In this document: in pieces, positions 1-64,000 of the stretch | How the letters are laid out: each line of letters begins with the position of its first letter | Numbering within the stretch: the first letter of the stretch is position 1 | NCBI GenBank assembly: GCA_965223325.1 | Contig: CBDCWI010000002.1 | Span: 2,624,001 to 2,688,000, forward strand | Length of the DNA: 64,000 nucleotides | Origin: Candidatus Multivoradales bacterium | GTDB taxonomy: Bacteria > Acidobacteriota > Thermoanaerobaculia > Multivoradales > Multivoraceae | Reading direction: 5' to 3' | The notes under the pieces: generated by a model | Database searches by the model: none | What the model saw: only the letters and a program-made list of their open reading frames with translations | Told to the model about the DNA's origin: nothing | Made by a program: the position numbers and the translations under genes

Positions 1-427
1 CCAGGAGCCGAGCCTCGCGCCGAAAGCGGGATGCGCGTTCGGGCGAATCTGCCAGGCCAGAACGGATCACTTTCAAGGCCACTCGGCGCTTCAGGTTGGA
101 GTCTTCGGCCAGGAAGACTTCGCCCATTCCGCCCTGGCCCAACGCCCGCAGCACCCGGTAGTGGCCGAGCGTCTGGCCGACCAGTGGCCTCTCGCTTACT
201 CCGGATCGCTCACCAGCGAGTCGGCGCCAGTGGGAATCAAGCAACGTCAACGGATCAAGCGAGGGATCCTCTTCACAGTGTCGGCGAAGACGCTCGACCT
301 CATCCAGGAGAGAGAGGTCGCTGCCACAGGCCTCTTCGAGGAAGGCCGCTCGCTCCGATGCCTCGAGATCGAAGCAACGACGCAGGAGCGAATCGACCCT
401 CTCAAAACGCTCAAGCCCTGCAGCCAT
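1..427 (-). CDS. Ser/Thr protein kinase, N-terminal part (runs off the window start)
   Basis: Not in the ORF track. Manual translation from ATG at 427: MAAGLERFERVDSLL...RAAFLEEACGSD...GHYRVLRALGQGGMGEVFLAEDSNLKRRVALKVI...RFRREARLL, i.e. Hanks kinase subdomains I-III. Confidence 0.9.
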   Translation of the reverse strand, partial: MAAGLERFERVDSLLRRCFDLEASERAAFLEEACGSDLSLLDEVERLRRHCEEDPSLDPLTLLDSHWRRLAGERSGVSERPLVGQTLGHYRVLRALGQGGMGEVFLAEDSNLKRRVALKVIRSGLADSPERASRFRREARLL

Positions 428-481
428 GGGAGTAGCTTACAGCTCGGCAGACACGGCCTCTGAAAGACAGATGAGCCTGCC

Positions 482-1969
482 CTACTCCCTGCTATCGCTC
501 CAGCTCGACGGCTGCCCTGACTCGAAGTCGTCCGAGAAGAGACTCAACAGGAAGCGCTGGCCTCTGACCTCGGCATCGGAGGCCTCGTCCTCGGAACTCC
601 AAGTGATGAACAGGTCGCCCGGGGCTACCTGAACGATCTGGACCCGACCTTGATCGCCAGCGGTTCTGGTGTTGACCTGGAACTGATCACCAAGGAGGGC
701 GCCATCTGAACCCACGCGCTGCGCCTGGATGCTGCGCCCATCACTGTCGGAACCGGGGCTGCCAATGCTCACCCAAGCCACGAGATAGCTGCCATCGGGC
801 AGCGCAGCAGCGACGGGATTGTGCTGCTTGCTCGTCGTATAGGTATTGACCTGAAACACTTCGGTCAGCGACTGATCTCCGTCGTATAGCCGAGCGCGGA
901 TGCTCTTGTTCGACTGGTCCGAGCCGTTGGAAGGATCGCTCTCCCAGACCACCAGGTGGCGCGCGCCCCCGAGAAGCTCTAGTGCCACCGAGGGATCTTC
1001 CTGCGACCCCGCCGTGACGTCGTTTACGACCTGTACCGGTCCAAGTGGTGTCCCGTCGACAGCCAGCCAGCGCGAATGAATATCCGTCGGCCATCCGTCA
1101 GCACAATCGGTTACCCCCTCTACATGCTCCCAAGGAACAATCAAGCCCACGTCGGAGCTCCCAACGTTCGATACCGCTGGAGTCGTCGAGCGGATATCCG
1201 GGTCGGCCGGCGCGTCTCGTTGGTCGACATGCACGTTCGAGACCTCGGTACCCGAGTCGTCGAAGTGGGTCCATCGGATGCGCTCGTAGAGGAAAAAGGG
1301 CCTACCCTCGCGACGCTCATCCTGCCGCCGGTCGCAATGCAGGTCGTCGTTCGCAGAAGTATCCCAGACCACGGTGAAACCGTTGCCTGGGAGGTTCGCC
1401 AAAACCGGGGTTCCGTACTCGCCAAGCAGATCGGCGCCGAGGAGGACGAAATCAACCTGCGGTTCGGGTGCTGTGACGTTGACGTCGGCGACGTTTGTCA
1501 GCGAGTCATCGACCCCGTCACTGCGACCCTCGACCCACAGCACACGAACTCGTCCACCAGCCGCCGGACTCGCTCCGAGAAGATGGCAGCCTAGGTCGTA
1601 GGGTGACGTGCGCCCCACGTCGCAGCTTGCGACCTCGATGGGCGACCCGAGCGGCTCGCCTTCGGCGCCAAACTTTGCTGCCATGATGCGAACCGTTTGC
1701 AGTTCCCACAGGGGCGGAGGCACAGCCGGACCGTCATCCCACACCACGACGAGGTGTTCATCATCGAGGGAGGCCGTCGCACGGTACTCGTACGAGATAT
1801 GCGTAGAGCCGGCGCTGATGTACTCAGCAAAACTGAGCCCGGTGACCAGGCTTTGCTCATCCCCAACCGGCACGAGCCCCTCACCCGCGTTAACGGTCGC
1901 AGCACCAGCAAACAGCAGTGCACACCAGATCTCCAGGCAACGTCTGGCATTCATCAGCGCCTCCTTCAC
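482..1969 (-). CDS. Secreted protein with FQVNT-type repeats (probably beta-propeller-like) and a C-terminal FxDxFE motif
   Basis: Signal peptide; repeats FQVNTYTTSKQHNP..LVAW, FQVNTRTAGDQ..FITW, QVVNDVTAGSQEDPSV..LVVW; ends LFSDDFESGQPSSWSDSRE. Confidence 0.75.
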   Translation of the reverse strand: MKEALMNARRCLEIWCALLFAGAATVNAGEGLVPVGDEQSLVTGLSFAEYISAGSTHISYEYRATASLDDEHLVVVWDDGPAVPPPLWELQTVRIMAAKFGAEGEPLGSPIEVASCDVGRTSPYDLGCHLLGASPAAGGRVRVLWVEGRSDGVDDSLTNVADVNVTAPEPQVDFVLLGADLLGEYGTPVLANLPGNGFTVVWDTSANDDLHCDRRQDERREGRPFFLYERIRWTHFDDSGTEVSNVHVDQRDAPADPDIRSTTPAVSNVGSSDVGLIVPWEHVEGVTDCADGWPTDIHSRWLAVDGTPLGPVQVVNDVTAGSQEDPSVALELLGGARHLVVWESDPSNGSDQSNKSIRARLYDGDQSLTEVFQVNTYTTSKQHNPVAAALPDGSYLVAWVSIGSPGSDSDGRSIQAQRVGSDGALLGDQFQVNTRTAGDQGRVQIVQVAPGDLFITWSSEDEASDAEVRGQRFLLSLFSDDFESGQPSSWSDSRE

Positions 1970-2335
1970 TTGGTGGCTGCTCCAGCCTCCCGATCCTAGC
2001 AGGTGGGAGCCACGCGCGACGGCCTACCAGGCCGCTCTGCACTCCTATCTGGACGGGAGGGAAGCTGCGCTCGCCAGAACCGCCTGGTGCGGACGGCTCG
2101 GGCCTCCGTGATAGAAAAACGCCCTAGCAATACCTGTCAAGGCGCTGCCTATAGGTACCGATGGAGCAAGGGGCACCGGGTTCCACCCGCCTCGGGTGAG
2201 GGTTCGGGGCCACCATGGGTAGGCCAGCTCGTCGCCGCGAAGCACCGGACTCTGAGGTCTGTCCTTGTCCGGAGGGGGCCGCGAGCCTCGGCTTCCGCTG
2301 TTTGCCATGACTGCAACCAGAAGGGGATTCGGAAC

Positions 2336-3820
2336 ATGGATCAGTACCTCGTGCCTACACCAAAACAACGAGCGGTGCTTCTCCTCCTGCCGCTCGTCGC
2401 CGCGGCCCTGTTGACGACGACTCGGCCGCTCGAGGCCCAGGAAACAAACGCCACCAACGCCCTGGGAGGCATTCTGGGGACCTGCAGCAACATGGTCTTC
2501 GAGGGCAATGGCAACGCCGCCCCGGACCTGTTTGCGCGCTGCAGCGAGATCGTGTTTCGTGGCGACCTGGACTCGGCCATCGTCGTCTCGCGCGATGAGA
2601 TCACCGCCCAGGGACACCACGCCAACGAACTTGCCGGGGAGCAACAGCGCAATCTTTCGTTGCGGATGAGCGAGCTTCGTCGGGGAGGTGGAACTTCGGT
2701 CGCCCACCTGTTCGGATCGCTCGATACCCGTACCCACCCGGCGCTCGCAAAAGCGTCCATGGCACAGCAGGTGGGTGGTGCACCCGTCGACGACCAGGCG
2801 AGCCGGGTGGGCCTGTTCGTCAACGGCGAGGCGAGCTTCGGTGACCGCGACGCTCAGGGCAACGATGTCGGCTTCGACATCGACACCATGGGAATTACCG
2901 TAGGCCTCGACTACCGGTTTTCAGACCGCTTCTTCGGCGGCATCGCCCTTGGCCTGTCCGAGACCGACGCCGACCTGACCGGCACGCAGATGTTCGCCGG
3001 CAACGGCCGCGGCACCCTCGATATCGATGGCGTGAGTGTCTCCCTCTACGGCAGCCTGAGTCTCTCGGACACCTGGTTCCTGGAAGGCAACCTGACCTCC
3101 GGGCAGAACGACTACGACACGCTGACCGAGATCAACTACGACATCGGGAACGTGACGGCCACCGTCGAGAACGGTCAGATCGTTCCGATCCTGCTCGGCG
3201 GCACCACCTCGGTGCGTCAGCAGGCGGTCGGTGAAACCGAAGGCGACCTCTTGTCCGGCCGACTCGGTATCGGCAACGAGTGGCGCAGTGGCGCCTGGGG
3301 TATCCAGACCGGCGTCAGCGCCACCTATACCGAGGTCGAGATCGATGCCTATGACGAGCGCATGCTCGGCCAGGGTGCCGGCAGCGAGTTGGCGATCGGC
3401 GTCGACGACCGGGAAATCGAATCCCTCATTGGTGAGTTGGAGCTCTTGTTCTCCTATACGAACCTGACGAACTGGGGTGCCTTCGAGCCGGTGCTGGCGC
3501 TGGGCTACAAGAACCAGTTCGAGGACGATCCGCGCGTCATCGGAACCGAGCTCGTCTCGGATCCGAATCGCGGCAACAGGAACTCGGTCGCCTCACCGGG
3601 CCATCCGCTACAAGACGTCGCGGGACTGCCGCCGGGCACCTACCCCAAGGACCTCACCGTGCTGACCGAGGAGCCAGAGGGCGACTGGTTCGTAGCCGGC
3701 CTTGGCTTCACAGCGGTTTTTCGAGGCGGCAACCAGTTCTTCATGTTCTGGGACACCTACCTCGGTCACGATGTGCTTTCGCTCAACCGCTTCTCGGCAG
3801 GCTTCCGCCTGGAGTTCTAG
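2336..3820 (+). CDS. Autotransporter-type outer-membrane beta-barrel protein with a very short passenger
   Basis: ATG at 2336 after AAGGGGA; signal peptide; amphipathic strands (GITVGLDYRFSDRFFGGIALG); C-terminal aromatic BAM signal (AGFRLEF). Confidence 0.85.
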   Translation: MDQYLVPTPKQRAVLLLLPLVAAALLTTTRPLEAQETNATNALGGILGTCSNMVFEGNGNAAPDLFARCSEIVFRGDLDSAIVVSRDEITAQGHHANELAGEQQRNLSLRMSELRRGGGTSVAHLFGSLDTRTHPALAKASMAQQVGGAPVDDQASRVGLFVNGEASFGDRDAQGNDVGFDIDTMGITVGLDYRFSDRFFGGIALGLSETDADLTGTQMFAGNGRGTLDIDGVSVSLYGSLSLSDTWFLEGNLTSGQNDYDTLTEINYDIGNVTATVENGQIVPILLGGTTSVRQQAVGETEGDLLSGRLGIGNEWRSGAWGIQTGVSATYTEVEIDAYDERMLGQGAGSELAIGVDDREIESLIGELELLFSYTNLTNWGAFEPVLALGYKNQFEDDPRVIGTELVSDPNRGNRNSVASPGHPLQDVAGLPPGTYPKDLTVLTEEPEGDWFVAGLGFTAVFRGGNQFFMFWDTYLGHDVLSLNRFSAGFRLEF

Positions 3821-3880
3821 CGTTTCATCGGACTCCGGGGCCCTCCCCCGCCGGGCCTGCTCGCTAAACTGCGGGTCTCC

Positions 3881-8164
<4,284 letters not shown>

Positions 8165-8179
8165 TAGGTTGAGCGAATC

Positions 8180-9757
8180 ATGCTCCCACAAGGGCTCCAG
8201 GGCCTCTGGCCTAGGCCTTTTCGGTATTGGGTCATCACCGTCGTCAGCCTGCTCGGCTGCTTGTACGGCTCGCTCGTTTCTCCGGTTGGCGCTCAAAGCG
8301 CCACCGACGACGCAGCTCGCTTCGAGGTCGAGGAGTTCGCCATTGTCGACTGCCTCCTGCCGGGGCGGACCACCCGCATCGGCAAGTCGAGAGTCAAAGG
8401 GCCGCGCCGCGCCACGAAGACGAGTGCCCGCGATTGCAACATCCGCGGAGGCGAGCATGTCGCGTACGACCGCGCCGACTGCCGAACGTCGCTTAAGTTC
8501 TGGCAGGACCGCGCCGAAACCGGCGACTCGGAGGCCGCCTTCTATGTCGGCCAGCTGCTCGAGCGAGGGTGTGAAGGGCTGGCGCCTGATCCGAGCAAAG
8601 CTGTCAGCTGGTATGAACGCGCCCTCGAGCACGGTTCTCGGCCCGCGCGACTAGCGCTCGCCGGGCTCTACGATCGCGGCCACGGCGTAGAGAAGGATCC
8701 AGGAAAAGCCATGGCACTTCTCCGCCAAGACCTGCCTGACGAGGTCACCTTGATCGACACGCAAGAGTTCGCTGAACTCGAAAGCGCAGCTCGAAGAGCC
8801 GACGACAGGGCGGATGATCTCGAGCAGCAGCTGCTTAAAGCAGAGCAGCAGCTCGAGGCCAGTGACACCAACCGCGAGACTCTCAGTCGCTCGGTCACCA
8901 GACTGGAGGCGGAGCTCGGCGAGGCGCGCGATCGCCAGGCCAGCACCCAACAGCTGGTCGAGCAACTCGAGAGGCAGTTGCTGGCGCCACCCCCCGAAAA
9001 AGCGCCAAGGCCGACCTCGCTTGACTTCGGCACGTACCACGCCCTGGTCATCGGCAATTCCGACTACCAACATCTCGACCCGATTCCGCAAGCCGCCAGC
9101 TACGCCCAGTCGGTCGCCTCCCTGCTCGAAAGGCGTTACGACTTCCGCGTCCAGCGGCTGATGAACGCCACCTACGAAGCGCTCTACCGCAAGCTCGAAA
9201 CTCTCAGAGGCGAGCTAACAGAAGACGACAACCTGCTGATCTACTACGTTGGAAGCAGCTTTCGCGAATCGGGCCGCAGCTATTGGCATCCGGTCGATGC
9301 CGAAGACGAGGCCAGCCGCTTCAACTGGCTCGAGGTTGAGCGACACTTGTCGAGCGTTATCGACGTCATTCCCGCGCGGCAGCTGCTGGTTGTCGCAGAC
9401 GCTGCGTTCGAGGGCGTGCGGGTGCGCTCGGCGGTGCCACAACTGCCGGTCGGCATGAGCGCGCGCCAGAGGAAGAAGCACATGGAGGACATGTTGAAGC
9501 GCCGCAGCCGTATGGTCATGGCGTCCGGAAAAGGGCCTTCTCCGTTCTCTCCCGCTCTCGTCGGATGTCTCGAAGAGAATCGAGCGATTGCCGGGGCATC
9601 CCGCATCTACGGTTGCGTTCTGGCCAGGATGCGGCAGAACACAAGCTCCGCCAGCTCGGACACCTCGCGCTACGCGCCGATTCGCTGGGGACAGAGTGAC
9701 GCCAACAGCGACTTCTTCTTCGTCCCCACGAAGCCCAGCCGCGCCGGAGCCCACTGA
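8180..9757 (+). CDS. Secreted Sel1-repeat / coiled-coil / catalytically degenerate caspase-like protein
   Basis: Signal peptide; Cys-rich N-terminus; Sel1 repeats (AAFYVGQLLERG, LALAGLYDRGHGVEKD); C14-like domain with YYVGSS and VADAA in place of the HG and DSC motifs. Confidence 0.85.
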   Translation: MLPQGLQGLWPRPFRYWVITVVSLLGCLYGSLVSPVGAQSATDDAARFEVEEFAIVDCLLPGRTTRIGKSRVKGPRRATKTSARDCNIRGGEHVAYDRADCRTSLKFWQDRAETGDSEAAFYVGQLLERGCEGLAPDPSKAVSWYERALEHGSRPARLALAGLYDRGHGVEKDPGKAMALLRQDLPDEVTLIDTQEFAELESAARRADDRADDLEQQLLKAEQQLEASDTNRETLSRSVTRLEAELGEARDRQASTQQLVEQLERQLLAPPPEKAPRPTSLDFGTYHALVIGNSDYQHLDPIPQAASYAQSVASLLERRYDFRVQRLMNATYEALYRKLETLRGELTEDDNLLIYYVGSSFRESGRSYWHPVDAEDEASRFNWLEVERHLSSVIDVIPARQLLVVADAAFEGVRVRSAVPQLPVGMSARQRKKHMEDMLKRRSRMVMASGKGPSPFSPALVGCLEENRAIAGASRIYGCVLARMRQNTSSASSDTSRYAPIRWGQSDANSDFFFVPTKPSRAGAH

Positions 9758-9814
9758 GAGCCGCGACCCGGCGCTCCGGCCAGGGGTGTTCTCGAATCTG
9801 GCTATCATGGGCAG

Positions 9815-10264
9815 ATGAGCACACCACAAGAGAAGATCGAGGCCGATATCAAGGAGGCCATGAAGGCGCGCGACAACGTGCGACTGGGGACTCTGCGGAT
9901 GGTTCTCACGCAGATCAAGAACGACACGATTGCCAAGGGCGAGGAGCTCACAGACGAAGCATTCCTGGCCGTCGTGCGAAAGCAGATCAAGCAGCGCCAG
10001 GAGGCGGCTTCGCAGTACAAGAAGGGCGGGCGCGAAGAGTTGGCGGCCAAAGAGGAAGCAGAGATTGCGTTTCTCGAGCCCTACTTGCCGGCACAGGTTC
10101 CCGAGGCCGAGGTGCGCGAGGCGGTCGCGGCGTTCATCAGCGAGAACGGTCTCGAGGGCATGCAGTCGATGGGCCGGGTGATGGGCGCGATGAAAAAGCG
10201 CTTCGGCGCAACCGCCGATGCAGGGATGATCAGCGGCATTGCGAAGGAAATCCTGAGCGGCTGA
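9815..10264 (+). CDS. GatB/YqeY domain protein
   Basis: IKEAMKARD..RLGTLR, KQIKQRQEAASQY..GGREELA.KE..EI..L..YLP.Q, MGRVMG. Confidence 0.92.
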   Translation: MSTPQEKIEADIKEAMKARDNVRLGTLRMVLTQIKNDTIAKGEELTDEAFLAVVRKQIKQRQEAASQYKKGGREELAAKEEAEIAFLEPYLPAQVPEAEVREAVAAFISENGLEGMQSMGRVMGAMKKRFGATADAGMISGIAKEILSG

Positions 10265-10283
10265 AGCACGTTCACCCCACCTC

Positions 10284-12203
10284 ATGAACCGAGTCATTGT
10301 TGGCACCGCAGGCCACATCGATCACGGCAAAACGACGCTCGTCAAAGCGCTGACGGGAGTCGACTGTGACCGTTGGCAGGAAGAGAAAGAGCGTGGCATC
10401 ACGATCGATCTCGGCTTTGCACACCTGACGGCAGACGGTCCTGGTGGTGAACCACTGCAGATTGGTTTTGTGGATGTTCCCGGGCATGAGCGCTTCGTAC
10501 ACAACGCTCTCGCGGGCCTTGGAGGCATTCGTTTGATGATGCTGGTAGTGGCGGCTGACGAAGGAGTGAAGCCGCAGACCCAAGAGCATCTAGCGATTTG
10601 CTCATTGCTCGACATTCCGGCCGGCCTGGTGGCGCTCTCCAAGAGCGATCTGGTCGACGGAGAGTTGCTCGAGCTGGCGCAGCTGGAACTCGAAGAGGCG
10701 CTCGTCGGAACGCCTTTCGAAAAGGCACCAATCGTTCCGGTCTCGGCAACAACGGGGGCAGGTGTGCCCGAGCTGCGCGAGCAGTTGGTGGCTCTGGCGG
10801 CCGCTGCCCCGGCCATCACGCCACTCGAGCAGCTACCCGCGCGCCTGCCGATCGATCGCAGTTTCGTTCTGCAGGGTCTCGGCACGATCGTGACGGGGAC
10901 TCTCATGACTGGGCGAATCAGCGCCGGCGACCAGCTCGACGCCCTTCCAGGTGACCTATCGGTGCGCGTGCGCAGCGTGCAGGTGCACGGCGAAGAGCGT
11001 GAGCATGCGGTTGCTGGCGAGCGCACTTCGCTTCAGATCACCGGCGCCTCGAGCGCGGAACTGTCGCGCGGCCTCCACCTCGTCGAACCCGGGCGATTCA
11101 GGAGCTCGCACAGTTTGCTGGTGCGCCTTGACCTGCTTCCCAACGCGCCAAAGTCGATCCGGGGCTTTGCGCCGGTGCGCTTTCATCTGACCTCGAGCGA
11201 AAGAGTTGGCAAGATGCGACCGCTCGGAGTCGACAAACTCAACCCGGGCGAGCAGGCGGTGGTGGAAATCCGTCTCGATCGGCGCGTACCGGCGGTGCGC
11301 GGCGATCGGTTCATCGTGCGGAGGCCATCGCCGCAAACCACGCTCGGCGGCGGTGTGGTGCTCGACCCTCTCTGGCTGAGGAGACGGGGAGCCTCACTCG
11401 AAACGGCTCTGGCAGGCCTTGGAGGACCCGACGCCGAAGCTCTCTCGACCTGGGTTCGACTCGCCGGTGCGGCGGGCATGGAGCCCGCCGAGCTGGCGCG
11501 GCGGATCGGTAACCAGGAAAGCGTGGTGACGACGCTTCTCGAGCCGGCCATCGAAATCGGAAACGTGTTTCTCGTGCCGGCCGGCGCCGGGCATGGAGCA
11601 CGGTACGTACACAGCGAGTCCTGGCAGACCATCGAGGTGCGCGCCCCGCAGGTGCTCAAGGACTACTTCAAGCGCGAACCGCTGACCCATGGCATGCCGA
11701 AGGCCGAAGCCAAGAAACGCCTGGCCCCTGGCCGCGCCGCGCTCCTGGCCGACGCCTGGCTCGAGCGCCTGGCGGCGGCGAAACGCATCGTGATCCGCGG
11801 CGACCTGGTCGACCTGCCGGGACGCGCAAACCCGATCGCCGGTTCCGATGCCAAGCTCTCGGCGTCGATTCTCCAGGCTTTCGAGCAGGCCGGCCTCGCT
11901 CCCCCGTCGCCGAACGACGTTTGCCACCAGCTCAACGCCAAAAAGCAGATCTTCGACGGGGTTCTCAAGTACCTCATCCGCGACGGACGACTGGTACGCC
12001 TGCCCGGGGACCTTCTCATCGCCGCCGCTGCAGTCGAGACGCTGGTCGCCGACGTGCGAGGAGCGAGCTGGCAAGGGTTCTCGGTGCCAGAGTTCAAGGA
12101 CCGCTTCGGTTTGACCCGCAAATGGGCAATACCGCTGCTCGAGCATCTCGACAAACTCCGGGTCACGCGGCGCCAGGGCGATCGCCGACAGGTGCTGCGC
12201 TAG
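10284..12203 (+). CDS. selB: Selenocysteine-specific translation elongation factor SelB
   Basis: [33 protein letters not shown]-terminal winged helix [20 protein letters not shown]. Confidence 0.97.
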
Positions 12204-12273
12204 CGGGTCGTATGATCACGCAGAGGCGGAAGCGGAAGGCCCACACCAACACATCCAGCTGCATGGAGTCAGG

Positions 12274-14745
12274 ATGAGCGAGATCTGGAAAGTCGCGAGG
12301 CGGCTCGTGGAGCGACGACCCCTAAACAGCATCGCCACGGTGATCATCCTCGCCATGGCGCTTGCTCTCGTACTTCCCACCTACAGCCTTCGTGACGGCG
12401 CACTCGACCGTGGGCTCCCGGTTCCCAACGGCAAGCGCATCGTCGCCCTGTCGTCGGGCGCGAGCCCGCTCTATCCGTCACGCATCGACGACTTCGCCTT
12501 CCTCGCTGCCGAAATGGAGTCGCTCGAGGAACTGGCGGCCTTTCGAAGCTTCAACACTTCGGTAACTCCCACCTCAGGCGTTACCGAGGTCCTGCACGGC
12601 TCGTACGTCTCCCACAACACCTTCTCGATGTTGGGAGTCGAACCGCGACTCGGGCGGCCATTCGACGCTGCCGACGCCCTTCCCAGCCAACCCGACGTCG
12701 CGGCGATCAGCTATGACTTCTGGCAGAGGCGCTTCGGCGGTGATCCAGGTGTTCTCGGGAGCGAAATCATCGTCAACCGCGCGCCGGCCTCGATCGTTGC
12801 CGTCATGCCAAGAGACTTTGCCTTCCCCATTCGACAAGACATCTGGGGTGTCCTGCGCGCCGAGGGGCGTTCCTGGTCGAAGTCCGGGGTGTTCGTGATT
12901 GGGCGTTTGCCCGCCGAGGGAGAGGCCGCGATGGAAACCGCGCGGGCCGAGTTCACAGCCCTCGTTCCGGCTCTCAACGAAGCCCTACCGAACCCAACCG
13001 ACGGCAGCTACCCAGAACGCCAGGCCTATCTCGCATCCTTCGTCGAGTCCGTCATGGACCCGGGTACCGTACGCGCGCTGCGCCTGATGACCTTTGCCTC
13101 GCTGTTCGTCTTTCTGGCGGCGTGCGTCAACGTTGCACAACTGCGCGCCGCCTCGGCGCTCGGCAACCTTCACCAGACCGCGATTCGCCGCTCGCTGGGA
13201 GCGAGCACTTTCGCCATCGTGCGCGAGCACCTGCTCGAGGTCTGCTTGCTGGTACTCGCCGCCGCCTCGCTTGGCCTCCTCGCGTCGTGGGCGGTGATTC
13301 GAGTGCTCGGCGACGTCGTCATCAACGGCAGCCCGCTCCAGAACCTGTTCTGGGTGGACCTCCGCCTGGACACTGAGATCATTGCCTTGGCCCTGGGTCT
13401 CGCTCTCGCCGGCGCAGCTCTCGGTGGCCTCCTACCGGCCCTCCTCGCAGCCCGCGAGGGCAAGAAGGTCCGAGCAATCGGCGGTTTCGCTGGACGAGCC
13501 TCGGGCTCGAAGAAACGCGCTGCCATCGCCAAGACATTCATCGCCTCCGAGGTCGCGCTGACCCTGGTCCTACTGGCCGGAACGGCCGTCATGGTGCGCG
13601 CCTCGATCGATCTCCTGCAGCCGAGGCTCGGCTTCAACCCCGACAACCTGGCTAGCGCCGTGATCTCGTCGTATCACGCTGAATGGCAGAGTGACGAGGA
13701 AGCCGCCGCATTCTCCAAACGCTTCATCGAAACCCTGAACGCCGATCCCGAAGTCACGAGTGCTGCCTGGGGCAACGCACCCTGGCACTCCTGGACCCGC
13801 GTTCCAATGTCGGTCGAAGGCGAAACCTGGGATACGCCCAGTCCCACTACCCACGTGCAGCCCGGTGCACCCATCTTCTCTGACATGCCGAGAGTCAAAC
13901 GCCTCTCCGGCAACGTGCAGTACCTCGAAACCGTAGGCCTCGAGCTCCTCTACGGGCAACGGATCGAACCCCGTGACCACACCAGCGCCCCAGGCGACGA
14001 GGGCGGTTTCGCCAGAGCAATGGTCTCGAAGTCGCTAGCCGAAGATCGCTTCGGCGGACAGCCCCTGGGCAAGACCTTCACCCTGCACAGCAACAACCAG
14101 CAGGAGACATACCAGATCGTCGGCGTCGTCGCCGACCTCGGAACCGACCACGAAGCTTTGGTCCAGAACCCAGAGCACGCCGTCTTCACTGAAGGCCGGG
14201 CACAAGACGGGGGCTTGATCACCCTGCGCACAAGAACCGGAAGAGCCGCCCTCGCCCCGATCATCAACCGCGCCATCGCCAAGGTCGACCGCCGCGTCGG
14301 CAGCCCCCGTCAAGAAACCTTCGACCAGGCCTTCGCCGCCCAGACCTGGGTCCAGAGAAGCCTCACCCAGGCCTTCAGCACCTTCGGCCTCGCCACCCTC
14401 ATCCTCGTCATCGCCGGCATCTACGCCCTGCTCTCGAGCATGGTGCACCGCCGCACACGCGAGTTCGGAATTCGCACCGCCCTGGGCGCCCTACCGCGAA
14501 ACCTCAGACAACTCGTCCTCAGCGACCTCACCACTGGCCTCACGATCGGTCTCCTCACCGGCACCGCCATCTGCATCGGCCTGGCCCGCTACCTCGAGCC
14601 CGTCGCCCTCGGCTATCACCAACACCTCGCAACCGCCGTAGCCATCGCCGCCCTCCTCCTACTCGCCGCCTCACTCCTCGCCAGCCTCAAACCCTTGAGA
14701 CGCGCGACAAGGATCGACCCAGCCGACTGCATGCGTGCCGAGTAG
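12274..14745 (+). CDS. Duplicated MacB/FtsX-type ABC permease (ADOP-like)
   Basis: Two periplasmic+FtsX repeats; LGRPF, WQRRFGGDP, ACVNVA, RRTREFGIRTALGA, RRATRIDP..MRAE. Confidence 0.88.
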   Translation: MSEIWKVARRLVERRPLNSIATVIILAMALALVLPTYSLRDGALDRGLPVPNGKRIVALSSGASPLYPSRIDDFAFLAAEMESLEELAAFRSFNTSVTPTSGVTEVLHGSYVSHNTFSMLGVEPRLGRPFDAADALPSQPDVAAISYDFWQRRFGGDPGVLGSEIIVNRAPASIVAVMPRDFAFPIRQDIWGVLRAEGRSWSKSGVFVIGRLPAEGEAAMETARAEFTALVPALNEALPNPTDGSYPERQAYLASFVESVMDPGTVRALRLMTFASLFVFLAACVNVAQLRAASALGNLHQTAIRRSLGASTFAIVREHLLEVCLLVLAAASLGLLASWAVIRVLGDVVINGSPLQNLFWVDLRLDTEIIALALGLALAGAALGGLLPALLAAREGKKVRAIGGFAGRASGSKKRAAIAKTFIASEVALTLVLLAGTAVMVRASIDLLQPRLGFNPDNLASAVISSYHAEWQSDEEAAAFSKRFIETLNADPEVTSAAWGNAPWHSWTRVPMSVEGETWDTPSPTTHVQPGAPIFSDMPRVKRLSGNVQYLETVGLELLYGQRIEPRDHTSAPGDEGGFARAMVSKSLAEDRFGGQPLGKTFTLHSNNQQETYQIVGVVADLGTDHEALVQNPEHAVFTEGRAQDGGLITLRTRTGRAALAPIINRAIAKVDRRVGSPRQETFDQAFAAQTWVQRSLTQAFSTFGLATLILVIAGIYALLSSMVHRRTREFGIRTALGALPRNLRQLVLSDLTTGLTIGLLTGTAICIGLARYLEPVALGYHQHLATAVAIAALLLLAASLLASLKPLRRATRIDPADCMRAE

Positions 14746-14897
14746 GGCGAGCCAACCAACGGACTCATGGAACGAGCATCGTAACCATCCACAACCATCC
14801 ACACGGCGCCAGGTCAACGCCCCCACAAGCGCGATGAGCCGAAGGCTCGAGCGCACCCCAGACCCCAACGAAGAGCGTTCCGGCTAGGACACCGAGA

Positions 14898-15042
14898 GGT
14901 TGAGGGCCTGAGGCATGCGCCAGGGAGCGGTCAGCCGCAAACCATCAGCGCCAACAACGCAACGCCACCAAGGCCCAACCAAACGAGCACACCGGCCCGG
15001 CCCAGACCCGGCGCGGAAGGCGCATGCCTCCGGTCCTCAACC
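14898..15042. repeat. Intergenic 24-bp imperfect inverted repeat
   Basis: ggttgagggcctgaggcatgcgcc (14898-14921) versus ggcgcatgcctccggtcctcaacc (15019-15042), 22/24 complementary, between convergent genes. Confidence 0.7.
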
Positions 15043-15137
15043 GGCGACGACGCCCCACACCTCCGTCCACCTCACTCAGTCTCTCTCTCTCAACTCCCTC
15101 TCTCCTCCCAGATCTCCCGATCCCAATCTCCAACCGA

Positions 15138-15596
15138 TCAAGACGAGGAACGCTCGCAGTCCTGCTCGCAGTACTGTTTGACGGCGTCCATATCCGACTC
15201 AATAGCCCGCGTCACCATGCCCTTGATCAACGGGTTCACCAGTCGCGCAATGAACTTGTGCGGCCGCGCGTCCATCACCATCTCGAGCTCTGATGACTCG
15301 GCTCCACTCGGGCTCACGGTGAAAACCGTGTCCCAGATCGTGCCACCGGTGTCCGACACCATGCGGACTCGTTCATTCGGAACGTACTCCTTCACTTCGA
15401 GCTCCGTCGACGCCTCGCGGCCATTCATCACTCGGGTTTCGCGAAAGCGTGTACCCACGCCGCGCTTCTCCTCGGTGAGAAACTCGATCTCCTTGATCGA
15501 TGGTGACGCTTGCTTGAAGCTCTCGATGTGAGCGACGGCATCGAAGACACGGTCAACGGGCGCATCGATCGTGCGCCGAACGGTAGTCCGAGACAT
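15138..15596 (-). CDS. SRPBCC (polyketide cyclase/START-like) family protein
   Basis: TIDAPVDRVF, GVGTRFRETR..GRE; GGAGAGG RBS. Confidence 0.88.
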   Translation of the reverse strand: MSRTTVRRTIDAPVDRVFDAVAHIESFKQASPSIKEIEFLTEEKRGVGTRFRETRVMNGREASTELEVKEYVPNERVRMVSDTGGTIWDTVFTVSPSGAESSELEMVMDARPHKFIARLVNPLIKGMVTRAIESDMDAVKQYCEQDCERSSS

Positions 15597-15648
15597 GGCC
15601 TCTCCTACAGGTAGTTTTCGAGGGAAGACCTGTCATGATCTCATCATC

Positions 15649-16545
15649 ATGCGAAACCCCGCTCTTGCCCCGTATGCCAAGCGTTTGGCTATGCTTTCCG
15701 GCCCGCTCCTCGCCCTCCTCGGCGCCACCTCCGGGCTGGCGCAGCGCCCCACGGCCGAAGACATCGAACGGCAGCTCGCCACTCCGCGACCCATCGAGGC
15801 GGTCGACAGTGTGTGGATCGAAGAGCTGACCTGGATGGAAGTTCGCGACGCCATCAAGGCCGGTAAAACCACCGCCATCGTGGCTTCGGGCGGCATCGAA
15901 CAGAACGGCCCGTATGTCGTGACGGGCAAACACAACGTGCTGATCGAAGGCACCTGTGAAGCCATCGCCCGACGCCTTGGCGACGCCCTGTGTGCACCCA
16001 CCCTTCGGCTGGTTCCCGAAGGCGGGATCGACCCGCCCTCGGGGCACATGCACTACCCCGGCACGTTCAGCGTCCGCGACGAAACCTACGAAGCGATTCT
16101 CGAAGACATGGCGGGAAGTCTTCGCGCCCATGGCTTTCAACACATCGCATTCCTCGGTGACAGCGGCGGCAATCAGGCTGGCATGAAGAAGGTCGCAGCG
16201 CTTCTGACCGAACGGTGGAAAGACACGGAGTCACCCACCGCGGTGCATTTCATCGCCGAGTACTACGACCACCCTGGCCTCTTGGCCTACCTCGAGAACG
16301 ACCTGGGCATCAAGCAACCCGAGAACGACGGCCTGCACGACGACTACGCCATCAACTCGATGCTGATGGTCGTCGACCCAACCAGCGTTCGCTACGAACA
16401 ACGCAAGAAGGCCGGCAAGGCAACCATCAACGGCGTCGCGCTCGATCCAATCGAGGAGACCCTCGCGATCGGTCGCAGGCTGACTCAGAGACGCGTCGAC
16501 CTCGCCGTCGCCAGCATCGAGAAGGCACGGTCGAGTACCAGGTAG
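15649..16545 (+). CDS. Creatininase family protein with signal peptide
   Basis: IEELTWMEVRD, GGIEQNGPY..GKH, YPGT, GDSGGNQ; start position uncertain. Confidence 0.85.
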   Translation: MRNPALAPYAKRLAMLSGPLLALLGATSGLAQRPTAEDIERQLATPRPIEAVDSVWIEELTWMEVRDAIKAGKTTAIVASGGIEQNGPYVVTGKHNVLIEGTCEAIARRLGDALCAPTLRLVPEGGIDPPSGHMHYPGTFSVRDETYEAILEDMAGSLRAHGFQHIAFLGDSGGNQAGMKKVAALLTERWKDTESPTAVHFIAEYYDHPGLLAYLENDLGIKQPENDGLHDDYAINSMLMVVDPTSVRYEQRKKAGKATINGVALDPIEETLAIGRRLTQRRVDLAVASIEKARSSTR

Positions 16546-16571
16546 CCGTCGCCCGCGCCGCCTCTTTCCCG

Positions 16572-18608
16572 TCAGCTACCGAACGACCGAATGACCTCGA
16601 CAAGACGGGCGATCTGTTCTTCGGAGAGGGACTCTCCCCACTCAGGCATCACGTCGCTCAAACCGTGTTCGGCACCACCGTCCCGAATGACAGCCGCAAT
16701 GAGCTCGTCGCTGACACTCGCCTGCCAGCTGCGATCGCTGAAGTCGCGCGGCTGCACGCTCTCCTCGAGTAGATACTGGCCGTCGACGCCGTGGCAGCGG
16801 CTGCAAAGCAGGCCGTACATGTCTTCGCCGGTGGCTACTGCTTCGAGCAGCGGCGCATTCGACCGGCGCAGCTCGTAGATCCCGCCCTTCCTTTTTGCCG
16901 ACGACAGCACCAAGAGGCGAATCCGATTGCCATAAGGAACCACGGCGCTGATCACTCCCAGACCTGGCGGCCGTACCGCAATGCGCTCGACTTCCCCACC
17001 GTCCAACTCGAGCGCAAAGACCTCTCCTGAGACGCAGTCGCCAAAGATGTAGCGACCGTAGAGAGCAGCCGAGCCACGGCTTCGATCGACGAACCCTCCG
17101 AGCGCACACGCGCGCAGTCCGTCGTGCGGGTACTCATAGAGTGGGAAGCGAAGCTCACCGGGCAGGCTCGCCACATCGTCTAGCAGCTCCCGGTTCCAGG
17201 CCTCCCGGTTGACTCGCGAGCCCTCGTACAACGCCCAGCCGTAGTTGCCCCCACTTTCGACGACGTTGATCTCCTCGATCAACTCCTGTCCGACATCCGC
17301 CGCCCACAGGCGGCCATCGGCCTCGTCGAACGAGAACCGAAAGGCGTTTCTGAACCCTATGGCGTAGAACTCCTCGAGTGCTTCGGCTTGGCCAACGAAC
17401 GGGTTCGAAAGAGGAATGCGGTAGCCCTTTGTGGTCCCGTCAACTGGCTGGCGCCCGATCGCCTTGCTCGCCGATGGATCGGTGCCGCCCCCAACATCAA
17501 GGCGAAGAATCCCGGTGTAGAAGTTCTTCGACAGCGTCTGGCTGTTCTCGAAGCTGTCGTTGACACCACCCTCGTCACCCATTCCAACGTACAGGTAGCC
17601 GTCCGGACCGAAAGCCAATCCACCACCGTTGTGCCAACCGTGACGGTTCAGCATCTCAATCAGAACCTGCTCGGCCCCGACGCGAAGCGGCTCGGCCGTG
17701 GTGATCGGGAACTGCGAGAGTCGAAAACTCGAGGCCGCGTCTTCCTCGGCAGTCATGTAGGTCAGCAGTAGCGCCTTCTGATCGGGCCGAATGGCAAAAC
17801 TGAAGGCACCACGTTCAGCGACAAGGTCACCAACCTCCGCGCGTAGATCGAGCACCGCATCGTGCGCTGGGTCCACACCGCCTCTGGAAAGACCGTTTTC
17901 GTCGACCGAAAGCAGAAGCCCGCTACGATCGAGAACCAGAAAACGTTGCGGCACGACGGGGTGGGCCTCGATCCACATCGGGTCGGTGATCACCAGGTCT
18001 TCCATCACCAGCTCGAAGGCCCAGGCCGAGGAGACCCCGCCGCGGGCTAAACGGGCGCTCTTGATCTCGTCTACGTAACCCAGGTAGGCGTCGTCGAACA
18101 GCACTGGCCGTGCCACCGACAGGACTGCTGCGAGAGCTGCAATCCACAGAATCGGCCAACGCAGAAGCCCGGAAACACCCGGCCACCCGGTGCCCGCGGT
18201 CTCGAGAGCCCTCCAGCGCACCACGCCCGAAACCAGGAACCCGCCAACGGCCACCAGTCCCACGAGAGCCGGGAGTTCGTTATGGCCCCAAGGCGCGGGG
18301 AAGAATGGCGCCGCAAAGGCTTTGTAGAGAAGAATCGCAGCGAAGTCAGCGAGCAATCCACGAACGGGTGCCTCGAACCGCCAACCGCACAGCGCGTCCA
18401 ACCGCCACCGGAAGCTAGCCAGGGCGCCAATCACGAAGCGCAACCCCGCCAGTGCGACGACGAACAGGGCGGCCAACGGAACAACCACCGGAACGTGCCG
18501 GACAAACACGAAAAGAGCGCTCGCAACGAGCGCACAGAACGCCAGGTGCAGCGCTCCAGCCAGGCCGGCCCGGAGAGGACTCGGCTGAGGATCGCGAAGG
18601 TAGGGCAA
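16572..18608 (-). CDS. Membrane-anchored glucose/sorbosone (PQQ-type) dehydrogenase with C-terminal cytochrome c
   Basis: N-terminal TM helices; HNGGGLAFGPDGYLYVGMGDEGG, GFRNAFRFSFD, GGNYGW; CSRCH plus a distal Met (VMPEW). Confidence 0.88.
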   Translation of the reverse strand: MPYLRDPQPSPLRAGLAGALHLAFCALVASALFVFVRHVPVVVPLAALFVVALAGLRFVIGALASFRWRLDALCGWRFEAPVRGLLADFAAILLYKAFAAPFFPAPWGHNELPALVGLVAVGGFLVSGVVRWRALETAGTGWPGVSGLLRWPILWIAALAAVLSVARPVLFDDAYLGYVDEIKSARLARGGVSSAWAFELVMEDLVITDPMWIEAHPVVPQRFLVLDRSGLLLSVDENGLSRGGVDPAHDAVLDLRAEVGDLVAERGAFSFAIRPDQKALLLTYMTAEEDAASSFRLSQFPITTAEPLRVGAEQVLIEMLNRHGWHNGGGLAFGPDGYLYVGMGDEGGVNDSFENSQTLSKNFYTGILRLDVGGGTDPSASKAIGRQPVDGTTKGYRIPLSNPFVGQAEALEEFYAIGFRNAFRFSFDEADGRLWAADVGQELIEEINVVESGGNYGWALYEGSRVNREAWNRELLDDVASLPGELRFPLYEYPHDGLRACALGGFVDRSRGSAALYGRYIFGDCVSGEVFALELDGGEVERIAVRPPGLGVISAVVPYGNRIRLLVLSSAKRKGGIYELRRSNAPLLEAVATGEDMYGLLCSRCHGVDGQYLLEESVQPRDFSDRSWQASVSDELIAAVIRDGGAEHGLSDVMPEWGESLSEEQIARLVEVIRSFGS

Positions 18609-18694
18609 AGAGATGACTCAGATTATCCCGGATCACGCGGCGTTGTCGTTCGACCTCGCTCGCCCCCCGGGATGGGATTGCAACCCCGAGAATA

Positions 18695-18736
18695 CCGTTT
18701 CGAGGCCCCACAGATCCGTTCCAGGCCTCGAGACGG
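18695..18736 (-). terminator. Possible terminator or stabilising hairpin downstream of the HTTM gene
   Basis: ccgtttcgaggcc / ggcctcgagacgg, 12/13 complementary, just after the stop at 18743; weak U tract. Confidence 0.4.
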
Positions 18737-18742
18737 AATCCC

Positions 18743-20116
18743 TCACCGCCGAGAAACGACGACAGCCTGCGCCTGGCTGGTCTTGACACGCAACAGGTCT
18801 CGCGTGGGATCGATCAAACGCCTCGCGGCCCGGCCGTTCATGGAGACCCAGCAGTCGGCGTAGGCGACTCCGTCTTCATGCTCCAGGTGAGCGGCGATCC
18901 TCTGCGCGCCCTCGATGATCATCGTTGGCTGATAGGCCATGCGCTCGGCTTGCAGCGGCGTGAACCAGTCCTCGGGCAGAACCGAGCGACAGTTTGGCGA
19001 AAGCTCCGGAGCGGTCGTCGGACCGTCGCAGTAGTGGTAGCGCAGGCTGCCGGACTTCTCGTTCAACATCACCCGCCACGAGAAGCGGTAGCCGGCCTCG
19101 CTCCAATTGACGTCGTCGGAGAGCGCCAGATGGCGCAGCGGCAGAACCAACTGCACAACGAGCAAGAGACCGACAGCGAAGGCGCCGCGTCCAGAAGGAA
19201 CCCAGGGAACTGAAAAGAGGGATCGGCTGTGACCGGAACGTCCCCTCAATGCTCGCAACCGTGCCAACACGTTACGCGGCCAACTCGGTTCGAAGAACGT
19301 GGTCGCTCCCAGAACCATCATCCACGGAAAAATGCCGAGTCGTGGAAACAGTGCCCAGGTCAACGAGTGAAAGACCACCACCGCGACGAAGGCCGGAACC
19401 CTTAGGCGCCGCCATGAGAGCGCAAAGGCCACCGAGAGATCGAAGATCGCCCCGGCCCAACTCATCAGAAGGGGCAACGCACCCAGGCCGAGCAGCGCGC
19501 CGAAGGGCCAACCATCGGCGCGCTGCGGTAGCCAGATGGCGAGCGGCTGACCGGCCAGCCAATCCGGGTTGAGCTTGGCGACGCCGGCAAAGAAGTAGAC
19601 CAGGCCGACCTGGGTGCGCACCGCAAAGAGCAGCCATCGGGGAACCAGCGAGCCTCTCCCATCACGCGTCAGCCGTGGCACCTGGCCACTCGCCAGGAGA
19701 AGGAACACGGCGACGATGAGGAAGTAGTGGTGGTTGACGTAGTTGGTTGGATCGAGCAGTTCGACCCAACCGAAGATCACGACGAACACAACCATCGCGA
19801 TGCGGCAGAGCCCCGCACTCACCCAGCTGCCAATCGCAATGAAGAGTGCGGCGAGCGCCGCCAGTGCAAACAGCGGTTCTACCCAAGACGGATCGGGTCG
19901 CGGAATCCATGCGAAGCCGGGGTAGCTGAGATGGATCGGCGACTGGGCGAACTGGCGCGCCGCCCAGCCATAGAACAGGTAGCGTGAAAGCAGGACGCAG
20001 CCCAGCACACCCAGGGCGAGACGAAACACCGCCAATGACGCTCCGTCGACCGGTTGGCAGAGGTGCCCTCGCAGCTCCGTCAACCTGATGCCGCGCCACC
20101 TCGAGGTGCCAATCAT
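18743..20116 (-). CDS. HTTM-domain protein (vitamin K-dependent gamma-carboxylase-like)
   Basis: VDGASLAVFR, YVNHHY, VYFFAGVAKLNPDWLAGQPL, GIFPW, WSEAGYRFSWRVML.EK.G, SMNGR...LIDP. Confidence 0.9.
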   Translation of the reverse strand: MIGTSRWRGIRLTELRGHLCQPVDGASLAVFRLALGVLGCVLLSRYLFYGWAARQFAQSPIHLSYPGFAWIPRPDPSWVEPLFALAALAALFIAIGSWVSAGLCRIAMVVFVVIFGWVELLDPTNYVNHHYFLIVAVFLLLASGQVPRLTRDGRGSLVPRWLLFAVRTQVGLVYFFAGVAKLNPDWLAGQPLAIWLPQRADGWPFGALLGLGALPLLMSWAGAIFDLSVAFALSWRRLRVPAFVAVVVFHSLTWALFPRLGIFPWMMVLGATTFFEPSWPRNVLARLRALRGRSGHSRSLFSVPWVPSGRGAFAVGLLLVVQLVLPLRHLALSDDVNWSEAGYRFSWRVMLNEKSGSLRYHYCDGPTTAPELSPNCRSVLPEDWFTPLQAERMAYQPTMIIEGAQRIAAHLEHEDGVAYADCWVSMNGRAARRLIDPTRDLLRVKTSQAQAVVVSRR

Positions 20117-21285
20117 CCGGTATCGCCGTCAGCGTCGCTCCACCCGACCGAGACCCCGAGCACGCTGACCAGTTCGGTCGCCACGACACGGTGGAGCTCA
20201 TCGAACGCCCGGTAGAGGCTCTCGAGCGCCGGCTGGTTCTCCGCCTCAGTCAGGTCGACGCCAACCGGCAGCTCGTCGACCGCCGCCCGGGTGCTCGAGA
20301 GGGTCTCGGTAACGAGCAGACCCGTTGCGGGAGCGACCTGGCCCACCAGATCGAACAGTCCGGCCGAAGAACCCGCTGGGTCGTCGGCGGATCGCGACCG
20401 ATAGATCGCATCGAACGCGTCGAGGAGCGCCTCGAGGTCGAGGCGATCGGCCCCCGCCGCCCCTTGGCCGAGAGTCAGTGTCTGCTGCTCTCTGAGTGCC
20501 GGAAGCAGTTCGCGGTCGGTGGTTTCGCGGAGCGCAAAAACCAAGCCGCGCACCAGTCGACCGAGGGCTTCGTTGCTTTCATAAGAGACGCTCCCCCGCC
20601 CCGCCAGGCGACCGACATAGTCCGTCCGCCACTCACTGGTCAGTTCGGCGGCTTCGTTGGCGATGACCGCGGTCGCCGCGATCAACAGATCGCACGAGCG
20701 GCTACCGGCAGTGAGGGTCTGGGCCCGCTGACCGAACAGGAGCTCCTCGACGACCCCTAGCCCTCGGGAACTGGCCGGCCAGCGCGTGCCCACCCGGTCG
20801 GGGTCTATCGGCTGGACGTCTTCGTCGAGTAGCTCCACAAGGCGCTCGTGCGACACCGGCCGCCAGTCGACCAGCGATAGGGTGCGCCGAGCATCGAACG
20901 GACCGTGCGACTGCAGGCGCACCGGAATCCAGTCACGGCGCGCCGTGCGCCAGGCCTCGCGGACCCGGTCGAGGTCGGCGCCCGTTCCCTGGGCTCGCGA
21001 ACAAACCTCCGAAGCCTGTTCGGCGAGATCTGCGCTGCTGGCTTCGAACGCTTCGTGAGCCGGCAGTAGGACCGCTTCGGCAAGGCCGCGCACGACATCC
21101 TGGCGGGTCGGTCGCGCACTCGTCTCGACAGGCTGGCATCCCACGATAGAGAGCGTCACCGCAAACGGCACGGCTAGAGAGCGCGCGAGGCTGGTACCGG
21201 CTCTTGCAGGCCTGGTCAACTGAAGCCCTCCCCACTCACAACGACGAGAGAAACTGGAGCAGGTCCGCCCGCTCCTCGCGCGCAA
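20113..21285 (-). CDS. Imelysin family lipoprotein
   Basis: Lipobox-like IVGC; REAW..AR..W, RGLGVVEELLF, C-terminal GVSVGWSDADGD; true start probably downstream of 21285. Confidence 0.8.
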   Translation of the reverse strand: MRARSGRTCSSFSRRCEWGGLQLTRPARAGTSLARSLAVPFAVTLSIVGCQPVETSARPTRQDVVRGLAEAVLLPAHEAFEASSADLAEQASEVCSRAQGTGADLDRVREAWRTARRDWIPVRLQSHGPFDARRTLSLVDWRPVSHERLVELLDEDVQPIDPDRVGTRWPASSRGLGVVEELLFGQRAQTLTAGSRSCDLLIAATAVIANEAAELTSEWRTDYVGRLAGRGSVSYESNEALGRLVRGLVFALRETTDRELLPALREQQTLTLGQGAAGADRLDLEALLDAFDAIYRSRSADDPAGSSAGLFDLVGQVAPATGLLVTETLSSTRAAVDELPVGVDLTEAENQPALESLYRAFDELHRVVATELVSVLGVSVGWSDADGDTG

Positions 21286-22642
21286 GATCGCGAAACCTGT
21301 CGCGCGAGGCTTCGGCTTCGCCGCCGTGCCAGAGAATCGCCTCGGTCAGATCACGGGCGCGGCCATCGTGGAGATAGCGCGTCTCGCCAGTGACGATCTC
21401 GGTCAGACCGATGCCCCACAGCGGCGTCGTGCGCCATTCTCGTCCGTTGGCCGCATGGTCCGGGCGGCCATCGGCAAGCTCATCGCCCATGTCGTGCAGC
21501 AACAAGTCGGTGAACGGGTGAATCGTCTGGTGACTGAGGGCTGCGATCTCGCTCTCTCCGGTTTCGAGAGTCGGCTGGTGGCACGTGCCGCAACCGGCAT
21601 CGATGAAGTGTCTGAAGCCACGCTGAGAAGACGGAGAGTCGAGGTCGCGTGCTAGCGGCACGGCCAGCATTCGAGAGTAGCGGAGCAGATGCTCGAAGCG
21701 CTGCGCCGGCACCTCAACCTCGCCCGGGGAGGCGCCAGAAGGCGCGGAAGCGCAAGCTGTCTGCACCGGGGGGCAGTTCGAGGTCGGGTTGAGCGGGCTG
21801 GTCAGACCGAGATCGTGCAGCAGCGCGTTCGCGATCTGCTCCTCGAGATCGGCGGCGTTGGCCTTCAAGCCGAAGCGGCCGACGCGCCCCGCGGGTCTGG
21901 ACCCGCTGGTCTCGAGACGGTTCAGGCGCCCCGAGATGCCGTCACCGTCGTTGTCATCGGGGTCCGCGAGCTCGAGGAGAGCTTCTTCGGGAACTGCCTC
22001 GAGCAGGCCAGCTCCGAACACCGGCGGCGCCAGGCGCGGCGAGTGCAGCGTTCCTTCGGGAAGCGCGCCGAACGCCATGTCGACAAACCGGTAGCGCGGT
22101 GCCATGAGCTCGTACGGTTCTCCGTCGGCCCACTCGCCGGTCACCGGAACGAGTTCGATCTCGACCCGGCCCTCGGCAGGTACACCGGGAATCGCTCGGT
22201 CCTGAAGCTGTCCACCGTAGAGAGGGCTCGGCCGCGCCGCTTCGCCGGTTTCGGTGACCGACAGCCGATGCAGAAGGCCGGGCTCTCGAGTCGAGCCAGG
22301 CATGCGACCCCGCCCATCGCGACCGTGACACGAAGAACACGCGGTGGCGTTGAAGGTCGGGCCGAGACCGTCGCGCGCTTCTGTCGAGGAGGGGGCGACG
22401 ACCCAGTTGCGATTGAAGAAGCTGTCGCCAATCTCGAAGGTGCGCCGATCTTCGAAGGACAGGCCGGGGATCGGCTGACTGAACGCCGCCGAGGTTGCGG
22501 CGAATACCGTTGCGGCCCCGCCGAGGTTTGCGCTGAGTGGCGGTAGCTCGACCGGACGGGCGCGACAGGCTTGGCAAAGGGCGAGCACAGAGGCCACCAC
22601 CAGGAGCGCCTTTGCGAGGTCTCGGAGTTGCAGGAGTGGCAC
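21236..22642 (-). CDS. Di-heme oxidoreductase (DHOR) family protein
   Basis: DGLGPTFNATACSSCH, YGGQLQD, GCGTCH, FTDLLLHDMG, EWRTTPLWGIG, YLHDGRAR..EAILWHGGEA. Confidence 0.92.
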   Translation of the reverse strand: MPLLQLRDLAKALLVVASVLALCQACRARPVELPPLSANLGGAATVFAATSAAFSQPIPGLSFEDRRTFEIGDSFFNRNWVVAPSSTEARDGLGPTFNATACSSCHGRDGRGRMPGSTREPGLLHRLSVTETGEAARPSPLYGGQLQDRAIPGVPAEGRVEIELVPVTGEWADGEPYELMAPRYRFVDMAFGALPEGTLHSPRLAPPVFGAGLLEAVPEEALLELADPDDNDGDGISGRLNRLETSGSRPAGRVGRFGLKANAADLEEQIANALLHDLGLTSPLNPTSNCPPVQTACASAPSGASPGEVEVPAQRFEHLLRYSRMLAVPLARDLDSPSSQRGFRHFIDAGCGTCHQPTLETGESEIAALSHQTIHPFTDLLLHDMGDELADGRPDHAANGREWRTTPLWGIGLTEIVTGETRYLHDGRARDLTEAILWHGGEAEASRDRFRDLAREERADLLQFLSSL

Positions 22643-22648
22643 GTGTCC

Positions 22649-23896
22649 CTAGCCCCGTGGGCTAGCCGGAATCACCGGAACCGGCGTCCCGATCTCGATG
22701 CCAACGGCTCGCATCGCAGCGACCAAGCGTTCCGAAAGCGTCTCGAGAGAGCGAATGGCAGTGAAGACCGCCTGCCGGCCCGGATCGTCGTCGGCCAGAT
22801 CGAGTTGCAAGTGACGATCGAAGGGCGCTTCGATGGCCGCGATGGCCGCGATGGAATCGGCCAGGGCTTCGTCGAGCTCACTGGCCTCCGCTGGGGCCAT
22901 CCCGCGAACCAGTTCGATGAACCCCGCACCGGGACTGCTGTCGCCATAGGCACCCCGAAGAACTGCCGCGATGCCCTCGATGTTGGCGCGCAGGTCGGCC
23001 GTCGTGTTGTCGGAGAAGCACGAGTGTTCCTCTTCCTGAGAACGCTCCTCATAGGGCACGGTCAAGCGCTCACCGGCGAGTTCGCCGCGCGTCAATTCAC
23101 CGACCCCCATGACGATCCGCACCAGGGAGCTCTCGGGATCAGCGACGAAACCAGAGCGGTAGTTCCCGGGAACGCCAGGCGCCCAGGCTCCTGCCAACCG
23201 ATCGAGGTGCTCGACCAGAAGGTTACTGAGCGTCGCGAGCAGTTGACGCCGGCGCTTGGCCCAGCGATCGGTCGTGTAGTCACTCAACGGTCGGTTGCCA
23301 GGCCCGTCGACCGCAAGATCCTGACCCCAGAGCATGAATTCGATGGCGTGCCAGCCCGTCGAGACGTTCTCTTCCCCACCCCGCTGGTTCAGGTCGATGA
23401 GGGCCGCCTGGTCGATCTCGGGAATGTCTTCAACCCGCTGGACGAGTCCGGGAACTGCCGCACTCCCTCCTTCAACCTCGTCGAGATAAGCCTCATCAAG
23501 TGGCCAGGCGTTGATGAGCATTTCCAGGCCATCCTGATCGACGGGGCCGTCGTAGAAGCGGTAGACCTCGGTACGTCCGTAGTGATCGCGCGCCGCCAGC
23601 CAAAGCTCTTTTGCCTTCGCCATGAGCTCGCTTGATGGTTCACTGGCAAAGGCCCGGATGGTTGCATCGAGGCGACGCGTCGCTTCCAGGGTCTGGCTGT
23701 ATTGGAGGCTGGCGCCCGCCGCGTAGCGCTCGACGACTACAGCAGCCGCTTCTGATCCGTCCACCGCACTGCCAACCGGCAACGAAACGTCCGGCGGGGC
23801 TCCCGGGTCAGGTGCAGCGCAGCCACTGCTCGCCGCAACACCAACGACCAACAACGCCAGAACGATGCCGCGCGCCCGATCCGTTCGGCGCTTCAC
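22649..23896 (-). CDS. Imelysin / iron-regulated lipoprotein (IrpA-like)
   Basis: WLAARDHYGRTEVYRFYDGPVD, INAWPLDEAYLD, TGWHAIEFMLWGQD, EHSCFSDNT; GTG at 23896 overlaps the upstream stop codon; lipobox SSGC. Confidence 0.9.
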   Translation of the reverse strand: MKRRTDRARGIVLALLVVGVAASSGCAAPDPGAPPDVSLPVGSAVDGSEAAAVVVERYAAGASLQYSQTLEATRRLDATIRAFASEPSSELMAKAKELWLAARDHYGRTEVYRFYDGPVDQDGLEMLINAWPLDEAYLDEVEGGSAAVPGLVQRVEDIPEIDQAALIDLNQRGGEENVSTGWHAIEFMLWGQDLAVDGPGNRPLSDYTTDRWAKRRRQLLATLSNLLVEHLDRLAGAWAPGVPGNYRSGFVADPESSLVRIVMGVGELTRGELAGERLTVPYEERSQEEEHSCFSDNTTADLRANIEGIAAVLRGAYGDSSPGAGFIELVRGMAPAEASELDEALADSIAAIAAIEAPFDRHLQLDLADDDPGRQAVFTAIRSLETLSERLVAAMRAVGIEIGTPVPVIPASPRG

Positions 23897-24036
23897 TTGC
23901 CGCCGCTCGCTTTGTGCCGCTTCATCGCCTGCTGGACGTGCTTGCAGCTCCGCTTGCAGCCCAACATCTTGACCAGCGGACACTTCTTGCAAGCCTTCTT
24001 GCGGGCGTACTTCCTACAGCAACGAGATCTAGCCAA
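23893..24036 (-). CDS. Small basic Cys-rich protein, 47 aa (CC-x8-CxxCP)
   Basis: Manual translation MARSRCCRKYARKKACKKCPLVKMLGCKRSCKHVQQAMKRHKASGGK; TTG start after GGAAG; stop overlaps the imelysin start (GTGA). Confidence 0.7.
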   Translation of the reverse strand: MARSRCCRKYARKKACKKCPLVKMLGCKRSCKHVQQAMKRHKASGGK

Positions 24037-24115
24037 AACAGGGCTTCCAGGGGGTTCGAAAGGAGCTGAAGACTCACATCCAGCCCCAACCTAGCCCTTT
24101 CGCGCCGGCCTTCCC

Positions 24116-24129
24116 TTGACCACGATCAA
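24116..24129. promoter_or_regulatory. FNR/DNR-type binding box
   Basis: TTGAC-CACG-ATCAA matches 9/10 positions of TTGAT-N4-ATCAA; lies between the divergent Crp/Fnr gene and the imelysin operon. Confidence 0.7.
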
Positions 24130-24210
24130 GTCCCCCGAACTTCGAAGACTGGTATTCTGGACCGACCAAGTCCTATTTCCATCCTACGAGCAGAAAACAC
24201 CCCCCGAACC

Positions 24211-25032
24211 GTGTGCCGTGCCTGCGCCGAAAGCCCCCTTGCCGCGATCCTCTGTCGAGGATCGATCGCTCAGTACCTGGGCCAGCTGGCACTTTTCGAG
24301 AGCCTGCAGGCCGAGCAGCTCGCCGAGGTGGCAAAGCGCTCGCGCCAGCTCGAGCTCGACGCCGGATCGTGGCTCTTCCGGCAAGGTGAAGAGGCACAGC
24401 GGGTCTTCGTTGTCGTCGAGGGGCAGGTCGCCCTCGAACGTCTGGCGACCAACGGCCGCGAGGCGATCGTCGCGATCGTTGGCCCCGGCGAAACCCTCGG
24501 CGAAGAAATGCTCTTCGAGGTGGCCAGCCTGCGCGATGTGGGAGCACGCGCGACCGTCGACTGCCTCCTCGTTGGCATCGAGCGCGCGGCGTTCCGTCGC
24601 CTGGTCGAGGAGTCGGGAGATCTCGCTCGTTGGCTGCTGCAAACCGTGCACGGGCGGCAACGGCTGCTGATCGATCACATCGAACGCCTCTCCATGCACG
24701 ATGCGAGCGGTCGACTGGTCGACTTTCTGCTCTCGCGAACGACGTCGGAAGGTGGCGTGCAGTGCATTGAGCTGCCGTTCGCCAAGCGCGATCTCGCGGC
24801 TCACCTGGCCATTCAGCCCGAGACGCTCTCGCGTGTGCTGGCGCGGATGAAGCGGCAAGGTGTACTCCGAACCGACGGGCGCACCATGCTGGTCGACACA
24901 AACGGCTTGCGAAGCCATCTGGACTGCCACGACTGTGAGTTCAACTGCTGGGGCTGCCCACGTGCGCAACCGGCACCCGAGGTCGCACAGGAAACACACC
25001 CGGCCGGCACCCGCCTCCCAACGACGCACTAG
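24211..25032 (+). CDS. Crp/Fnr family regulator with Cys-rich termini
   Basis: cNMP-like domain (LFRQGE, GPGETLGE); HTH DLAAHLAIQPETLSRVL; C-terminal CHDCEFNCWGC. Confidence 0.9.
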   Translation: MCRACAESPLAAILCRGSIAQYLGQLALFESLQAEQLAEVAKRSRQLELDAGSWLFRQGEEAQRVFVVVEGQVALERLATNGREAIVAIVGPGETLGEEMLFEVASLRDVGARATVDCLLVGIERAAFRRLVEESGDLARWLLQTVHGRQRLLIDHIERLSMHDASGRLVDFLLSRTTSEGGVQCIELPFAKRDLAAHLAIQPETLSRVLARMKRQGVLRTDGRTMLVDTNGLRSHLDCHDCEFNCWGCPRAQPAPEVAQETHPAGTRLPTTH

Positions 25033-25033
25033 T

Positions 25034-25199
25034 CTAGTACCCCGTACCATTGAAACGGATAGTGGCTGAGCGGATGATCGTGCTCGAGATCAAGGCGTCA
25101 CGACAGAGGCATATTGGTGATCTGTCGAGGAGTGACAACACAGAGATCGAGCGCGAGGACCGCGCTGACGCTGTGCGTTTCAATGGTACGGGGTACTAG
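25034..25199. mobile_element. 166-bp MITE-like hairpin element, copy 1
   Basis: Perfect 24-bp terminal inverted repeat ctagtaccccgtaccattgaaacg including terminal CTAG; differs from 43547-43712 at 3 positions. Confidence 0.85.
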
Positions 25200-25226
25200 C
25201 CTGGCCGCCGTCTCCCTCGCATCGAG

Positions 25227-26321
25227 TCAGCCGCCAGCGGCCCTCGTCGCCGGCTCCGCGGCCGCGAACGGATCCTCCATCTCGGCAATCCACTGCCGAA
25301 TGAGCGCAATACTCTCAGGGTGCACCATCGACCGACCGAGCTCCGGCATCATCACCCCGGGATCGATCGACTCGAGGCGATAGACCAGGATCGAACCGTC
25401 GGGGTTGCCAGGGTCGATATCGACCAGCCGGTTGCCCGAACCACGACCGGCGGCCACTGGTGACTTGTGAACTCCCCAGCGGGTGGGTTCGATTTGTTCG
25501 AACCGCAGATCGAGGCCAGAGGTGCGTGCCGGACCGCTGGGGTTGTGGCAGTGGGCGCAGTTGATATCGAGCCAGGCGCGCGCGCGCTCATCGAGCGAGC
25601 CGCTTTCGGGATCGCGCCAGTCCGGCCAGCGAGGTGCGTCGTGTGGAGCCGGTGCGCCCTCGAGAACACCGAGGCGTGTCCAACGGGCGAGCTGGTTTTC
25701 CTCACCATCGTGATAGAGAAAGGTGCGGTTGAGAAGACCCGCCCGCGGACCGACGGGCAACATCTCGCGGTCGGTGGTTCGGTGGCAACCCTTGCACTGA
25801 TTGGAGTTCGGTACGCGGTAGTCGGCAGTGCGCTCCGTGCCGTCGAAGTGGATCCAACGGACTTCCTCTGCTCCACCGATCACCCGCAACGTGGCCTCTG
25901 TTTGTTCTGCGTTCCAGATATAGGGGAGCCCCACCCAACCCATCTCGCCCCGCAGGAGGACGCGGGTCTCGATGAGGCGTTGCTCGCTCTCTGGGTCGCG
26001 CATGTCTGCCGGATAGGCGAAGGTCTTGGCGATCACGGTTCCCACCGGAAAGTCGAACGCCAGAGCCTCGGAGTAGGTGGCAGCCGCGCCCGCCGGAAGC
26101 TTGATGAAACGGTGTTTGAGCGCGTAGTCCGAGAACAGCGGCGTCGAGAGGTCGTAGGGCACAACACCTTCGGCCGGTTGCTGCTGGCGGGGATCGCCGG
26201 CGAAGAGGCCGAAGGCAGACAGCTCAGCGGGCGGATCTTCGGCGGTGTAGGAACGGCTGCCACAACCAGACGTTGCAACGCCCAGCATCACAACAACCAG
26301 AATCCACAGCGCCCGGATCAC
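25227..26321 (-). CDS. SO2930-like di-heme c-type cytochrome lipoprotein
   Basis: PYDLSTPLFSDYALKHRF, FPVGTVIAKTF, IETR, CKGCH, CAHCH, MMPELGR. Confidence 0.88.
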   Translation of the reverse strand: MIRALWILVVVMLGVATSGCGSRSYTAEDPPAELSAFGLFAGDPRQQQPAEGVVPYDLSTPLFSDYALKHRFIKLPAGAAATYSEALAFDFPVGTVIAKTFAYPADMRDPESEQRLIETRVLLRGEMGWVGLPYIWNAEQTEATLRVIGGAEEVRWIHFDGTERTADYRVPNSNQCKGCHRTTDREMLPVGPRAGLLNRTFLYHDGEENQLARWTRLGVLEGAPAPHDAPRWPDWRDPESGSLDERARAWLDINCAHCHNPSGPARTSGLDLRFEQIEPTRWGVHKSPVAAGRGSGNRLVDIDPGNPDGSILVYRLESIDPGVMMPELGRSMVHPESIALIRQWIAEMEDPFAAAEPATRAAGG

Positions 26322-26359
26322 GACTCGCGCCTCAGTGAAAGATCACATCTCTGGCAGCA

Positions 26360-27634
26360 CTATGCACCACCGGCGACGGCGGTGGCCTCGAGCTCGATCG
26401 GCTGCGGCGGATCGGGAAGCGCACCGCTGTACTGCGAGGCGTCGGTCACCTGATTGGGGGTCTCGCCGCGAAAGAGCGCCGGCATGTCGAGATCGACGAA
26501 GGTGCCGCTGTCGTCGAAGTAGACCCGGTACTCGGCCGGCAGTTCCCCGTCGACCAACTTGCTCTCGTCGATCACACCGTCATAGATGATGTCCGGGAAC
26601 GGCAACCCGATCATCGGCTCAATGGTCTCGGCAAGCTGACCCTCGGGCGCAGTACCGCCACCCTCAAAGGTGTTGTCGTGGAGAGCAATGCCTTCGGCGA
26701 TCGGGTCGTACTGCGGGTCGTCGTACTCGTTACCAGTGGTCGTAAAGCTGATGATGGCGACGTGTGACGTGTTGTTGTCGCGAAAGGTGTTGCCGAAGAC
26801 CTCGACATTGTCCGTCGCCATGACGATGAGTCCCGAGCCCGCCGGAATCGTCGACACGATCGCACCCGGCAGGCCGAAGTTCGCACGGTTGTTCTCGAGC
26901 ATTTCGTTGTTGAACACCCGCGTGTCACGCCCCGCCTTGACCGGCAGTTCAGGAAGCGAAAACACGAGGATTCCGCCGGTGTTGTCCCAGGTCTTGTTGT
27001 CGTAGACGTCGGCCCCGGTCGAGTTTTCGATCTCGATCCCGGCGACGTTCTCCCAGGCCTCGTTGCGGCGCACGATGATGTTCGACGACTGGCCAACGTA
27101 GATGCCGGCGTCCGAGCAGCCGCGGACCTTGCTGTCTTCGATGAGCACGTTCTCGACCTGGACCGGGTATAGACCGTAGGCACCGTTCTCGGTTCTCGGC
27201 TCCCCTTCCCAGTTGACGAACACGCGGCGGAAGGTGGCATTCTTCGTGCCTTCGACCTTGATCGCGTCGGCACGGGTGTTGTAGACCGCGAGGTCTTCGA
27301 TGAGGAAGTCGTCGGCGGTGACCATCAGGCCTTCGCCGCCGGTGCCCGGCGCCTGCGCCTTGAAGTCGAGGATCGTCTCGTCGAGGCCGGCTCCGCGAAC
27401 GGTCACGCCTTCCACATCGAGCGACAGGGTGGTGTCGAACTCGAAGTGGCCCGGCCCGAACTCGATCACGTCGCCAGGCTGGGCCTCGATGAAGGCCAAG
27501 AGGGCCTGGTCTTGAGCGTCGGGACCCAACTCGACGATATGCACGGGGTCTCTTCCTTCGCTCGCACAGCCGAGAGTGAGTACGAGAGCGGAAAGTCCAG
27601 CGGCGGCGATGAAGGCCCGAGTCGTTCGTTTCAT
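26360..27634 (-). CDS. Parallel beta-helix repeat lipoprotein (usual partner of SO2930-like cytochromes)
   Basis: NGAYGLYPVQ, SDAGIYVGQS, NVAGIEIENS, NTGGILVF.LP; lipobox TLGC. Confidence 0.88.
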   Translation of the reverse strand: MKRTTRAFIAAAGLSALVLTLGCASEGRDPVHIVELGPDAQDQALLAFIEAQPGDVIEFGPGHFEFDTTLSLDVEGVTVRGAGLDETILDFKAQAPGTGGEGLMVTADDFLIEDLAVYNTRADAIKVEGTKNATFRRVFVNWEGEPRTENGAYGLYPVQVENVLIEDSKVRGCSDAGIYVGQSSNIIVRRNEAWENVAGIEIENSTGADVYDNKTWDNTGGILVFSLPELPVKAGRDTRVFNNEMLENNRANFGLPGAIVSTIPAGSGLIVMATDNVEVFGNTFRDNNTSHVAIISFTTTGNEYDDPQYDPIAEGIALHDNTFEGGGTAPEGQLAETIEPMIGLPFPDIIYDGVIDESKLVDGELPAEYRVYFDDSGTFVDLDMPALFRGETPNQVTDASQYSGALPDPPQPIELEATAVAGGA

Positions 27635-27752
27635 TGGGAGGCTCCAAGAGTGCGGTTGGAGAAGCCGAACCGAGGGTTCCAACAACGGTTCAGCTCTGTT
27701 CTTGTAGAGAGACCGTCAGTCTAGCAAGCAACCTGCCGGGCCCTCGGGATGA

Positions 27753-28190
27753 CTAGGAATCAGGCGCAGCCACGATTCCGGTGGCTCCAACGAGCGACCA
27801 GACCACGCTCTGGGGGTCTATCGAGCCGAAATCAGGGTCCTCTGGGAAGAGGTACTGCACGCTCACTCGTTCACTCTCGCCCGGAGCAATACTGGCGATC
27901 CGTTCGATCTCATGGCCGTGAATGAGAAAGCGCACCCCGGTGATCTCCAGATCGTCGTTCCCGTTGGTGATCGTCGCCGAGAAACGAGAAGGGAGCCACT
28001 TACTCACCCGGCCATCGACCGAGAGCAGTTCGAGCTCGCTGGCCGAGAGGGCTCTTGGCCCTGGCGGCTCGGGCGGGGCGCAACCCACCAGGAACAGAAG
28101 GACCAACGAAAAAGAGGCGATGCCCCACGACCGCCGTCGCTCCACACGAGTTGCCCGTACCATCCGGTTTCCCTGCTGGGCGACTAACAA
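27753..28190 (-). CDS. Hypothetical lipoprotein
   Basis: Lipobox FLVGC; co-oriented with and overlapping the end of the ankyrin gene. Confidence 0.55.
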   Translation of the reverse strand: MLVAQQGNRMVRATRVERRRSWGIASFSLVLLFLVGCAPPEPPGPRALSASELELLSVDGRVSKWLPSRFSATITNGNDDLEITGVRFLIHGHEIERIASIAPGESERVSVQYLFPEDPDFGSIDPQSVVWSLVGATGIVAAPDS

Positions 28191-30049
28191 CTGACGCAGT
28201 TGTCGTTGTTCTTCGAACCCAGTGCCTCGAGCAGAGCCAGAGTCTCGGGGAAGGGTTGGATGCGTTGTACGGGTCCGTTCGCCATGTCTGCCACGGTTTC
28301 GCCGGAGTACGCCACAGCGCGCGGATCGGCCCCGTGTAACACCAGGTAGGCAATCAGCTTGTTGTCACCACGCATTGCCGCACTATGGAGAGCCGTGTAC
28401 CCCTTCGAGTCGGGAGCGTTGACGTCGACGCCCAGTTCCTCGACGAAGTAGCGCACGGCAGGCAGGAAACCACCTGGGGCGTTGCGATGGAAGTTGCCCA
28501 CGTAGCCAGCGCCCGCAGCGACCTGAAACGAGGTCACGGCGTCGTCACCGATCTTCGGTCGCTCGGCCTCGAGATCCTTGCCAGCGTTGCGACCGTTGGG
28601 AGCCCGTCGCTCCGGGACCACCTTGGTCGCAATCTTCCAGTCGGCACCGTGTGACACCAGGAGCTTCATCGCTTCGACGTCGTTGGCCTGAGCAGCACGC
28701 CAGAACGCCGTCGCCCCGGTCTCGTCAACGCCAGACTGGTCGAAGTTGTAGCCGGTGTACCAGACCTTCTTGGTGAGCCGTCGATCGAGTTCGGCGCCTT
28801 TCTCGATCAAGAGCTGCAACAGCTCGAGGTGGGTGGTCTCCTGCTGCTTCTGGCTGGTGGGCTGAGGATAGAAGGAATGCGGTGCCCACTCGACGTTGAT
28901 CGTCGCGTAGAGCGGCGCCGCGTTGGCCTGGCTGGCTAGGTTGGGATCGGCCCCGCGTGCGAGAAGCTCCCTGGCGAGGTCGAAGTGCCCGTTGATGATC
29001 GCAATCAGAAGCGGTGTCGTTTGATCTCCGTCGCTCGGGTGATCGATGTCTGCGCCGCCGTCGAGCAATGCGGCGACCGCTTTTCCGTGCCCTTGACGGG
29101 CCGCGAAGTGAAGCGCCGTCAAGCCGCCGACCCGACCGACCAGCTGGCCGTAGGAAAGCGGACGCGGCGGTTTCTCGGCCTGTTCTTCGCCGCCTTTCGC
29201 CTTCGCTCGAGCAGCCCGCCGCGCGGCACGCCTTTCCGCCCGTGTCATCCCAGGCATCTTCTCCGGATCGTCGGCGCGCAGACCGTCGTTGGGATCTTCG
29301 ACGGTGACCGCTTCGGTGGTGTCATCTTCCTGCGCTTCCACCTCTTCGCCGCGTGCCTTCGCGCGCTCGCGCTCGAGTTTGGCCAACGCCTCGCTGGTGG
29401 CCTCGGCGAGGGCGTACTTTCTCGCCCGCGCCGCACGGTCCTCACTTTCGAGGCTGGCAGCGTCGACGATGTGGGACGTCGCGCAGTGCTCGGCACCAGA
29501 TGCCAGCAGGCGCTCAATGCTGCCCACCCGGTTGTTGGCAGCGGCAAACATGAGAGCTGTCTGGCCGTAAGAGCGCTCGCGCGAATGCGCGCTGGCACCT
29601 CCCGCCAACAACGCATCGACGGCCGCCACCACGCCTGACGCGGCGGCGAACATGAGCGGCGTGGTGCCGTTGTGGGTCGCGCCGTCGACCTCGGCTCCGG
29701 CCTCGAGCAGCACTTCGATCATCCGAGCGTCACCGGCGCGGGCAGCGACGAGGAGCGGTGTGTGGCCGCCGATCCGCGTCCGCGCCTCGACATTGGCCCC
29801 GGCGTAGAGCAACATGCGAGCGAGTTCAGCATCGCTGTTGCGCACCGCCCAGTGCAAAGCACTCATGCCGTCGCCGTGGGCCGAGTTCGCATCGGACCCG
29901 CGACGAAGAAGCTCTCGCACGCCCTCGAGGTCACCTGCCTGGGCACGATCGACCACCACATCGGCATTGCCCGCGGACAGACCTGGGGCAGCGACACAAA
30001 GGCCAGAAAGCATAAAGACAGCCAGGGTACGTCGCATTGTCCTATCCAC
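28184..30049 (-). CDS. Secreted ankyrin-repeat protein
   Basis: GMSALHWA, GHTPLLVAA, GTTPLMFAA, GQTALMFAA, GLTALHFAA, GYTALHSAA; signal peptide; ends CVSC. Confidence 0.92.
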   Translation of the reverse strand: MDRTMRRTLAVFMLSGLCVAAPGLSAGNADVVVDRAQAGDLEGVRELLRRGSDANSAHGDGMSALHWAVRNSDAELARMLLYAGANVEARTRIGGHTPLLVAARAGDARMIEVLLEAGAEVDGATHNGTTPLMFAAASGVVAAVDALLAGGASAHSRERSYGQTALMFAAANNRVGSIERLLASGAEHCATSHIVDAASLESEDRAARARKYALAEATSEALAKLERERAKARGEEVEAQEDDTTEAVTVEDPNDGLRADDPEKMPGMTRAERRAARRAARAKAKGGEEQAEKPPRPLSYGQLVGRVGGLTALHFAARQGHGKAVAALLDGGADIDHPSDGDQTTPLLIAIINGHFDLARELLARGADPNLASQANAAPLYATINVEWAPHSFYPQPTSQKQQETTHLELLQLLIEKGAELDRRLTKKVWYTGYNFDQSGVDETGATAFWRAAQANDVEAMKLLVSHGADWKIATKVVPERRAPNGRNAGKDLEAERPKIGDDAVTSFQVAAGAGYVGNFHRNAPGGFLPAVRYFVEELGVDVNAPDSKGYTALHSAAMRGDNKLIAYLVLHGADPRAVAYSGETVADMANGPVQRIQPFPETLALLEALGSKNNDNCVSC

Positions 30050-31432
30050 CTAGAAGTGCAAACGGCCGTTGCTGTCGCCGAAGTCCTCGAGATCGTCGAG
30101 GCCTAGCTTGTGCGCCATAGCAAGCATGGCGTTGGCCATCGGCGTTCCGTCTTCTGCTTTGACGTGCAGGTTGCCGGCATGCTGGCCATTCGCGCCGCCG
30201 AGCACGATCAGCGGGCAGCGCTTGTGATTGTGCAGGTTCGAATCGCCCATCGGCGACCCGTAGACGATCATCGTCTTATCAAGCAGGCTCTCTTCACCGT
30301 CGCTTAGACTGTCGAGCTTCTCGAGAAAGTACGGCAGCATGCCTACGTGATACTCGTTGATCTTGGCGAACTCGGTGACCCGATCTTCCTTGCCGCCGTG
30401 ATGTGAGGCTGGGTGGAACGGCGCGTTGACGCCACTTTCGGGGTAGATACGCGCGGATCCATCGCGCCCCATCTTGAAAGAGAACACCCGCGTGGTGTCT
30501 GAGAGGAAGGCCAGGGCCTGCAGGTCGAACATCAGCTCGACGTGCTCGCGGAAGGAGTCTGGAATGCCTACGGGCGCTTCCGGCAGGTCGCGCTCCTCGC
30601 CGCTCGTGTTGTGTGACTCGATGCGCTGGATGCGGCGTTCGACTTCGCGTACGTGCTCGAGGTAGCTGTCGAGCCGGCGGCGGTCGGTCCCTCCGAGATC
30701 CTTCCGCAACTGCGAAACTTCACCCGTGATCCAGTCGAGGATGCTGCGCTGTTTGCCGAGTCGCGCGGCGCGTTCGGCGGCCGAGCCGCCAGTTCCAAAG
30801 AGCTGTTCGAAGACCGCCCGCGGGTCGCGAACCATGGGCAGGGGCTGGTTCGGCGCCGCCCAGCTGATCGTGTCGGTATAGACGCAGGCGTAGCCGTAAG
30901 CACAGCCACCTGCCTGGTCGACGTTCTCGATGCACAGCTGCATCGAAGGGATCGGGGTGTCCTGGCCGAAGCGCTGGGCGTACAACTGATCGAGTGAGAT
31001 CCCGACCTCGACGTCCGACCCCTCCGTCTGCTTTGGGTGGGCCTGGGTGAGAAACGTCGCACTCGACCGAAAGTGGTCGCCGCCGACTTCGCGCGCAGTG
31101 CGCGCTTCGGCCGGAGCGACGTCGGTGTTCGAGATGATCGTCATGCGCTGGCGCCAGTCTTCCAGGGGCCTGAGGCTGCTGGTCGAAAGATCGAAGTCGC
31201 AGCCGATCCTCTCCGGCGCCCAGAGATGCCGGCTCGCGCCCCACTCGTTGCTGCCGGCCGCACCGTGCACCATCTCGATCGCCACCAGACGCGTTGGATC
31301 GCTGCTGGCGGTTCCTAAGACCGAGGCTCCCGCCCGCGAAGGCCGCATGACCTCGAGGAACGGAAGGGTCATGCTCACACCGAGACCGCGCAGGACGGCA
31401 CGTCTCGAGAGCTGTTTGCGGTGAAGGATCAT
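30050..31432 (-). CDS. DUF1552 domain protein (Tat-like N-terminus)
   Basis: LSRRAVLRGLG..LPFLE.M, C..GYACVY..TISW, HPASHH, GDSNLH.H. Confidence 0.88.
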   Translation of the reverse strand: MILHRKQLSRRAVLRGLGVSMTLPFLEVMRPSRAGASVLGTASSDPTRLVAIEMVHGAAGSNEWGASRHLWAPERIGCDFDLSTSSLRPLEDWRQRMTIISNTDVAPAEARTAREVGGDHFRSSATFLTQAHPKQTEGSDVEVGISLDQLYAQRFGQDTPIPSMQLCIENVDQAGGCAYGYACVYTDTISWAAPNQPLPMVRDPRAVFEQLFGTGGSAAERAARLGKQRSILDWITGEVSQLRKDLGGTDRRRLDSYLEHVREVERRIQRIESHNTSGEERDLPEAPVGIPDSFREHVELMFDLQALAFLSDTTRVFSFKMGRDGSARIYPESGVNAPFHPASHHGGKEDRVTEFAKINEYHVGMLPYFLEKLDSLSDGEESLLDKTMIVYGSPMGDSNLHNHKRCPLIVLGGANGQHAGNLHVKAEDGTPMANAMLAMAHKLGLDDLEDFGDSNGRLHF

Positions 31433-31495
31433 GGCGTTTCTCCGGGTGTTCTTGGAGCTAGGAGGTCGTTCTCGGTTCGGACCAGAGGAGTTGGA

Positions 31496-33994
31496 TCAGT
31501 CGTCGCCAGCGCTGGTGCTGGTTCTGGTTGTCGGGTGGTTCTCGGAGGTGCCGGGTAGCGGCTCACCCTCGGCACGGGCGCTGTGGAAGGCCGGCGATTG
31601 AACCACCGCCAGGATGAAGGAGTGCAGACGATAGTCGTGCGCCTCAGCCGCCTTCGCGATACGACGAACGGTGGGCATGTCTGAGATGTCGATGCGACGA
31701 CCCATGGCGTACGAGAGCAGGAACTCCGTAAACGTCGTCGCGATGACATCGGAGCGCCGGAGCAATGCGGCACGAAGATCTGCCGGTCCTTCGAGCGGCG
31801 TGCCGTCGTAGAGGGTGCCGAGCGCATCGACCGGCTGCCCTTGATCGCGGAGGCGCCAGGCACCCGTGACATCGAAGTTCTCGAGAGACAGCCCGATCGG
31901 GTCGATGATGCGATGACACGAGCGACACGCAGGGTTGGAGCGATGCTCTTCGAGGCGCTCGCGCACCGTCAACAGCCGACCGTCTTTCGAGGCATCAGAG
32001 TTGGCTTCGAGTTCGGGAACGTTCGGCGGCGGCGGCGGCGGCGGGCTGCCGAGCAGCACCTCCATGACCCATTTGCCGCGCAGAACCGGCGACGTGCGGT
32101 TGGCGTGCGAAGTCAAAGCCAGGATGCCCGCATGACCGAGCAGACCACGGCGGTTGGCGTCGGTCTGGGCAACGCGCCGGAACTGCGGCCCGGTGACGCC
32201 GGAGAGACCGTAGTGGCGAGCAAGGCGCTCGTCGACGAAGGTGTAGTCGGCGTCGAGCAGATCGAGCAGGCTGCCGTTCTCGCGCACCAGATGGTCGAAC
32301 AGCAACTCGCTTTCGCGCCGCATCGACTCGGCCAGCCGCTGGTCGAACTGCGGATAGGCGAGTGCGTCCGGGTGGAGACGGGAAAGGTCCTGGAGGCGCA
32401 GCCATTGGGCAGCAAACCGGGTCGACAAGGCCTCGGCCCGCGGGTCCCCGAGCATACGCCGAGTTTGTTCAACAACGCCGGCGTCAGACGCCAGAACCCC
32501 ATTGGCCGCCGCATCGAGCAGCTCCTGATCGGGCCCGGTGCCCCACAAGAAGAAACTCAATCGCGACGCCAACTCGAGGCCGCCGAGACGATAGTTCTGT
32601 GCCGGTAGGGCATCCGGCGGCACGCGCTCGAAGCGGAACACGAAATGCGGGCTGGCAAGCATCGCCTGTAAGGCCATCGCCACGCCAGACTCAAAGCCTC
32701 CGAGGCCGCGACCGCCGCGACTCGCGCCCTCCTCGTAGAACGACATCAAGCTCCCGAGATCACTCTCATTGAGCGGTCGGCGGTAGGCGCGGGTGGCCAG
32801 ACGCTCGAGGATCGATTCGGCGCAGGCGATCTCTTCGGCCGCCGAGGTAGGCCGGCAGGTGAAGACGCGTTGACGGCTCGGGGTCTCGGAAATGCCCTGG
32901 GCATTGAAAGGCCCGGTGACCGCCAGGGCGCGCAGGTGCGGCACCGTCGTGATGCCTTCGCCGATACCGATCTGGGTATCCGCCAGAGTGTGTTCAATCG
33001 GTGCCAGAAGATCGACCACCGGCCCGTCGAAGCGCGGAATGAAGGCCGCCGCGAGAAGCCGCTGCCCCGCTTTCACTGTCACCGACCCGGTCTTGATGTC
33101 CATACCGGCCGGATCCGCCTCGTCCATCAGCGGGTCGATATCGAGCAGCGCCACGCGATGACCGTCGACCGAAATTTCGATCTGTTCGTTGCGCGCCGTC
33201 GCCCCGAAGAGCTGCCCGGTGGGCGTGCTGTGCAAGGTGATGCGGAAAACGTACTGGCCGTCAGCTGGAAAGGTATGGCGGGTCGCAAGGCCACCGCGCG
33301 AACCGTAGGGAGTCCCCGGTACGTGCTGGGCCTGCGACGCGGTCCGCGGCACTTTGTAGGTCGCCTCGCCGGGGCTGCTCTGGGCCTCGCCGATCGACGC
33401 CAGGCTGACGCGTTCGGCGGCCCGCAGGTAACTCTCCATCAGGGTCGGCGACAAGGTCTGCACATCGGCAATGTTGTCGAAACCATGACTCATCGTGTCG
33501 GGCGGCAGGAGCGACTCGACGTCGATCTCGAGATCGAGCAGATCACGAACAGCACGCGCATACTCGGCCCGATTGAGGCGCTGGAATGTGCGACGCCCCG
33601 GATCGGGGCGAGCGTCGGCAGCGCGATCGACGCTGGTTTCGAGGAAACGTGCAAGGCCAGCGACCACCTCGGGATCGGGACGACGCATCGGGGGCGGCGG
33701 CATCATGCCGGTGCGCAGCTTGCGAATCACGCGCTCGGCCGTCGCCGGGTCGACCTCTGGATGCTCGAGGTCGAAGCCGGCGAGGTTGAGCTCGCCCTCC
33801 TGCTTCTTGTCGTTGTGGCAGCGCAGGCAGGTGCGGTTGACCAGCTCCGCTTCGGGTGCGTCGAGAATGTCGGTCTCGGAGGCGAGACCCGGACCCGGTG
33901 CGGTACCCAGGAGAAGCGCAACGACCATGAGCGCGCGACTCCACCTGGGGCTTCGAGGCCTTCCAATGGGAACAATCTTCCAGGTGGGTCGCAA
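31496..33994 (-). CDS. DUF1592/DUF1588/DUF1585-type (planctomycete cytochrome-like) protein
   Basis: CLRCH, RLNRAEY...VRDLL, GFDNIAD, ELASRLSFFLW..PD, RTSPVLRGKWV, PPPPPPNVP, CRSCH, DPIG..LENFD..G.WR. Confidence 0.9.
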   Translation of the reverse strand: MRPTWKIVPIGRPRSPRWSRALMVVALLLGTAPGPGLASETDILDAPEAELVNRTCLRCHNDKKQEGELNLAGFDLEHPEVDPATAERVIRKLRTGMMPPPPMRRPDPEVVAGLARFLETSVDRAADARPDPGRRTFQRLNRAEYARAVRDLLDLEIDVESLLPPDTMSHGFDNIADVQTLSPTLMESYLRAAERVSLASIGEAQSSPGEATYKVPRTASQAQHVPGTPYGSRGGLATRHTFPADGQYVFRITLHSTPTGQLFGATARNEQIEISVDGHRVALLDIDPLMDEADPAGMDIKTGSVTVKAGQRLLAAAFIPRFDGPVVDLLAPIEHTLADTQIGIGEGITTVPHLRALAVTGPFNAQGISETPSRQRVFTCRPTSAAEEIACAESILERLATRAYRRPLNESDLGSLMSFYEEGASRGGRGLGGFESGVAMALQAMLASPHFVFRFERVPPDALPAQNYRLGGLELASRLSFFLWGTGPDQELLDAAANGVLASDAGVVEQTRRMLGDPRAEALSTRFAAQWLRLQDLSRLHPDALAYPQFDQRLAESMRRESELLFDHLVRENGSLLDLLDADYTFVDERLARHYGLSGVTGPQFRRVAQTDANRRGLLGHAGILALTSHANRTSPVLRGKWVMEVLLGSPPPPPPPNVPELEANSDASKDGRLLTVRERLEEHRSNPACRSCHRIIDPIGLSLENFDVTGAWRLRDQGQPVDALGTLYDGTPLEGPADLRAALLRRSDVIATTFTEFLLSYAMGRRIDISDMPTVRRIAKAAEAHDYRLHSFILAVVQSPAFHSARAEGEPLPGTSENHPTTRTSTSAGDD

Positions 33995-34198
33995 GGGTGC
34001 AGGCGCTCCGCAATCCGAACCGCGGCCAGGGATGACCCTGGGACGACTCGCAGATCAGAGAATGGTCACCTAGTGTACCCCCCGCTGGGCAAATTTCGCC
34101 CAGTTGGCCTTAGCGAGCGGGCCGCTGATCCCGCAACCTTCCCCAGCCGCTGACGTACCCTGAGTTTCAACCGCTCAGCCCTTCGCGAGGACCTTCCG

Positions 34199-36610
34199 AT
34201 GTTCGACCAACTGCGGCAAGACATTCGTTCCGCTCGGCGCGCCCTCATGGCGCGTCCGGGCTTCGCCCTGCTCGCCATCGTCACGCTGGCCCTGGGGATC
34301 GGTGCGAGCACCGCAATGTGGAGCGTTGTCGATGGGGTGCTGCTGCGTTCTTTGCCGTATCCGGCGGGCGACAGCCTGGTCTCGCTCTATCGCTACAACG
34401 TCAAGGACCCCAATCTCGAAAGTCCACGGCCGCAGCCGATGGCCAAACCCGGCTACTGGGATATCAAGGATCAGACCAAGAGCCTCGCGAGCACCTTTGG
34501 CTTCATGCAGACCCGCCTGACCGTGACCGGCCGTGGCGATGCCGCGGCGCTGCGCGGTGCGTTGGTCACTGAAGGGCCGCTCGAGACCTTCGGCCTTCTG
34601 CCGGCGCTAGGCCGTGACGTTCGTCAAGACGAAGCGACAGAAGGCGCTGCGAGCGTCGCTTTGATTGGCTGGCAGTTGTTCCAGGATCGCTTCGGCGGCC
34701 AGAGTTCGGCGATCGGCGAGGTGGTCACCGTCGATGGTGTACCGCACACCGTCGTCGGAGTCGCCCCGGAAGGCTTCGACTTCCCCGGCGGCTCACAACT
34801 CTGGACCAACCACCAGTGGCCCCTCGACGACTGCGGTCGCGACTGCCATTTCATGCGCTCGGTCGGCCGTCTCGCTCCCGGCAACTCGATCGCCGACGTC
34901 AACGAAGAGTTGGCGGTGGTCGCCCAACGGCTGGCCAGCGAGTACCCAACCAGTCGCGACAAACGCTACCGGGTCGACGATCTCCGCAGCTACATCACCC
35001 GCAACGTGCAGACCTCGATGTACGTCCTCCTCGGCGCCGTGGCCCTCGTCTTGTTGATCGCCTGCGCCAATGTCGCCAATCTCCTCTTGGTGCGCGGCGA
35101 GCGCCGCGGTCGTGAACTCGCGATTCGCACCGCGATCGGTGCGACCCGTGGTCGTCTTCTTCGCCAGCTGGTCTTCGAGAACGCCCTCCTTGCGGCGGCG
35201 GGTGTCGTCGTGGGCCTGGGTTTCGGTTGGCTTGCCCTGGAAGGTCTTCTCGGTCTTGCACCCTCTGGACTGCCGCGACTCGACGGCGTCCACCTCGATG
35301 CGCGGGTGGTTCTGTTCGCCGCCGCCTCCGGGCTGGCTACCCTCTTGCTCTTCGGCTTGCTTCCCGCATGGCGCCAGTCGGCCGCTTCGTTCGCCGGCAA
35401 ACTGCGCACCCGCGGCGGCGACGCTGGCCTGCAACGTTCGGCCCTCTTGACGGTCGAAGTCGCACTTTCCCTGATGCTCCTTCTCGGCGCCGGCCTCCTG
35501 GTGAGAACTCTCGGCGAGCTCTTGCAGGTCGACCCGGGCTTCGAGACCACCAACCTCACCTCGTTCAATATCGACCTGCCCGACCAGTACGACACAGAGT
35601 TCGAGCGCACCATCACCTGGTTCCAGACGCTCGAAGAACGCCTCGCCAGCCATCCTGGGGTGATCTCGGTGGGCTCTGCTCTGTCGCGACCTTTCGGCGG
35701 CCTGAGCCTGGGCGGGTCGGGCTACCGTGCGGACCGCCCCAGGCCAGCCGAAAAAGACGAGGGCGGCACCAAAGTCAACGCCGTCACCCGCACCTACTTC
35801 GCCACCCTCGGCGTGCCGCTCGTTGCGGGACGCAACTTTGGCCCGCAGGACCGCCTCGACAGCCCGCCCGTGGCGATCGTCAACCAGGCCTTCGTCGACG
35901 CCTTCTATCCTGGCGAGAGCCCGCTCGAGAAGCCCTTCGCCGTCGGCATGAGCCTCAACCGCGAGTACGACGAGCCCTACACCATCGTCGGCGTCGTGGC
36001 CGACCATCGAACCAACAGCTTGACCGCCACCGCCCTGCCCGAGTTCTTTATGCTGCAAGACCAGGTGTCCTCGGACTACCTGGCGGTAACGGTTCGCAGT
36101 CAGCCGGGAGTCGACGTCGCCAGCCTCGCACAGAAAGAAGTCAAGGCCCTGAACCCAGACGTTCCAGTTCAAGGAATGCGCACCATAGAAGAAGCCCTGA
36201 TCGAACAGACCGGGTCGGCGCGCTTCTACCTCACCATCCTCACCAGCTTTGCGCTGCTTGCCGTTCTCCTGGCCGGAATCGGGCTCTACGGCGTTGTGGC
36301 CTACCTGGTTGCCCAACGCACCCGTGAGCTGGCGCTTCGCATGGCTCTGGGCGCCGACCAGAAGAACATCGTGCGCCACGTCGTTCTGCGCGGCCTGAAA
36401 CCAGCGCTCCTGGGCATCGTCATCGGGCTTCTCGGAGCACTCGCCGCCTCGCGGGTTCTCGAATCGCTGCTCTATGGCATCAGCGCCCGTGATCCACTCA
36501 CCTTCGGCGTCGCCGCCGCGCTTCTCCTCGCCATCGCGCTCCTGGCGTGCGCGATTCCGGCGCAGCGCGCCAGTTCGATCTCACCGATGGTGGCGCTCAA
36601 GAGCGACTGA
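34199..36610 (+). CDS. Duplicated MacB/FtsX-type ABC permease (ADOP-like)
   Basis: TLALGIGASTA, LLIACANVANLLL, QRTRELALRMALGA, PAQRASSISPMVALKSD. Confidence 0.92.
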   Translation: MFDQLRQDIRSARRALMARPGFALLAIVTLALGIGASTAMWSVVDGVLLRSLPYPAGDSLVSLYRYNVKDPNLESPRPQPMAKPGYWDIKDQTKSLASTFGFMQTRLTVTGRGDAAALRGALVTEGPLETFGLLPALGRDVRQDEATEGAASVALIGWQLFQDRFGGQSSAIGEVVTVDGVPHTVVGVAPEGFDFPGGSQLWTNHQWPLDDCGRDCHFMRSVGRLAPGNSIADVNEELAVVAQRLASEYPTSRDKRYRVDDLRSYITRNVQTSMYVLLGAVALVLLIACANVANLLLVRGERRGRELAIRTAIGATRGRLLRQLVFENALLAAAGVVVGLGFGWLALEGLLGLAPSGLPRLDGVHLDARVVLFAAASGLATLLLFGLLPAWRQSAASFAGKLRTRGGDAGLQRSALLTVEVALSLMLLLGAGLLVRTLGELLQVDPGFETTNLTSFNIDLPDQYDTEFERTITWFQTLEERLASHPGVISVGSALSRPFGGLSLGGSGYRADRPRPAEKDEGGTKVNAVTRTYFATLGVPLVAGRNFGPQDRLDSPPVAIVNQAFVDAFYPGESPLEKPFAVGMSLNREYDEPYTIVGVVADHRTNSLTATALPEFFMLQDQVSSDYLAVTVRSQPGVDVASLAQKEVKALNPDVPVQGMRTIEEALIEQTGSARFYLTILTSFALLAVLLAGIGLYGVVAYLVAQRTRELALRMALGADQKNIVRHVVLRGLKPALLGIVIGLLGALAASRVLESLLYGISARDPLTFGVAAALLLAIALLACAIPAQRASSISPMVALKSD

Positions 36611-36642
36611 GGCGCACGACCCGCAGAGAACCGCGGCGAGTC

Positions 36643-37425
36643 CTAGAACCACAGTCGCACCCCGGTGACCCAACGGGTCGCTTCGGTTTCCTCACTCGCC
36701 GCTTCGGCGAGATCCGCAGTGCCGCCCAGGATCTTCGCCCACTCGACGCCGACGTAGGGTGCGAACTGGCGCCGGATCTCATAGCGCAACCGGGCACCGA
36801 GCTCCATGTCGGTCAAACCCGATGCGATGCCAACCTCGGGCACGTCGCTGGCGGCGAAGCTGACTTCCAGTCGCGGTTCGAGAACGAGACGCTGGGTAAA
36901 CAGCAACTCGTACTCGGTTTCGAGACGGGCGGAGAGATCGCCGTCGGTGCTGAGGAATGCTGCCGCGTCGATCTCGAACCAGTAGGGCGCCAACCCCTGG
37001 ACGCCGATCGTGGCGTGGGTGCGATCCTCTCCGGTACCGAGGTCCTGCCGAACGCCCATCTGGAGATCGAAGTAGGGCGACAAAGCGCGGCTCCATAGAG
37101 CCTGCACTTCGAGCTCTTCCTCGCCCGCTCCCCCGTCGCTCTCTTCGGCTTCGAGTTTCCACCACAGCCGGTCCTCGTCGCCGCCGTACCAACCCTGGCT
37201 CTCGAGAACGAAAAGGTCCTCGGCGTCGCCACTTTGAAACTCGAGCCGTTCCGCCTCCAGGAACAGAAAACGCTCTCCACCGTGGTGATGCTCGAGTTCA
37301 TGCCGGGCCTTTTGCATCGCCGACGAGTCGAGAGCGGTTCCGTGGCCGTCATGTTGCGCGACCAGGGGAACTGACGCTGCTGCGAAAAGGCACGCCAGAA
37401 GAGTGATGGCTCTTCTCATCAACAT
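36643..37425 (-). CDS. copB: Copper resistance outer-membrane protein B
   Basis: GWYGGDEDRLWWK, GVQGLAPYWFEID, RLRYEIRRQFAPYVGV, ends RLWF; immediately downstream of copA. Confidence 0.93.
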   Translation of the reverse strand: MLMRRAITLLACLFAAASVPLVAQHDGHGTALDSSAMQKARHELEHHHGGERFLFLEAERLEFQSGDAEDLFVLESQGWYGGDEDRLWWKLEAEESDGGAGEEELEVQALWSRALSPYFDLQMGVRQDLGTGEDRTHATIGVQGLAPYWFEIDAAAFLSTDGDLSARLETEYELLFTQRLVLEPRLEVSFAASDVPEVGIASGLTDMELGARLRYEIRRQFAPYVGVEWAKILGGTADLAEAASEETEATRWVTGVRLWF

Positions 37426-37427
37426 GG

Positions 37428-39299
37428 CTAGCGCCCCTCGTGATCGTGATGATGGTCGGTGGCAGGCTCTGGATCGCCCGGAATCTCGTCGTCGTCGAAG
37501 TGACGCACCGAAATGACCCGGAACATGCCGGCCGCCATGTGGTAGAGCAGGTGACAGTGGAAGGCCCAGTCACCGAGCGCGTCGGCAGAAATATCGATCG
37601 CCATCTTTTCGCCAGGCTTGACGAGCACGGTGTGCTTGCGGAGCTTGTGCGGGTTCGCTTCGTCGCCCGGAACGACGACATCGAAATACATGCCGTGCAG
37701 GTGGATGGGATGCGGCATCATGGTGTCGTTGACCAGCGTCATGCGCAGACGTTCGAAGTGCCGGAAGACGATCGGCTCACTCGCCTCCGAGTACTTGCGG
37801 CCGTCGAACGACCACATATAGCGCTCCATGTTGCTGGTGAGGTGGATCTCGATCTCACGTTCCGGAGCCCGGGTGTCGGGGACGGGGTCGAGACTCCGCA
37901 GGTCGGCGTAGCGGAGCGTGCGATGAGGCACCTCGTCGAGGCCGATGCCGGGTTCGTGAAGGCGACTGCTCGGTTCTTCAGCGAGGTTGGCAACGCCGGG
38001 GCCCGCCGGGTGATCGTGGGTTTGTGCCGCCGCTTGACCGTGCCCTGCGTGCGCCGAGTGATCGCCCTCGGCAGGCTGCATCTGGTGCGTGGCGCGGTCC
38101 ATGTCGTGCCGCATCGCCATGTCCTTCATCGACAGCAGAGGGCGGGCGCGGAGAGCCGGCACCTGGGGCTTCATGCCGGCGCGCGGTGCCAATGTCGCAA
38201 TCGCCTGGCCACTCGAATCGATCGACTCGCAAACCACCGCGTAGGCGCGGTTCTCCGATGGAACCACCACCGCGTCGTAGGTCTCGGCGGTGCCGATCTG
38301 GAACTCCTCGACCTCGACGGGTTGTACATCGATGCCGTCGGTCTGCACGATGGTCATCGGAAGGCCCGGGATGCGCACATTGAAGATCGACATGGCTGAG
38401 CCGTTGATGATGCGCAGCCGTACGCGCTCGCCGGGCTCGAAAAGCGCCGTCCAAGCGTCGGCTGGAGCGTGGCCATTGACCAGGTACGTGTAGGTCGCCC
38501 CGGTGACATCGGCGATGTCGGTCGGCATCATGCGCATCGCGCCCCAGGCGCGACGTTCTGCCAACGCCTCGCCCAAGCCCCGCGAGCGCGCGTCGCGAGC
38601 AAGATCGCGCAGGGTGCGCTTCTGGAAGTTGAGGCTCTCGCTGTTCTTCTTGAGCTTCGCCAACAGACGACGCGGGTGCATGTGCGTCCAGTCCGAAAGC
38701 ACAAGGACCACCTCACGGTCGTAGGCGACCGGATCGCCTTCTTTCGGGTCGATGATCAGCGGGCCGTAGTGTCCGAGCTGCTCTTGCATCCCGGAATGAC
38801 TGTGGTACCAGTAGGTCCCCGCCTGGCGCACCGGAAAGCGGTACTCGAAGGTCTCGCCCGCAGGGATTCCGGGAAACGACACTCCAGGGACCCCGTCCTG
38901 ATCGTAGGGAAGAAGAATCCCGTGCCAGTGGATCGACGTCGGCTCGTGCAGTTTGTTGTGCACCCGCATGGTCACCACGTCGCCCTCTCGCCAGCGCAGG
39001 AGCGGAGCCGGGATGGTGCCGTTGACCAGAATCGCCTGACTGCTGCGGCCAGCAACGCGGTAGGAACCGCGCGTCACGGCGAGGTCGAAGTCGGTACCGG
39101 AGAGCGTTGGCAGTCGGGAACGGCGGTCGCTGTCGGTCGTGTCGAAGCCAGCGCTCCGCGCCCAGGCGGGCAGCAGGCCCTGGGCAGAAAGCGCACCGGC
39201 AACCGATAGCGACGATCGCAGGAAACGACGACGGTTGAGCTGTGGATCGAGGGGACGAACGAGGTCGGGTCGGAGAAGGAGGGGTCGCGAATCGCGCAT
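37428..39299 (-). CDS. copA: Copper resistance multicopper oxidase (Tat-exported)
   Basis: NRRRFL; HWHG, WYHSH, HPIHLHG, WAFHCHLLYHM; His/Met-rich insert. Confidence 0.95.
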   Translation of the reverse strand: MRDSRPLLLRPDLVRPLDPQLNRRRFLRSSLSVAGALSAQGLLPAWARSAGFDTTDSDRRSRLPTLSGTDFDLAVTRGSYRVAGRSSQAILVNGTIPAPLLRWREGDVVTMRVHNKLHEPTSIHWHGILLPYDQDGVPGVSFPGIPAGETFEYRFPVRQAGTYWYHSHSGMQEQLGHYGPLIIDPKEGDPVAYDREVVLVLSDWTHMHPRRLLAKLKKNSESLNFQKRTLRDLARDARSRGLGEALAERRAWGAMRMMPTDIADVTGATYTYLVNGHAPADAWTALFEPGERVRLRIINGSAMSIFNVRIPGLPMTIVQTDGIDVQPVEVEEFQIGTAETYDAVVVPSENRAYAVVCESIDSSGQAIATLAPRAGMKPQVPALRARPLLSMKDMAMRHDMDRATHQMQPAEGDHSAHAGHGQAAAQTHDHPAGPGVANLAEEPSSRLHEPGIGLDEVPHRTLRYADLRSLDPVPDTRAPEREIEIHLTSNMERYMWSFDGRKYSEASEPIVFRHFERLRMTLVNDTMMPHPIHLHGMYFDVVVPGDEANPHKLRKHTVLVKPGEKMAIDISADALGDWAFHCHLLYHMAAGMFRVISVRHFDDDEIPGDPEPATDHHHDHEGR

Positions 39300-39484
39300 A
39301 GTGGCATTCCGGAAGACTAAACACTGAATCGGAGATTGAGACGGCAGCGGGCGAGGGAGCGACCACGGAGATCACACCCTCGAAGCGAGAGGGAGGGGCC
39401 TTCTAAGCTCTGAGCGCGAACACGCGACCGGGGCATCCAGCCGAGGTCATCGGCTCGCTAGGAGACGGAGAGCTCTGGGGGGTA

Positions 39485-39946
39485 TCAGAGCCGCAGGATG
39501 CAGCGTTCGGCGAGAACGTCGGCGACGGCAACCCAACTCGAGGCAGCTGCTGGAGGGCCGTTGCCGAACCAGGCGGTCGACATGTCCGGCGAGCGGTCCG
39601 CGAAGCGCGTATTGGCCTGGGGCCAGAGACCGGTGTCGTTGCGCAACCGCGGATCACTCGAACGAGCAGCCACAGCCGGCACACCGCGCTCTAGTTGGCA
39701 GCACTCGGCATCGAGGCAACCGTGTTCGCCGGCGTCGATGACAGCGGCGGCCGCAGCAGGAGCAGTCGCGGGGGTCTCCGTTTCGCTGGCGTGGCAAGCT
39801 GGAACCTCGGCTCGCTGCGGCTCGACCGCAGTCGTGCTGCTCTTCGCCGGTTCCTGGCACCAGCGCAGGATCTCGGCGGCGACGTCGGTAGCCGGCACCA
39901 GCGTCAGCAAGAGCGCAGCCGCGAAGATGTTGAGCCGTCGACCCAT
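39485..39946 (-). CDS. Small Cys-containing exported or leader protein upstream of copA
   Basis: MGRRLNIF signal-like start; CH, C-x4-CC, GPP, ends RCILRL. Confidence 0.6.
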   Translation of the reverse strand: MGRRLNIFAAALLLTLVPATDVAAEILRWCQEPAKSSTTAVEPQRAEVPACHASETETPATAPAAAAAVIDAGEHGCLDAECCQLERGVPAVAARSSDPRLRNDTGLWPQANTRFADRSPDMSTAWFGNGPPAAASSWVAVADVLAERCILRL

Positions 39947-39978
39947 GCGCGAGATTCTATCCGACGGCGCGGTCCTCG

Positions 39979-40896
39979 TCAGGCGTCGGGTGCAAGAACC
40001 CCCTCGAAGCGCAGGATGGAACCTTGTTCGTTGGTGACCAGTAGATCTGGACCGTCCCAGGCTACGCCTTCGCACTGCTTGGCTACCAACGGCGCCAGAA
40101 CGAGCGCGACGACGGGTGGTTGCGAGAAGAAGCTCTGGTCGCGATTCGCCGCGTCGGCACCGGGCGCGAGCTCGAAGACCCGCAAGCCGTAGTAACTGAG
40201 CACCGCGAGATGACGCCCGTCGGCGGTGACATCGGCGCCGGTTGCCATGCCACCGCGCGGTATGCCGGCTTCACCGAGGTCGAATACACCGACTTCGACC
40301 AGACGGGCCGCATCCTGCGATTGGTCGAAACGCATCAGGCGCGTGCGCGTGTCTTCTCGGTGCTTGGTCAAGAGATAGAGCTCACCGCCGGTCCAGAAGA
40401 GTGACTCGGCGTCGAAGTTGCGAAACTCTCCCGCCGGCGGCTGCCTTTGCCCGGGGTAGCGAAACGGAATGCGCCGTTTGACGCGCACCGGCTCCGACTG
40501 ACCAATGGTGGGCTCGTCGACCACCAGCACGGTCAAGTCACGGCGCATGCTCGCGTTGTTGCCAATGTCACCAATGTAGAGCTGGCCGGCATCGTCAATC
40601 GCCACCGCCTCCCAGTCGCGGTTGGCCACCGCACTGACGGTGAACACCCCGAGGATCTCTCCCTCGCGCGAGAGCGCGAACAACCGCGGGCTGTTACCCG
40701 AGTCGTTGAGCGTCCAGAAGACGTTCTCCTGCCGGCGGCTCTTCACCAGACCGGAGCTTTCGGGAATCACCGTGGTATCGAAGTGAGCGAACGCCGCCGC
40801 GGGAACGGCTTCTACCCCTTCTCCGGCGCTGTCCTCCTGAGCCGGAACTGGCACCGCAACCAGGAAGCCAACCATCGAAAGCCAGAGGATCTTCAC
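39979..40896 (-). CDS. Secreted hypothetical protein (beta-propeller-like)
   Basis: ESSGL, WTLNDSGN, DWEAVA, YIGDIGNN, DAESL; GTG overlaps the NUDIX gene stop. Confidence 0.7.
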   Translation of the reverse strand: MKILWLSMVGFLVAVPVPAQEDSAGEGVEAVPAAAFAHFDTTVIPESSGLVKSRRQENVFWTLNDSGNSPRLFALSREGEILGVFTVSAVANRDWEAVAIDDAGQLYIGDIGNNASMRRDLTVLVVDEPTIGQSEPVRVKRRIPFRYPGQRQPPAGEFRNFDAESLFWTGGELYLLTKHREDTRTRLMRFDQSQDAARLVEVGVFDLGEAGIPRGGMATGADVTADGRHLAVLSYYGLRVFELAPGADAANRDQSFFSQPPVVALVLAPLVAKQCEGVAWDGPDLLVTNEQGSILRFEGVLAPDA

Positions 40897-41309
40897 CGCT
40901 GTCTCAGCTCTTCGAGCACTGCCGCCAAGGCCGGTCGATCGGCCCGCGCCCAGTCGAGCTCGGCGAGCGCTCCGGCATCGAACCAACCCCAGGCTTCATG
41001 CTCACGTGCAACCGGCTTTCCTCTGAGGTGTCGTGCACGATAGATCTCGAGAACGAAACCGCGGCCTGTTTCTTCCGCGGGCGCCGTTTCTGAGCTCGCC
41101 AACAGGTGACCCACTTCGATGTCGATCCCCAGTTCTTCGCGAATCTCGCGAGCCAGCGCGTGGGCCGGCGCTTCTCCTTTTTCGACCTTGCCACCAGGGA
41201 ACTCCCATTTGCCAGCCAGGCTCATCTGCGGACCGCGCTTGGCGGCCAGACACTCGTTCTGCCGGACAATCGCCGCACCCACCACCAGGACCGGAGAGTC
41301 AAAGGCCAT
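40893..41309 (-). CDS. MutT-like NUDIX hydrolase
   Basis: WEFPGGKVEKGE....ALAREIREELGI Nudix box. Confidence 0.92.
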   Translation of the reverse strand: MAFDSPVLVVGAAIVRQNECLAAKRGPQMSLAGKWEFPGGKVEKGEAPAHALAREIREELGIDIEVGHLLASSETAPAEETGRGFVLEIYRARHLRGKPVAREHEAWGWFDAGALAELDWARADRPALAAVLEELRQR

Positions 41310-41383
41310 CAGACTCCAGGCTTCTCGGCCATGCACTCGATCTCGACGATTGCACCGAGCGGTTCCGGCTGCACCACGCGCCC

Positions 41384-41887
41384 CTACTGCCGAACCGCGG
41401 TTGCGACGATCTCGAAACGCGCCCCACGAAGCAGCGGTCCTGAGCCCAGAAACGCCCGCGCCGGGAAGGCGCCCTCTTCGAAGTAGGTGCGGTAGGCGGC
41501 GTTGAACGGTTCATAGAGCGACAGGTCGGGGCAGTAGACCTGCACACTCACCACGTCCGCCATGCTCATCCCGGCACCCTCGAGCCTGCGTTTGATCTCG
41601 TCCATCGCCAGCCGCACCTCGGCGCCCGGGTCCTCCGGCGGAGCGCCGGTCGCCGGATCGAGACCCAAGGTTCCCGCAACGTACAAGGTGTCGCCCGCCT
41701 GGACGGCCTGGCTGAAGGGCAACGGACTGTCGGCGGCGGTAAAACGCTTGTGCTCGCTGGCAAGAGGCGCAGCGGGTAGTGCCGCCATCAGAAGAATCGC
41801 CAACAAGGCGCCAACAGCCATCCAAGCCACGGGTTGGAGGCTTCTCTTTGGGCGAACGGGGTCGGTGGGATTGCTTGCAACAGTCAT
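41384..41887 (-). CDS. RidA/YjgF family protein with N-terminal signal or TM segment
   Basis: PFSQAV..GDTLYVAG, FNAAY..YF....PAR, FEI. Confidence 0.88.
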   Translation of the reverse strand: MTVASNPTDPVRPKRSLQPVAWMAVGALLAILLMAALPAAPLASEHKRFTAADSPLPFSQAVQAGDTLYVAGTLGLDPATGAPPEDPGAEVRLAMDEIKRRLEGAGMSMADVVSVQVYCPDLSLYEPFNAAYRTYFEEGAFPARAFLGSGPLLRGARFEIVATAVRQ

Positions 41888-41939
41888 CTCTTTTCCTCCT
41901 CGATGAATAGGGAGCGGGTCTCAGGGTGATCGTTCGAAT

Positions 41940-42941
41940 TCAAGAATCCAGGACGTCGCTTCTCAGGTCAGGAAAGACCTTGCCGACTTTCGACAGGAGA
42001 TACTCGCCGTAGGTCCCCTGCCACTGGTGCACGCTCTGGCGGTCCCAGCGCTCTTCGGCGTCTTCTTGAACCTCAACGGTCGGATCGATCGGCTGAACCA
42101 CTACATCCCAGCCGGGGTCGAAGAAGAAGGGGAACGAGAAACGCGAGCGGCCGCTGCGATTGAGGACGCGGTGCGGTGTCGAGCGGTAGAAGCCACCGGT
42201 GATGCGATCGAGCATGTCGCCGATGTTGCACACGAAGCTATCGGGCACCGGCGGCGCCGCCACCCACTCACCGCGACTTTTGACCTCCAGGCCACCGACA
42301 TCGTCTTGCAGGAGAATCGTCAGCAACCCGTAATCGGTGTGCTCTCCAACACTCCACAGAGCCTCTTCGATCTGCTTGGCGCCCATCTCTGGGTAGTGGA
42401 AAATGCGAAAGAGAACCAGCGGGTCGGATGTCAGGGTCTCTTTCAGGGCGTCGGCCTCGAGCCCTAGACCGAGGGCAAAGCCTGCCATCAGCTGGTGCCC
42501 CAGGGTCGTCATGGCGTCGATATAGGAGAGTACTGCCGAGCGCAGCTCCGACAAGTCGTCGGGAAAGAGGTTCGGCCCGTGCAGAGGACGGCCGGCGACC
42601 ACTCGCGGGTCGTCGCGCGAAAGCTCGGCGCCAAAGTAGAGCCCTTCCTTCCAATCGGGCTTCCCAGACGTCAGCTCGTCGCCGACTCCGAAATAGCCGC
42701 GCCAGGCGCGGCCGCCACGGGCCATCTCGATGGTGCGCTTCTTCTCTGCCGGCCAGCCAAAGAACTCACGACTGCTGTCCTGGAGGCGCGCGATCAGCTC
42801 GGCGTCGACGCTATGGCCGACAATGTAGAAGAAACCACATTCACGGCAGGCAGCACGTATGGCAGCGCCCAGTGCGTGCTTGTCGGCCTCGGATCCGCCC
42901 TGGGAGAGCGGTGACACATCGAGGATTGGCAGTGATTCCAC
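41940..42941 (-). CDS. Isopenicillin N synthase-like 2OG-Fe(II) dioxygenase
   Basis: [39 protein letters not shown]. Confidence 0.92.
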
Positions 42942-42996
42942 CGGGCCAGCCTACCGCTGCAGGGCGGCATCGGGGAGAGTGGCACGAACAGGGGTC

Positions 42997-43025
42997 CTAG
43001 TGCTCCGTACCAGACGGGGTACTAG
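42997..43025. repeat. 29-bp internally deleted derivative of the 166-bp element
   Basis: ctagtgctccgtaccagacggggtactag keeps both termini and the CTAG ends. Confidence 0.7.
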
Positions 43026-43061
43026 ACTGGGCCCGCTAACGAAACCCCCAGGAGATCCACT

Positions 43062-43550
43062 ATGCGCCTTTCCCCCGGTCGCACGCTCGCCGTGCTCGCC
43101 CTTGTCTTGTTCGCCACCACCGCCACTCTCATGGCTGAAGGCCCAGAAGCCACAGTCGAAGACCTGAGCTGGATGGTTGGCTCCTGGCAAGGAGAGGCCA
43201 TGGGCGGCATGCTGCAGGAAACCTGGACGGCTCCTGAGGGCAGCACCATGACGGGCTTGGTGCGCGCCTGGAGCGGCGACGCCACCTCCATGGTCGAGCT
43301 GATCGTCATCGAAGAAGAAAACGGCTCCCTGGTCCTGCGCTTGCAGCAATTCGACAAGGGGTTCAAGGCGCGCTCCGAACCGCAGCCCTTCGAACTCTCG
43401 AGCGTCGAGGAGAACAAGGTGGTGTGGAAAGCAACCGGTGAAGGCGGTCTCGCCGGCCTTGGCTACAGCAGTCCCGAACCCGGCAAGTTCGTCATCTCGG
43501 TCGAGACTCCGACCGGCCAGAAGTTCGACATCCCGTTGTCGGCCAACTAG
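43062..43550 (+). CDS. Secreted DUF6265-like protein
   Basis: Signal peptide; DLSWMVGSWQG...E.W..P.G..M.G. Confidence 0.75.
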   Translation: MRLSPGRTLAVLALVLFATTATLMAEGPEATVEDLSWMVGSWQGEAMGGMLQETWTAPEGSTMTGLVRAWSGDATSMVELIVIEEENGSLVLRLQQFDKGFKARSEPQPFELSSVEENKVVWKATGEGGLAGLGYSSPEPGKFVISVETPTGQKFDIPLSAN

Positions 43551-43712
43551 TACCCCGTACCATTGAAACGGATAGTGGCTGAGCGGATGATCGTGCTCGA
43601 GATCAAGGCGTCACGACAGAGGCATATTGGTGATCTGTCGAGGAGTGACAACACAGAGAGCGAGCGCGAGGACCGCGCAAACGCTGTGCGTTTCAATGGT
43701 ACGGGGTACTAG
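43547..43712. mobile_element. 166-bp MITE-like hairpin element, copy 2
   Basis: Same terminal inverted repeats as copy 1; its left CTAG supplies the stop codon of 43062-43550. Confidence 0.85.
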
Positions 43713-43726
43713 GCGCCGAGGGTCAC

Positions 43727-46700
43727 TCAGGCAGGAAGGTCGACGGCGCTCGGGGTGTCGTCACCGAAGAGATCGAAGTCACCGGCGAGTACCCGCTCGA
43801 GGTGGCCGGTCTTCCAGCCTCGCGACGCATCACGCACGAGCGGCGATGGCTCGCGCCGATAGCGGCGAGCGATCCCCACCTCGTCGCCTTTCCGCTCCAG
43901 GAGCTCGACCGCCGTAGCCGGCGTACCCAGGCCGTTGGCCGCCGGCTGGGCGGCGACCCGCACGCGCGCCCGAACGCGCTTTGTGCCCCGCCCCTCGGTC
44001 GGTACCTCGAGTACGTGGACGCCGTTCTCGCTCTCGAGCAGGCTCCAGGCTCCGAAGCCCACGATCGAAAGCACGGTCCTCGGGCCCCGATCGACGACCT
44101 CGCTGCGCATGCTGCGACGCTCAGCCCAAGCGCTGTACATCGAAACTAGATCTCCGGCCCAGGATCGCGTTTCGGCACCGGCGTCGGGCGGGACCTCGAC
44201 GGCCAGGTAGGCATCCCACGGCACGCCGGCATCGAGGTCACGTAGTCCGACCTCGATGAGACGCACCTTTTGAGCGAGACGTCCCACCAGATTGCTCGGC
44301 GGGTCGCCCTGGTGTTGTGCCAGCCGCTGGCCCAACGACTCGACGGTGCGGGTGGCGGCGCGCAGCCGGTCAATGGACTCAACGAGAGTCAGAACATCGA
44401 AGCGATCGTCGCGACTCCAGAAATCCGAACGTGCCATCTGCGACATCGCGTCTTGTTTGCGTTCCTGCCACCGCGGTGAATCGAGAGTCTCGGCAAGCTG
44501 CGCCACGCGCCGGGTAAGTTCGGCGCGCTCGACCTCGTCGCCGCGCGGCGAGAGCGCCATCTGAGTGAGTACGGGTGGCGCGCCGCCCGATCGTTCGGCC
44601 TGCTCCCGGGCCTCGACTTCAGAGGGACTTGACGCATCGGGGTCGACGAACTCGACCGCCAGCCTGTCGCCCGCCGCCCGGATGAAGAGAAACTGGTCGC
44701 CTTCGGGGACCTGCGCGTCAACGATGGAACGCGCCAGGGGCGCTAGCAGGTGTTCTTCGACGGCTCGCTTGAGCGGCCGCGCACCAAGATCGGGTGTAAA
44801 ACCCTGGTCGAGGAGAAACTCGATCGCCGAGCTGTCCCACTCCACCGCCCACTGCCGGCGACGCAGCCCTCGACGCTCGAACACGTCGCGCAACTCGAAC
44901 TCGAGCAACCTTCGCATGACGTCTCTCGAGAGCGGGCGAAAGATCACCGTGCGGTCGATGCGATTCCGAAACTCGGGCCGAAAGACGCGCGCCAGCTCGC
45001 GCTCGACCGAGGCAGCGTGAAACGCGGAACCATCACCCGCGAAACCGATCGAGTGACCAACCGGCACCGCGGCACCCAGGTTCGAAGTCAGAATGATCAG
45101 CGTGTTCCTAAAATCGGTCAGCACGCCGCGATGATCGGTCAAGCGACCGTCGTCGAAGACTTGCAGAAACAGATCCCAGACCTGTGGCGCCGCCTTCTCG
45201 AACTCGTCGAGCAGCACGATCGAGAAGGGCTGCTTGCGCACCTGGTCGCAGAGTGAGCCCCCGAGCTCGCTCGTGGTGCCGTCCCCCAGAATACGATCGA
45301 GCGACTCCGAGTGTTGAAACTCACTCATGTCAAGCCGCACCAGGCGCTGGTCGGAACCGAACAGATAGCGTGACAGCGTCTTGGCGACCTCGGTCTTGCC
45401 GGTGCCGGTTGGACCGGCGAACAAGAAGACCCCCAGTGGTCGTGTGGGATCACAAACGCCAGCTTTGATCATCGCGACCCGCTCGACCAGACAGTCGATC
45501 GCCTCCGGCTGTCCGAGCACCGAGTTCTCGAAGCGCTCGCGCAGCGTGGACATCTCGAGGGTCTGCCGGTCGTCGAGAATGCGGGCCGGCAAGCCGGTGT
45601 GTTGAGCGAGCGTCTCGATCAGGTCATCCGTGGTGAGTTGGCGCTCCGGACGAGAAACAGCGGCCGCCTGACCCTGTCGCTCCCCTCCTCGGGCGCTGAT
45701 GCGATCAAAGGTGGTGCCCAGAAAGCGCAGGAGCGAACCGGGGGCGGCACGATCGGCGAGGAACTGGCGCGCGAGTTCGGCCGCTTCGGACAGAAAGTCA
45801 TCGCCTGGCGCTCTGATGTCACTGTCGGCCAGCCGCCGGCGCGCGACTTCCCTGGCGAGTGCGAGGGTCTCGCCGTCGCTCATCGGCTGAATCTCGCTGC
45901 GCTCGAAAGCCTGGCGCACTCGTGGGCGCGCTTCGCGCAGTCGACTCCAGGGCGCCGGCAGAGCTTCGGTCAGAACGACGATCCGCTGGCGCTCGATGTG
46001 CGGCAAGAGCATGCTGAGAGCATCGTTCTCGCTCTGCGAGTGCCTGCCGGTGAAGCGCAGGGCGGGAAGGTCTGGGATGTACCAGACGATCTTCGAACCA
46101 CCGAGCTGGCGCAGCAGGACCTGGAGCCGCTGCTCGAGCTGCCCCACGTAGACCTGGCCGGCAATCAACTCCGTGTGACCGGCCTCGAAGACCACCCAGC
46201 CGTCGTCGGTCAGGCGCCGGGTCACGCTGTCGACAACCGCCGTTTTGCCGACCCCGCTCTCGCCCACCAGCACCACCGATCGCCGCGTGAGAAGGGTCGC
46301 CAGCACCTGATCGCAGCGCGCATCGTGCATGGGGTGACCGATGGGCAAGGCGGCATCATCGATGCGCCGAATGCTCCCGATGTCGCGCAGAACCGCAAGA
46401 TCGAAGCGTGAATCGCGCCACCGATCGAACGACTCCCGCAGAGGCATCGAGAGTTTCGCCGGCAGACGCCGGAGAACCGCCTCGACTTCCTCCTCGCGCG
46501 TTGGGTCTTCGATCTTGAAGTCCGTGACCTCTAGCGGCTCGCCGCGGCTCGAACGCAGCGCGAGAAACTCTTCTAGAAAGCGTTGCTTGTGGCGATTCCA
46601 GGCGAAGCTGTCGTCGAGCCCCGAAATGACGGCCGCAATTGTCTTGCCCTCGTCGCCGGCCAGCTGATCGATCGCCCGCAGAGCGAACCATGACGCCCAC

Positions 46701-47176
46701 GGCTGGTTGTCACCTAGCCCCTCGGCGATCTTCGAGACCCAAGTGGCGTCGGCCCGACGCTCGAGCGCCTCGAGAGCAGTACACGACACCACCCAGTTGC
46801 CGCCCCGCGCGTACTCCACGAGGTCAGCGAGTGGTACAGCCTCATCGAGCAGGACTTCCACTGCCGCCGAGAAGTCAGCGTGGGCGGCAAGAGCGCTTGG
46901 CGATGCGGTGCTGGCGGCGAAGCCCTCGAGCCCTTTTGCAGCCCGATGCAGGCGGGCAGACACCGATTGGTCGAGGGACTTCTCGTTCTTCGCCGTGCTC
47001 TCGCCGGCAGCTGTACGCTTCGCATCGGCACCCTGCGCCGCGAGTCCTCGACCCCTTTCAACCCGCGATGCGTCGTTCAGCTTCGCCGTCGCCGCCCCGG
47101 CGCGCAGTCCAGCGACAAACCGCCAGGCTACGAAAACTGCCAGGGCAGCGAAGACAACGATGATCGCGCTTTCCAT
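43727..47176 (-). CDS. Membrane-anchored ClpA/B-like AAA+ ATPase fused to a release-factor-like (PCRF) module
   Basis: N-terminal TM; GESGVGKT; GPTGTGKTE, RLDMSEF, LLDEFEKA, FRPEFRNRID, GARPLKR; RF2-like tail DFW, W...L..MY..WAERR, ESENGVH, VLAGDFDLF. Confidence 0.88.
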   Translation of the reverse strand: MESAIIVVFAALAVFVAWRFVAGLRAGAATAKLNDASRVERGRGLAAQGADAKRTAAGESTAKNEKSLDQSVSARLHRAAKGLEGFAASTASPSALAAHADFSAAVEVLLDEAVPLADLVEYARGGNWVVSCTALEALERRADATWVSKIAEGLGDNQPWASWFALRAIDQLAGDEGKTIAAVISGLDDSFAWNRHKQRFLEEFLALRSSRGEPLEVTDFKIEDPTREEEVEAVLRRLPAKLSMPLRESFDRWRDSRFDLAVLRDIGSIRRIDDAALPIGHPMHDARCDQVLATLLTRRSVVLVGESGVGKTAVVDSVTRRLTDDGWVVFEAGHTELIAGQVYVGQLEQRLQVLLRQLGGSKIVWYIPDLPALRFTGRHSQSENDALSMLLPHIERQRIVVLTEALPAPWSRLREARPRVRQAFERSEIQPMSDGETLALAREVARRRLADSDIRAPGDDFLSEAAELARQFLADRAAPGSLLRFLGTTFDRISARGGERQGQAAAVSRPERQLTTDDLIETLAQHTGLPARILDDRQTLEMSTLRERFENSVLGQPEAIDCLVERVAMIKAGVCDPTRPLGVFLFAGPTGTGKTEVAKTLSRYLFGSDQRLVRLDMSEFQHSESLDRILGDGTTSELGGSLCDQVRKQPFSIVLLDEFEKAAPQVWDLFLQVFDDGRLTDHRGVLTDFRNTLIILTSNLGAAVPVGHSIGFAGDGSAFHAASVERELARVFRPEFRNRIDRTVIFRPLSRDVMRRLLEFELRDVFERRGLRRRQWAVEWDSSAIEFLLDQGFTPDLGARPLKRAVEEHLLAPLARSIVDAQVPEGDQFLFIRAAGDRLAVEFVDPDASSPSEVEAREQAERSGGAPPVLTQMALSPRGDEVERAELTRRVAQLAETLDSPRWQERKQDAMSQMARSDFWSRDDRFDVLTLVESIDRLRAATRTVESLGQRLAQHQGDPPSNLVGRLAQKVRLIEVGLRDLDAGVPWDAYLAVEVPPDAGAETRSWAGDLVSMYSAWAERRSMRSEVVDRGPRTVLSIVGFGAWSLLESENGVHVLEVPTEGRGTKRVRARVRVAAQPAANGLGTPATAVELLERKGDEVGIARRYRREPSPLVRDASRGWKTGHLERVLAGDFDLFGDDTPSAVDLPA

Positions 47177-47209
47177 CTAGGCGATCCTACCGGTGAGAAA
47201 AGCCATCAC

Positions 47210-48904
47210 GTGAACCCCAACGACGATCAACCGACGCCGAAGCGCCCAAGCGCCTGGCAAGCCGTCGCCGTCACGGCCTGGGCGCTGGTGACCGCCGTCC
47301 TGATGCGGCTCGGTGGCCCTCTCGGTGAACCAGCGGTTTTGTGGCCAAGCCTGGCTGCGGTCCTCTTGGCGTTCATGACGCGCGAGATCTACTCGTCGCT
47401 CTTTCTCGGTGCGCTCGCCGGCAGCTTCTTGTTGCGCGGCACAACCGGTGCTGGCTTTTTGGAGTCGGTCGTCCTCGGATGGATCGATCTGTTCTCGGTG
47501 CACATGCTGGGTTCGTTGACCAGCCGCTGGAACATCGCCATCCTGGCCTTTACCTTGATCATGGGTGGCCTGGTCGAGGTCCTGCATCAGAACGGCAGCA
47601 TGCAGGCACTCGCCGACCGCATGTTGCGTTCCGATCGATCGCGTCGGCGGGCAGGTCTGGGTACCTTCGGGATGGGATTCCTGGTGTTCTTCGATGGCCT
47701 TGCCAACAGCATGTTGGTTGGCAAGACGATGCGGGCGACCGCTGACCGAGCCGGCATGTCGCGCGAGAAGCTCGCCTTCATTGTCGACTCGACCTCGTCT
47801 CCGATCGCCTCGGTGGCGCTGATCTCGACCTGGATCGTCACCGAGATGTCTCTCATTCGCGAGGGTCTCGATCACCTGAGCGTCGCGATGGTTGCCGGCG
47901 CTTCGCCCTACGGGCTGCTGCTCGCCAGCCTTCCGTTTCGGTTCTACGCGTACTTTCTCCTCATGATGGTCTTCCTCTCCATTTGGCTGCAGCGCGACAT
48001 CGGGCCCATGATTGACGCCGAGAAGGCCGGTCGAACGGCGCCCGCTGCGCGCGACGATCACCCGCCAAAGGCTCAGCACTCCGGACGTATCTGGCTGGCG
48101 GTCCTACCGCTGGCAGTTCTCATCTCGTCGGTTTTCGGTGGCCTGTTCATTGAAGGCGGCGGGCTGGCCGAGCCGCGGACCTGGACCGGTGTCACCACCG
48201 CCTTTGGCCGCGCGCAAGCTGACCTGGTGTTCGTCTGCGCCTCTGCCACCTCGGTTCTCGTCGCCATCTCGCTCACCTGGCTGGCGGACCGCACTGGAAG
48301 CCCTGGCAGCACCGGGGCGCCACAATCGGCATCAGGCTTGCGCGCCTTTCTTGACGGTATGCAGCAGATGTTCCTCCCCGCCCTGATCCTGGTCTTCGCC
48401 TGGACGCTCAACGCCGTCATCAAAGAACTCGGAACCGCGACCTACCTGGTCCAGGCACTCGACGACCAGTTTCCGGCGCTCCTCTTTCCTGCCGCGGTGT
48501 TTTTGCTCTCGGCGCTGGTTTCGTTCTCGACCGGAACCAGTTGGGGCACGATGGCGATCATCGTACCGCTCGTTGTGCCGCTTGGCGCCGGACTGGCGGG
48601 CACCACCGCCGGACCGCTTCTGCCGGCGGCGATAGGTGCAGTGCTCGCGGGTGCGGTCTTCGGTGATCACTGCTCTCCCATTTCCGACACCACCATCGTT
48701 TCGGCCTTCGCCTCTGACTGCGACCCGATGGACCACGTACGCACCCAGATCCCGTACGCCCTGGTGGTCGCAGGCGTTGCGGTTGGCCTGGGCTACCTGC
48801 CGGCGGCAGCGGGGATTCCGACCTGGTTTCTCCTTCCCCTGGGCGGTCTGGCCTGCTGGATTCTCCTGCGTTTCGCCGGCACGCCGGCAACTACTGGGGC
48901 CTGA
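47210..48904 (+). CDS. Na+/H+ antiporter NhaC family transporter
   Basis: FFDGLAN, SREKLAFIVDST, FSTGTSWGTMAI, GAVFGDHCSPISDTTI, DHVRTQIPYA; start uncertain. Confidence 0.9.
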   Translation: MNPNDDQPTPKRPSAWQAVAVTAWALVTAVLMRLGGPLGEPAVLWPSLAAVLLAFMTREIYSSLFLGALAGSFLLRGTTGAGFLESVVLGWIDLFSVHMLGSLTSRWNIAILAFTLIMGGLVEVLHQNGSMQALADRMLRSDRSRRRAGLGTFGMGFLVFFDGLANSMLVGKTMRATADRAGMSREKLAFIVDSTSSPIASVALISTWIVTEMSLIREGLDHLSVAMVAGASPYGLLLASLPFRFYAYFLLMMVFLSIWLQRDIGPMIDAEKAGRTAPAARDDHPPKAQHSGRIWLAVLPLAVLISSVFGGLFIEGGGLAEPRTWTGVTTAFGRAQADLVFVCASATSVLVAISLTWLADRTGSPGSTGAPQSASGLRAFLDGMQQMFLPALILVFAWTLNAVIKELGTATYLVQALDDQFPALLFPAAVFLLSALVSFSTGTSWGTMAIIVPLVVPLGAGLAGTTAGPLLPAAIGAVLAGAVFGDHCSPISDTTIVSAFASDCDPMDHVRTQIPYALVVAGVAVGLGYLPAAAGIPTWFLLPLGGLACWILLRFAGTPATTGA

Positions 48905-49343
48905 CAACCAGGATCGCACCCACCAGAAGAAGCGCCGCGCCCACCACCCGCAGCGTGCTGATCGGCTGCACCGGTGAGGCAAGCCAGCCGAAGTGAGAGA
49001 TCACCATCCGGACCACCAGCTGAGAAGCCACGAAAATGGCGAACAGGTTGGCCGCACCGAGCCGCGGAATCAGGAAAGTGCTGGCGCCGACCACCAACAC
49101 GCTGATGAGCCCGGCCACGAAGTACCACGGCGGCACTTCGGTGAGTGCCGCGAATGAAGACCGCTGGCGAGTGGCGAGCACCAGTCCCGAAATCAGCAGA
49201 AATGCGATGCCGTAGAAGGTGAACGTCGCAACGAGGGTGGAGTTGATTCGGGCACCGAGGGCACCATTGATCGGAATATGCATGCCTCCGAGCGTTCCGG
49301 CAGCAACCGCCAGAAAGACGTAGAGAACTGTCGTCTTCTCCAT
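48891..49343 (-). CDS. DMT family transporter (YdcZ/DUF606-like)
   Basis: INGALG, VPPWY..G, IPRLGAA, Q.....ISHFGW. Confidence 0.85.
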   Translation of the reverse strand: MEKTTVLYVFLAVAAGTLGGMHIPINGALGARINSTLVATFTFYGIAFLLISGLVLATRQRSSFAALTEVPPWYFVAGLISVLVVGASTFLIPRLGAANLFAIFVASQLVVRMVISHFGWLASPVQPISTLRVVGAALLLVGAILVVRPQ

Positions 49344-49348
49344 ACCCC

Positions 49349-49780
49349 TTACTCCTCGAGAGCGCCCGGCCGAGTACCCCAGGCGGTCATTCCCATCGCC
49401 ACGAACACCGCAAGCACCGCTGCCATAAACAGCAGGAAGACAAACCAGTTCGCCCCGCTGCCACCCGGGGCGAGCCCACGCTCTCCAGAGAGCGCACCGA
49501 CGATCGAAGCGATGACGTTGCCGTAGCCCGCCAACACGAGACTGCCAACCAGCCAGCCCGCGGCTCGGTCGCTGAGCTTCAGGAGACCGCCGCAGCCGGC
49601 GACCGCGAGCATCAAGAGCCCATTGAGGAGACCTTCGAGATGAGCCATGCGCCAGGCGCGAGCGGCGTCGGAGGTGCTGCCTGAGGTGATCACCTCGGCC
49701 CAGGGAAAACCGGCGAATAGTCCGAAGGTCACGACGACCACCGCGTGGAAGGCCAGCCGTCTTCGTCTCGCTACGTTCAT
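49349..49780 (-). CDS. Small membrane protein, StyC (styrene oxide isomerase)-like
   Basis: About four TM segments; AWRMAHLEGLLNG motif. Confidence 0.55.
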   Translation of the reverse strand: MNVARRRRLAFHAVVVVTFGLFAGFPWAEVITSGSTSDAARAWRMAHLEGLLNGLLMLAVAGCGGLLKLSDRAAGWLVGSLVLAGYGNVIASIVGALSGERGLAPGGSGANWFVFLLFMAAVLAVFVAMGMTAWGTRPGALEE

Positions 49781-50643
49781 TGTTCTGCTCCTGGTTGCCT
49801 TCCCTGGTCCACCATTCGCTCGAGCGTGAGCGAAGCGAGGAACCCGGCAAGGGTGCGAGTCACCGCATCCGGCGCCTCAGCCATCATCATGTGCCCGGCT
49901 CCAGGAAGGACCTCGAACCGAGCCCCGACGATCGCTTCCGCCAGGCTCTGCCCGGCACGCGGCGGTGTCATGCGATCTGCGGCCGCGGAGATCACCATCG
50001 TGGGGCATCGGATTTCGCCGGCCACGACGCCACCCGCCCAATCGTTGCAGGCGTTGAAGTCACGGTGCAGTACTTCGGGCGCCGCGCGCTCGAGCAAAGC
50101 GATCGTGGCACCGATGTTCCAGAGACCTGGATTCTCCGCTCCACCGAAGTGAGCGTTTCGTCCGTGTCCGAACGCGGTGATGAAACGATGCGCGCGTTCT
50201 GGGCGCGCCAAGGTGTCGTCGAGCAGACGCTGGTTGACGGGCGTGCTTTCCCCGGCTCCCAGAAGCGCCAGGCCAACCAGTGCCTCGGGCCGTGCAGCCG
50301 CAAAGTTGACCGCCACGCACGAGCCCATTGAGTGCCCGGCTACAACCACCGGCTGCTCAGCGGTCTGGGCGATCTCGCCGATGAACCCTGCCAACCAGGA
50401 GGCGTAGGCCTCGATCGACTCGAGCTTCGGGTCATCCTCTGTGCGACCGTGGCCCGGCAGATCGACGGCCGCCGTGTTCCACCCCTGGCGACCGAAGGAG
50501 CGAGCCTGAAGCGACCAGACCGTGTGGTCCTGGCCGGCGCCGTGGACGAACACCAGGAGTGGCTGGCCGACACGCCACGCGGTCCCGCCGGTTCCATACC
50601 AGGCCCTTCGACCGTTGACCTGGACCCCGGCATCACTCTTCAC
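49777..50643 (-). CDS. Alpha/beta hydrolase
   Basis: FVHGAG, DLPGHG, GHSMG, D.MTP, GH..M.E.P. Confidence 0.92.
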   Translation of the reverse strand: MKSDAGVQVNGRRAWYGTGGTAWRVGQPLLVFVHGAGQDHTVWSLQARSFGRQGWNTAAVDLPGHGRTEDDPKLESIEAYASWLAGFIGEIAQTAEQPVVVAGHSMGSCVAVNFAAARPEALVGLALLGAGESTPVNQRLLDDTLARPERAHRFITAFGHGRNAHFGGAENPGLWNIGATIALLERAAPEVLHRDFNACNDWAGGVVAGEIRCPTMVISAAADRMTPPRAGQSLAEAIVGARFEVLPGAGHMMMAEAPDAVTRTLAGFLASLTLERMVDQGRQPGAEQ

Positions 50644-51961
50644 TCCCGCTTTCCGCGCCCTCGGGGACTTTGCCCGCCGTGGGCAAAGCGCGCCCGAGAT
50701 CGGAGATCAAATCGGCTGGGTCTTCGAGGCCAACAGACAACCGAATCATGTCGGCACCGACTCCTGCAGCGTCGAGTTCGGAATCGGTCATCTGTTGGTG
50801 GGTGGTGCTGGCGGGGTGAATCACCAGGCTCTTGGCGTCCCCGACATTTGCCAGATGACTGAAGAGCTCGAGTGCTTCGATGAAGGCACGGCCGGCGGCG
50901 CGGCCCCCGCGGACTCCAAACGTCATCAGCGCGCCGCAGCCATCGGGCATGAGCTCCTGGGCCAGGGCGTTCTGCGGATGGTCAGCGAGCCCCGGATAGG
51001 AAATCCAGGACACTCCATCGTGGCCAGCCAAAAACTCGGCAACCGCGACGGCGTTGTCGGTATGACGCCGCATCCGAAGCGGCAGGGTTTCGAGCCCCTG
51101 CAGCAGATAGAACGCCGACTGAGGGTGCAGACAGGCGCCAAAGTCACGCAGCGCTTCGAGTCGCGCCTTCATCACGAACGCCGTCGGCCCGAACTGATCC
51201 GCAAACGCCACGCCGTGGTAGCCCGGGCTGGGCTCGGTCATCACCTTGAAGCGCCCGGAAGCCGCCCAGTCGAAACCTCCGCCGTCGACCACGACGCCTC
51301 CGAGGGTGACCCCGTGCCCACCGATGAACTTGGTCGCCGAATGAAAGACGAGATCTGCGCCGTGCTCGATCGGCCGACAGAGGGCCGGCGTGGCGAAGGT
51401 GTTGTCGATCACCAGAGGCACCCCGTTCTGGTGCGCAATATCGGCCACCGCCGGCATATCGAGGACGTCCATGCGGGGGTTGCCGATCGTCTCCGCGATG
51501 ACCAGCCGAGTGCGCTCGCTCATCGCGGCGCGAAAGTTCTCGGCCGGCTGCGGGTCTACGAAGGTTGTGGTGATCCCGAACCGTCGCATGGTGTGCTCGA
51601 GCAGGTTGAACGAACCGCCATAGACCGAGCGACTCGCTACCACTTCATCACCGGCCTCGAGCAGCGTACCCACGATGAGATGGAGCGCCGCCATACCCGA
51701 CGCAGTCGCCACCGCACCAACTCCACCTTCGAGCGCCGCTACCCGTTCCTCGAGAACGGCGACCGTCAGGTTGGAGATGCGCGAGTAGATATGCCCGACC
51801 TGCTGCAGGTCAAAGAGACCCGCCGCCTGATCGCAGTCTTCGAAAACAAACGACGTTGAGTTGTAGACCGGCACGGCGCGCGCACCGGTGGCTTCGTCGG
51901 GACGCTGGCCGGCGTGCAGGGTGAGGGTGTCGAAGCGGTAGAACCAGTCATCACCACTCAT
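50633..51961 (-). CDS. metY: O-acetylhomoserine sulfhydrylase-like PLP enzyme
   Basis: YSRISN, ASGMAA, IDNTFATP, HSATKFIGGHG, HLANVGDAKSLVIHPASTTHQQ, RLSVGLE. Confidence 0.85.
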   Translation of the reverse strand: MSGDDWFYRFDTLTLHAGQRPDEATGARAVPVYNSTSFVFEDCDQAAGLFDLQQVGHIYSRISNLTVAVLEERVAALEGGVGAVATASGMAALHLIVGTLLEAGDEVVASRSVYGGSFNLLEHTMRRFGITTTFVDPQPAENFRAAMSERTRLVIAETIGNPRMDVLDMPAVADIAHQNGVPLVIDNTFATPALCRPIEHGADLVFHSATKFIGGHGVTLGGVVVDGGGFDWAASGRFKVMTEPSPGYHGVAFADQFGPTAFVMKARLEALRDFGACLHPQSAFYLLQGLETLPLRMRRHTDNAVAVAEFLAGHDGVSWISYPGLADHPQNALAQELMPDGCGALMTFGVRGGRAAGRAFIEALELFSHLANVGDAKSLVIHPASTTHQQMTDSELDAAGVGADMIRLSVGLEDPADLISDLGRALPTAGKVPEGAESGSEE

Positions 51962-52092
51962 GAGTGCGCAACCTCCGCGAGCGCGGAGACGCTCGATACG
52001 GTTTGAGAGAACGGGTCTCGGAACGAACGGCGATCATACGCCGCTGCCTGGGCGCACCGTTTCTCTGGCCCTAGTTCCCCTCGGACGGCCAC

Positions 52093-54372
52093 CTAGGGGT
52101 TACTACGACTCCAGGCGGTGGTGCCTTGGCTCTCGAAATCGTCTCCGAAGAGGGACTTCCAGGTACGTAAGAGCGTCGCCAAGGCCGCCGGGCTCGACGT
52201 GGCCGCGGTGTTACCTTCCTGGTTCTCGCGATTCACACCGTGGCAGCCGTCACAGGCTCGAATCTCGCCCGGCTGAGCGGTGATCCAGAAACGTTCTCGC
52301 ACCACCGGCGTACCGGCGCTATCGGTGCTCTGCCAGGCGAGCGCCCGCTGCGCAGGCACGAATGCAGCCACCGACCCATCGGGATGAATCTCGACGCTCG
52401 CCGGTGGCGCGTCGTTCGCCAGGGGTGTCAGAGCGAGCGCTTGTTCGTCGTGCAGGTACTGCGCAAGGACGCGACGGCCGGGCCGCGGGTCGTCGGTACC
52501 GCCATAGCCGCGCAGCAGATCGCCCTGGAAGAACTGGAAGTACTCGAGGTCGTAGAGCTTGCCGTCGGGCGTTCCACGGGTCGTCTTACCGCCCGGCACG
52601 CGCAGGTTGTAGGGCTGCTGAAGGTCGGCGTCGTCGCGTGAGGTCACGTCGCGCACCACCAACAAGGCCAACTGCCGATCTCGCATCCAGGATTGCAGCT
52701 CGTCGGGTGCTATGCCCTCGGCATCGAAGACCGCCTGCTCGGGGCCAGCCAGGGCTTCGCTCGGCGCGGGCGGCACGGGGCGCGCGCGAACTTCGACGGG
52801 CTCGAGCTCCCACAGCGGTCCGGAGTAGGTCACCCGGACATCGGGATCCCACCAGCTGACGGTTTCAGAGATGCCCGAGGTGAGCTCGACACCCGGGGCC
52901 ATCGAGCCGGTGCTCCCGGTCACGGTGCGCAATCTGAAGTCGTAGCGAGGGTCAGGCGCAGCGCGCGTTCCCTCATTCTCGGCATAGCGCTTCTCATGGG
53001 TGTGCGCGGCAATCAGCGTGCCGTCTGAAAGCGGCAGGGGGTCACGAAAGAAGCCCCGGTGACCGGCCGGCGGCGTAGCGCCGTCGGCGATCGGAACACG
53101 ACCCACCCGGTCGGTCAGGTAGCTGACGGTCACGTCGTCGGGATTCCGCTCAGGCGGCGCGTCGAGGGCTACAAGTTGGCCAGCGGCGTGGGTCCCGAAC
53201 TCTGGTGCATCGGTACCAACGTAGCGACCCAGATCTGTAGGGTCTTCGCGCATCTGCAAGATGTTCTCGAGCTCGTTCGGGTTCACACGGCCAGTGACCT
53301 CGGCGATGAACTCGACCAGGTTCGGGTCATCGTTGAATGCCCGATCGAAGTAGCTCGCCAGCTCATGACGTCCGACGTGATTGAGCATCTCCTCGCTGGT
53401 GCCGTCCTGGTTGATCTGCCACGGCAGGAACTGGTTCAGCGTATGGCCGGCCAGGTTGGTCCCCGCGAGCAGGTCGGTACGCTCGCTGCGCGGCTCGGGG
53501 AAGATCTCATCTTGTCGTGGCAGGCGCTCGGCCCGGGCCGACTCACTGGCGTAGTTGAAACTCCCGTGATCGCGGTGGCCGAGGGCGTCGGCATCGGCCT
53601 GTTGGTCTTGCTGTAGGTGGTCCCAACGCGTGAAGATCACGCGCCCGAACGAATCGACGATGGGCGTGAACGAACCCGAGGGCGCGTGGTTCAGCATCAC
53701 CAGCTCGCCGCTCTCGGGGTCGAGGCTCCAGAGACCGGTCGGCGTCGGAGTGGACTCGTACTCGTCGAGCTGCGGATAGTGATGCGCTGTTCCACCGCGC
53801 GGCCGGTCGGAAACGAAAACGATGCGACCGTCGCTCAAGTACGCGGGGCTCACGTTGTTGTAGCTGCTGGGTTGGCGCGGCACTCTCCCAATCGACACGG
53901 AGTCTCCTTCGCCGAGGCCGGTGACCTCATAGAGCTGCCAGAAGGTCTGCTCTTGGACGTACTGCTGGGACGGCGCACCGCGCAGCATGCTGAAGACCGC
54001 CTTCTCGCCGTTCCAGTGCACCGACGGTCCGCGCACCGCGATCGCATGGCTCGCCTGCCCGCCGGCCTGGCCGAAGCCGGCTTCTTCGGTGAGATTTCGC
54101 AACGTCCCGTTGGGATACAAGATCCAGAGATCGCCGCCCCGTGCGACCGCCATCATGTGCGTCCTGTGGTTCGCAAACACCGAGCCAATGGTCGCGAAGT
54201 CTGCAGGCACCGGAACCTGGGTGACGAACAGAACCGGATTGGGAACCACGCCCGCGGTGCCACGCACCGGGGAGCCAGCCGGGACCGAGCGCTCCTGGGC
54301 TTCGAGGCTGGGCGTGGACGAGGCAACTAGTCCGAACAACAGAACCGCGGCGACGCGGTCGCGGATAGGCAT
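52093..54372 (-). CDS. Secreted HzsA (hydrazine synthase alpha)-related protein with heme motif and FxDxFE tail
   Basis: P.YLSDGRIVFVSDR, GRVIFTRWDHL, DGSVAAFVPA, PGEIRACDGCHG; ends LFGDDFESQGTTAWS. Confidence 0.75.
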   Translation of the reverse strand: MPIRDRVAAVLLFGLVASSTPSLEAQERSVPAGSPVRGTAGVVPNPVLFVTQVPVPADFATIGSVFANHRTHMMAVARGGDLWILYPNGTLRNLTEEAGFGQAGGQASHAIAVRGPSVHWNGEKAVFSMLRGAPSQQYVQEQTFWQLYEVTGLGEGDSVSIGRVPRQPSSYNNVSPAYLSDGRIVFVSDRPRGGTAHHYPQLDEYESTPTPTGLWSLDPESGELVMLNHAPSGSFTPIVDSFGRVIFTRWDHLQQDQQADADALGHRDHGSFNYASESARAERLPRQDEIFPEPRSERTDLLAGTNLAGHTLNQFLPWQINQDGTSEEMLNHVGRHELASYFDRAFNDDPNLVEFIAEVTGRVNPNELENILQMREDPTDLGRYVGTDAPEFGTHAAGQLVALDAPPERNPDDVTVSYLTDRVGRVPIADGATPPAGHRGFFRDPLPLSDGTLIAAHTHEKRYAENEGTRAAPDPRYDFRLRTVTGSTGSMAPGVELTSGISETVSWWDPDVRVTYSGPLWELEPVEVRARPVPPAPSEALAGPEQAVFDAEGIAPDELQSWMRDRQLALLVVRDVTSRDDADLQQPYNLRVPGGKTTRGTPDGKLYDLEYFQFFQGDLLRGYGGTDDPRPGRRVLAQYLHDEQALALTPLANDAPPASVEIHPDGSVAAFVPAQRALAWQSTDSAGTPVVRERFWITAQPGEIRACDGCHGVNRENQEGNTAATSSPAALATLLRTWKSLFGDDFESQGTTAWSRSNP

Positions 54373-54563
54373 AGCAGGGCTCCCTGGTTTCGAAAACAAG
54401 GAAAGGGAATCGGGATAGGAGCGCCTGCGCCGTGCCGTGGTTTGAAGGCGAGCGGACCGGACCGACCGGCGCAGGCTAATATCCCTTAGTGCGCACTATT
54501 CTATATTGGGTCCGCACAGCGCCGGGTGATAGCTTGATGAGCCTCCAAGTCCTCATTCGAGCC

Positions 54564-55802
54564 ATGTCAACGAGTCGACGATCCATGCACCATTCCTTGC
54601 TTGCCCCGCGCCTGCTCGTGCTCCTCGGTTTGAGCCTCGTTCTCGCCCCTCAAGCCCCGGCCCAGGAGAGCGAGGGCGCCTCCAGTCAGGGCCGGGTCGA
54701 GGGTGCGCACGAGAAACTCCCGCCCGGCTCGTTCGAGGACGACCTCGGGATCACGATTCCCATACCGGCCAGCCACTCCGGGCGGCGCTATCCAGCCACC
54801 GGCGACTTCCCTACCGGTCCCGCAATCGGCCAGCGGCTGCCCGAGTTCGAGCTGCCCAACCAGAGTGGCGAGGTCATTGACTTTCATGCCGACCGCGGCG
54901 ACTCGAAGGCGATCGTCGTCTTCTTTCGCTCGGCGGTGTGGTGACCGTACTGCCGTACGCAGCTGGTCGAGCTGCAAGAAAACCTCGAGTTTCTCAACGC
55001 CCAGGGCATCAAGCTCTACGGCGTCAGCTATGACGCCCAGGGCCACCTCAGAACGTTCGCCGATGGGCACGGAATCACCTACGACCTGCTGTCGGACTAC
55101 GACTCGGAAGTCATCAAGCGCTTCGGGATTCTAAACACCACCATTGAACCCGACGCGCCGGAAATCCATCGCGGAACCGAACGCGGGTTCTACGGTATTC
55201 CCTTTCCTGGCGTCTACGTGGTTGGCAACGATGGCCGGGTCACCGAAAAGTTCTTTCACCGCCACTACGCCACGCGCACTTCGGCAGGCACGATTCGAGA
55301 CAGCGTGATCGGTCGAATTGTTTCCCAACACGAAGTCCCGGCCACCGACCTGGGTGACGACCACGTCGAGGTCTCCCTCTTCCTCGCCGACCCGTCGCTC
55401 CGATTCGAGTACGCGAGCACGCTCTACGTCCGCTTCGAAGTCGCCGATGGGTTCCACATCTATGCCAACCCCCTGCCAGAGGGTTTTATCGCATCGACGG
55501 CAGAGATCGTCCCGACCGAAGGGGTGCGCGCTGGAACTGCAACCTATCCTCCGACTCGCATCCGGGAATTTCCCAAGCTCGGCGTGACACTCAACGTCTA
55601 CGAAGGCACCACCGACGTTGCGATCCCGATCACCCTCAATTCCGAGATCCTCAACTGGCCCATCCAGGACAAGCCAAGCGAGATCAAGATTCCGGTCGAG
55701 GTGGTCTATCAGGTGTGCAGCGAAACGGTTTGCTACGTGCCAATGGAGAAAACCGTCGAGCTCGAGGTCCCGATCGAGCCGCTGGTGATGCCCGGCCAGT
55801 GA
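54564..55802 (+). CDS. Probable selenoprotein: secreted AhpC/TSA-redoxin (UxxC) fused to a DsbD N-terminal domain
   Basis: The frame stays open across TGA 54942-54944: FFRSAVW-U-PYCRTQLVELQ...GVSYD...DLLSD; joins ORF-track entries 54489 and 55218; C-terminal GFHIYANP and YQVCSETVCY. Confidence 0.88.
54959..54975 (+). promoter_or_regulatory. SECIS-like hairpin
   Basis: GCAGCT-GGTCG-AGCTGC; the G-initiated loop begins 20 nt after the UGA. Confidence 0.7.
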
Positions 55803-55851
55803 CCGCGCGCGGCCTTGTGGCGACGACGTTCAAGCTCAGCCCATCGCTCGA

Positions 55852-55907
55852 GTTGATGCGTTGATGCGTTGATGGCATCGTCAGATGATGCTATGATGCC
55901 TGGATGC
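55852..55907. promoter_or_regulatory. Probable TA autoregulatory operator
   Basis: Repeated (T)GATGC units and the palindrome gcatc-N7-gatgc immediately upstream of the antitoxin start. Confidence 0.6.
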
Positions 55908-56173
55908 GAACGACGGTCACTCTCGATGCCGACGTCGAGGAACTGCTGCGCGAAGCAATGCGGCGAAACCGCAAGAGCTTCAAACAGACCCTCAACGACG
56001 CTCTCCGCAGCGGCCTCGGCGCCGGGCGACCAAGCGACGAGCCCGAGTTCGTCATCAACGCACGACCCCTCGGTCTGCGCTCAGGAATCGACCCGGCGGC
56101 GGTTCGCGACCTGGATGACGAGATCGAAGTCGACGAATTCCTGCGCAAGACCCAAGAGCTCGAAGGCCGGTAG
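55904..56173 (+). CDS. vapB: VapB-like antitoxin (RHH)
   Basis: MRTTVTLDADV...SFKQTLNDALRSGL; overlaps the toxin start. Confidence 0.85.
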   Translation: MRTTVTLDADVEELLREAMRRNRKSFKQTLNDALRSGLGAGRPSDEPEFVINARPLGLRSGIDPAAVRDLDDEIEVDEFLRKTQELEGR

Positions 56174-56604
56174 TGATCGTGCCCGACGCCAATCTGCTGC
56201 TCTATGCCTACGACACGTCGAGCCCCTTTCATGAACGTGCCGCAAGGTGGTGGGAAGGAGCGCTGAACAGCGGTGAGAGCGTCGGTTTGTGCTCCGTTGT
56301 GCTGTTTGCCTTTGTGCGAGTCGGGACGAATCGGCGAGCCTTCGAGAACCCGATGACAATTGGCGAAGCATCGGGCCACGTTCGCAGCTGGCTGGCGCGC
56401 TCGGTGACCGAACTCCTCATCACACAAGAGGCCGACGTCACGAAAGCCCTGCAGTGGCTCGAAGCCCTGGGCTCAGGCAGTACCCTGACCACCGATGCCC
56501 AGATCGGAGCCATCGCCAGTCGCTACCGAGCGACAGTGCACACCGCCGACACCGACTTCGCCCGATTCCCCGGGGTCAGATTCAAGAACCCGCTACTCGA
56601 CTGA
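56173..56604 (+). CDS. vapC: VapC PIN-domain toxin
   Basis: IVPDANLLLYA, DAQIGAIA, TADTDFARFPG..NPL. Confidence 0.92.
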   Translation: MIVPDANLLLYAYDTSSPFHERAARWWEGALNSGESVGLCSVVLFAFVRVGTNRRAFENPMTIGEASGHVRSWLARSVTELLITQEADVTKALQWLEALGSGSTLTTDAQIGAIASRYRATVHTADTDFARFPGVRFKNPLLD

Positions 56605-56607
56605 GCC

Positions 56608-56809
56608 TCTCAGCGGAGGTCGACCCCTCGCGCGTAGTAGCCATCGTCGAGCCTGCGGGTGCGAACCTTCCCATCCACGGCCTTTAGAGTGAGGACAACC
56701 TCGCTGCGATGTTGGGGTATAACGCGGTGCTTCCACAGTCCTGCCCTTCGGCAGCACCGGCCCCCAGGGCAGCAACCGCCATCAGACAGGAAACGAGACG
56801 CCGATTCAT
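56608..56809 (-). pseudogene. Possible remnant of a secreted-protein gene
   Basis: MNRRLVSCLMAVAALGAGAAEGQ (signal-like) stops at 56684; a shifted frame continues SEVVLTLKAVDGKVRTRRLDDGYY. Confidence 0.3.
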
Positions 56810-56857
56810 GCTCACCACTCTAAGCGACGGATCGGGCGACGGGCGGTTCGGAGCTCG

Positions 56858-59149
56858 CTAGAACAGGAATGCGTAGCCCAGCTTCAGAAACAGCGTGCGA
56901 TCCGTCTGGGTCAAGCTGAATGCATCACCGCCCAACCGGTTGTCTGAATAGCCCGCAAACAGAACAGTCTGTGCGTTGAGCTTGTAGCTGAACAGGAGCT
57001 GCGTGAAGACGTCTTCGCTCTCGCGCTCGACTGGGCGGATGAAGAACGCCGGGTCGTTCTTGATCGCTGTTCTTTGCACGATGGCGCGCACGAAGCTGCG
57101 GGTGCTGAAGTGGTAGAAGAGGCGCAGTTCGGTGAGGTCGGCGGTGAGGTAGGTGTCGCCCTCGAGTTCGAAGCTGCGCCGCGAGTGGCCGAGTTCCGCC
57201 TGAGTGCGCTTGCCAATCTTGAGACCAATCTCGGGGCTGAAGTTGAACAGGTCGGCTTGGCGATCGTTCCTGAAGTCGACCTCGTCTTCATACGCAACGT
57301 AGAGCGCGAGGCTCAACGAACCGGTGGGCTGCAGCTGGCCGAAGAGCTCGCCGCCCCGCAGGTCTTCATAGAGAGTCGAGCCGTTGCGCTTGTCGATGTT
57401 CCAGGTTTGCACGAAGGCACTCGACTGCTTGGGGCCCTGGAAGAAGCCCGACAGCCCAACCTTGCGATCGGTCAACAATCCGTCGCGGTCCTCGCTCTGA
57501 AAGGCGTTGACTCCAACCTGCGAACTCACCAGAAACGACTCCGGCGAATGCCACCAGGTGCGCGAGAGGTGGGCACCGGCAGTTTCGATGTCGACCCGCG
57601 GAACGAAACCCGAGTCGGCGCGAAAGTCGCGATCCAGGACGCGGTAGTTGGCACTCCAGTTCCACTCTCGCGTGTTGTGAAAGTAGTTGACTGCGAAGGC
57701 GTTGCCGCCAATCTGATTCTCCGACAGCCCCTGACGGTCGCGTAAGGGGTCGGGATAGTCCGTTTCCGAATGCAACGCCTGAACATTCAGCCGGTCGCTG
57801 CGGGCGATCTGAAACGAAGCATCAACACCGCTGACCCGGTTCCAGTAGTTGTCAGCTTCGCGCCCGGCATAGAGCACACCCACACTATGGTTGCGGCCTA
57901 CGTCGCGGCGGTAGCGCAACACAGAACCGAGGACCTCGGAGTCGAGCACTCCATCGGCCGACGAGACGAAGGCCGACCCCTGGTTTCCCGGCAGCAGGAC
58001 GTTGTTGACCGTGTCCTGGGTCACGAAGACTCCGTAGGCATTCTTGCCTTCCTTTCCCGTCAGCTTGAGGCCAACGTCCGGGTCGACGACCGTTCGCGTG
58101 AACACCGCGTTGATGGGAGTCTGAAAGACGTCGGTGCCCTCGAGAAAGAACGGGCGCTGCTCTGGAAAGAAGAGCGCAAAGCGCTGGTTGACGTCGAGCT
58201 GACCAGCATCGGCCTCGACCTGTGAAAAGTCCGGGTTGACCGCGAAGCTGAGGCGCGAGCTCGGGCTGAGGTTGAAGCGCCCCGAAACCCCTGGATCGAC
58301 GTCGTCATCGTTGTCGTCGAAGTCGCCGTCGGGGAGCTCGGTCTTGCGCTCGGTATTGCGAGCCGTCAGGGTCGGGATGACCTCGAAGGAGCTTCCCGGC
58401 TTCATGCCCGCGAAGCCTTCAAAGTAGCTGTAGTTGCAGGTGAAGCACACGTCGTCAAAATCGATCTTGTGGCTCGCCATGCGATGGCGCTGCCCACGCG
58501 GCCAGGAACGACCGAGGTTGATTCGCCAGGTCTGGGCGCCCTGCCCAGCGGGGAACGGAAGCTGGTTCAGCGGGAAGGCGATCTCGACGATGTAGCCTTG
58601 AGGGGTGATGCGTCCCTTGGCGTCCCAGATGATGTCCCACGACCAGTCTTCGGACCCACCACCAACGAAACTGTTGAGTGAATCCGCCTGCACGCCGAGA
58701 GGGTTGACGCGGAACTGAAAGGCGCGGCGCTGGTCATTGAAGGAATCGATCATCACCAGGATGTAGTCGTCCTGAACCATGGTGTCGATGGCATCCCGAT
58801 CCATCAGGTGCGCACGGATCAGCGACGGCTCTGGGTCGAGCGCACGAGCGCCGACATAGAGCCGCCGCTCGTCGTAGGTGACGAGAAACTCGGTTCTAAC
58901 AGGCGGCTCAACGTTCTCGCCAGGCGTCCACTCCCACAGCTTGTCGACAACCAGCGCGTCATCCCAAGCGGCTTCATCGAGCACGCCGTCAACGACGATG
59001 GGGGAGGTTGCCGCCTGCACCTGGTAATGCAGCGGCTCGAACTCCACCTCATCCTGGGCCAGCGCCGGAAGGCGCAGCGCGGCCTGAAAGACAGAGAAAA
59101 GGAAAGCGATTGCAGCGAGGCGCAGTCGCCCCTGGAAGATGGCCGGCAT
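56858..59149 (-). CDS. Carbohydrate-binding family 9-like + DUF5916 outer-membrane protein
   Basis: VDGVLDEAAW, NPLGVQAD, NPDFSQVEADA, FFPEQRPFFLEG; ends LGYAFLF. Confidence 0.88.
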   Translation of the reverse strand: MPAIFQGRLRLAAIAFLFSVFQAALRLPALAQDEVEFEPLHYQVQAATSPIVVDGVLDEAAWDDALVVDKLWEWTPGENVEPPVRTEFLVTYDERRLYVGARALDPEPSLIRAHLMDRDAIDTMVQDDYILVMIDSFNDQRRAFQFRVNPLGVQADSLNSFVGGGSEDWSWDIIWDAKGRITPQGYIVEIAFPLNQLPFPAGQGAQTWRINLGRSWPRGQRHRMASHKIDFDDVCFTCNYSYFEGFAGMKPGSSFEVIPTLTARNTERKTELPDGDFDDNDDDVDPGVSGRFNLSPSSRLSFAVNPDFSQVEADAGQLDVNQRFALFFPEQRPFFLEGTDVFQTPINAVFTRTVVDPDVGLKLTGKEGKNAYGVFVTQDTVNNVLLPGNQGSAFVSSADGVLDSEVLGSVLRYRRDVGRNHSVGVLYAGREADNYWNRVSGVDASFQIARSDRLNVQALHSETDYPDPLRDRQGLSENQIGGNAFAVNYFHNTREWNWSANYRVLDRDFRADSGFVPRVDIETAGAHLSRTWWHSPESFLVSSQVGVNAFQSEDRDGLLTDRKVGLSGFFQGPKQSSAFVQTWNIDKRNGSTLYEDLRGGELFGQLQPTGSLSLALYVAYEDEVDFRNDRQADLFNFSPEIGLKIGKRTQAELGHSRRSFELEGDTYLTADLTELRLFYHFSTRSFVRAIVQRTAIKNDPAFFIRPVERESEDVFTQLLFSYKLNAQTVLFAGYSDNRLGGDAFSLTQTDRTLFLKLGYAFLF

Positions 59150-59430
59150 TGGTCGAAGTCCTAGAGAACAGGGCTGTGCCCCTAGACCCGGCCCCTCGGC
59201 TGGGAGGACACGACGCGAATGTGGATTGGGATAGCGGGTGCGGCTGGAGGGCCGCCAAGGAGGTATACGGAGGTGAGTGGCGTTCGTCCCGAAAAAAGTC
59301 TACTCTTTGAAGCGAGCAAGATCCTGGCAACCGTGACTCCAAGATGCAAGCCTCCAGGACTGAGAACCGCCCGGCACAGCGCAAGTTCCCGCACCGGCCA
59401 ATGGACCAGCGCCTTACCCTCCTGCGACCC

Positions 59431-60066
59431 TCACGTCGGGTCCTGTTCCTCGATTCGTCCGTACTCGAGCGACTTGTACGCCCGCAGAACGACGTCGACA
59501 GTCGGCCGCGGAAGGTCTCGGGGAATGCGAATGAGCGGCCCAGAACGTTCGAACGGTGGCGGCGGAACGGTCTCGAACACGCTCGCCCACAATCGGACCG
59601 GGCAGCTGTAGTAGATCCAGTCAGCCGCACCATAGCGATCGTCCCACTCGATCAACTTCTCGTTGGTCTCGATCAACAAGCGGCGCGCATTGGCAAGCCG
59701 AAGCCGCGAGCCATAGCGGGACTTGCCCTTGGTCTTTAGATGCAGCGGTTGTGCCCGCCCTTTTCCGCGCACCACATAGCGCCGCAGGCTTTTTCTGATG
59801 AGCGGTTGCGCGCCCTCGAACCGCCCGAGCGAAACGGCACCTGCTTGCATCAGAACCACCGAGTGGCGAGTCGGCGCTTCAGGTAGAGAGCCGAGGTACT
59901 GAGCGAGCGTGGTGCAGTCGGGTTCGATCGGGAAGACGAGGGGCGGCAGAACACGCAGCCCTTCTGTCTCGAACCAGCGCCGTTTGGGCTCGAGGATCAG
60001 CTCATGTTCAACCTCGAGACGCTCGAGAGTGGCGGCAGTTTCTTGCCAATGAAAAGTTTGCGGCAT
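59431..60066 (-). CDS. VLRF1 (Vms1/ANKZF1-like, bVLRF1-type) peptidyl-tRNA hydrolase
   Basis: K...RYVVRG-KGRAQ..HLKTKGKSRYGSRLRLAN; PPFER...IP.D..RP. Confidence 0.75.
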   Translation of the reverse strand: MPQTFHWQETAATLERLEVEHELILEPKRRWFETEGLRVLPPLVFPIEPDCTTLAQYLGSLPEAPTRHSVVLMQAGAVSLGRFEGAQPLIRKSLRRYVVRGKGRAQPLHLKTKGKSRYGSRLRLANARRLLIETNEKLIEWDDRYGAADWIYYSCPVRLWASVFETVPPPPFERSGPLIRIPRDLPRPTVDVVLRAYKSLEYGRIEEQDPT

Positions 60067-60129
60067 TGGCTGAATCTTTCATGGTTCCCGCTCGACCCTC
60101 CGCAGGATCGCCGCCACAACTGAGTCTCC

Positions 60130-61689
60130 TCAGATCAAAGCCTCGATAAGCGAAGGCCCTGGCTCGCTTAAAGCAGCTGCCAGAGCGCTGTTGAACTCCT
60201 CAGCGGTTTCGACCCGCCAGGCTGGAACCCCCATCCCCTTCGCCAGGTCGGTCCAGCCGAGCGCCGGGTTGGTGAGGTCGAGCATGCTGATGGCCTTTGG
60301 CCCTGGTTCGTGGGCACCGACCCGAGCAAACTCGATCTGCAGAATGGCGTACTTCTGGTTGGCGAACACGATGGTCGTGATGTCGAGTTGCTCGCGGGCC
60401 TGGGTCCAGAGGGCCTGGACGGTGTACATGCCCGAGCCATCGGCCTGGAGTGAAACGACCCTACGATCAGGACATGCAACCGCCGCGCCGACGGCAGCCG
60501 GCAGGCCGTAGCCGATCGAGCCGCCGGTCAGAACCAACCAGTCGTGCGGGGGTGCACCGCGGGTGGCATAGGCCGAAGGGGCTCCTGACATGCCGCCTTC
60601 ATCGACGACGATCGCGTTCTCAGGCAGCAAGTGCCCGACCGCAGCACCAATCGAACGGGCGTTGAGCTCGCCTGTCGGGAGTGGCGGACGCTCGGGGGCG
60701 ATCAGGCGCGCTTCGGTGCCAGCGGCGCCGACCGCATCGGCCAGAGCTTCGAGCGCTCCGTCGATGTCACCGTCGCGCTCGACGAGCACGTGCAGGGAAC
60801 AGTCCTCCGGCGTCAACCAATTTGGCTTGTCGGGGTAGGCAAAAAAGGTGATCGGTGGCTGGGTGCTGCACAGAATCAGATGTTTCGTACCCGCAAGCAC
60901 TTCGGTCGCTTGCTCGCCGAAGTACGGAAGCCTCGCGACCTCGGCCCTGCCCGCGCCGCGTTCGATGCGCGGCACGAAGGTATCCATGATCACGCGTGCA
61001 CCGGTTGCCTGGGCAACACGGTCGGCGATCGCGGTGCGCCGCGCACTGATCACACCGTTCATCAAAATCACGCTCGGTTCGCCGCTTCTGAGCACCCGCG
61101 CCACCTCTTCGACTTGACTGGCATCGACCGGCTTCGGAGCAACCTTCGGGAGCGGCACCGCGCTGGCAGAGGTGCGATTCCAGGCCGTATCGGCTGGCAG
61201 GATCAGAGTCGCCACCTGGCCGGGCGGCGACATTGCCGCTTGCACGGCGGCCGCACCGTCGGCTGCGACGTCATCGGCCGACGGCGAGACCTTGACCCAC
61301 CCCGAAACCGGTCGCGCGATGCCCTCGACATCGGAGGTGAGCGGCGCATCGTACTGACGGTGGTAGGTGGCATGGTCACCGACCACGTTGACGAGCGGGG
61401 TTCTCGCCTTCTTGGCATTGTGCAGATTGGCGAGACCGTTGCCGAGACCCGGACCGAGGTGAAGCAATGTCGCGGCCGGGGTGGCGTTCATCCGCCCGTA
61501 GCCATCGGCTGCACCCGTCACCACGCCTTCGAAAAGGCCGAGTACGCAGCGCATCTCCGGATTGGTATCGAGCGCCGCCACGAAGTGCATCTCGGATGTG
61601 CCGGGGTTGCTGAAGCAAACGTTGACCCCGGCGTCGACGAAGGTCTGGACGAGGCTCTCCGCCCCGCTACGGTCTCTTGTTTCGGTCAT
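60130..61689 (-). CDS. Acetolactate synthase-like ThDP enzyme
   Basis: NPGTSEMHFVAAL, LFEGVVTGAADGY, LLHLGPGLGN, TGGSIG, ADGSGMYTVQALWT. Confidence 0.9.
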   Translation of the reverse strand: MTETRDRSGAESLVQTFVDAGVNVCFSNPGTSEMHFVAALDTNPEMRCVLGLFEGVVTGAADGYGRMNATPAATLLHLGPGLGNGLANLHNAKKARTPLVNVVGDHATYHRQYDAPLTSDVEGIARPVSGWVKVSPSADDVAADGAAAVQAAMSPPGQVATLILPADTAWNRTSASAVPLPKVAPKPVDASQVEEVARVLRSGEPSVILMNGVISARRTAIADRVAQATGARVIMDTFVPRIERGAGRAEVARLPYFGEQATEVLAGTKHLILCSTQPPITFFAYPDKPNWLTPEDCSLHVLVERDGDIDGALEALADAVGAAGTEARLIAPERPPLPTGELNARSIGAAVGHLLPENAIVVDEGGMSGAPSAYATRGAPPHDWLVLTGGSIGYGLPAAVGAAVACPDRRVVSLQADGSGMYTVQALWTQAREQLDITTIVFANQKYAILQIEFARVGAHEPGPKAISMLDLTNPALGWTDLAKGMGVPAWRVETAEEFNSALAAALSEPGPSLIEALI

Positions 61690-61830
61690 GCTCTACCACC
61701 CTCAACCAGAAGGAGCGCGAACCGGCGCCCTGGCGCGTCATCCGCGGCTGTTATTCGACGCGACCGTACAGGCCATCACCAGCCCCGGGCAAGCGAGCAT
61801 CGACCCGGAGCTGTGCTGGTTGCCTCGGGT

Positions 61831-64000
61831 TTAGACCGTCAGGCTCCAGGCCGCGGTCGAGCCAATCTCGAAACCGTCCGAGAACAGCTCGTCATCTGGC
61901 GCGTCGAGGCCATCGACGCCGTCACTCTCGCCTGCCTGGTCTGCTTCGGCAGAGGGCACATGCTGGGCAGGGTCGCCAAGGAGGTTATAGGACGGCACGC
62001 TCGCCAGGCGGCCGCCGCGGGCGACAAAACGGTCGAACGACGCGAGGATCAGATCGCCCAGCCGCTGGTTGGGGGTTTCCATCGCCAAAAGCGACGCGAG
62101 CTGAAGAGCGAGCTCGACCGAAGCGGCATCGTCGGCCAACCCTGAAGAGCTGAGCGCCGCAACCGCCCCGCCACCAGCCTGAAGCAACAGCTCTTCGGCA
62201 AGCGCCGGCGACCCTGGCAGGCCGTAGCGGGCTGCGGTACAGGTCATTGCGCCGAGAATGAACGGCTGATCGGCGAAGGGATCGAGATCGGGGTTGTCCG
62301 TCGGGCTGGGAAGGTCGTCGGTCGTCAGGAGTTGTTCGGCCGCGAGCGCTGTCAGCGCTCCGTGGCCGAAGTAGGAGACCCAACCGGCGCCGCGATCGAG
62401 GGCTTCGAACAGGCTTCGACGCGTGGTGACGGTGCCACCGGGCGAAAGCACCACATCCTCGATATCGAACGCATAGGCGAGAGGCGCCAGCGCACTGCGA
62501 CCATCGGGACCGAAGTTGGCTCCTGCTTCGGCGTCATCTGCCAGCATGAGATGACGCTCGGTCCACTCTTCGCCCGCCGCCAGATCGGCTTCGTAGGCAT
62601 CCAGCTTTGCGAGATAGCCGTCGAGTTCGACCGCTGTCACCACCGGGAGTCGCCCGATTGCCGTGTCGGCCAGTCCGTCCGTTTCCGACCTCGACCAGTC
62701 GACGTAAAGGGCATCCGAGGCGAAAAGACCGACCTCGGTTACGGTGAGAAGCGCCGGTACGAGGTTGCCGCCGGCCGCCAGGTGGTCGTGATAGTCGAAG
62801 GTCCCGGCACCCACCAGAACAACGTACGACGGGCCGAGCTCTGACAGGAAGCCCGACAGAGCGGAGGGGTCGAAATCACCGGCCGACCGCTGGTCGAGAA
62901 CGTCCTCGAGCAGAACGACTTCGGCAGCCAGCCCTTCGTCACTACGTCGAGCCGCCAGCTCCTCTGCTCCTGGCAGAAGGTCACGCGCTCCGACCACCGC
63001 GACCCAATCGGCCGAGGTTGGCAGAATCCCATCGAAGCCGGCGGTAACCATGAGCGTTTGCGGCGCGCCCGAGTGCACGAGGTAACGACGTTCTGCGGTC
63101 GTTTCGAGATCGAGACTCCACACTCCAGCGTCGCTCTGTGGAGTCACCGCAATGGCTACAGGTGCGTAGGGCTCGCTGATATCGAGGGCCACGACGCGGT
63201 CAGAAAGCAAGCTGCCCACCGTCGTGGTCGCGGTTTCTTCGGCTTCGAAGATCAGCATGCCACCCATAGCCTCGGCGTAGCGCGGATAGGTGAGCGTGAT
63301 GTGATCGGCGTAGAGAACACCGGCAGTTCGGGAAATCGAAACCAGATTCACGCCTTCTTGCAGCTCTCCCGGTTCCAACTCGTGCTCGAAGACGAGATCT
63401 CCCGAACCGTCTCGGGTCGCCAAACCAAGTGGGTCCGGCGAGCCGTTCAGATAGACCTCGGCGCTATGAGTGGTCGCACCGGCACCAAAAAGCGCAACGC
63501 GCAAATGAACCGCGCCGCTGGCGATCGCCGAGGCCTCGACCGAGACATCGAGCGTCGGCGACCCGGCGTGCAGGGCCTGCCAGAAGAAGATGTCACGAAC
63601 CGGGTCGCGAAGGGCCGCAGTGGCAGCAAAGTTGTTCTCCTCGACGGTCGTGACCTGGGTGTAGGAGACACCGCCACTCCCGCGCTGCGCGAAGGCTGCC
63701 CGCCGCGCCGAGATCTGCGTCCCCGGACGGGGGTACAAGAAGTAGGTCGCGTATTGCCCGTAGATGCTGTCGCGCCCTTCGCCGTAGAAGCGAATGCTCG
63801 ACCCTTCCGGGTCTTCGATCCAGGGGACCGATACTCCCGCGCGCACCAGATCGAACCGGCCCGCGGCAATCTGCGTCGAAGCGACCTCGGGCGTCATGCC
63901 GAAGACTTCGCCCAACTGGGAGACCGTGATCTCGAAGAGACCATCTTCTGGAACCAGGGCGCGCAGGTAGTCAGCCGTCAGCGCCTCGGGCTGCAGCGCC
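61831..64000 (-). CDS. Peptidase C25 (gingipain-like) protein with FxDxFE tail, 5'-partial
   Basis: The frame is open to the window end (VPEDGLFEIT); YVVLVG, IGRLPV, YFGHG, MTC, YNLLGDP; ends LFSDGFEIGSTAAWSLTV. Confidence 0.88.
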   Translation of the reverse strand, partial: ALQPEALTADYLRALVPEDGLFEITVSQLGEVFGMTPEVASTQIAAGRFDLVRAGVSVPWIEDPEGSSIRFYGEGRDSIYGQYATYFLYPRPGTQISARRAAFAQRGSGGVSYTQVTTVEENNFAATAALRDPVRDIFFWQALHAGSPTLDVSVEASAIASGAVHLRVALFGAGATTHSAEVYLNGSPDPLGLATRDGSGDLVFEHELEPGELQEGVNLVSISRTAGVLYADHITLTYPRYAEAMGGMLIFEAEETATTTVGSLLSDRVVALDISEPYAPVAIAVTPQSDAGVWSLDLETTAERRYLVHSGAPQTLMVTAGFDGILPTSADWVAVVGARDLLPGAEELAARRSDEGLAAEVVLLEDVLDQRSAGDFDPSALSGFLSELGPSYVVLVGAGTFDYHDHLAAGGNLVPALLTVTEVGLFASDALYVDWSRSETDGLADTAIGRLPVVTAVELDGYLAKLDAYEADLAAGEEWTERHLMLADDAEAGANFGPDGRSALAPLAYAFDIEDVVLSPGGTVTTRRSLFEALDRGAGWVSYFGHGALTALAAEQLLTTDDLPSPTDNPDLDPFADQPFILGAMTCTAARYGLPGSPALAEELLLQAGGGAVAALSSSGLADDAASVELALQLASLLAMETPNQRLGDLILASFDRFVARGGRLASVPSYNLLGDPAQHVPSAEADQAGESDGVDGLDAPDDELFSDGFEIGSTAAWSLTV

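Follow-up and report, generated by a model that had tools for sequence, protein, structure and literature searches.

Three co-oriented genes lie at positions 2336-9757 (+ strand) of the window, by which we mean the whole stretch of 64,000 nucleotides of Candidatus Multivoradales DNA that was analysed. A sequence-only reading of this DNA had described them as tightly linked, and the ORF coordinates agree, with gaps of 60 and 15 nt. Gene 1 belongs to an ORF at 2003-3820 (+), in which an internal ATG at 2336 gives a protein of 494 aa; it is followed by gene 2 (3881-8164, +, 1427 aa) and gene 3 (8180-9757, +, 525 aa). No terminator-like site was found on the + strand between the three genes, and no promoter-like site at the triad. 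The features are as follows.

2336..3820, +: gene 1 (494 aa), outer-membrane barrel of the type Va autotransporter kind, lacking a true passenger (ORF, Pfam, AF2, Foldseek)
2336..2437, +: signal peptide of gene 1 (residues 1-34; cleavage, judged by eye, probably follows LEA; hydrophobic segment)
2441..2689, +: junction module of gene 1, a pair of short helices (Cys50, Cys69) followed by a 40-residue linker helix (AF2 model)
2804..3817, +: gene 1 beta-barrel (model strands at 123-458 of the mature chain; Pfam 161-416)
3881..8164, +: gene 2, receptor-type Hanks Ser/Thr kinase fused to a predicted periplasmic caspase-fold protease, 1427 aa (ORF, Pfam)
3917..4690, +: gene 2 kinase domain, residues 13-270, with all catalytic motifs (Pkinase 5.9e-46; motif reading)
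4766..7225, +: helical region of gene 2 in the cytoplasm, rich in E/A/L/R, roughly residues 296-1115 (composition, self-BLAST)
7253..7303, +: gene 2 single TM helix, residues 1125-1141, N-in/C-out (positive-inside rule)
7442..8101, +: gene 2 periplasmic C14 domain with His1260, Cys1310, Asp1209 and Asp1308 (Peptidase_C14 9.4e-25; MALT1 6.4e-7)
8180..9757, +: gene 3, secreted N-domain–Sel1–coiled-coil–pseudo-caspase protein, 525 aa (ORF, Pfam, AF2 model)
8180..8293, +: signal peptide of gene 3 (residues 1-38; cleavage probably follows VGA; hydrophobic segment)
8318..8515, +: gene 3 N-terminal Cys-pair beta domain, residues 47-112 (alignment, AF2 model)
8480..8725, +: gene 3 Sel1 repeats, about residues 101-182 (Pfam Sel1; model helices 55-136; VIA)
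8753..8983, +: helical hairpin of gene 3, antiparallel, roughly residues 192-268 (helices 146-181 and 186-222 in the model)
9032..9679, +: gene 3 pseudo-caspase domain, about residues 285-500 (alignments; fold matches)

The product of gene 1 is, as had been proposed, an autotransporter-type barrel with almost no passenger and a pair of Cys residues. It begins with a signal-like hydrophobic segment and matches the Pfam Autotransporter beta-domain at residues 161-416 (4.5e-30). In an AF2 model of the mature chain (pLDDT 83.4, pTM 0.82) a pair of short helices and one of 40 residues lead into a beta-barrel (helices at 2-20, 28-40 and 44-83 of the mature chain), and its top Foldseek matches are the translocators EstA (1.4e-18), AaaA, NalP, EspP and BrkA. 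Pfam, model and Foldseek all point to a type Va C-terminal beta-domain with a pore-spanning linker helix, as in EstA, NalP, EspP and BrkA. Unlike these, gene 1 has no functional passenger, since the mature chain reaches its linker helix after only about 85 residues, and it has a fixed place beside a gene for a periplasmic Sel1 protein. Cys50 and Cys69 lie upstream of the linker helix and the pair is common to most related barrels. The passengers of relatives' barrels reach about 1900 aa and most partner barrels carry 4-12 Calx-beta repeats; the near-absent passenger is a local feature.

Gene 2 had been described as a kinase-TPR-TM-caspase protein, of which the kinase, the single TM helix and the His/Cys dyad stand, while the TPR is doubtful. 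Pfam finds Pkinase at residues 13-270 (5.9e-46) and Peptidase_C14 at 1188-1407 (9.4e-25), the sequence match from which the caspase fold of this protein is assigned. The Hanks motifs of the kinase are intact (GGGGMG20, K42, HRD135, DLG159, APE186), and the dyad consists of His1260 in YYAGHG and Cys1310 in IADSC. The cytoplasmic region of about 820 aa holds one TPR match (725-753), at 23.2 bits and so below the Pfam cut-off of 27, and BLAST against itself found no internal repeat; we therefore prefer to call it helical or coiled-coil. The linkers of other kinase-caspase proteins are much shorter. There is exactly one hydrophobic segment, 1125-1141, with five K/R on its N-side (net +4) and one on its C-side (net -1). 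The single TM and the positive flank support the proposed topology, with the kinase in the cytoplasm and the caspase domain outside, and one TM likewise separates the two domains in all 11 kinase-caspase proteins examined.

The third gene encodes a protein with a signal peptide whose Cys27 lipobox-like motif is not conserved in relatives, with Pfam matches to Sel1 at 117-153 (9.3e-10) and to Peptidase_C14 at 287-468 (4e-8; 33.7 bits against a cut-off of 21.4). The 65-residue N-domain is the most conserved module of the family, with 70% mean column identity and 11 invariant columns in the family alignment, and is unnamed in Pfam; it was found in 1110 representative proteins at E<=1e-3 and is modelled as four short strands (pLDDT ~70, against 85.2 for the whole AF2 model). 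The Sel1 part has profile matches to solved SLR proteins down to 1.3e-68, and VIA compares model residues 52-141 to SLR proteins at Z 11-14, including the helical pairs typical of Sel1. The hairpin that follows is a linker of 78 to 777 aa across the family. The caspase part of the model has a six-strand core, for which Foldseek finds MALT1 (6e-9) and VIA finds metacaspase-4 (Z 20.3), MALT1 (19.4), caspase-9 (18.6) and the c-FLIP(L) protease-like domain (15.5). Gene 3 carries Ser359 in place of the catalytic His, Ala409 in place of Cys and Tyr308 in place of the alpha1 Asp, and its substrate loop is deleted. The secreted Sel1/coiled-coil protein with a paralogous caspase domain is thus recovered, and judged by alignment it is a pseudo-enzyme that has kept the caspase fold.

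Catalysis and likeness to paracaspases

We scored a catalytic block made up of the alpha1 Asp, the His, the Gly, the Asp two residues before the Cys, the Ser, the Cys and the SG..P..D..HS.F loop. It is invariant in 11/11 kinase-borne caspase domains; in 68 Cys-bearing Sel1-borne domains only the loop His (63/68) and the loop Ser (67/68) vary, and in 20 Cys-less Sel1-borne rows, one of them cut short, it is decayed. Going by these residues, catalysis is kept or lost as a block. In all nine loci where both caspase copies are readable, the Sel1-borne copy is the one without Cys. Five loci (L025, L029, L085, L040, L084; gammaproteobacterial) combine a Cys-less Sel1-caspase with a stand-alone kinase and have no second caspase; therefore proteolysis would not be needed everywhere, and the caspase fold may act purely as a binding module.

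MALT1 (C14B) is both the best solved relative of the gene 2 C14 domain by sequence (6.4e-7) and the best Foldseek match of the gene 3 domain, at an identity of only 14-18%. In the sections of the source drawn on here, the Arg specificity of MALT1 is ascribed to the acidic S1 residues Asp365, Asp462 and Glu500, and paracaspases are described as cleaving after Arg and as requiring dimerisation (PMC4357240). Asp1209 and Asp1308 of gene 2 align with Asp365 and Asp462 and are invariant; the dyad and two putative acidic S1 residues are thus conserved. For Glu500, the counterpart may be the invariant Asp in the P..D loop. The sequence-only reading had held that C14 proteases are activated by dimerisation; according to the same sections this is true of caspases and paracaspases but not of metacaspases (PMC4357240). 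The rule may apply to gene 2, because its domain is closest to MALT1. The six-strand core of the gene 3 model would permit dimerisation through beta6.

Neither gene 2 nor gene 3 has a Pfam match to the death and Ig domains that flank the caspase in paracaspases, and we therefore file both domains as paracaspase-like rather than as paracaspases. An active copy beside a dead paralogue also recalls caspase-8/cFLIP; compared with MALT1 and caspase-8, the system here is bacterial, predicted to be extracytoplasmic and without death, CARD or Ig domains. The tree is a quick, midpoint-drawn one, and any origin assigned to the kinase-borne copy is tentative.

Prokaryotic C14 homologues offer further parallels. 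The sections consulted of two papers describe an acidic specificity pocket, natural dead variants and some proposed exported members among cyanobacterial orthocaspases (PMC6426788), and Sel1/TPR as common partner domains of prokaryotic metacaspases, 15% of which carry TM helices (PMC3501461). Orthocaspases and pseudo-orthocaspases thus resemble the present domains in their acidic pocket and dead variants; the substitutions given for pseudo-orthocaspases in those sections are Tyr/Ser, whereas here they are Ser/Ala and others. A kinase-TM-caspase fusion, an autotransporter partner or an N-terminal Cys-pair domain does not appear in the same sections (PMC6426788, PMC3501461).

Gene linkage and the wider family

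In the genome that holds the window and in seven relatives, a kinase-caspase, a Sel1-caspase and a barrel occur together in 6 of 12 loci, in varying order and orientation. All seven caspase-domain ORFs of the window's own genome fall within four such loci, and three of its four Sel1-caspase genes directly adjoin a barrel gene of the autotransporter type, of which the 6.69 Mb contain only 10. The neighbourhood survey therefore upholds the conserved co-occurrence on which the sequence-only reading depended, far beyond chance.

A scan of genome contigs confirmed relatives of gene 3 at no fewer than 565 loci, mostly in Gammaproteobacteria. The best 80 of these at least 565 loci, which are not a random sample and include kin that are not independent, were scored with profiles built from the loci themselves and with self-chosen thresholds: 53 have a Hanks kinase, 48 a barrel, 32 both and 11 neither. 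Many of those 11 are short contigs. Among the 37 of the best 80 with at least 6 kb on each side, the counts are 28, 29, 23 and 3. The median gap between Sel1-caspase and barrel is 36 nt.

In this wider family, the Sel1-caspase of Gammaproteobacteria usually keeps its dyad and the kinase is a separate protein. Of the stand-alone kinases listed, 53/58 have one TM after the kinase domain, and most of these 53 have about 105-160 residues beyond it; 50 aligned ectodomains look helical and TPR-like. A PP2C, an FHA or a lipoprotein-like alpha/beta hydrolase gene is often near the Sel1-caspase too. Our own one-round profiles place PP2C genes in 18 and FHA genes in 16 of the best 80 loci, and find neither at window positions 1-20000; Pfam confirms a protein with two FHA domains, a PP2C, an FHA-EAL protein and an FHA-CsgG-SH3 protein in related loci. 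The passengers of the partner barrels are adhesin-like, with 4-12 Calx-beta repeats, Big_1 or ASH/HYDIN Ig domains, and some Sel1-caspase family members carry peptidoglycan-binding or SH3 domains (Pfam). The large Calx-beta/Big_1 passengers of most partner barrels would also fit an adhesin-centred function.

The distribution is patchy: of 201 genomes taken from across the phylum, four have the N-domain, and these four belong to a single class. Among the loci collected here the kinase-caspase fusion occurs in Acidobacteriota-type genomes only, and by this comparison of sequences the window carries a form derived from a far more widespread system. Sources name the family of about 1100 clusters only 'caspase family protein', and our literature searches found no account of a system of barrel, kinase-caspase and Sel1-caspase.

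A putative envelope sensor and its alternatives

From what was observed, namely the domain content, the topology by sequence rules, the catalytic residues kept or decayed and the conserved gene linkage, we infer binding partners, a cue, a substrate and an output. We give roughly even credence to the idea that the triad is a local, derived version of a widespread and undescribed envelope-spanning sensor that works by Ser/Thr phosphorylation in the manner of PpkA–TagQ/TagR. The ancestral layout, mostly in Gammaproteobacteria, would comprise a type Va outer-membrane barrel, a periplasmic N-domain–Sel1–coiled-coil protein with an active MALT1-like C14 domain, and a receptor Hanks kinase that crosses the membrane once and has a small helical ectodomain. 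An FHA protein, a PP2C phosphatase and a lipoprotein-like alpha/beta hydrolase would often be present as well. Duplication of the caspase domain in the lineage of the window would then have given an active copy that replaced the kinase ectodomain and a Sel1-borne copy that decayed into a pseudo-protease.

By way of the highly conserved N-domain and the Sel1 repeats, the barrel would keep the Sel1 protein beneath the outer membrane. An envelope cue could then make the pseudo-caspase and the kinase-borne caspase pair through the beta6 edge, like MALT1 dimers or caspase-8/cFLIP. This pairing would set the activity of a periplasmic protease directed at Arg/Lys and bring the cytoplasmic kinase domains together for trans-autophosphorylation, and FHA-type readers encoded elsewhere in the genome would receive the signal. 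A signalling role for the triad gains support from the PP2C and FHA genes in related loci. Weighing against the sensor are the lack of PP2C and FHA matches at window positions 1-20000, the five loci that have a Cys-less Sel1-caspase and no second caspase, the large passengers of most partner barrels, the 11 loci with neither gene among the best 80 and the patchy distribution. A bolder version is possible, if rather unlikely: that one periplasmic pairing of an outer-membrane-anchored pseudo-caspase with an active, kinase-borne paracaspase-like domain drives both Arg-directed proteolysis outside and a Hanks kinase inside. Such a 'proteolytic receptor kinase' would be a trans-envelope transducer of a kind not described before, and would form one branch of a system with over 500 loci in which the 65-residue N-domain acts as a new module for docking to barrels.

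In the portions of the source used here, the TagQ/TagR envelope complex is reported to engage PpkA, 'likely dimerizing the kinase', upstream of Fha1, and damage to the membrane is believed to activate PpkA by way of its dimerisation (PMC13713981). PpkA/PppA/Fha1 with TagQ-TagR, of the P. aeruginosa H1-T6SS, and the wider system both have a single-pass Hanks kinase, a PP2C and an FHA reader, as well as an accessory protein in the periplasm that is, or in the present case would be, anchored to the outer membrane; cognate genes for PP2C and FHA proteins characterise the wider system only, as our profiles found none at window positions 1-20000. TagQ/TagR are a lipoprotein and a protein of FGE-like fold, whereas here there are an autotransporter barrel and a Sel1–caspase-fold protein with no visible homology to them, and the TagQ/TagR/TagS/TagT families are not among the Pfam matches of neighbour genes. 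The PpkA pathway also differs in being linked to a T6SS, of which no genes were seen in the neighbourhoods examined, and in a kinase without protease; the window's kinase itself carries one. AlgK–AlgE and ExoR–ExoS likewise pair a periplasmic Sel1 protein with a barrel or a sensor kinase. The NCBIfam matches of the Sel1 part to AlgK (6e-8 and 1.2e-4) and ExoR (6.8e-3) are weak and fall far short of the family cut-offs; genes for polysaccharides did not turn up, and the kinase is of Hanks type, not a histidine kinase.

An alternative, which we regard as unlikely, is that the periplasmic caspase-like protease matures adhesins by processing or tethering the autotransporter, with the kinase only tuning this and the window's barrel a remnant that has lost its passenger. 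Examples of such activity would be cutting at the Cys-pair/linker junction or transpeptidase action. The barrel is indeed the tightest neighbour of the Sel1-caspase, its passengers are adhesin-like, the junction Cys pair is conserved and some family members have peptidoglycan-binding or SH3 domains; clan CD also includes transamidases, and VIA compares the gene 3 model to a legumain-type peptide ligase (Z 15.9) and to GPI transamidase (Z 15.2). However, the window and loci of Zhongshania, Spongiibacter and Salinisphaera retain barrels of 385-494 aa that have no passenger, which means that the conserved partner is not the passenger. Several lineages also retain the barrel with a protease that is dead or missing. 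An exported passenger sits at the cell surface, out of reach of a periplasmic protease, and a pure processing role leaves the kinase, PP2C and FHA genes unexplained.

Conflict or cell death had also been suggested, with the kinase sensing infection or damage and the caspase-like protease killing the cell, as in bacterial caspase-family defence. We consider this improbable. The kinase domain matches the defence profiles PD-T4-6 (2.5e-72), mad6, MADS6 and PglW, but these matches span the generic catalytic domain only; genes 1 and 3 have no PADLOC match, and among genes 1-3 PADLOC found no system-specific defence protein beyond that domain. The match to an EACC1-associated caspase model is weak, at 88 bits far under its cut-off of 140. 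A patchy distribution and several paralogous copies in the window's own genome would suit such a role; on the other hand, the protease is predicted to lie outside the cytoplasm, away from the usual targets of abortive-infection effectors, its partners are envelope proteins, and the neighbourhoods examined hold no NTPase, nuclease, TIR or other conflict domain. Nothing in these data points to conflict or cell death.

That three unrelated genes merely lie side by side is barely credible: no promoter-like site was found, but the triad recurs in shuffled order across families and phyla, three of the four Sel1-caspase genes of the own genome lie beside one of its 10 barrels, no + strand terminator-like site separates the genes, and this recurring linkage contradicts it.

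Bacterial caspase-family proteases are mostly discussed as cytoplasmic death or defence effectors; the gene 2 caspase is predicted to be active, to face the periplasm, to be wired to a Hanks kinase and to be paired with a dead paralogue. To our knowledge, protease/pseudo-protease pairing as a switch is so far known from animal cell-death and immune pathways. If the proposed sensor is true, such pairing as a signalling switch would extend to bacteria, about 1100 protein clusters would gain a function, and there would be a second route, after TagQR–PpkA, from outer-membrane events to a Ser/Thr kinase. The family is found in the cultured genera Zhongshania, Spongiibacter, Halomonas, Chromatocurvus and Salinisphaera, which makes the proposal directly testable.

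Architecture of the three genes

The sequence-only reading had described three tightly linked, co-oriented genes, and ORF calling agrees: they occupy window 2336-9757, all on the + strand, with intergenic gaps of 60 and 15 nt. A promoter and terminator scan gave no promoter-like sites, and terminator-like sites on the - strand only, in a number not above that in shuffled sequence; no + strand terminator-like site was found between the three genes.

2336-3820, + strand: gene 1, 494 aa, barrel (Pfam Autotransporter, 4.5e-30)
3881-8164, + strand: gene 2, 1427 aa, kinase–TM–C14 protein (Pkinase, 5.9e-46; Peptidase_C14, 9.4e-25)
8180-9757, + strand: gene 3, 525 aa, with a signal peptide, a Cys-pair domain, Sel1 repeats, a helical hairpin and a caspase fold

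Gene 1 had been read as a barrel with almost no passenger and a pair of cysteines, a description that holds. The start ATG is directly followed by a signal-like hydrophobic segment, and the AlphaFold2 model of the mature chain, for which the input was 55 related sequences (pLDDT 83.4, pTM 0.82), places Cys50 and Cys69 on two short helices and further contains a helix of 40 residues and a beta-barrel. The top Foldseek matches of this model are the translocators EstA, AaaA, NalP, EspP and BrkA. The Pfam match, the model and the Foldseek matches together identify gene 1 as a type Va barrel that has a linker helix and lacks a real passenger.

Gene 2 fits its earlier description as a kinase-TPR-TM-caspase protein in all but one label. 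The Hanks kinase has the full set of catalytic motifs, there is one hydrophobic helix (residues 1125-1141, flanked by five K/R on the N side and one on the C side) and the Peptidase_C14 domain carries both His1260 and Cys1310. The TPR label, however, is downgraded: the middle region, ~820 aa that are helical and rich in E, A, L and R, gives a single sub-threshold TPR match, and self-BLAST finds no internal repeat. Gene 3 is, as proposed, a secreted Sel1 protein with a caspase fold (model pLDDT 85.2). The positions of its catalytic dyad hold Ser359 and Ala409, that of the alpha1 Asp holds Tyr308, and the substrate loop is deleted. We rejected the alternative that it is a lipoprotein (LLGC27), because this Cys is not conserved.

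A 495-aa ORF at 482-1969 (- strand), divergent from gene 1 and without matches in Pfam, NCBIfam or PADLOC, was rejected as a fourth component because it has no family match and is dissimilar to the ORF at the same position in a relative of the same genus. Downstream lie genes that seem to have no connection with the system:

9815-10264, + strand: YqeY-like protein
10284-12203, + strand: selenocysteine elongation factor SelB (TIGR00475, 1.8e-97)
12274-14745, + strand: ADOP-family duplicated permease (1.4e-142, under the family cut-off)

Gene neighbourhoods of the Sel1-caspase family

We searched for gene 3 in 41 genomes, namely its own and 40 relatives. Full-length relatives (E <= 3.8e-57) were found in seven, the own genome (G000) and G001, G004, G030, G033, G035 and G039; an eighth, G036, has matches to each half of the protein. 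Twelve such loci (L013-L024) were fetched and their domains mapped by BLAST. The claimed triad recurs among them: six of the 12 (L013, L016, L018, L020, L021 and L024) contain a kinase-TM-caspase protein like gene 2 (KC), a Sel1-caspase protein like gene 3 (SC) and a barrel. L014 and L017 contain KC and SC, with no barrel in the stretch that was fetched. In L015 and L022 the kinase is separate and is accompanied by a Cys-bearing SC and a barrel. L019 has SC and a barrel at the end of a contig, and L023 has only KC. The order and orientation of the genes vary between the loci.

A census of the 6.69-Mb own genome with self-built profiles counted 49 Hanks-kinase ORFs, a large complement, together with 10 autotransporter-type barrels and seven caspase-domain ORFs. 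All seven caspase ORFs fall within four such loci, and three of the four SC genes abut a barrel. One of these loci, L015 (C2:1584255-1590211), is of 'ancestral type', with a Cys-bearing SC, a 1271-aa Calx-beta barrel, an OmpA-family protein and a separate kinase. The two layouts, this one and that of the window, therefore coexist in one cell.

In order to cover the wider family, an SC alignment was scanned against one genome per species, where at least 596 stretches matched and at least 565 were confirmed; the best 80 were kept. These are mostly from Gammaproteobacteria (Halieaceae, Zhongshania, Spongiibacter, Ectothiorhodospiraceae, Thiodiazotropha and Xanthomonadales-like genera), with others from Acidobacteriota, Desulfuromonadales, Brocadiaceae, Nitrosomonas and elsewhere. 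A kinase is present in 53 of the best 80 loci, a barrel in 48, both in 32, at least one of the two in 69 and neither in 11, counts that come from a non-random set of partly related, non-independent genomes and from neighbour profiles built on the first loci with self-chosen score thresholds. Where both flanks extend for 6 kb or more (37 of these loci) the figures are 28 (kinase), 29 (barrel), 23 (both) and 3 (neither). The median gap is 36 nt between SC and barrel and 864 nt between SC and kinase. Of the 80 loci, 18 have a PP2C gene and 16 an FHA gene, numbers that are probably too low because these profiles were built in one round; Pfam confirms, for example, a protein with two FHA domains (L033:8018-8887) and a PP2C (L094:3785-4489).

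Clustering of the leftover ORFs revealed a fifth gene in 37 of the best 80 loci and in L013, L021 and L023. It encodes a protein of ~280 aa with a lipobox-like motif (36 of 40 members), a G[YFH]SGG nucleophile elbow (40 of 40) and weak alpha/beta-hydrolase matches in Pfam/NCBIfam. The window locus lacks this gene; the single copy of the own genome is in L013, a paralogous locus. Examples are:

L013:7837-8691 (own genome C2:1759833-1760690): fifth gene
L033:12069-12956: fifth gene
L060:2780-3670: fifth gene

Of the stand-alone kinases listed, 53 of 58 have one TM after the kinase domain, most with about 105-160 residues beyond it, and 50 aligned ectodomains are helical and TPR-like in appearance; the KC fusions have a single TM in 11 of 11 cases. 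The partner barrels usually carry 4-12 Calx-beta repeats plus Big_1, or ASH/HYDIN-type Ig domains, and most share the Cys pair just before the linker helix. Zhongshania, Spongiibacter and Salinisphaera have barrels of 385-446 aa that, like gene 1, lack a passenger. In the SC proteins of L013-L104, a helical linker of 78 to 777 aa (median about 220) joins Sel1 to caspase and may be a periplasmic spacer; some long-linker forms have an additional Ig-like stretch. Where these proteins have names in the sources, most are called 'caspase family protein', 'TPR repeat protein' or 'hypothetical protein'; a few of the labels are clearly automatic.

Conserved and decayed domains

The most conserved part of the SC proteins is not the caspase domain but a 65-residue N-terminal Cys-pair domain, which we call the N-domain.

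8318-8515, + strand: N-domain of gene 3 (alignment A5)

Across the 52 sequences of A5, which come from several phyla, its mean column identity is 70%; 11 columns are invariant, both cysteines among them. No Pfam model matched the domain in scans of gene 3 and the family. A profile search of 1.84 billion proteins returned 1110 representatives at E <= 1e-3 and 820 at E <= 1e-10. The match lies inside the first ~230 residues in 148 of 150 among the matches listed, and the long representatives have Sel1 in 57 of 57 cases and Peptidase_C14 in 52 of 57. The window's own copy is divergent, so a homologue search with it found only three proteins, and a protein atlas search with the N-domain gave no usable matches. 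The domain is present in four of 201 genomes sampled over the phylum, every one in the window's class; its distribution across the phylum is patchy.

The best solved relative of the C14 domain is the MALT1 paracaspase, both by sequence (6.4e-7) and by Foldseek of the gene 3 model (6e-9). VIA-align gave the same model Z values of 20.3 with metacaspase-4, 19.4 with MALT1, 18.6 with caspase-9, 15.5 with the protease-like domain of c-FLIP(L) and 15.2 with GPI transamidase. Two residues are identical to MALT1 in the sequence alignment, the Asp of the alpha1 helix and the Asp two positions ahead of the catalytic Cys. The text of a clan CD review (PMC4357240) gives the P1-Arg pocket of MALT1 as Asp365, Asp462 and Glu500, and describes paracaspases as cleaving after Arg and requiring dimerisation along beta6, and metacaspases as monomeric, with a sheet of eight strands. 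The core of the gene 3 model has six strands. Based on the likeness to MALT1, the shared Asp pair and this core we call the domain paracaspase-like, and judging from its residues it probably prefers Arg/Lys. Pfam finds no death or Ig domains in genes 2 and 3, and their dimerisation and specificity are predictions; for these reasons we do not file them in the paracaspase family.

We compared the alpha1 Asp, His, Gly, the Asp two before Cys, Ser, Cys and the SG..P..D..HS.F loop between copies. All are invariant in 11 of 11 KC domains, and in the 68 Cys-bearing SC domains all but two loop positions are (His 63/68, Ser 67/68). In the 20 Cys-less SC rows, one of them cut short, these residues have decayed to varying degrees, most of all in gene 3. 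Wherever both copies are readable, the SC copy lacks the Cys (9 of 9 loci). A quick tree of 101 rows, drawn from its midpoint, places the 14 Cys-less SC proteins of the window's lineage, from its relatives and from MAGs labelled Acidobacteriota, in one group (SH-aLRT 98), and separates the KC rows by a single branch without support. Because of that branch and the midpoint drawing we can only infer the direction of events, namely a duplication, the fusion of one copy to a kinase and the decay of the other. The Cys was also lost independently in five gammaproteobacterial loci (L025, L029 and L085 of Halieaceae; L040 and L084 of Ectothiorhodospiraceae/Halomonas), where the kinase is separate and the locus has no second caspase. 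In L040 and L084 the rest of the pocket residues are all preserved, as if peptide binding had been retained.

Novelty and proposed working

The triad, the kinase-TM-caspase protein and the N-domain are not described in the main texts of the literature searched. These include a survey of bacterial conflict systems (PMC7159879) and two of prokaryotic caspase homologues (PMC6426788 and PMC3501461, the latter with a supplementary architecture table that may hold an entry); the word 'caspase' is absent from the main text of a bacterial kinase atlas preprint. Among proteins of 784-2498 aa, none is closely related to gene 2 over its full length; its nearest matches there are Sel1-caspases with 33-44% identity across the caspase part. 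We rate receptor Hanks-kinase signalling with envelope accessory proteins as known, and the building of the triad system from unrelated parts as new.

A receptor-type Hanks kinase, PP2C, FHA, an outer-membrane barrel and a periplasmic Sel1 protein are the constant partners of the wider system, and together they amount to the components expected of a trans-envelope phospho-signalling device. The nearest system whose working has been described is TagQ/TagR, with PpkA, PppA and Fha1. There, according to PMC13713981, the TagQ/TagR envelope complex engages PpkA after membrane damage, 'likely dimerizing' the kinase. We propose that the barrel would anchor the SC protein via the N-domain and Sel1 repeats, and that the SC caspase fold would touch the outer part of the kinase. 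In the window variant this contact would have become a protease/pseudo-protease pair that sets periplasmic proteolysis and kinase activation. We give this proposal as a whole about an even chance of being right.

The protease could instead serve to process adhesins, which seems unlikely to us, and a conflict or suicide system is somewhat less likely again, as PADLOC matches the generic kinase only. Adjacency of the genes by chance is highly improbable.

Turning to the outputs of the proposed signalling device, self-built profiles find no FHA or PP2C genes in the first 20 kb of the window, and 15 FHA and three PP2C ORFs in the own genome. Pfam identifies an FHA-EAL protein adjoining the barrel in the paralogous own-genome locus (L013:15503-16639), and an FHA-CsgG-SH3 protein between barrel and SC in a relative (L021:2529-5330). 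These are possible outputs, through c-di-GMP turnover and a curli-type secretion channel, respectively.

Follow-up and report, generated by a model that had tools for sequence, protein, structure and literature searches.

The gene at positions 54564..55802 (+) of the window, i.e., the whole 64,000-nt stretch of DNA that was analysed, is almost certainly a single gene in which an internal TGA is read as selenocysteine (Sec), and its product is an exported redox protein of two domains. With TGA translated as U, the product has 412 residues followed by a stop, and full-length homology was found to 78 loci and to two Cys forms (P0026 and P0120). There is very little doubt that it is a real Sec gene in which a UxxC AhpC/TSA domain is joined to a DsbD-alpha-like domain. 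The gene is a well-supported further case of a fusion type that has already been published; it confirms known biology and overturns nothing. The product is likely a periplasmic selenol/thiol reductase that would be recharged via its own DsbD-alpha-like C-x4-C domain, and it can plausibly be described as a thiol-disulfide relay that carries an electron shuttle of its own.

Reading frame and selenocysteine codon

The frame was translated from the ATG at 54564. Codon 127 is an in-frame TGA (54942..54944, +) in the residue context S-A-V-W-U-P-Y-C-R, and U127 is the first residue of U-P-Y-C (54942-54953). After the TGA, 285 more codons follow, ending at the TGA 55800-55802. In the plain ORF list, the gene appears as two ORFs, 54489..54944 and 55218..55802. 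The sequence-only reading had placed a TGA at the first Cys position of a thioredoxin-fold motif, with a continuation of about 285 codons and a gene split in two by gene callers, and each of these points was recovered here. ATG 54585 and ATG 54537 are alternative start codons. A promoter and terminator scan gave nothing usable for this gene.

The TGA could also be a true stop, in which case two genes, a pseudogene or a sequencing error would account for the locus. The two ORFs of the plain list, and database entries that mostly hold the downstream fragment, are what such a locus would give. However, the TGA was kept in all 78 homologous acidobacterial loci that reach the aligned site, with the protein conserved on both sides in one frame. 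Eighty loci were examined; L065 begins just past the site, and L071 is a 5'-truncated remnant. Full-length homologues with Cys at the UGA, which the earlier reading had named as a check on its proposal, exist in P0026 (WCSYC) and P0120 (WCPIC). The TGA was also unchanged in contigs of three sequencing runs, all from one study that is possibly the source of this DNA. In addition, the genome has the full Sec machinery, and the downstream fragment alone would be without the leader and half of its fold. A true stop is thus extremely improbable, and the locus is treated below as one Sec gene.

SECIS-type hairpin and Sec machinery

A SECIS-type hairpin was found at 54959..54975 (+), at the place where a stem-loop with a GGUCG loop had been noticed from the letters. 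Its 6-bp stem starts 14 nt after the UGA and is formed by GCAGCU (54959-54964) and AGCUGC (54970-54975), which enclose the loop GGUCG (54965-54969). By consensus, a bacterial SECIS is a stem-loop a short distance past the UGA whose apical loop carries G/U, and the hairpin has these features. The loop variants AGUUG and CGUUG were found among homologues, with GU retained. The stem was paired in 100% of the cells in 79 sequences (57 distinct). Two pairs showed compensatory changes and one showed G-U, a result matched by 2 of 500 shuffles and by none of the slid controls (0). This covariation rests on two single sequences, because four of the six stem pairs never vary.

The strongest synonymous constraint of the gene is in the codons just past the TGA. 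Normalised codon entropy was 0.26 in codons 128-138 versus 0.57 elsewhere in the gene, and the eight lowest-entropy segments, among 219 eleven-codon windows, all begin at codons 126-133. This set comprised 76 distinct sequences, from which the shortened or frame-shifted L064 and L075 had been dropped. Taken by itself, the 101-nt region has an ordinary folding energy (z = -0.50, with 62 of 200 shuffles folding equally well), though the hairpin is predicted. When 54800-55150 was scanned against Rfam with E values of up to 10 allowed, no SECIS family was detected; the sole match, the unrelated RF01111 (E = 5.7), is at chance level.

The Sec-specific elongation factor gene, selB, is located at 10284..12203 (+), i.e., 42 kb upstream of the gene and inside the window, as had been claimed. 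Its product carries the Pfam domains GTP_EFTU, Beta-barrel_SelB, SelB-wing_2 and SelB-wing_3. In the genome, selA (369 bits), selD (222.8 bits, above cut-off) and a tRNA-SeC with anticodon tca were identified, and the Sec set, i.e., selA, selB, selD and tRNA-Sec, is complete.

Homologues and annotation

The family was found in 45 of 401 sampled Acidobacteriota genomes, often in 2-4 copies. In this phylum-wide sample, one TGA was present in 61 of 64 match rows and in 59 of the 61 rows spanning both domains, among which two rows are Cys-type, i.e., stop-free. Among the best 120 database homologues, 118 are fragments that begin after the TGA, and public protein sets carry the family almost solely in this headless form. 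No NCBIfam model reached its cut-off; SelL_rel_redox (NF040769) gave 33.3 bits against 120, and WAxxUGC_long (NF041054) gave 19.4 against 300. Because the family is represented there almost entirely by headless fragments and no NCBIfam model rescues it, redox inventories of Acidobacteriota undercount exported selenoproteins. The sequence-only reading had called the selenoprotein hidden. This is right as far as gene callers are concerned, but the UxxC family (PMC2398784) and the Pfam11412 fusion (PMC9402790) were already in print.

No conserved redox partner was found near the gene among the clustered flank ORFs of 79 loci, where the top family, at 30 of 79, is unrelated. Representatives of flank families were a metallo-beta-lactamase-fold protein, GST, homogentisate dioxygenase, PD40, PQQ dehydrogenase and TraB. 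As this DNA is GC-rich, many of the flank ORFs are probably not real genes.

Leader and export

A Sec-type signal peptide was predicted by eye at residues 1-33 (54564..54662, +), with cleavage after A-P-A. By inspection, the leader has an n-region, then LLVLLGLSLVLA, then A-P-A, and the mature protein would begin with Q-E. Equivalent leaders are found in homologues, e.g., one ending in ...LAVPAFA before QD, while L076-L081 have a lipobox (...AAAGC) in its place. The signal peptide of the earlier reading was thus seen again, and export of the product is strongly supported at the level of sequence. Tat export was considered because the leader of the window protein contains S-R-R; it was rejected as the general route, since the leaders of the homologues, inspected by eye, are without a twin-arginine motif.

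N-terminal UxxC domain

The leader is followed by a conserved N-terminal extension (54693..54824, +) with the nearly invariant alignment columns V-x-G-A-H-E ... D-D-L-G-I-T ... P-G-R-R-Y-P and a pLDDT of 85-91 in the AF2 model. Residues 88-228 (54825..55247, +) form the AhpC/TSA domain, i.e., a Prx-like domain of thioredoxin fold (Pfam PF00578, E = 1.6e-26, 93.1 bits versus a cut-off of 26). The protein has one Sec and three Cys (U127, C130, C385 and C390), and all four are invariant in the alignment.

The best structural and sequence matches of the domain are BCP/PrxQ proteins, i.e., 3hjp in Foldseek (TM 0.88 on target) and 2cx3 in the sequence search (E = 1.3e-12), and ResA was among the matches of both searches. 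In the alignment with 2cx3, U127 is opposite the Ser of S-P-V-C, and C130 is opposite the peroxidatic Cys. The canonical peroxiredoxin signature P-x-x-x-T/S-x-x-C was not found in this alignment, as the S/T of the BCP/PrxQ motif S/T-x-x-C is Sec in the window protein and the conserved Pro is absent.

These matches make it possible that the N-terminal domain is a selenium peroxidase. Peroxide would oxidise U127 to selenenic acid, i.e., GPx-like chemistry on a Prx scaffold, C130 would resolve it, and the alpha-like domain would recycle the pair; the role of the protein in the periplasm would be to scavenge peroxide and not to reduce disulfides. The Sec at U127 could equally support such GPx-like peroxide reduction. 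Consistent with this function are the closest folds, the position of C130 at that of the peroxidatic Cys, and an exported T-x-x-U peroxiredoxin-type ORF (L086) in the same genome. However, the Prx signature is lost, with Sec in place of Thr/Ser and the Pro unconserved, and a motif of the W-C-x-x-C type is what TlpA/ResA reductases typically carry, one of which, ResA, is among the matches. In Caulobacter, the exported thioredoxin-like or Prx-like proteins PrxL and PprX are kept reduced by the DsbD-family protein ScsB, which is a precedent for a periplasmic peroxiredoxin pathway fed in this way, but PrxL, which is without the conserved Prx residues, had no peroxidase activity according to PMC3322552. 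A peroxidase is considered unlikely, and a reductase is preferred.

C-terminal DsbD-alpha-like domain

A DsbD_N domain, i.e., a DsbD-alpha-like domain of Ig-like fold, was identified at residues 283-400 (55410..55763, +; Pfam PF11412, E = 1.3e-14, 54.6 bits versus a cut-off of 25). Both this domain and the AhpC/TSA domain are above their Pfam cut-offs, which agrees with the claimed fusion of a UxxC redoxin to DsbD-alpha. The C385-x4-C390 pair (C385-S-E-T-V-C390; 55716..55733, +) is located within the match, as the proposed Ig-like domain with C-x4-C implies. The pair is invariant, and in the alignment it matches the redox-active Cys of DsbD alpha, i.e., both Cys of ...YQGC....FCYPP in 3pfu, 5nhi and 1jpe. 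The protein ends with a conserved tail, P-L-V-M-P-G (55782..55799, +), for which the alignment consensus is P-L-x-x-P-G.

In a profile search against PDB, the best matches of the domain were all DsbD alpha (E about 0.01); a profile was needed because phmmer with the single sequence gave no PDB match at E up to 1. In Foldseek, every listed match within ranks 1-19, a listing that skips some ranks, was an N-terminal domain of DsbD or ScsB, with TM 0.44-0.58. The Ig-like fold is shared with DsbD alpha of E. coli (1l6p, 1jpe, 3pfu) and N. meningitidis (6dps, 6dnv), and so are the aligned Cys pair, the following C-Y/F-x-P and the strand motif D-G-x-H/Y-x-Y. Unlike DsbD alpha, the domain is C-terminal, has no membrane domain attached, has one residue fewer between its cysteines and shows weak sequence similarity. 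The membrane beta domain (PF02683, DsbD_TM) gave no match in the product, so the protein is not a full DsbD.

Linker and domain docking

Residues 245-264 (55296..55355, +) form an inter-domain linker with pLDDT below 50 (residues 212-231 of the mature-protein model). Docking of the two domains was done on the natural Cys homologue P0026, which is 47% identical to the window protein, and not on the window protein itself. The ipSAE was 0.73, while the best of three controls gave 0.00; 116 of 157 solved complexes attain the mark used, as do 2 of 215 mismatched pairs. Between runs, at least 83% of contacts agree, with a partner pLDDT of at least 82. The two domains of P0026 are thus predicted to dock. 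This pass may reflect likeness to solved complexes of nDsbD with thioredoxin-fold proteins, as 1vrs, 1z5y and 1jzd are among the Foldseek matches.

The predicted contacts flank the CxxC (residues 106-117). On the alpha side, the packing runs through the first strands and the C-terminal tail, with contacts at 251-264 (strands), 333-337 and 388-392 (tail). The C-terminal tail contacts residues 109-116, i.e., it would lie on the active-site helix. The alpha-domain cysteines and the cap-loop region were absent from the confident contacts of this model, so it lends no support to a direct exchange between Cys and Sec of the same chain.

The contacts bear on a reading in which the DsbD_N-like domain has a purely structural or packing role, with its two Cys in a structural disulfide and a tail that shields the Sec site, and takes no part in electron transfer. 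Contacts made by the strands and the tail in place of the cysteines, and the conserved tail motif, would suit such a module. Against it, both Cys and the motif YQxC....C(Y/F)xP are exactly as in redox-active DsbD alpha. Conservation of the Cys as such does not discriminate, because a structural disulfide would be conserved too. A purely structural role is judged improbable, and a redox role of the domain is preferred.

Proposed mechanism

In the mechanism that we propose, SelB and Sec-tRNA(Sec) would decode the UGA at 54942-54944 as selenocysteine, with the hairpin that starts 14 nt further on as the guide. The product would leave the cytoplasm via the Sec pathway, and its leader would be cleaved. 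The AhpC/TSA-fold domain would then work as a periplasmic TlpA/ResA-type reductase rather than as a classical peroxiredoxin. U127 would stand at the place of the attacking N-terminal Cys of CxxC, and C130 would resolve the adduct, yielding a selenenylsulfide. The DsbD-alpha-like domain, with C385/C390, would be the adaptor that returns electrons to the U-C pair. The most likely electron source would be the thioredoxin-like gamma domain of the single full-length DsbD of the genome. We infer here which way the electrons flow, what kind of substrate is used and that DsbD is the partner. The mechanism in exactly this form has a little less than an even chance of being right; blended with the Sec gene itself, it is the best overall explanation and a reasonably probable one.

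The full-length DsbD is the sole PF02683 match in the genome, and it has its own alpha and gamma (WCATC) domains. Its alpha domain has the C-x4-C spacing, as in the product of the 54564..55802 gene. A second protein of the genome has a DsbD_N domain at its C-terminus, fused to a thioredoxin-like CHWC domain. The exported Prx-like proteins that are kept reduced by DsbD-family proteins (PMC3322552) are a precedent for the proposed mechanism.

The direction of electron flow could be the reverse. The UxxC domain would then serve as a DsbD gamma domain, be charged by a membrane protein and reduce its own alpha-like domain. From there, electrons would go on to other thioredoxin-fold proteins of the periplasm, with the whole protein acting as a soluble gamma-alpha module. 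The DsbD electron pathway includes a gamma-to-alpha step, and the order of the domains, i.e., thioredoxin fold then alpha, mirrors it. In DsbD, the amino-terminal domain contacts substrates, as stated in PMC3322552. The docking interface of the P0026 model leaves the alpha cysteines unburied, and they could so face outside partners. However, the sole DsbD_TM protein found in the genome already has an alpha and a gamma domain of its own, a PF02683 search of the genome gave no stand-alone CcdA-like membrane partner, and there is no conserved neighbour. Reverse flow is rather improbable, and the alpha-like domain as the electron donor to the U-C pair is preferred.

Relation to known systems

A Prx-like U/CxxC protein fused to Pfam11412 (then named 'DsbC') was predicted from GOS marine metagenomes (Genomics Proteomics Bioinformatics 2021, PMC9402790). 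As in that fusion, the window protein has both Pfam domains in one chain, a U/CxxC motif and extra conserved Cys, i.e., the invariant C385/C390. The fusion is described there in one sentence and a figure, which give no taxon, SECIS, export signal, domain contact or electron source, and the two were compared by described architecture.

The UxxC domain belongs with the Prx-like 1 selenoproteins, also called 'Prx-like thiol:disulfide oxidoreductase', which are listed with pfam00578 and UxxC in tables of PMC2398784 and PMC13188914. The PF00578 fold (93.1 bits), Sec as the first residue of UxxC (U-P-Y-C) and a predicted redox function are shared. Classical members are single-domain proteins, whereas the window protein adds a leader, the N-terminal extension and the C-terminal DsbD_N domain. 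CxxC reductases of the TlpA/ResA/CcmG type and the Caulobacter PrxL/PprX are likewise exported thioredoxin-like or Prx-like proteins reduced by a DsbD-family protein. They differ in that they are Cys-based, are in a separate chain from the reducing alpha domain and are in some cases membrane-anchored.

In this gene, nature offers a case in which to ask why Cys is replaced by Sec in an oxidising compartment, and also how a DsbD-alpha module works once detached from its membrane partner. It can be speculated, tentatively and with long odds, that the DsbD-alpha-like module is a portable 'socket' in Acidobacteriota, by which thioredoxin-fold effectors are wired to DsbD. The tail would be a selenol lid, and the Sec fusion would be an almost Sec-obligate periplasmic branch, reductive or peroxide-scavenging, that annotation has missed. 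Examples of such a socket would be the Sec redoxin, which occurs in several paralogous lineages, and the thioredoxin-like CHWC protein of the same genome, which is 905 residues long.

Gene structure and probable selenocysteine codon

The frame from ATG 54564 to the stop TGA 55800-55802 (+) was interrupted once, by TGA 54942-54944. Translated as selenocysteine (Sec), this codon gives a fusion protein of 412 residues with Sec at residue 127 (U127), in the context F-F-R-S-A-V-W-U-P-Y-C-R, and 285 codons follow it. A SECIS-type hairpin of 17 bases, GCAGCU-GGUCG-AGCUGC, was located at 54959-54975, its first base 14 nt past the UGA. The selB gene was found at 10284..12203 in the window, and selA, selD, and tRNA-SeC(tca) elsewhere in the genome, i.e., the Sec machinery is complete. 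Everything in the sequence-only reading of this gene, i.e., TGA within W-x-P-Y-C, about 285 further codons, the GGUCG-loop hairpin, and selB in the window, was present; the fusion gene is real and the earlier observation is correct.

Scanning one genome per species yielded 197 relatives, from which the best 80 loci were kept. These were MAGs labelled as Acidobacteriota classes or orders, except for one short contig labelled Hydrogenedentota. TGA was placed at the aligned site in all loci that reached it (78/78). In locus L065 the contig starts immediately 3' of the site. In the Bryobacterales locus L071 (2380-2520), homology runs from inside the hairpin onward; since the DNA upstream is unrelated, the locus is either an assembly break or a gene remnant that has lost its 5' part. 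Homologues with Cys at the UGA, which had been proposed as a check, exist: the full-length database proteins P0026 (W-C-S-Y-C) and P0120 (W-C-P-I-C). A TGC or TGT in the reads had been raised as a point against Sec; TGA was unchanged in contigs of three runs, all from one study that may be the source. The TGA does not stem from a local error.

The six hairpin pairs were standard in every cell of the alignment (79 sequences, 57 distinct). Two pairs had one compensatory double change each (L063 and L072) and one sequence had a G-U pair (L030), but the covariation is thin because four of the six pairs are invariant. These pairing values were matched by 2 of 500 shuffles and by none of the slid controls. 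The loop variants were GGUCG, AGUUG, and CGUUG, with G-U kept in all. Normalised synonymous-codon entropy was 0.26 at codons 128-138 versus 0.57 in the rest (76 distinct genes; L064 and L075, shortened or frame-shifted, were left out), and among 219 windows of eleven codons, the eight with the lowest entropy begin at codons 126-133. Conservation of the hairpin exceeds the need of the protein. Against the Sec reading, the 101-nt region folded no better than its shuffles (z = -0.50), and no Rfam family matched the region.

Several short metagenome contigs with 1-8 differences stacked solely on the UGA-hairpin segment (54909-54978). Apparently, this stretch also occurs in other genes or organisms of the sampled communities.

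Start and export

Each of three candidate starts, i.e., ATG 54564, ATG 54585, and ATG 54537, would give a leader. By eye, residues 1-33 resemble a signal peptide, with a basic n-region, LLVLLGLSLVLA, and A-P-A|Q-E, in agreement with the signal peptide suggested earlier. All homologues had hydrophobic leaders ending in A-x-A-type sites, except that loci L076-L081 had a lipobox-like ...A-A-G-C in place of the A-x-A site. These six are probably lipoprotein forms. The same subgroup showed approximately 52-55% identity, Q for R after UxxC, and a shorter C-terminus. No twin-arginine motif was common to the homologue leaders.

Annotation and spread

The expected splitting by gene callers was borne out. 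The plain ORF list divides the gene into 54489..54944 and 55218..55802, and 118 of the best 120 database homologues (of 265 at E <= 1e-3) have 230-296 residues, at most 68% of the query, and start at a Met 3' of the TGA. Only P0026 and P0120 were full length among these 120. Source names, where given, were 'peroxiredoxin', 'redoxin domain-containing protein', or 'hypothetical protein'.

Of 401 genomes sampled evenly across the phylum, 45 had a match (E <= 1e-30), including 10/10 of the window's own family; without the unpublished genome G024 (one row), the counts were 44/400 genomes and 63 rows. Paralogues of lower identity (28-40%) are among the 64 match rows, and a genome holds at most four copies; the window's genome has one fusion copy. 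One TGA, counted wherever in the row, was found in 61 of the 64 rows; by the same count, 59 of the 61 two-domain rows had one TGA and two had zero. Use of Sec in the fusion family is predicted to be near-universal.

Catalogues have listed the single-domain 'Prx-like 1' family (pfam00578, UxxC) from the ocean selenoproteome studies onward (PMC2398784), and a 2026 review names it 'Prx-like thiol:disulfide oxidoreductase' (PMC13188914). Unlike that family, the present protein carries an extra DsbD_N domain. The sole literature match for a selenoprotein with pfam11412 was a 2021 paper on such a fusion from ocean metagenomes (PMC9402790). Among papers on Acidobacteria selenoproteins or SECIS elements, none was on the fusion protein by title or abstract. 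The additions made here are the Acidobacteriota home, near-universal Sec, the conserved hairpin, export signals, the predicted packing of the domains, and the extent of mis-annotation.

Domains and active site

In Pfam search, AhpC-TSA (residues 88-228, E = 1.6e-26) and DsbD_N (residues 283-400, E = 1.3e-14) were both over the cut-off. No NCBIfam model reached its cut-off; the nearest selenoprotein models were SelL_rel_redox (33 bits, cut-off 120) and WAxxUGC_long (19 bits, cut-off 300). The AlphaFold2 model of the mature protein, built from a 31-row alignment, had a mean pLDDT of 81.4 and pTM of 0.66; the linker in this model, mature residues 212-231, was disordered. The top PDB matches of the model were BCP/PrxQ peroxiredoxins (3hjp, TM 0.88 on target), and ResA ranked lower. 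With such a fold, the protein may be a Sec peroxidase. In the phmmer alignment to BCP 2cx3, U127 was opposite Ser of S-P-V-C, C130 was opposite the peroxidatic Cys, and the Prx-signature Pro was absent. From this alignment and the lost Pro, the active site is predicted to be of CxxC (TlpA/ResA) type on a Prx-like scaffold, and not a canonical peroxiredoxin site. In Caulobacter, the Prx-like protein lacks peroxidase activity (PMC3322552).

The C-terminal domain modelled alone (pLDDT 87.9) matched only DsbD/ScsB N-terminal domains among the matches listed (ranks 1-19, some omitted; E 8e-6 to 1e-3). The best PDB matches of a profile of 48 C-terminal domains were DsbD alpha entries (E about 0.01), and C385 and C390 aligned with both DsbD alpha redox cysteines, with a spacing one residue shorter. 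The suggested DsbD-alpha fusion with C-x4-C stands. Apart from U127, C130, C385, and C390, the protein has no Cys or Sec, and these four were invariant in the 31-row alignment.

Relatives in the same genome

The genome's only DsbD_TM match is a full alpha-beta-gamma DsbD (C2:2937193-2939133, L091/L094), with C-D-D-R-V-C in alpha and W-C-A-T-C in gamma; its alpha domain shares the C-x4-C spacing with the fusion. In a 905-residue open frame, L093 (C1:208513-211230), a thioredoxin-like N-terminal part with C-H-W-C precedes a C-terminal DsbD_N that carries C-N-E-T-I-C (C-x4-C). This frame is the second instance of DsbD_N behind a thioredoxin-fold protein, so this domain recurs in the genome as an add-on to such proteins.

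Four single-domain AhpC/TSA-like frames, each with an active-site in-frame TGA, were found outside the window: L083 (W-U-P-F-C, exported, hairpin GCAGCUG-GGU-CAGCUGC), L084 (W-U-P-Y-C, without leader), L085 (W-U-P-Y-C, N-terminal membrane helices), and L086 (F-T-G-G-U-T, exported T-x-x-U peroxiredoxin type). Prx-superfamily selenoproteins seem to be plentiful in this genome.

Proposed mechanism

The fusion protein is proposed to be a periplasmic reductase, in which Sec would attack the substrate, C130 would resolve the adduct, and DsbD would recharge the U/C pair via the alpha-like domain. The support is indirect, i.e., the single full-length DsbD, the L093 add-on, and the Caulobacter precedent, where a DsbD-family protein keeps exported Prx and Prx-like proteins reduced (PMC3322552). 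Alternatively, the UxxC domain may take a gamma-like donor role, or the alpha domain may be purely structural.

For docking, the Cys homologue P0026 stood in for the Sec protein, and its two domains were paired. The score was 0.73 versus 0.00 for the best of three controls, at a mark attained by 116/157 solved complexes and 2/215 mismatched pairs; contact agreement between runs was at least 83% and partner pLDDT at least 82. The pass may be due to likeness to solved nDsbD complexes with thioredoxin-fold partners, since 1vrs, 1z5y, and 1jzd were among the structure matches of the C-terminal domain. On the N-domain side, confident contacts involved the surroundings of CxxC with its helix (106-117) and a segment reading H-Y-A-T-R-x-S-A (208-223); on the alpha side, they involved the strands at the start of the domain (251-264), residues 333-337, and the tail conserved at the C-terminus (388-392). 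The alpha cysteines (367, 372) were not among the contacts listed. The contact list thus supports a packed two-domain body, as modelled, with the tail on the active-site helix, but does not show a Cys-to-Sec contact in one chain. For the proposed reductase, exchange may depend on flexibility of the linker, on dimer formation, or on an external partner.

Neighboring genes and other observations

Directly 3' of the fusion gene (55904-56604, +), an 89-aa ORF without Pfam match overlaps a 143-aa PIN-domain ORF by one base, and the two look like a VapBC-type toxin-antitoxin pair. The divergent upstream gene (52093-54399, -) encodes a 768-aa exported protein, whose sole Pfam match, close to its C-terminus, was to the middle domain of hydrazine synthase alpha (E = 7e-11). 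Immediately 5' of selB, two caspase-domain (Peptidase_C14) proteins were encoded (3881-9757, +), of which one is 1427 aa long and has a Ser/Thr kinase domain at its N-terminus, and the second has Sel1 repeats. By ARAGORN, the genome has a normal tmRNA gene (tag ANDNLALAA) and, at C2:3648974-3649340 (-), another tmRNA-like gene whose tag peptide is long and odd.
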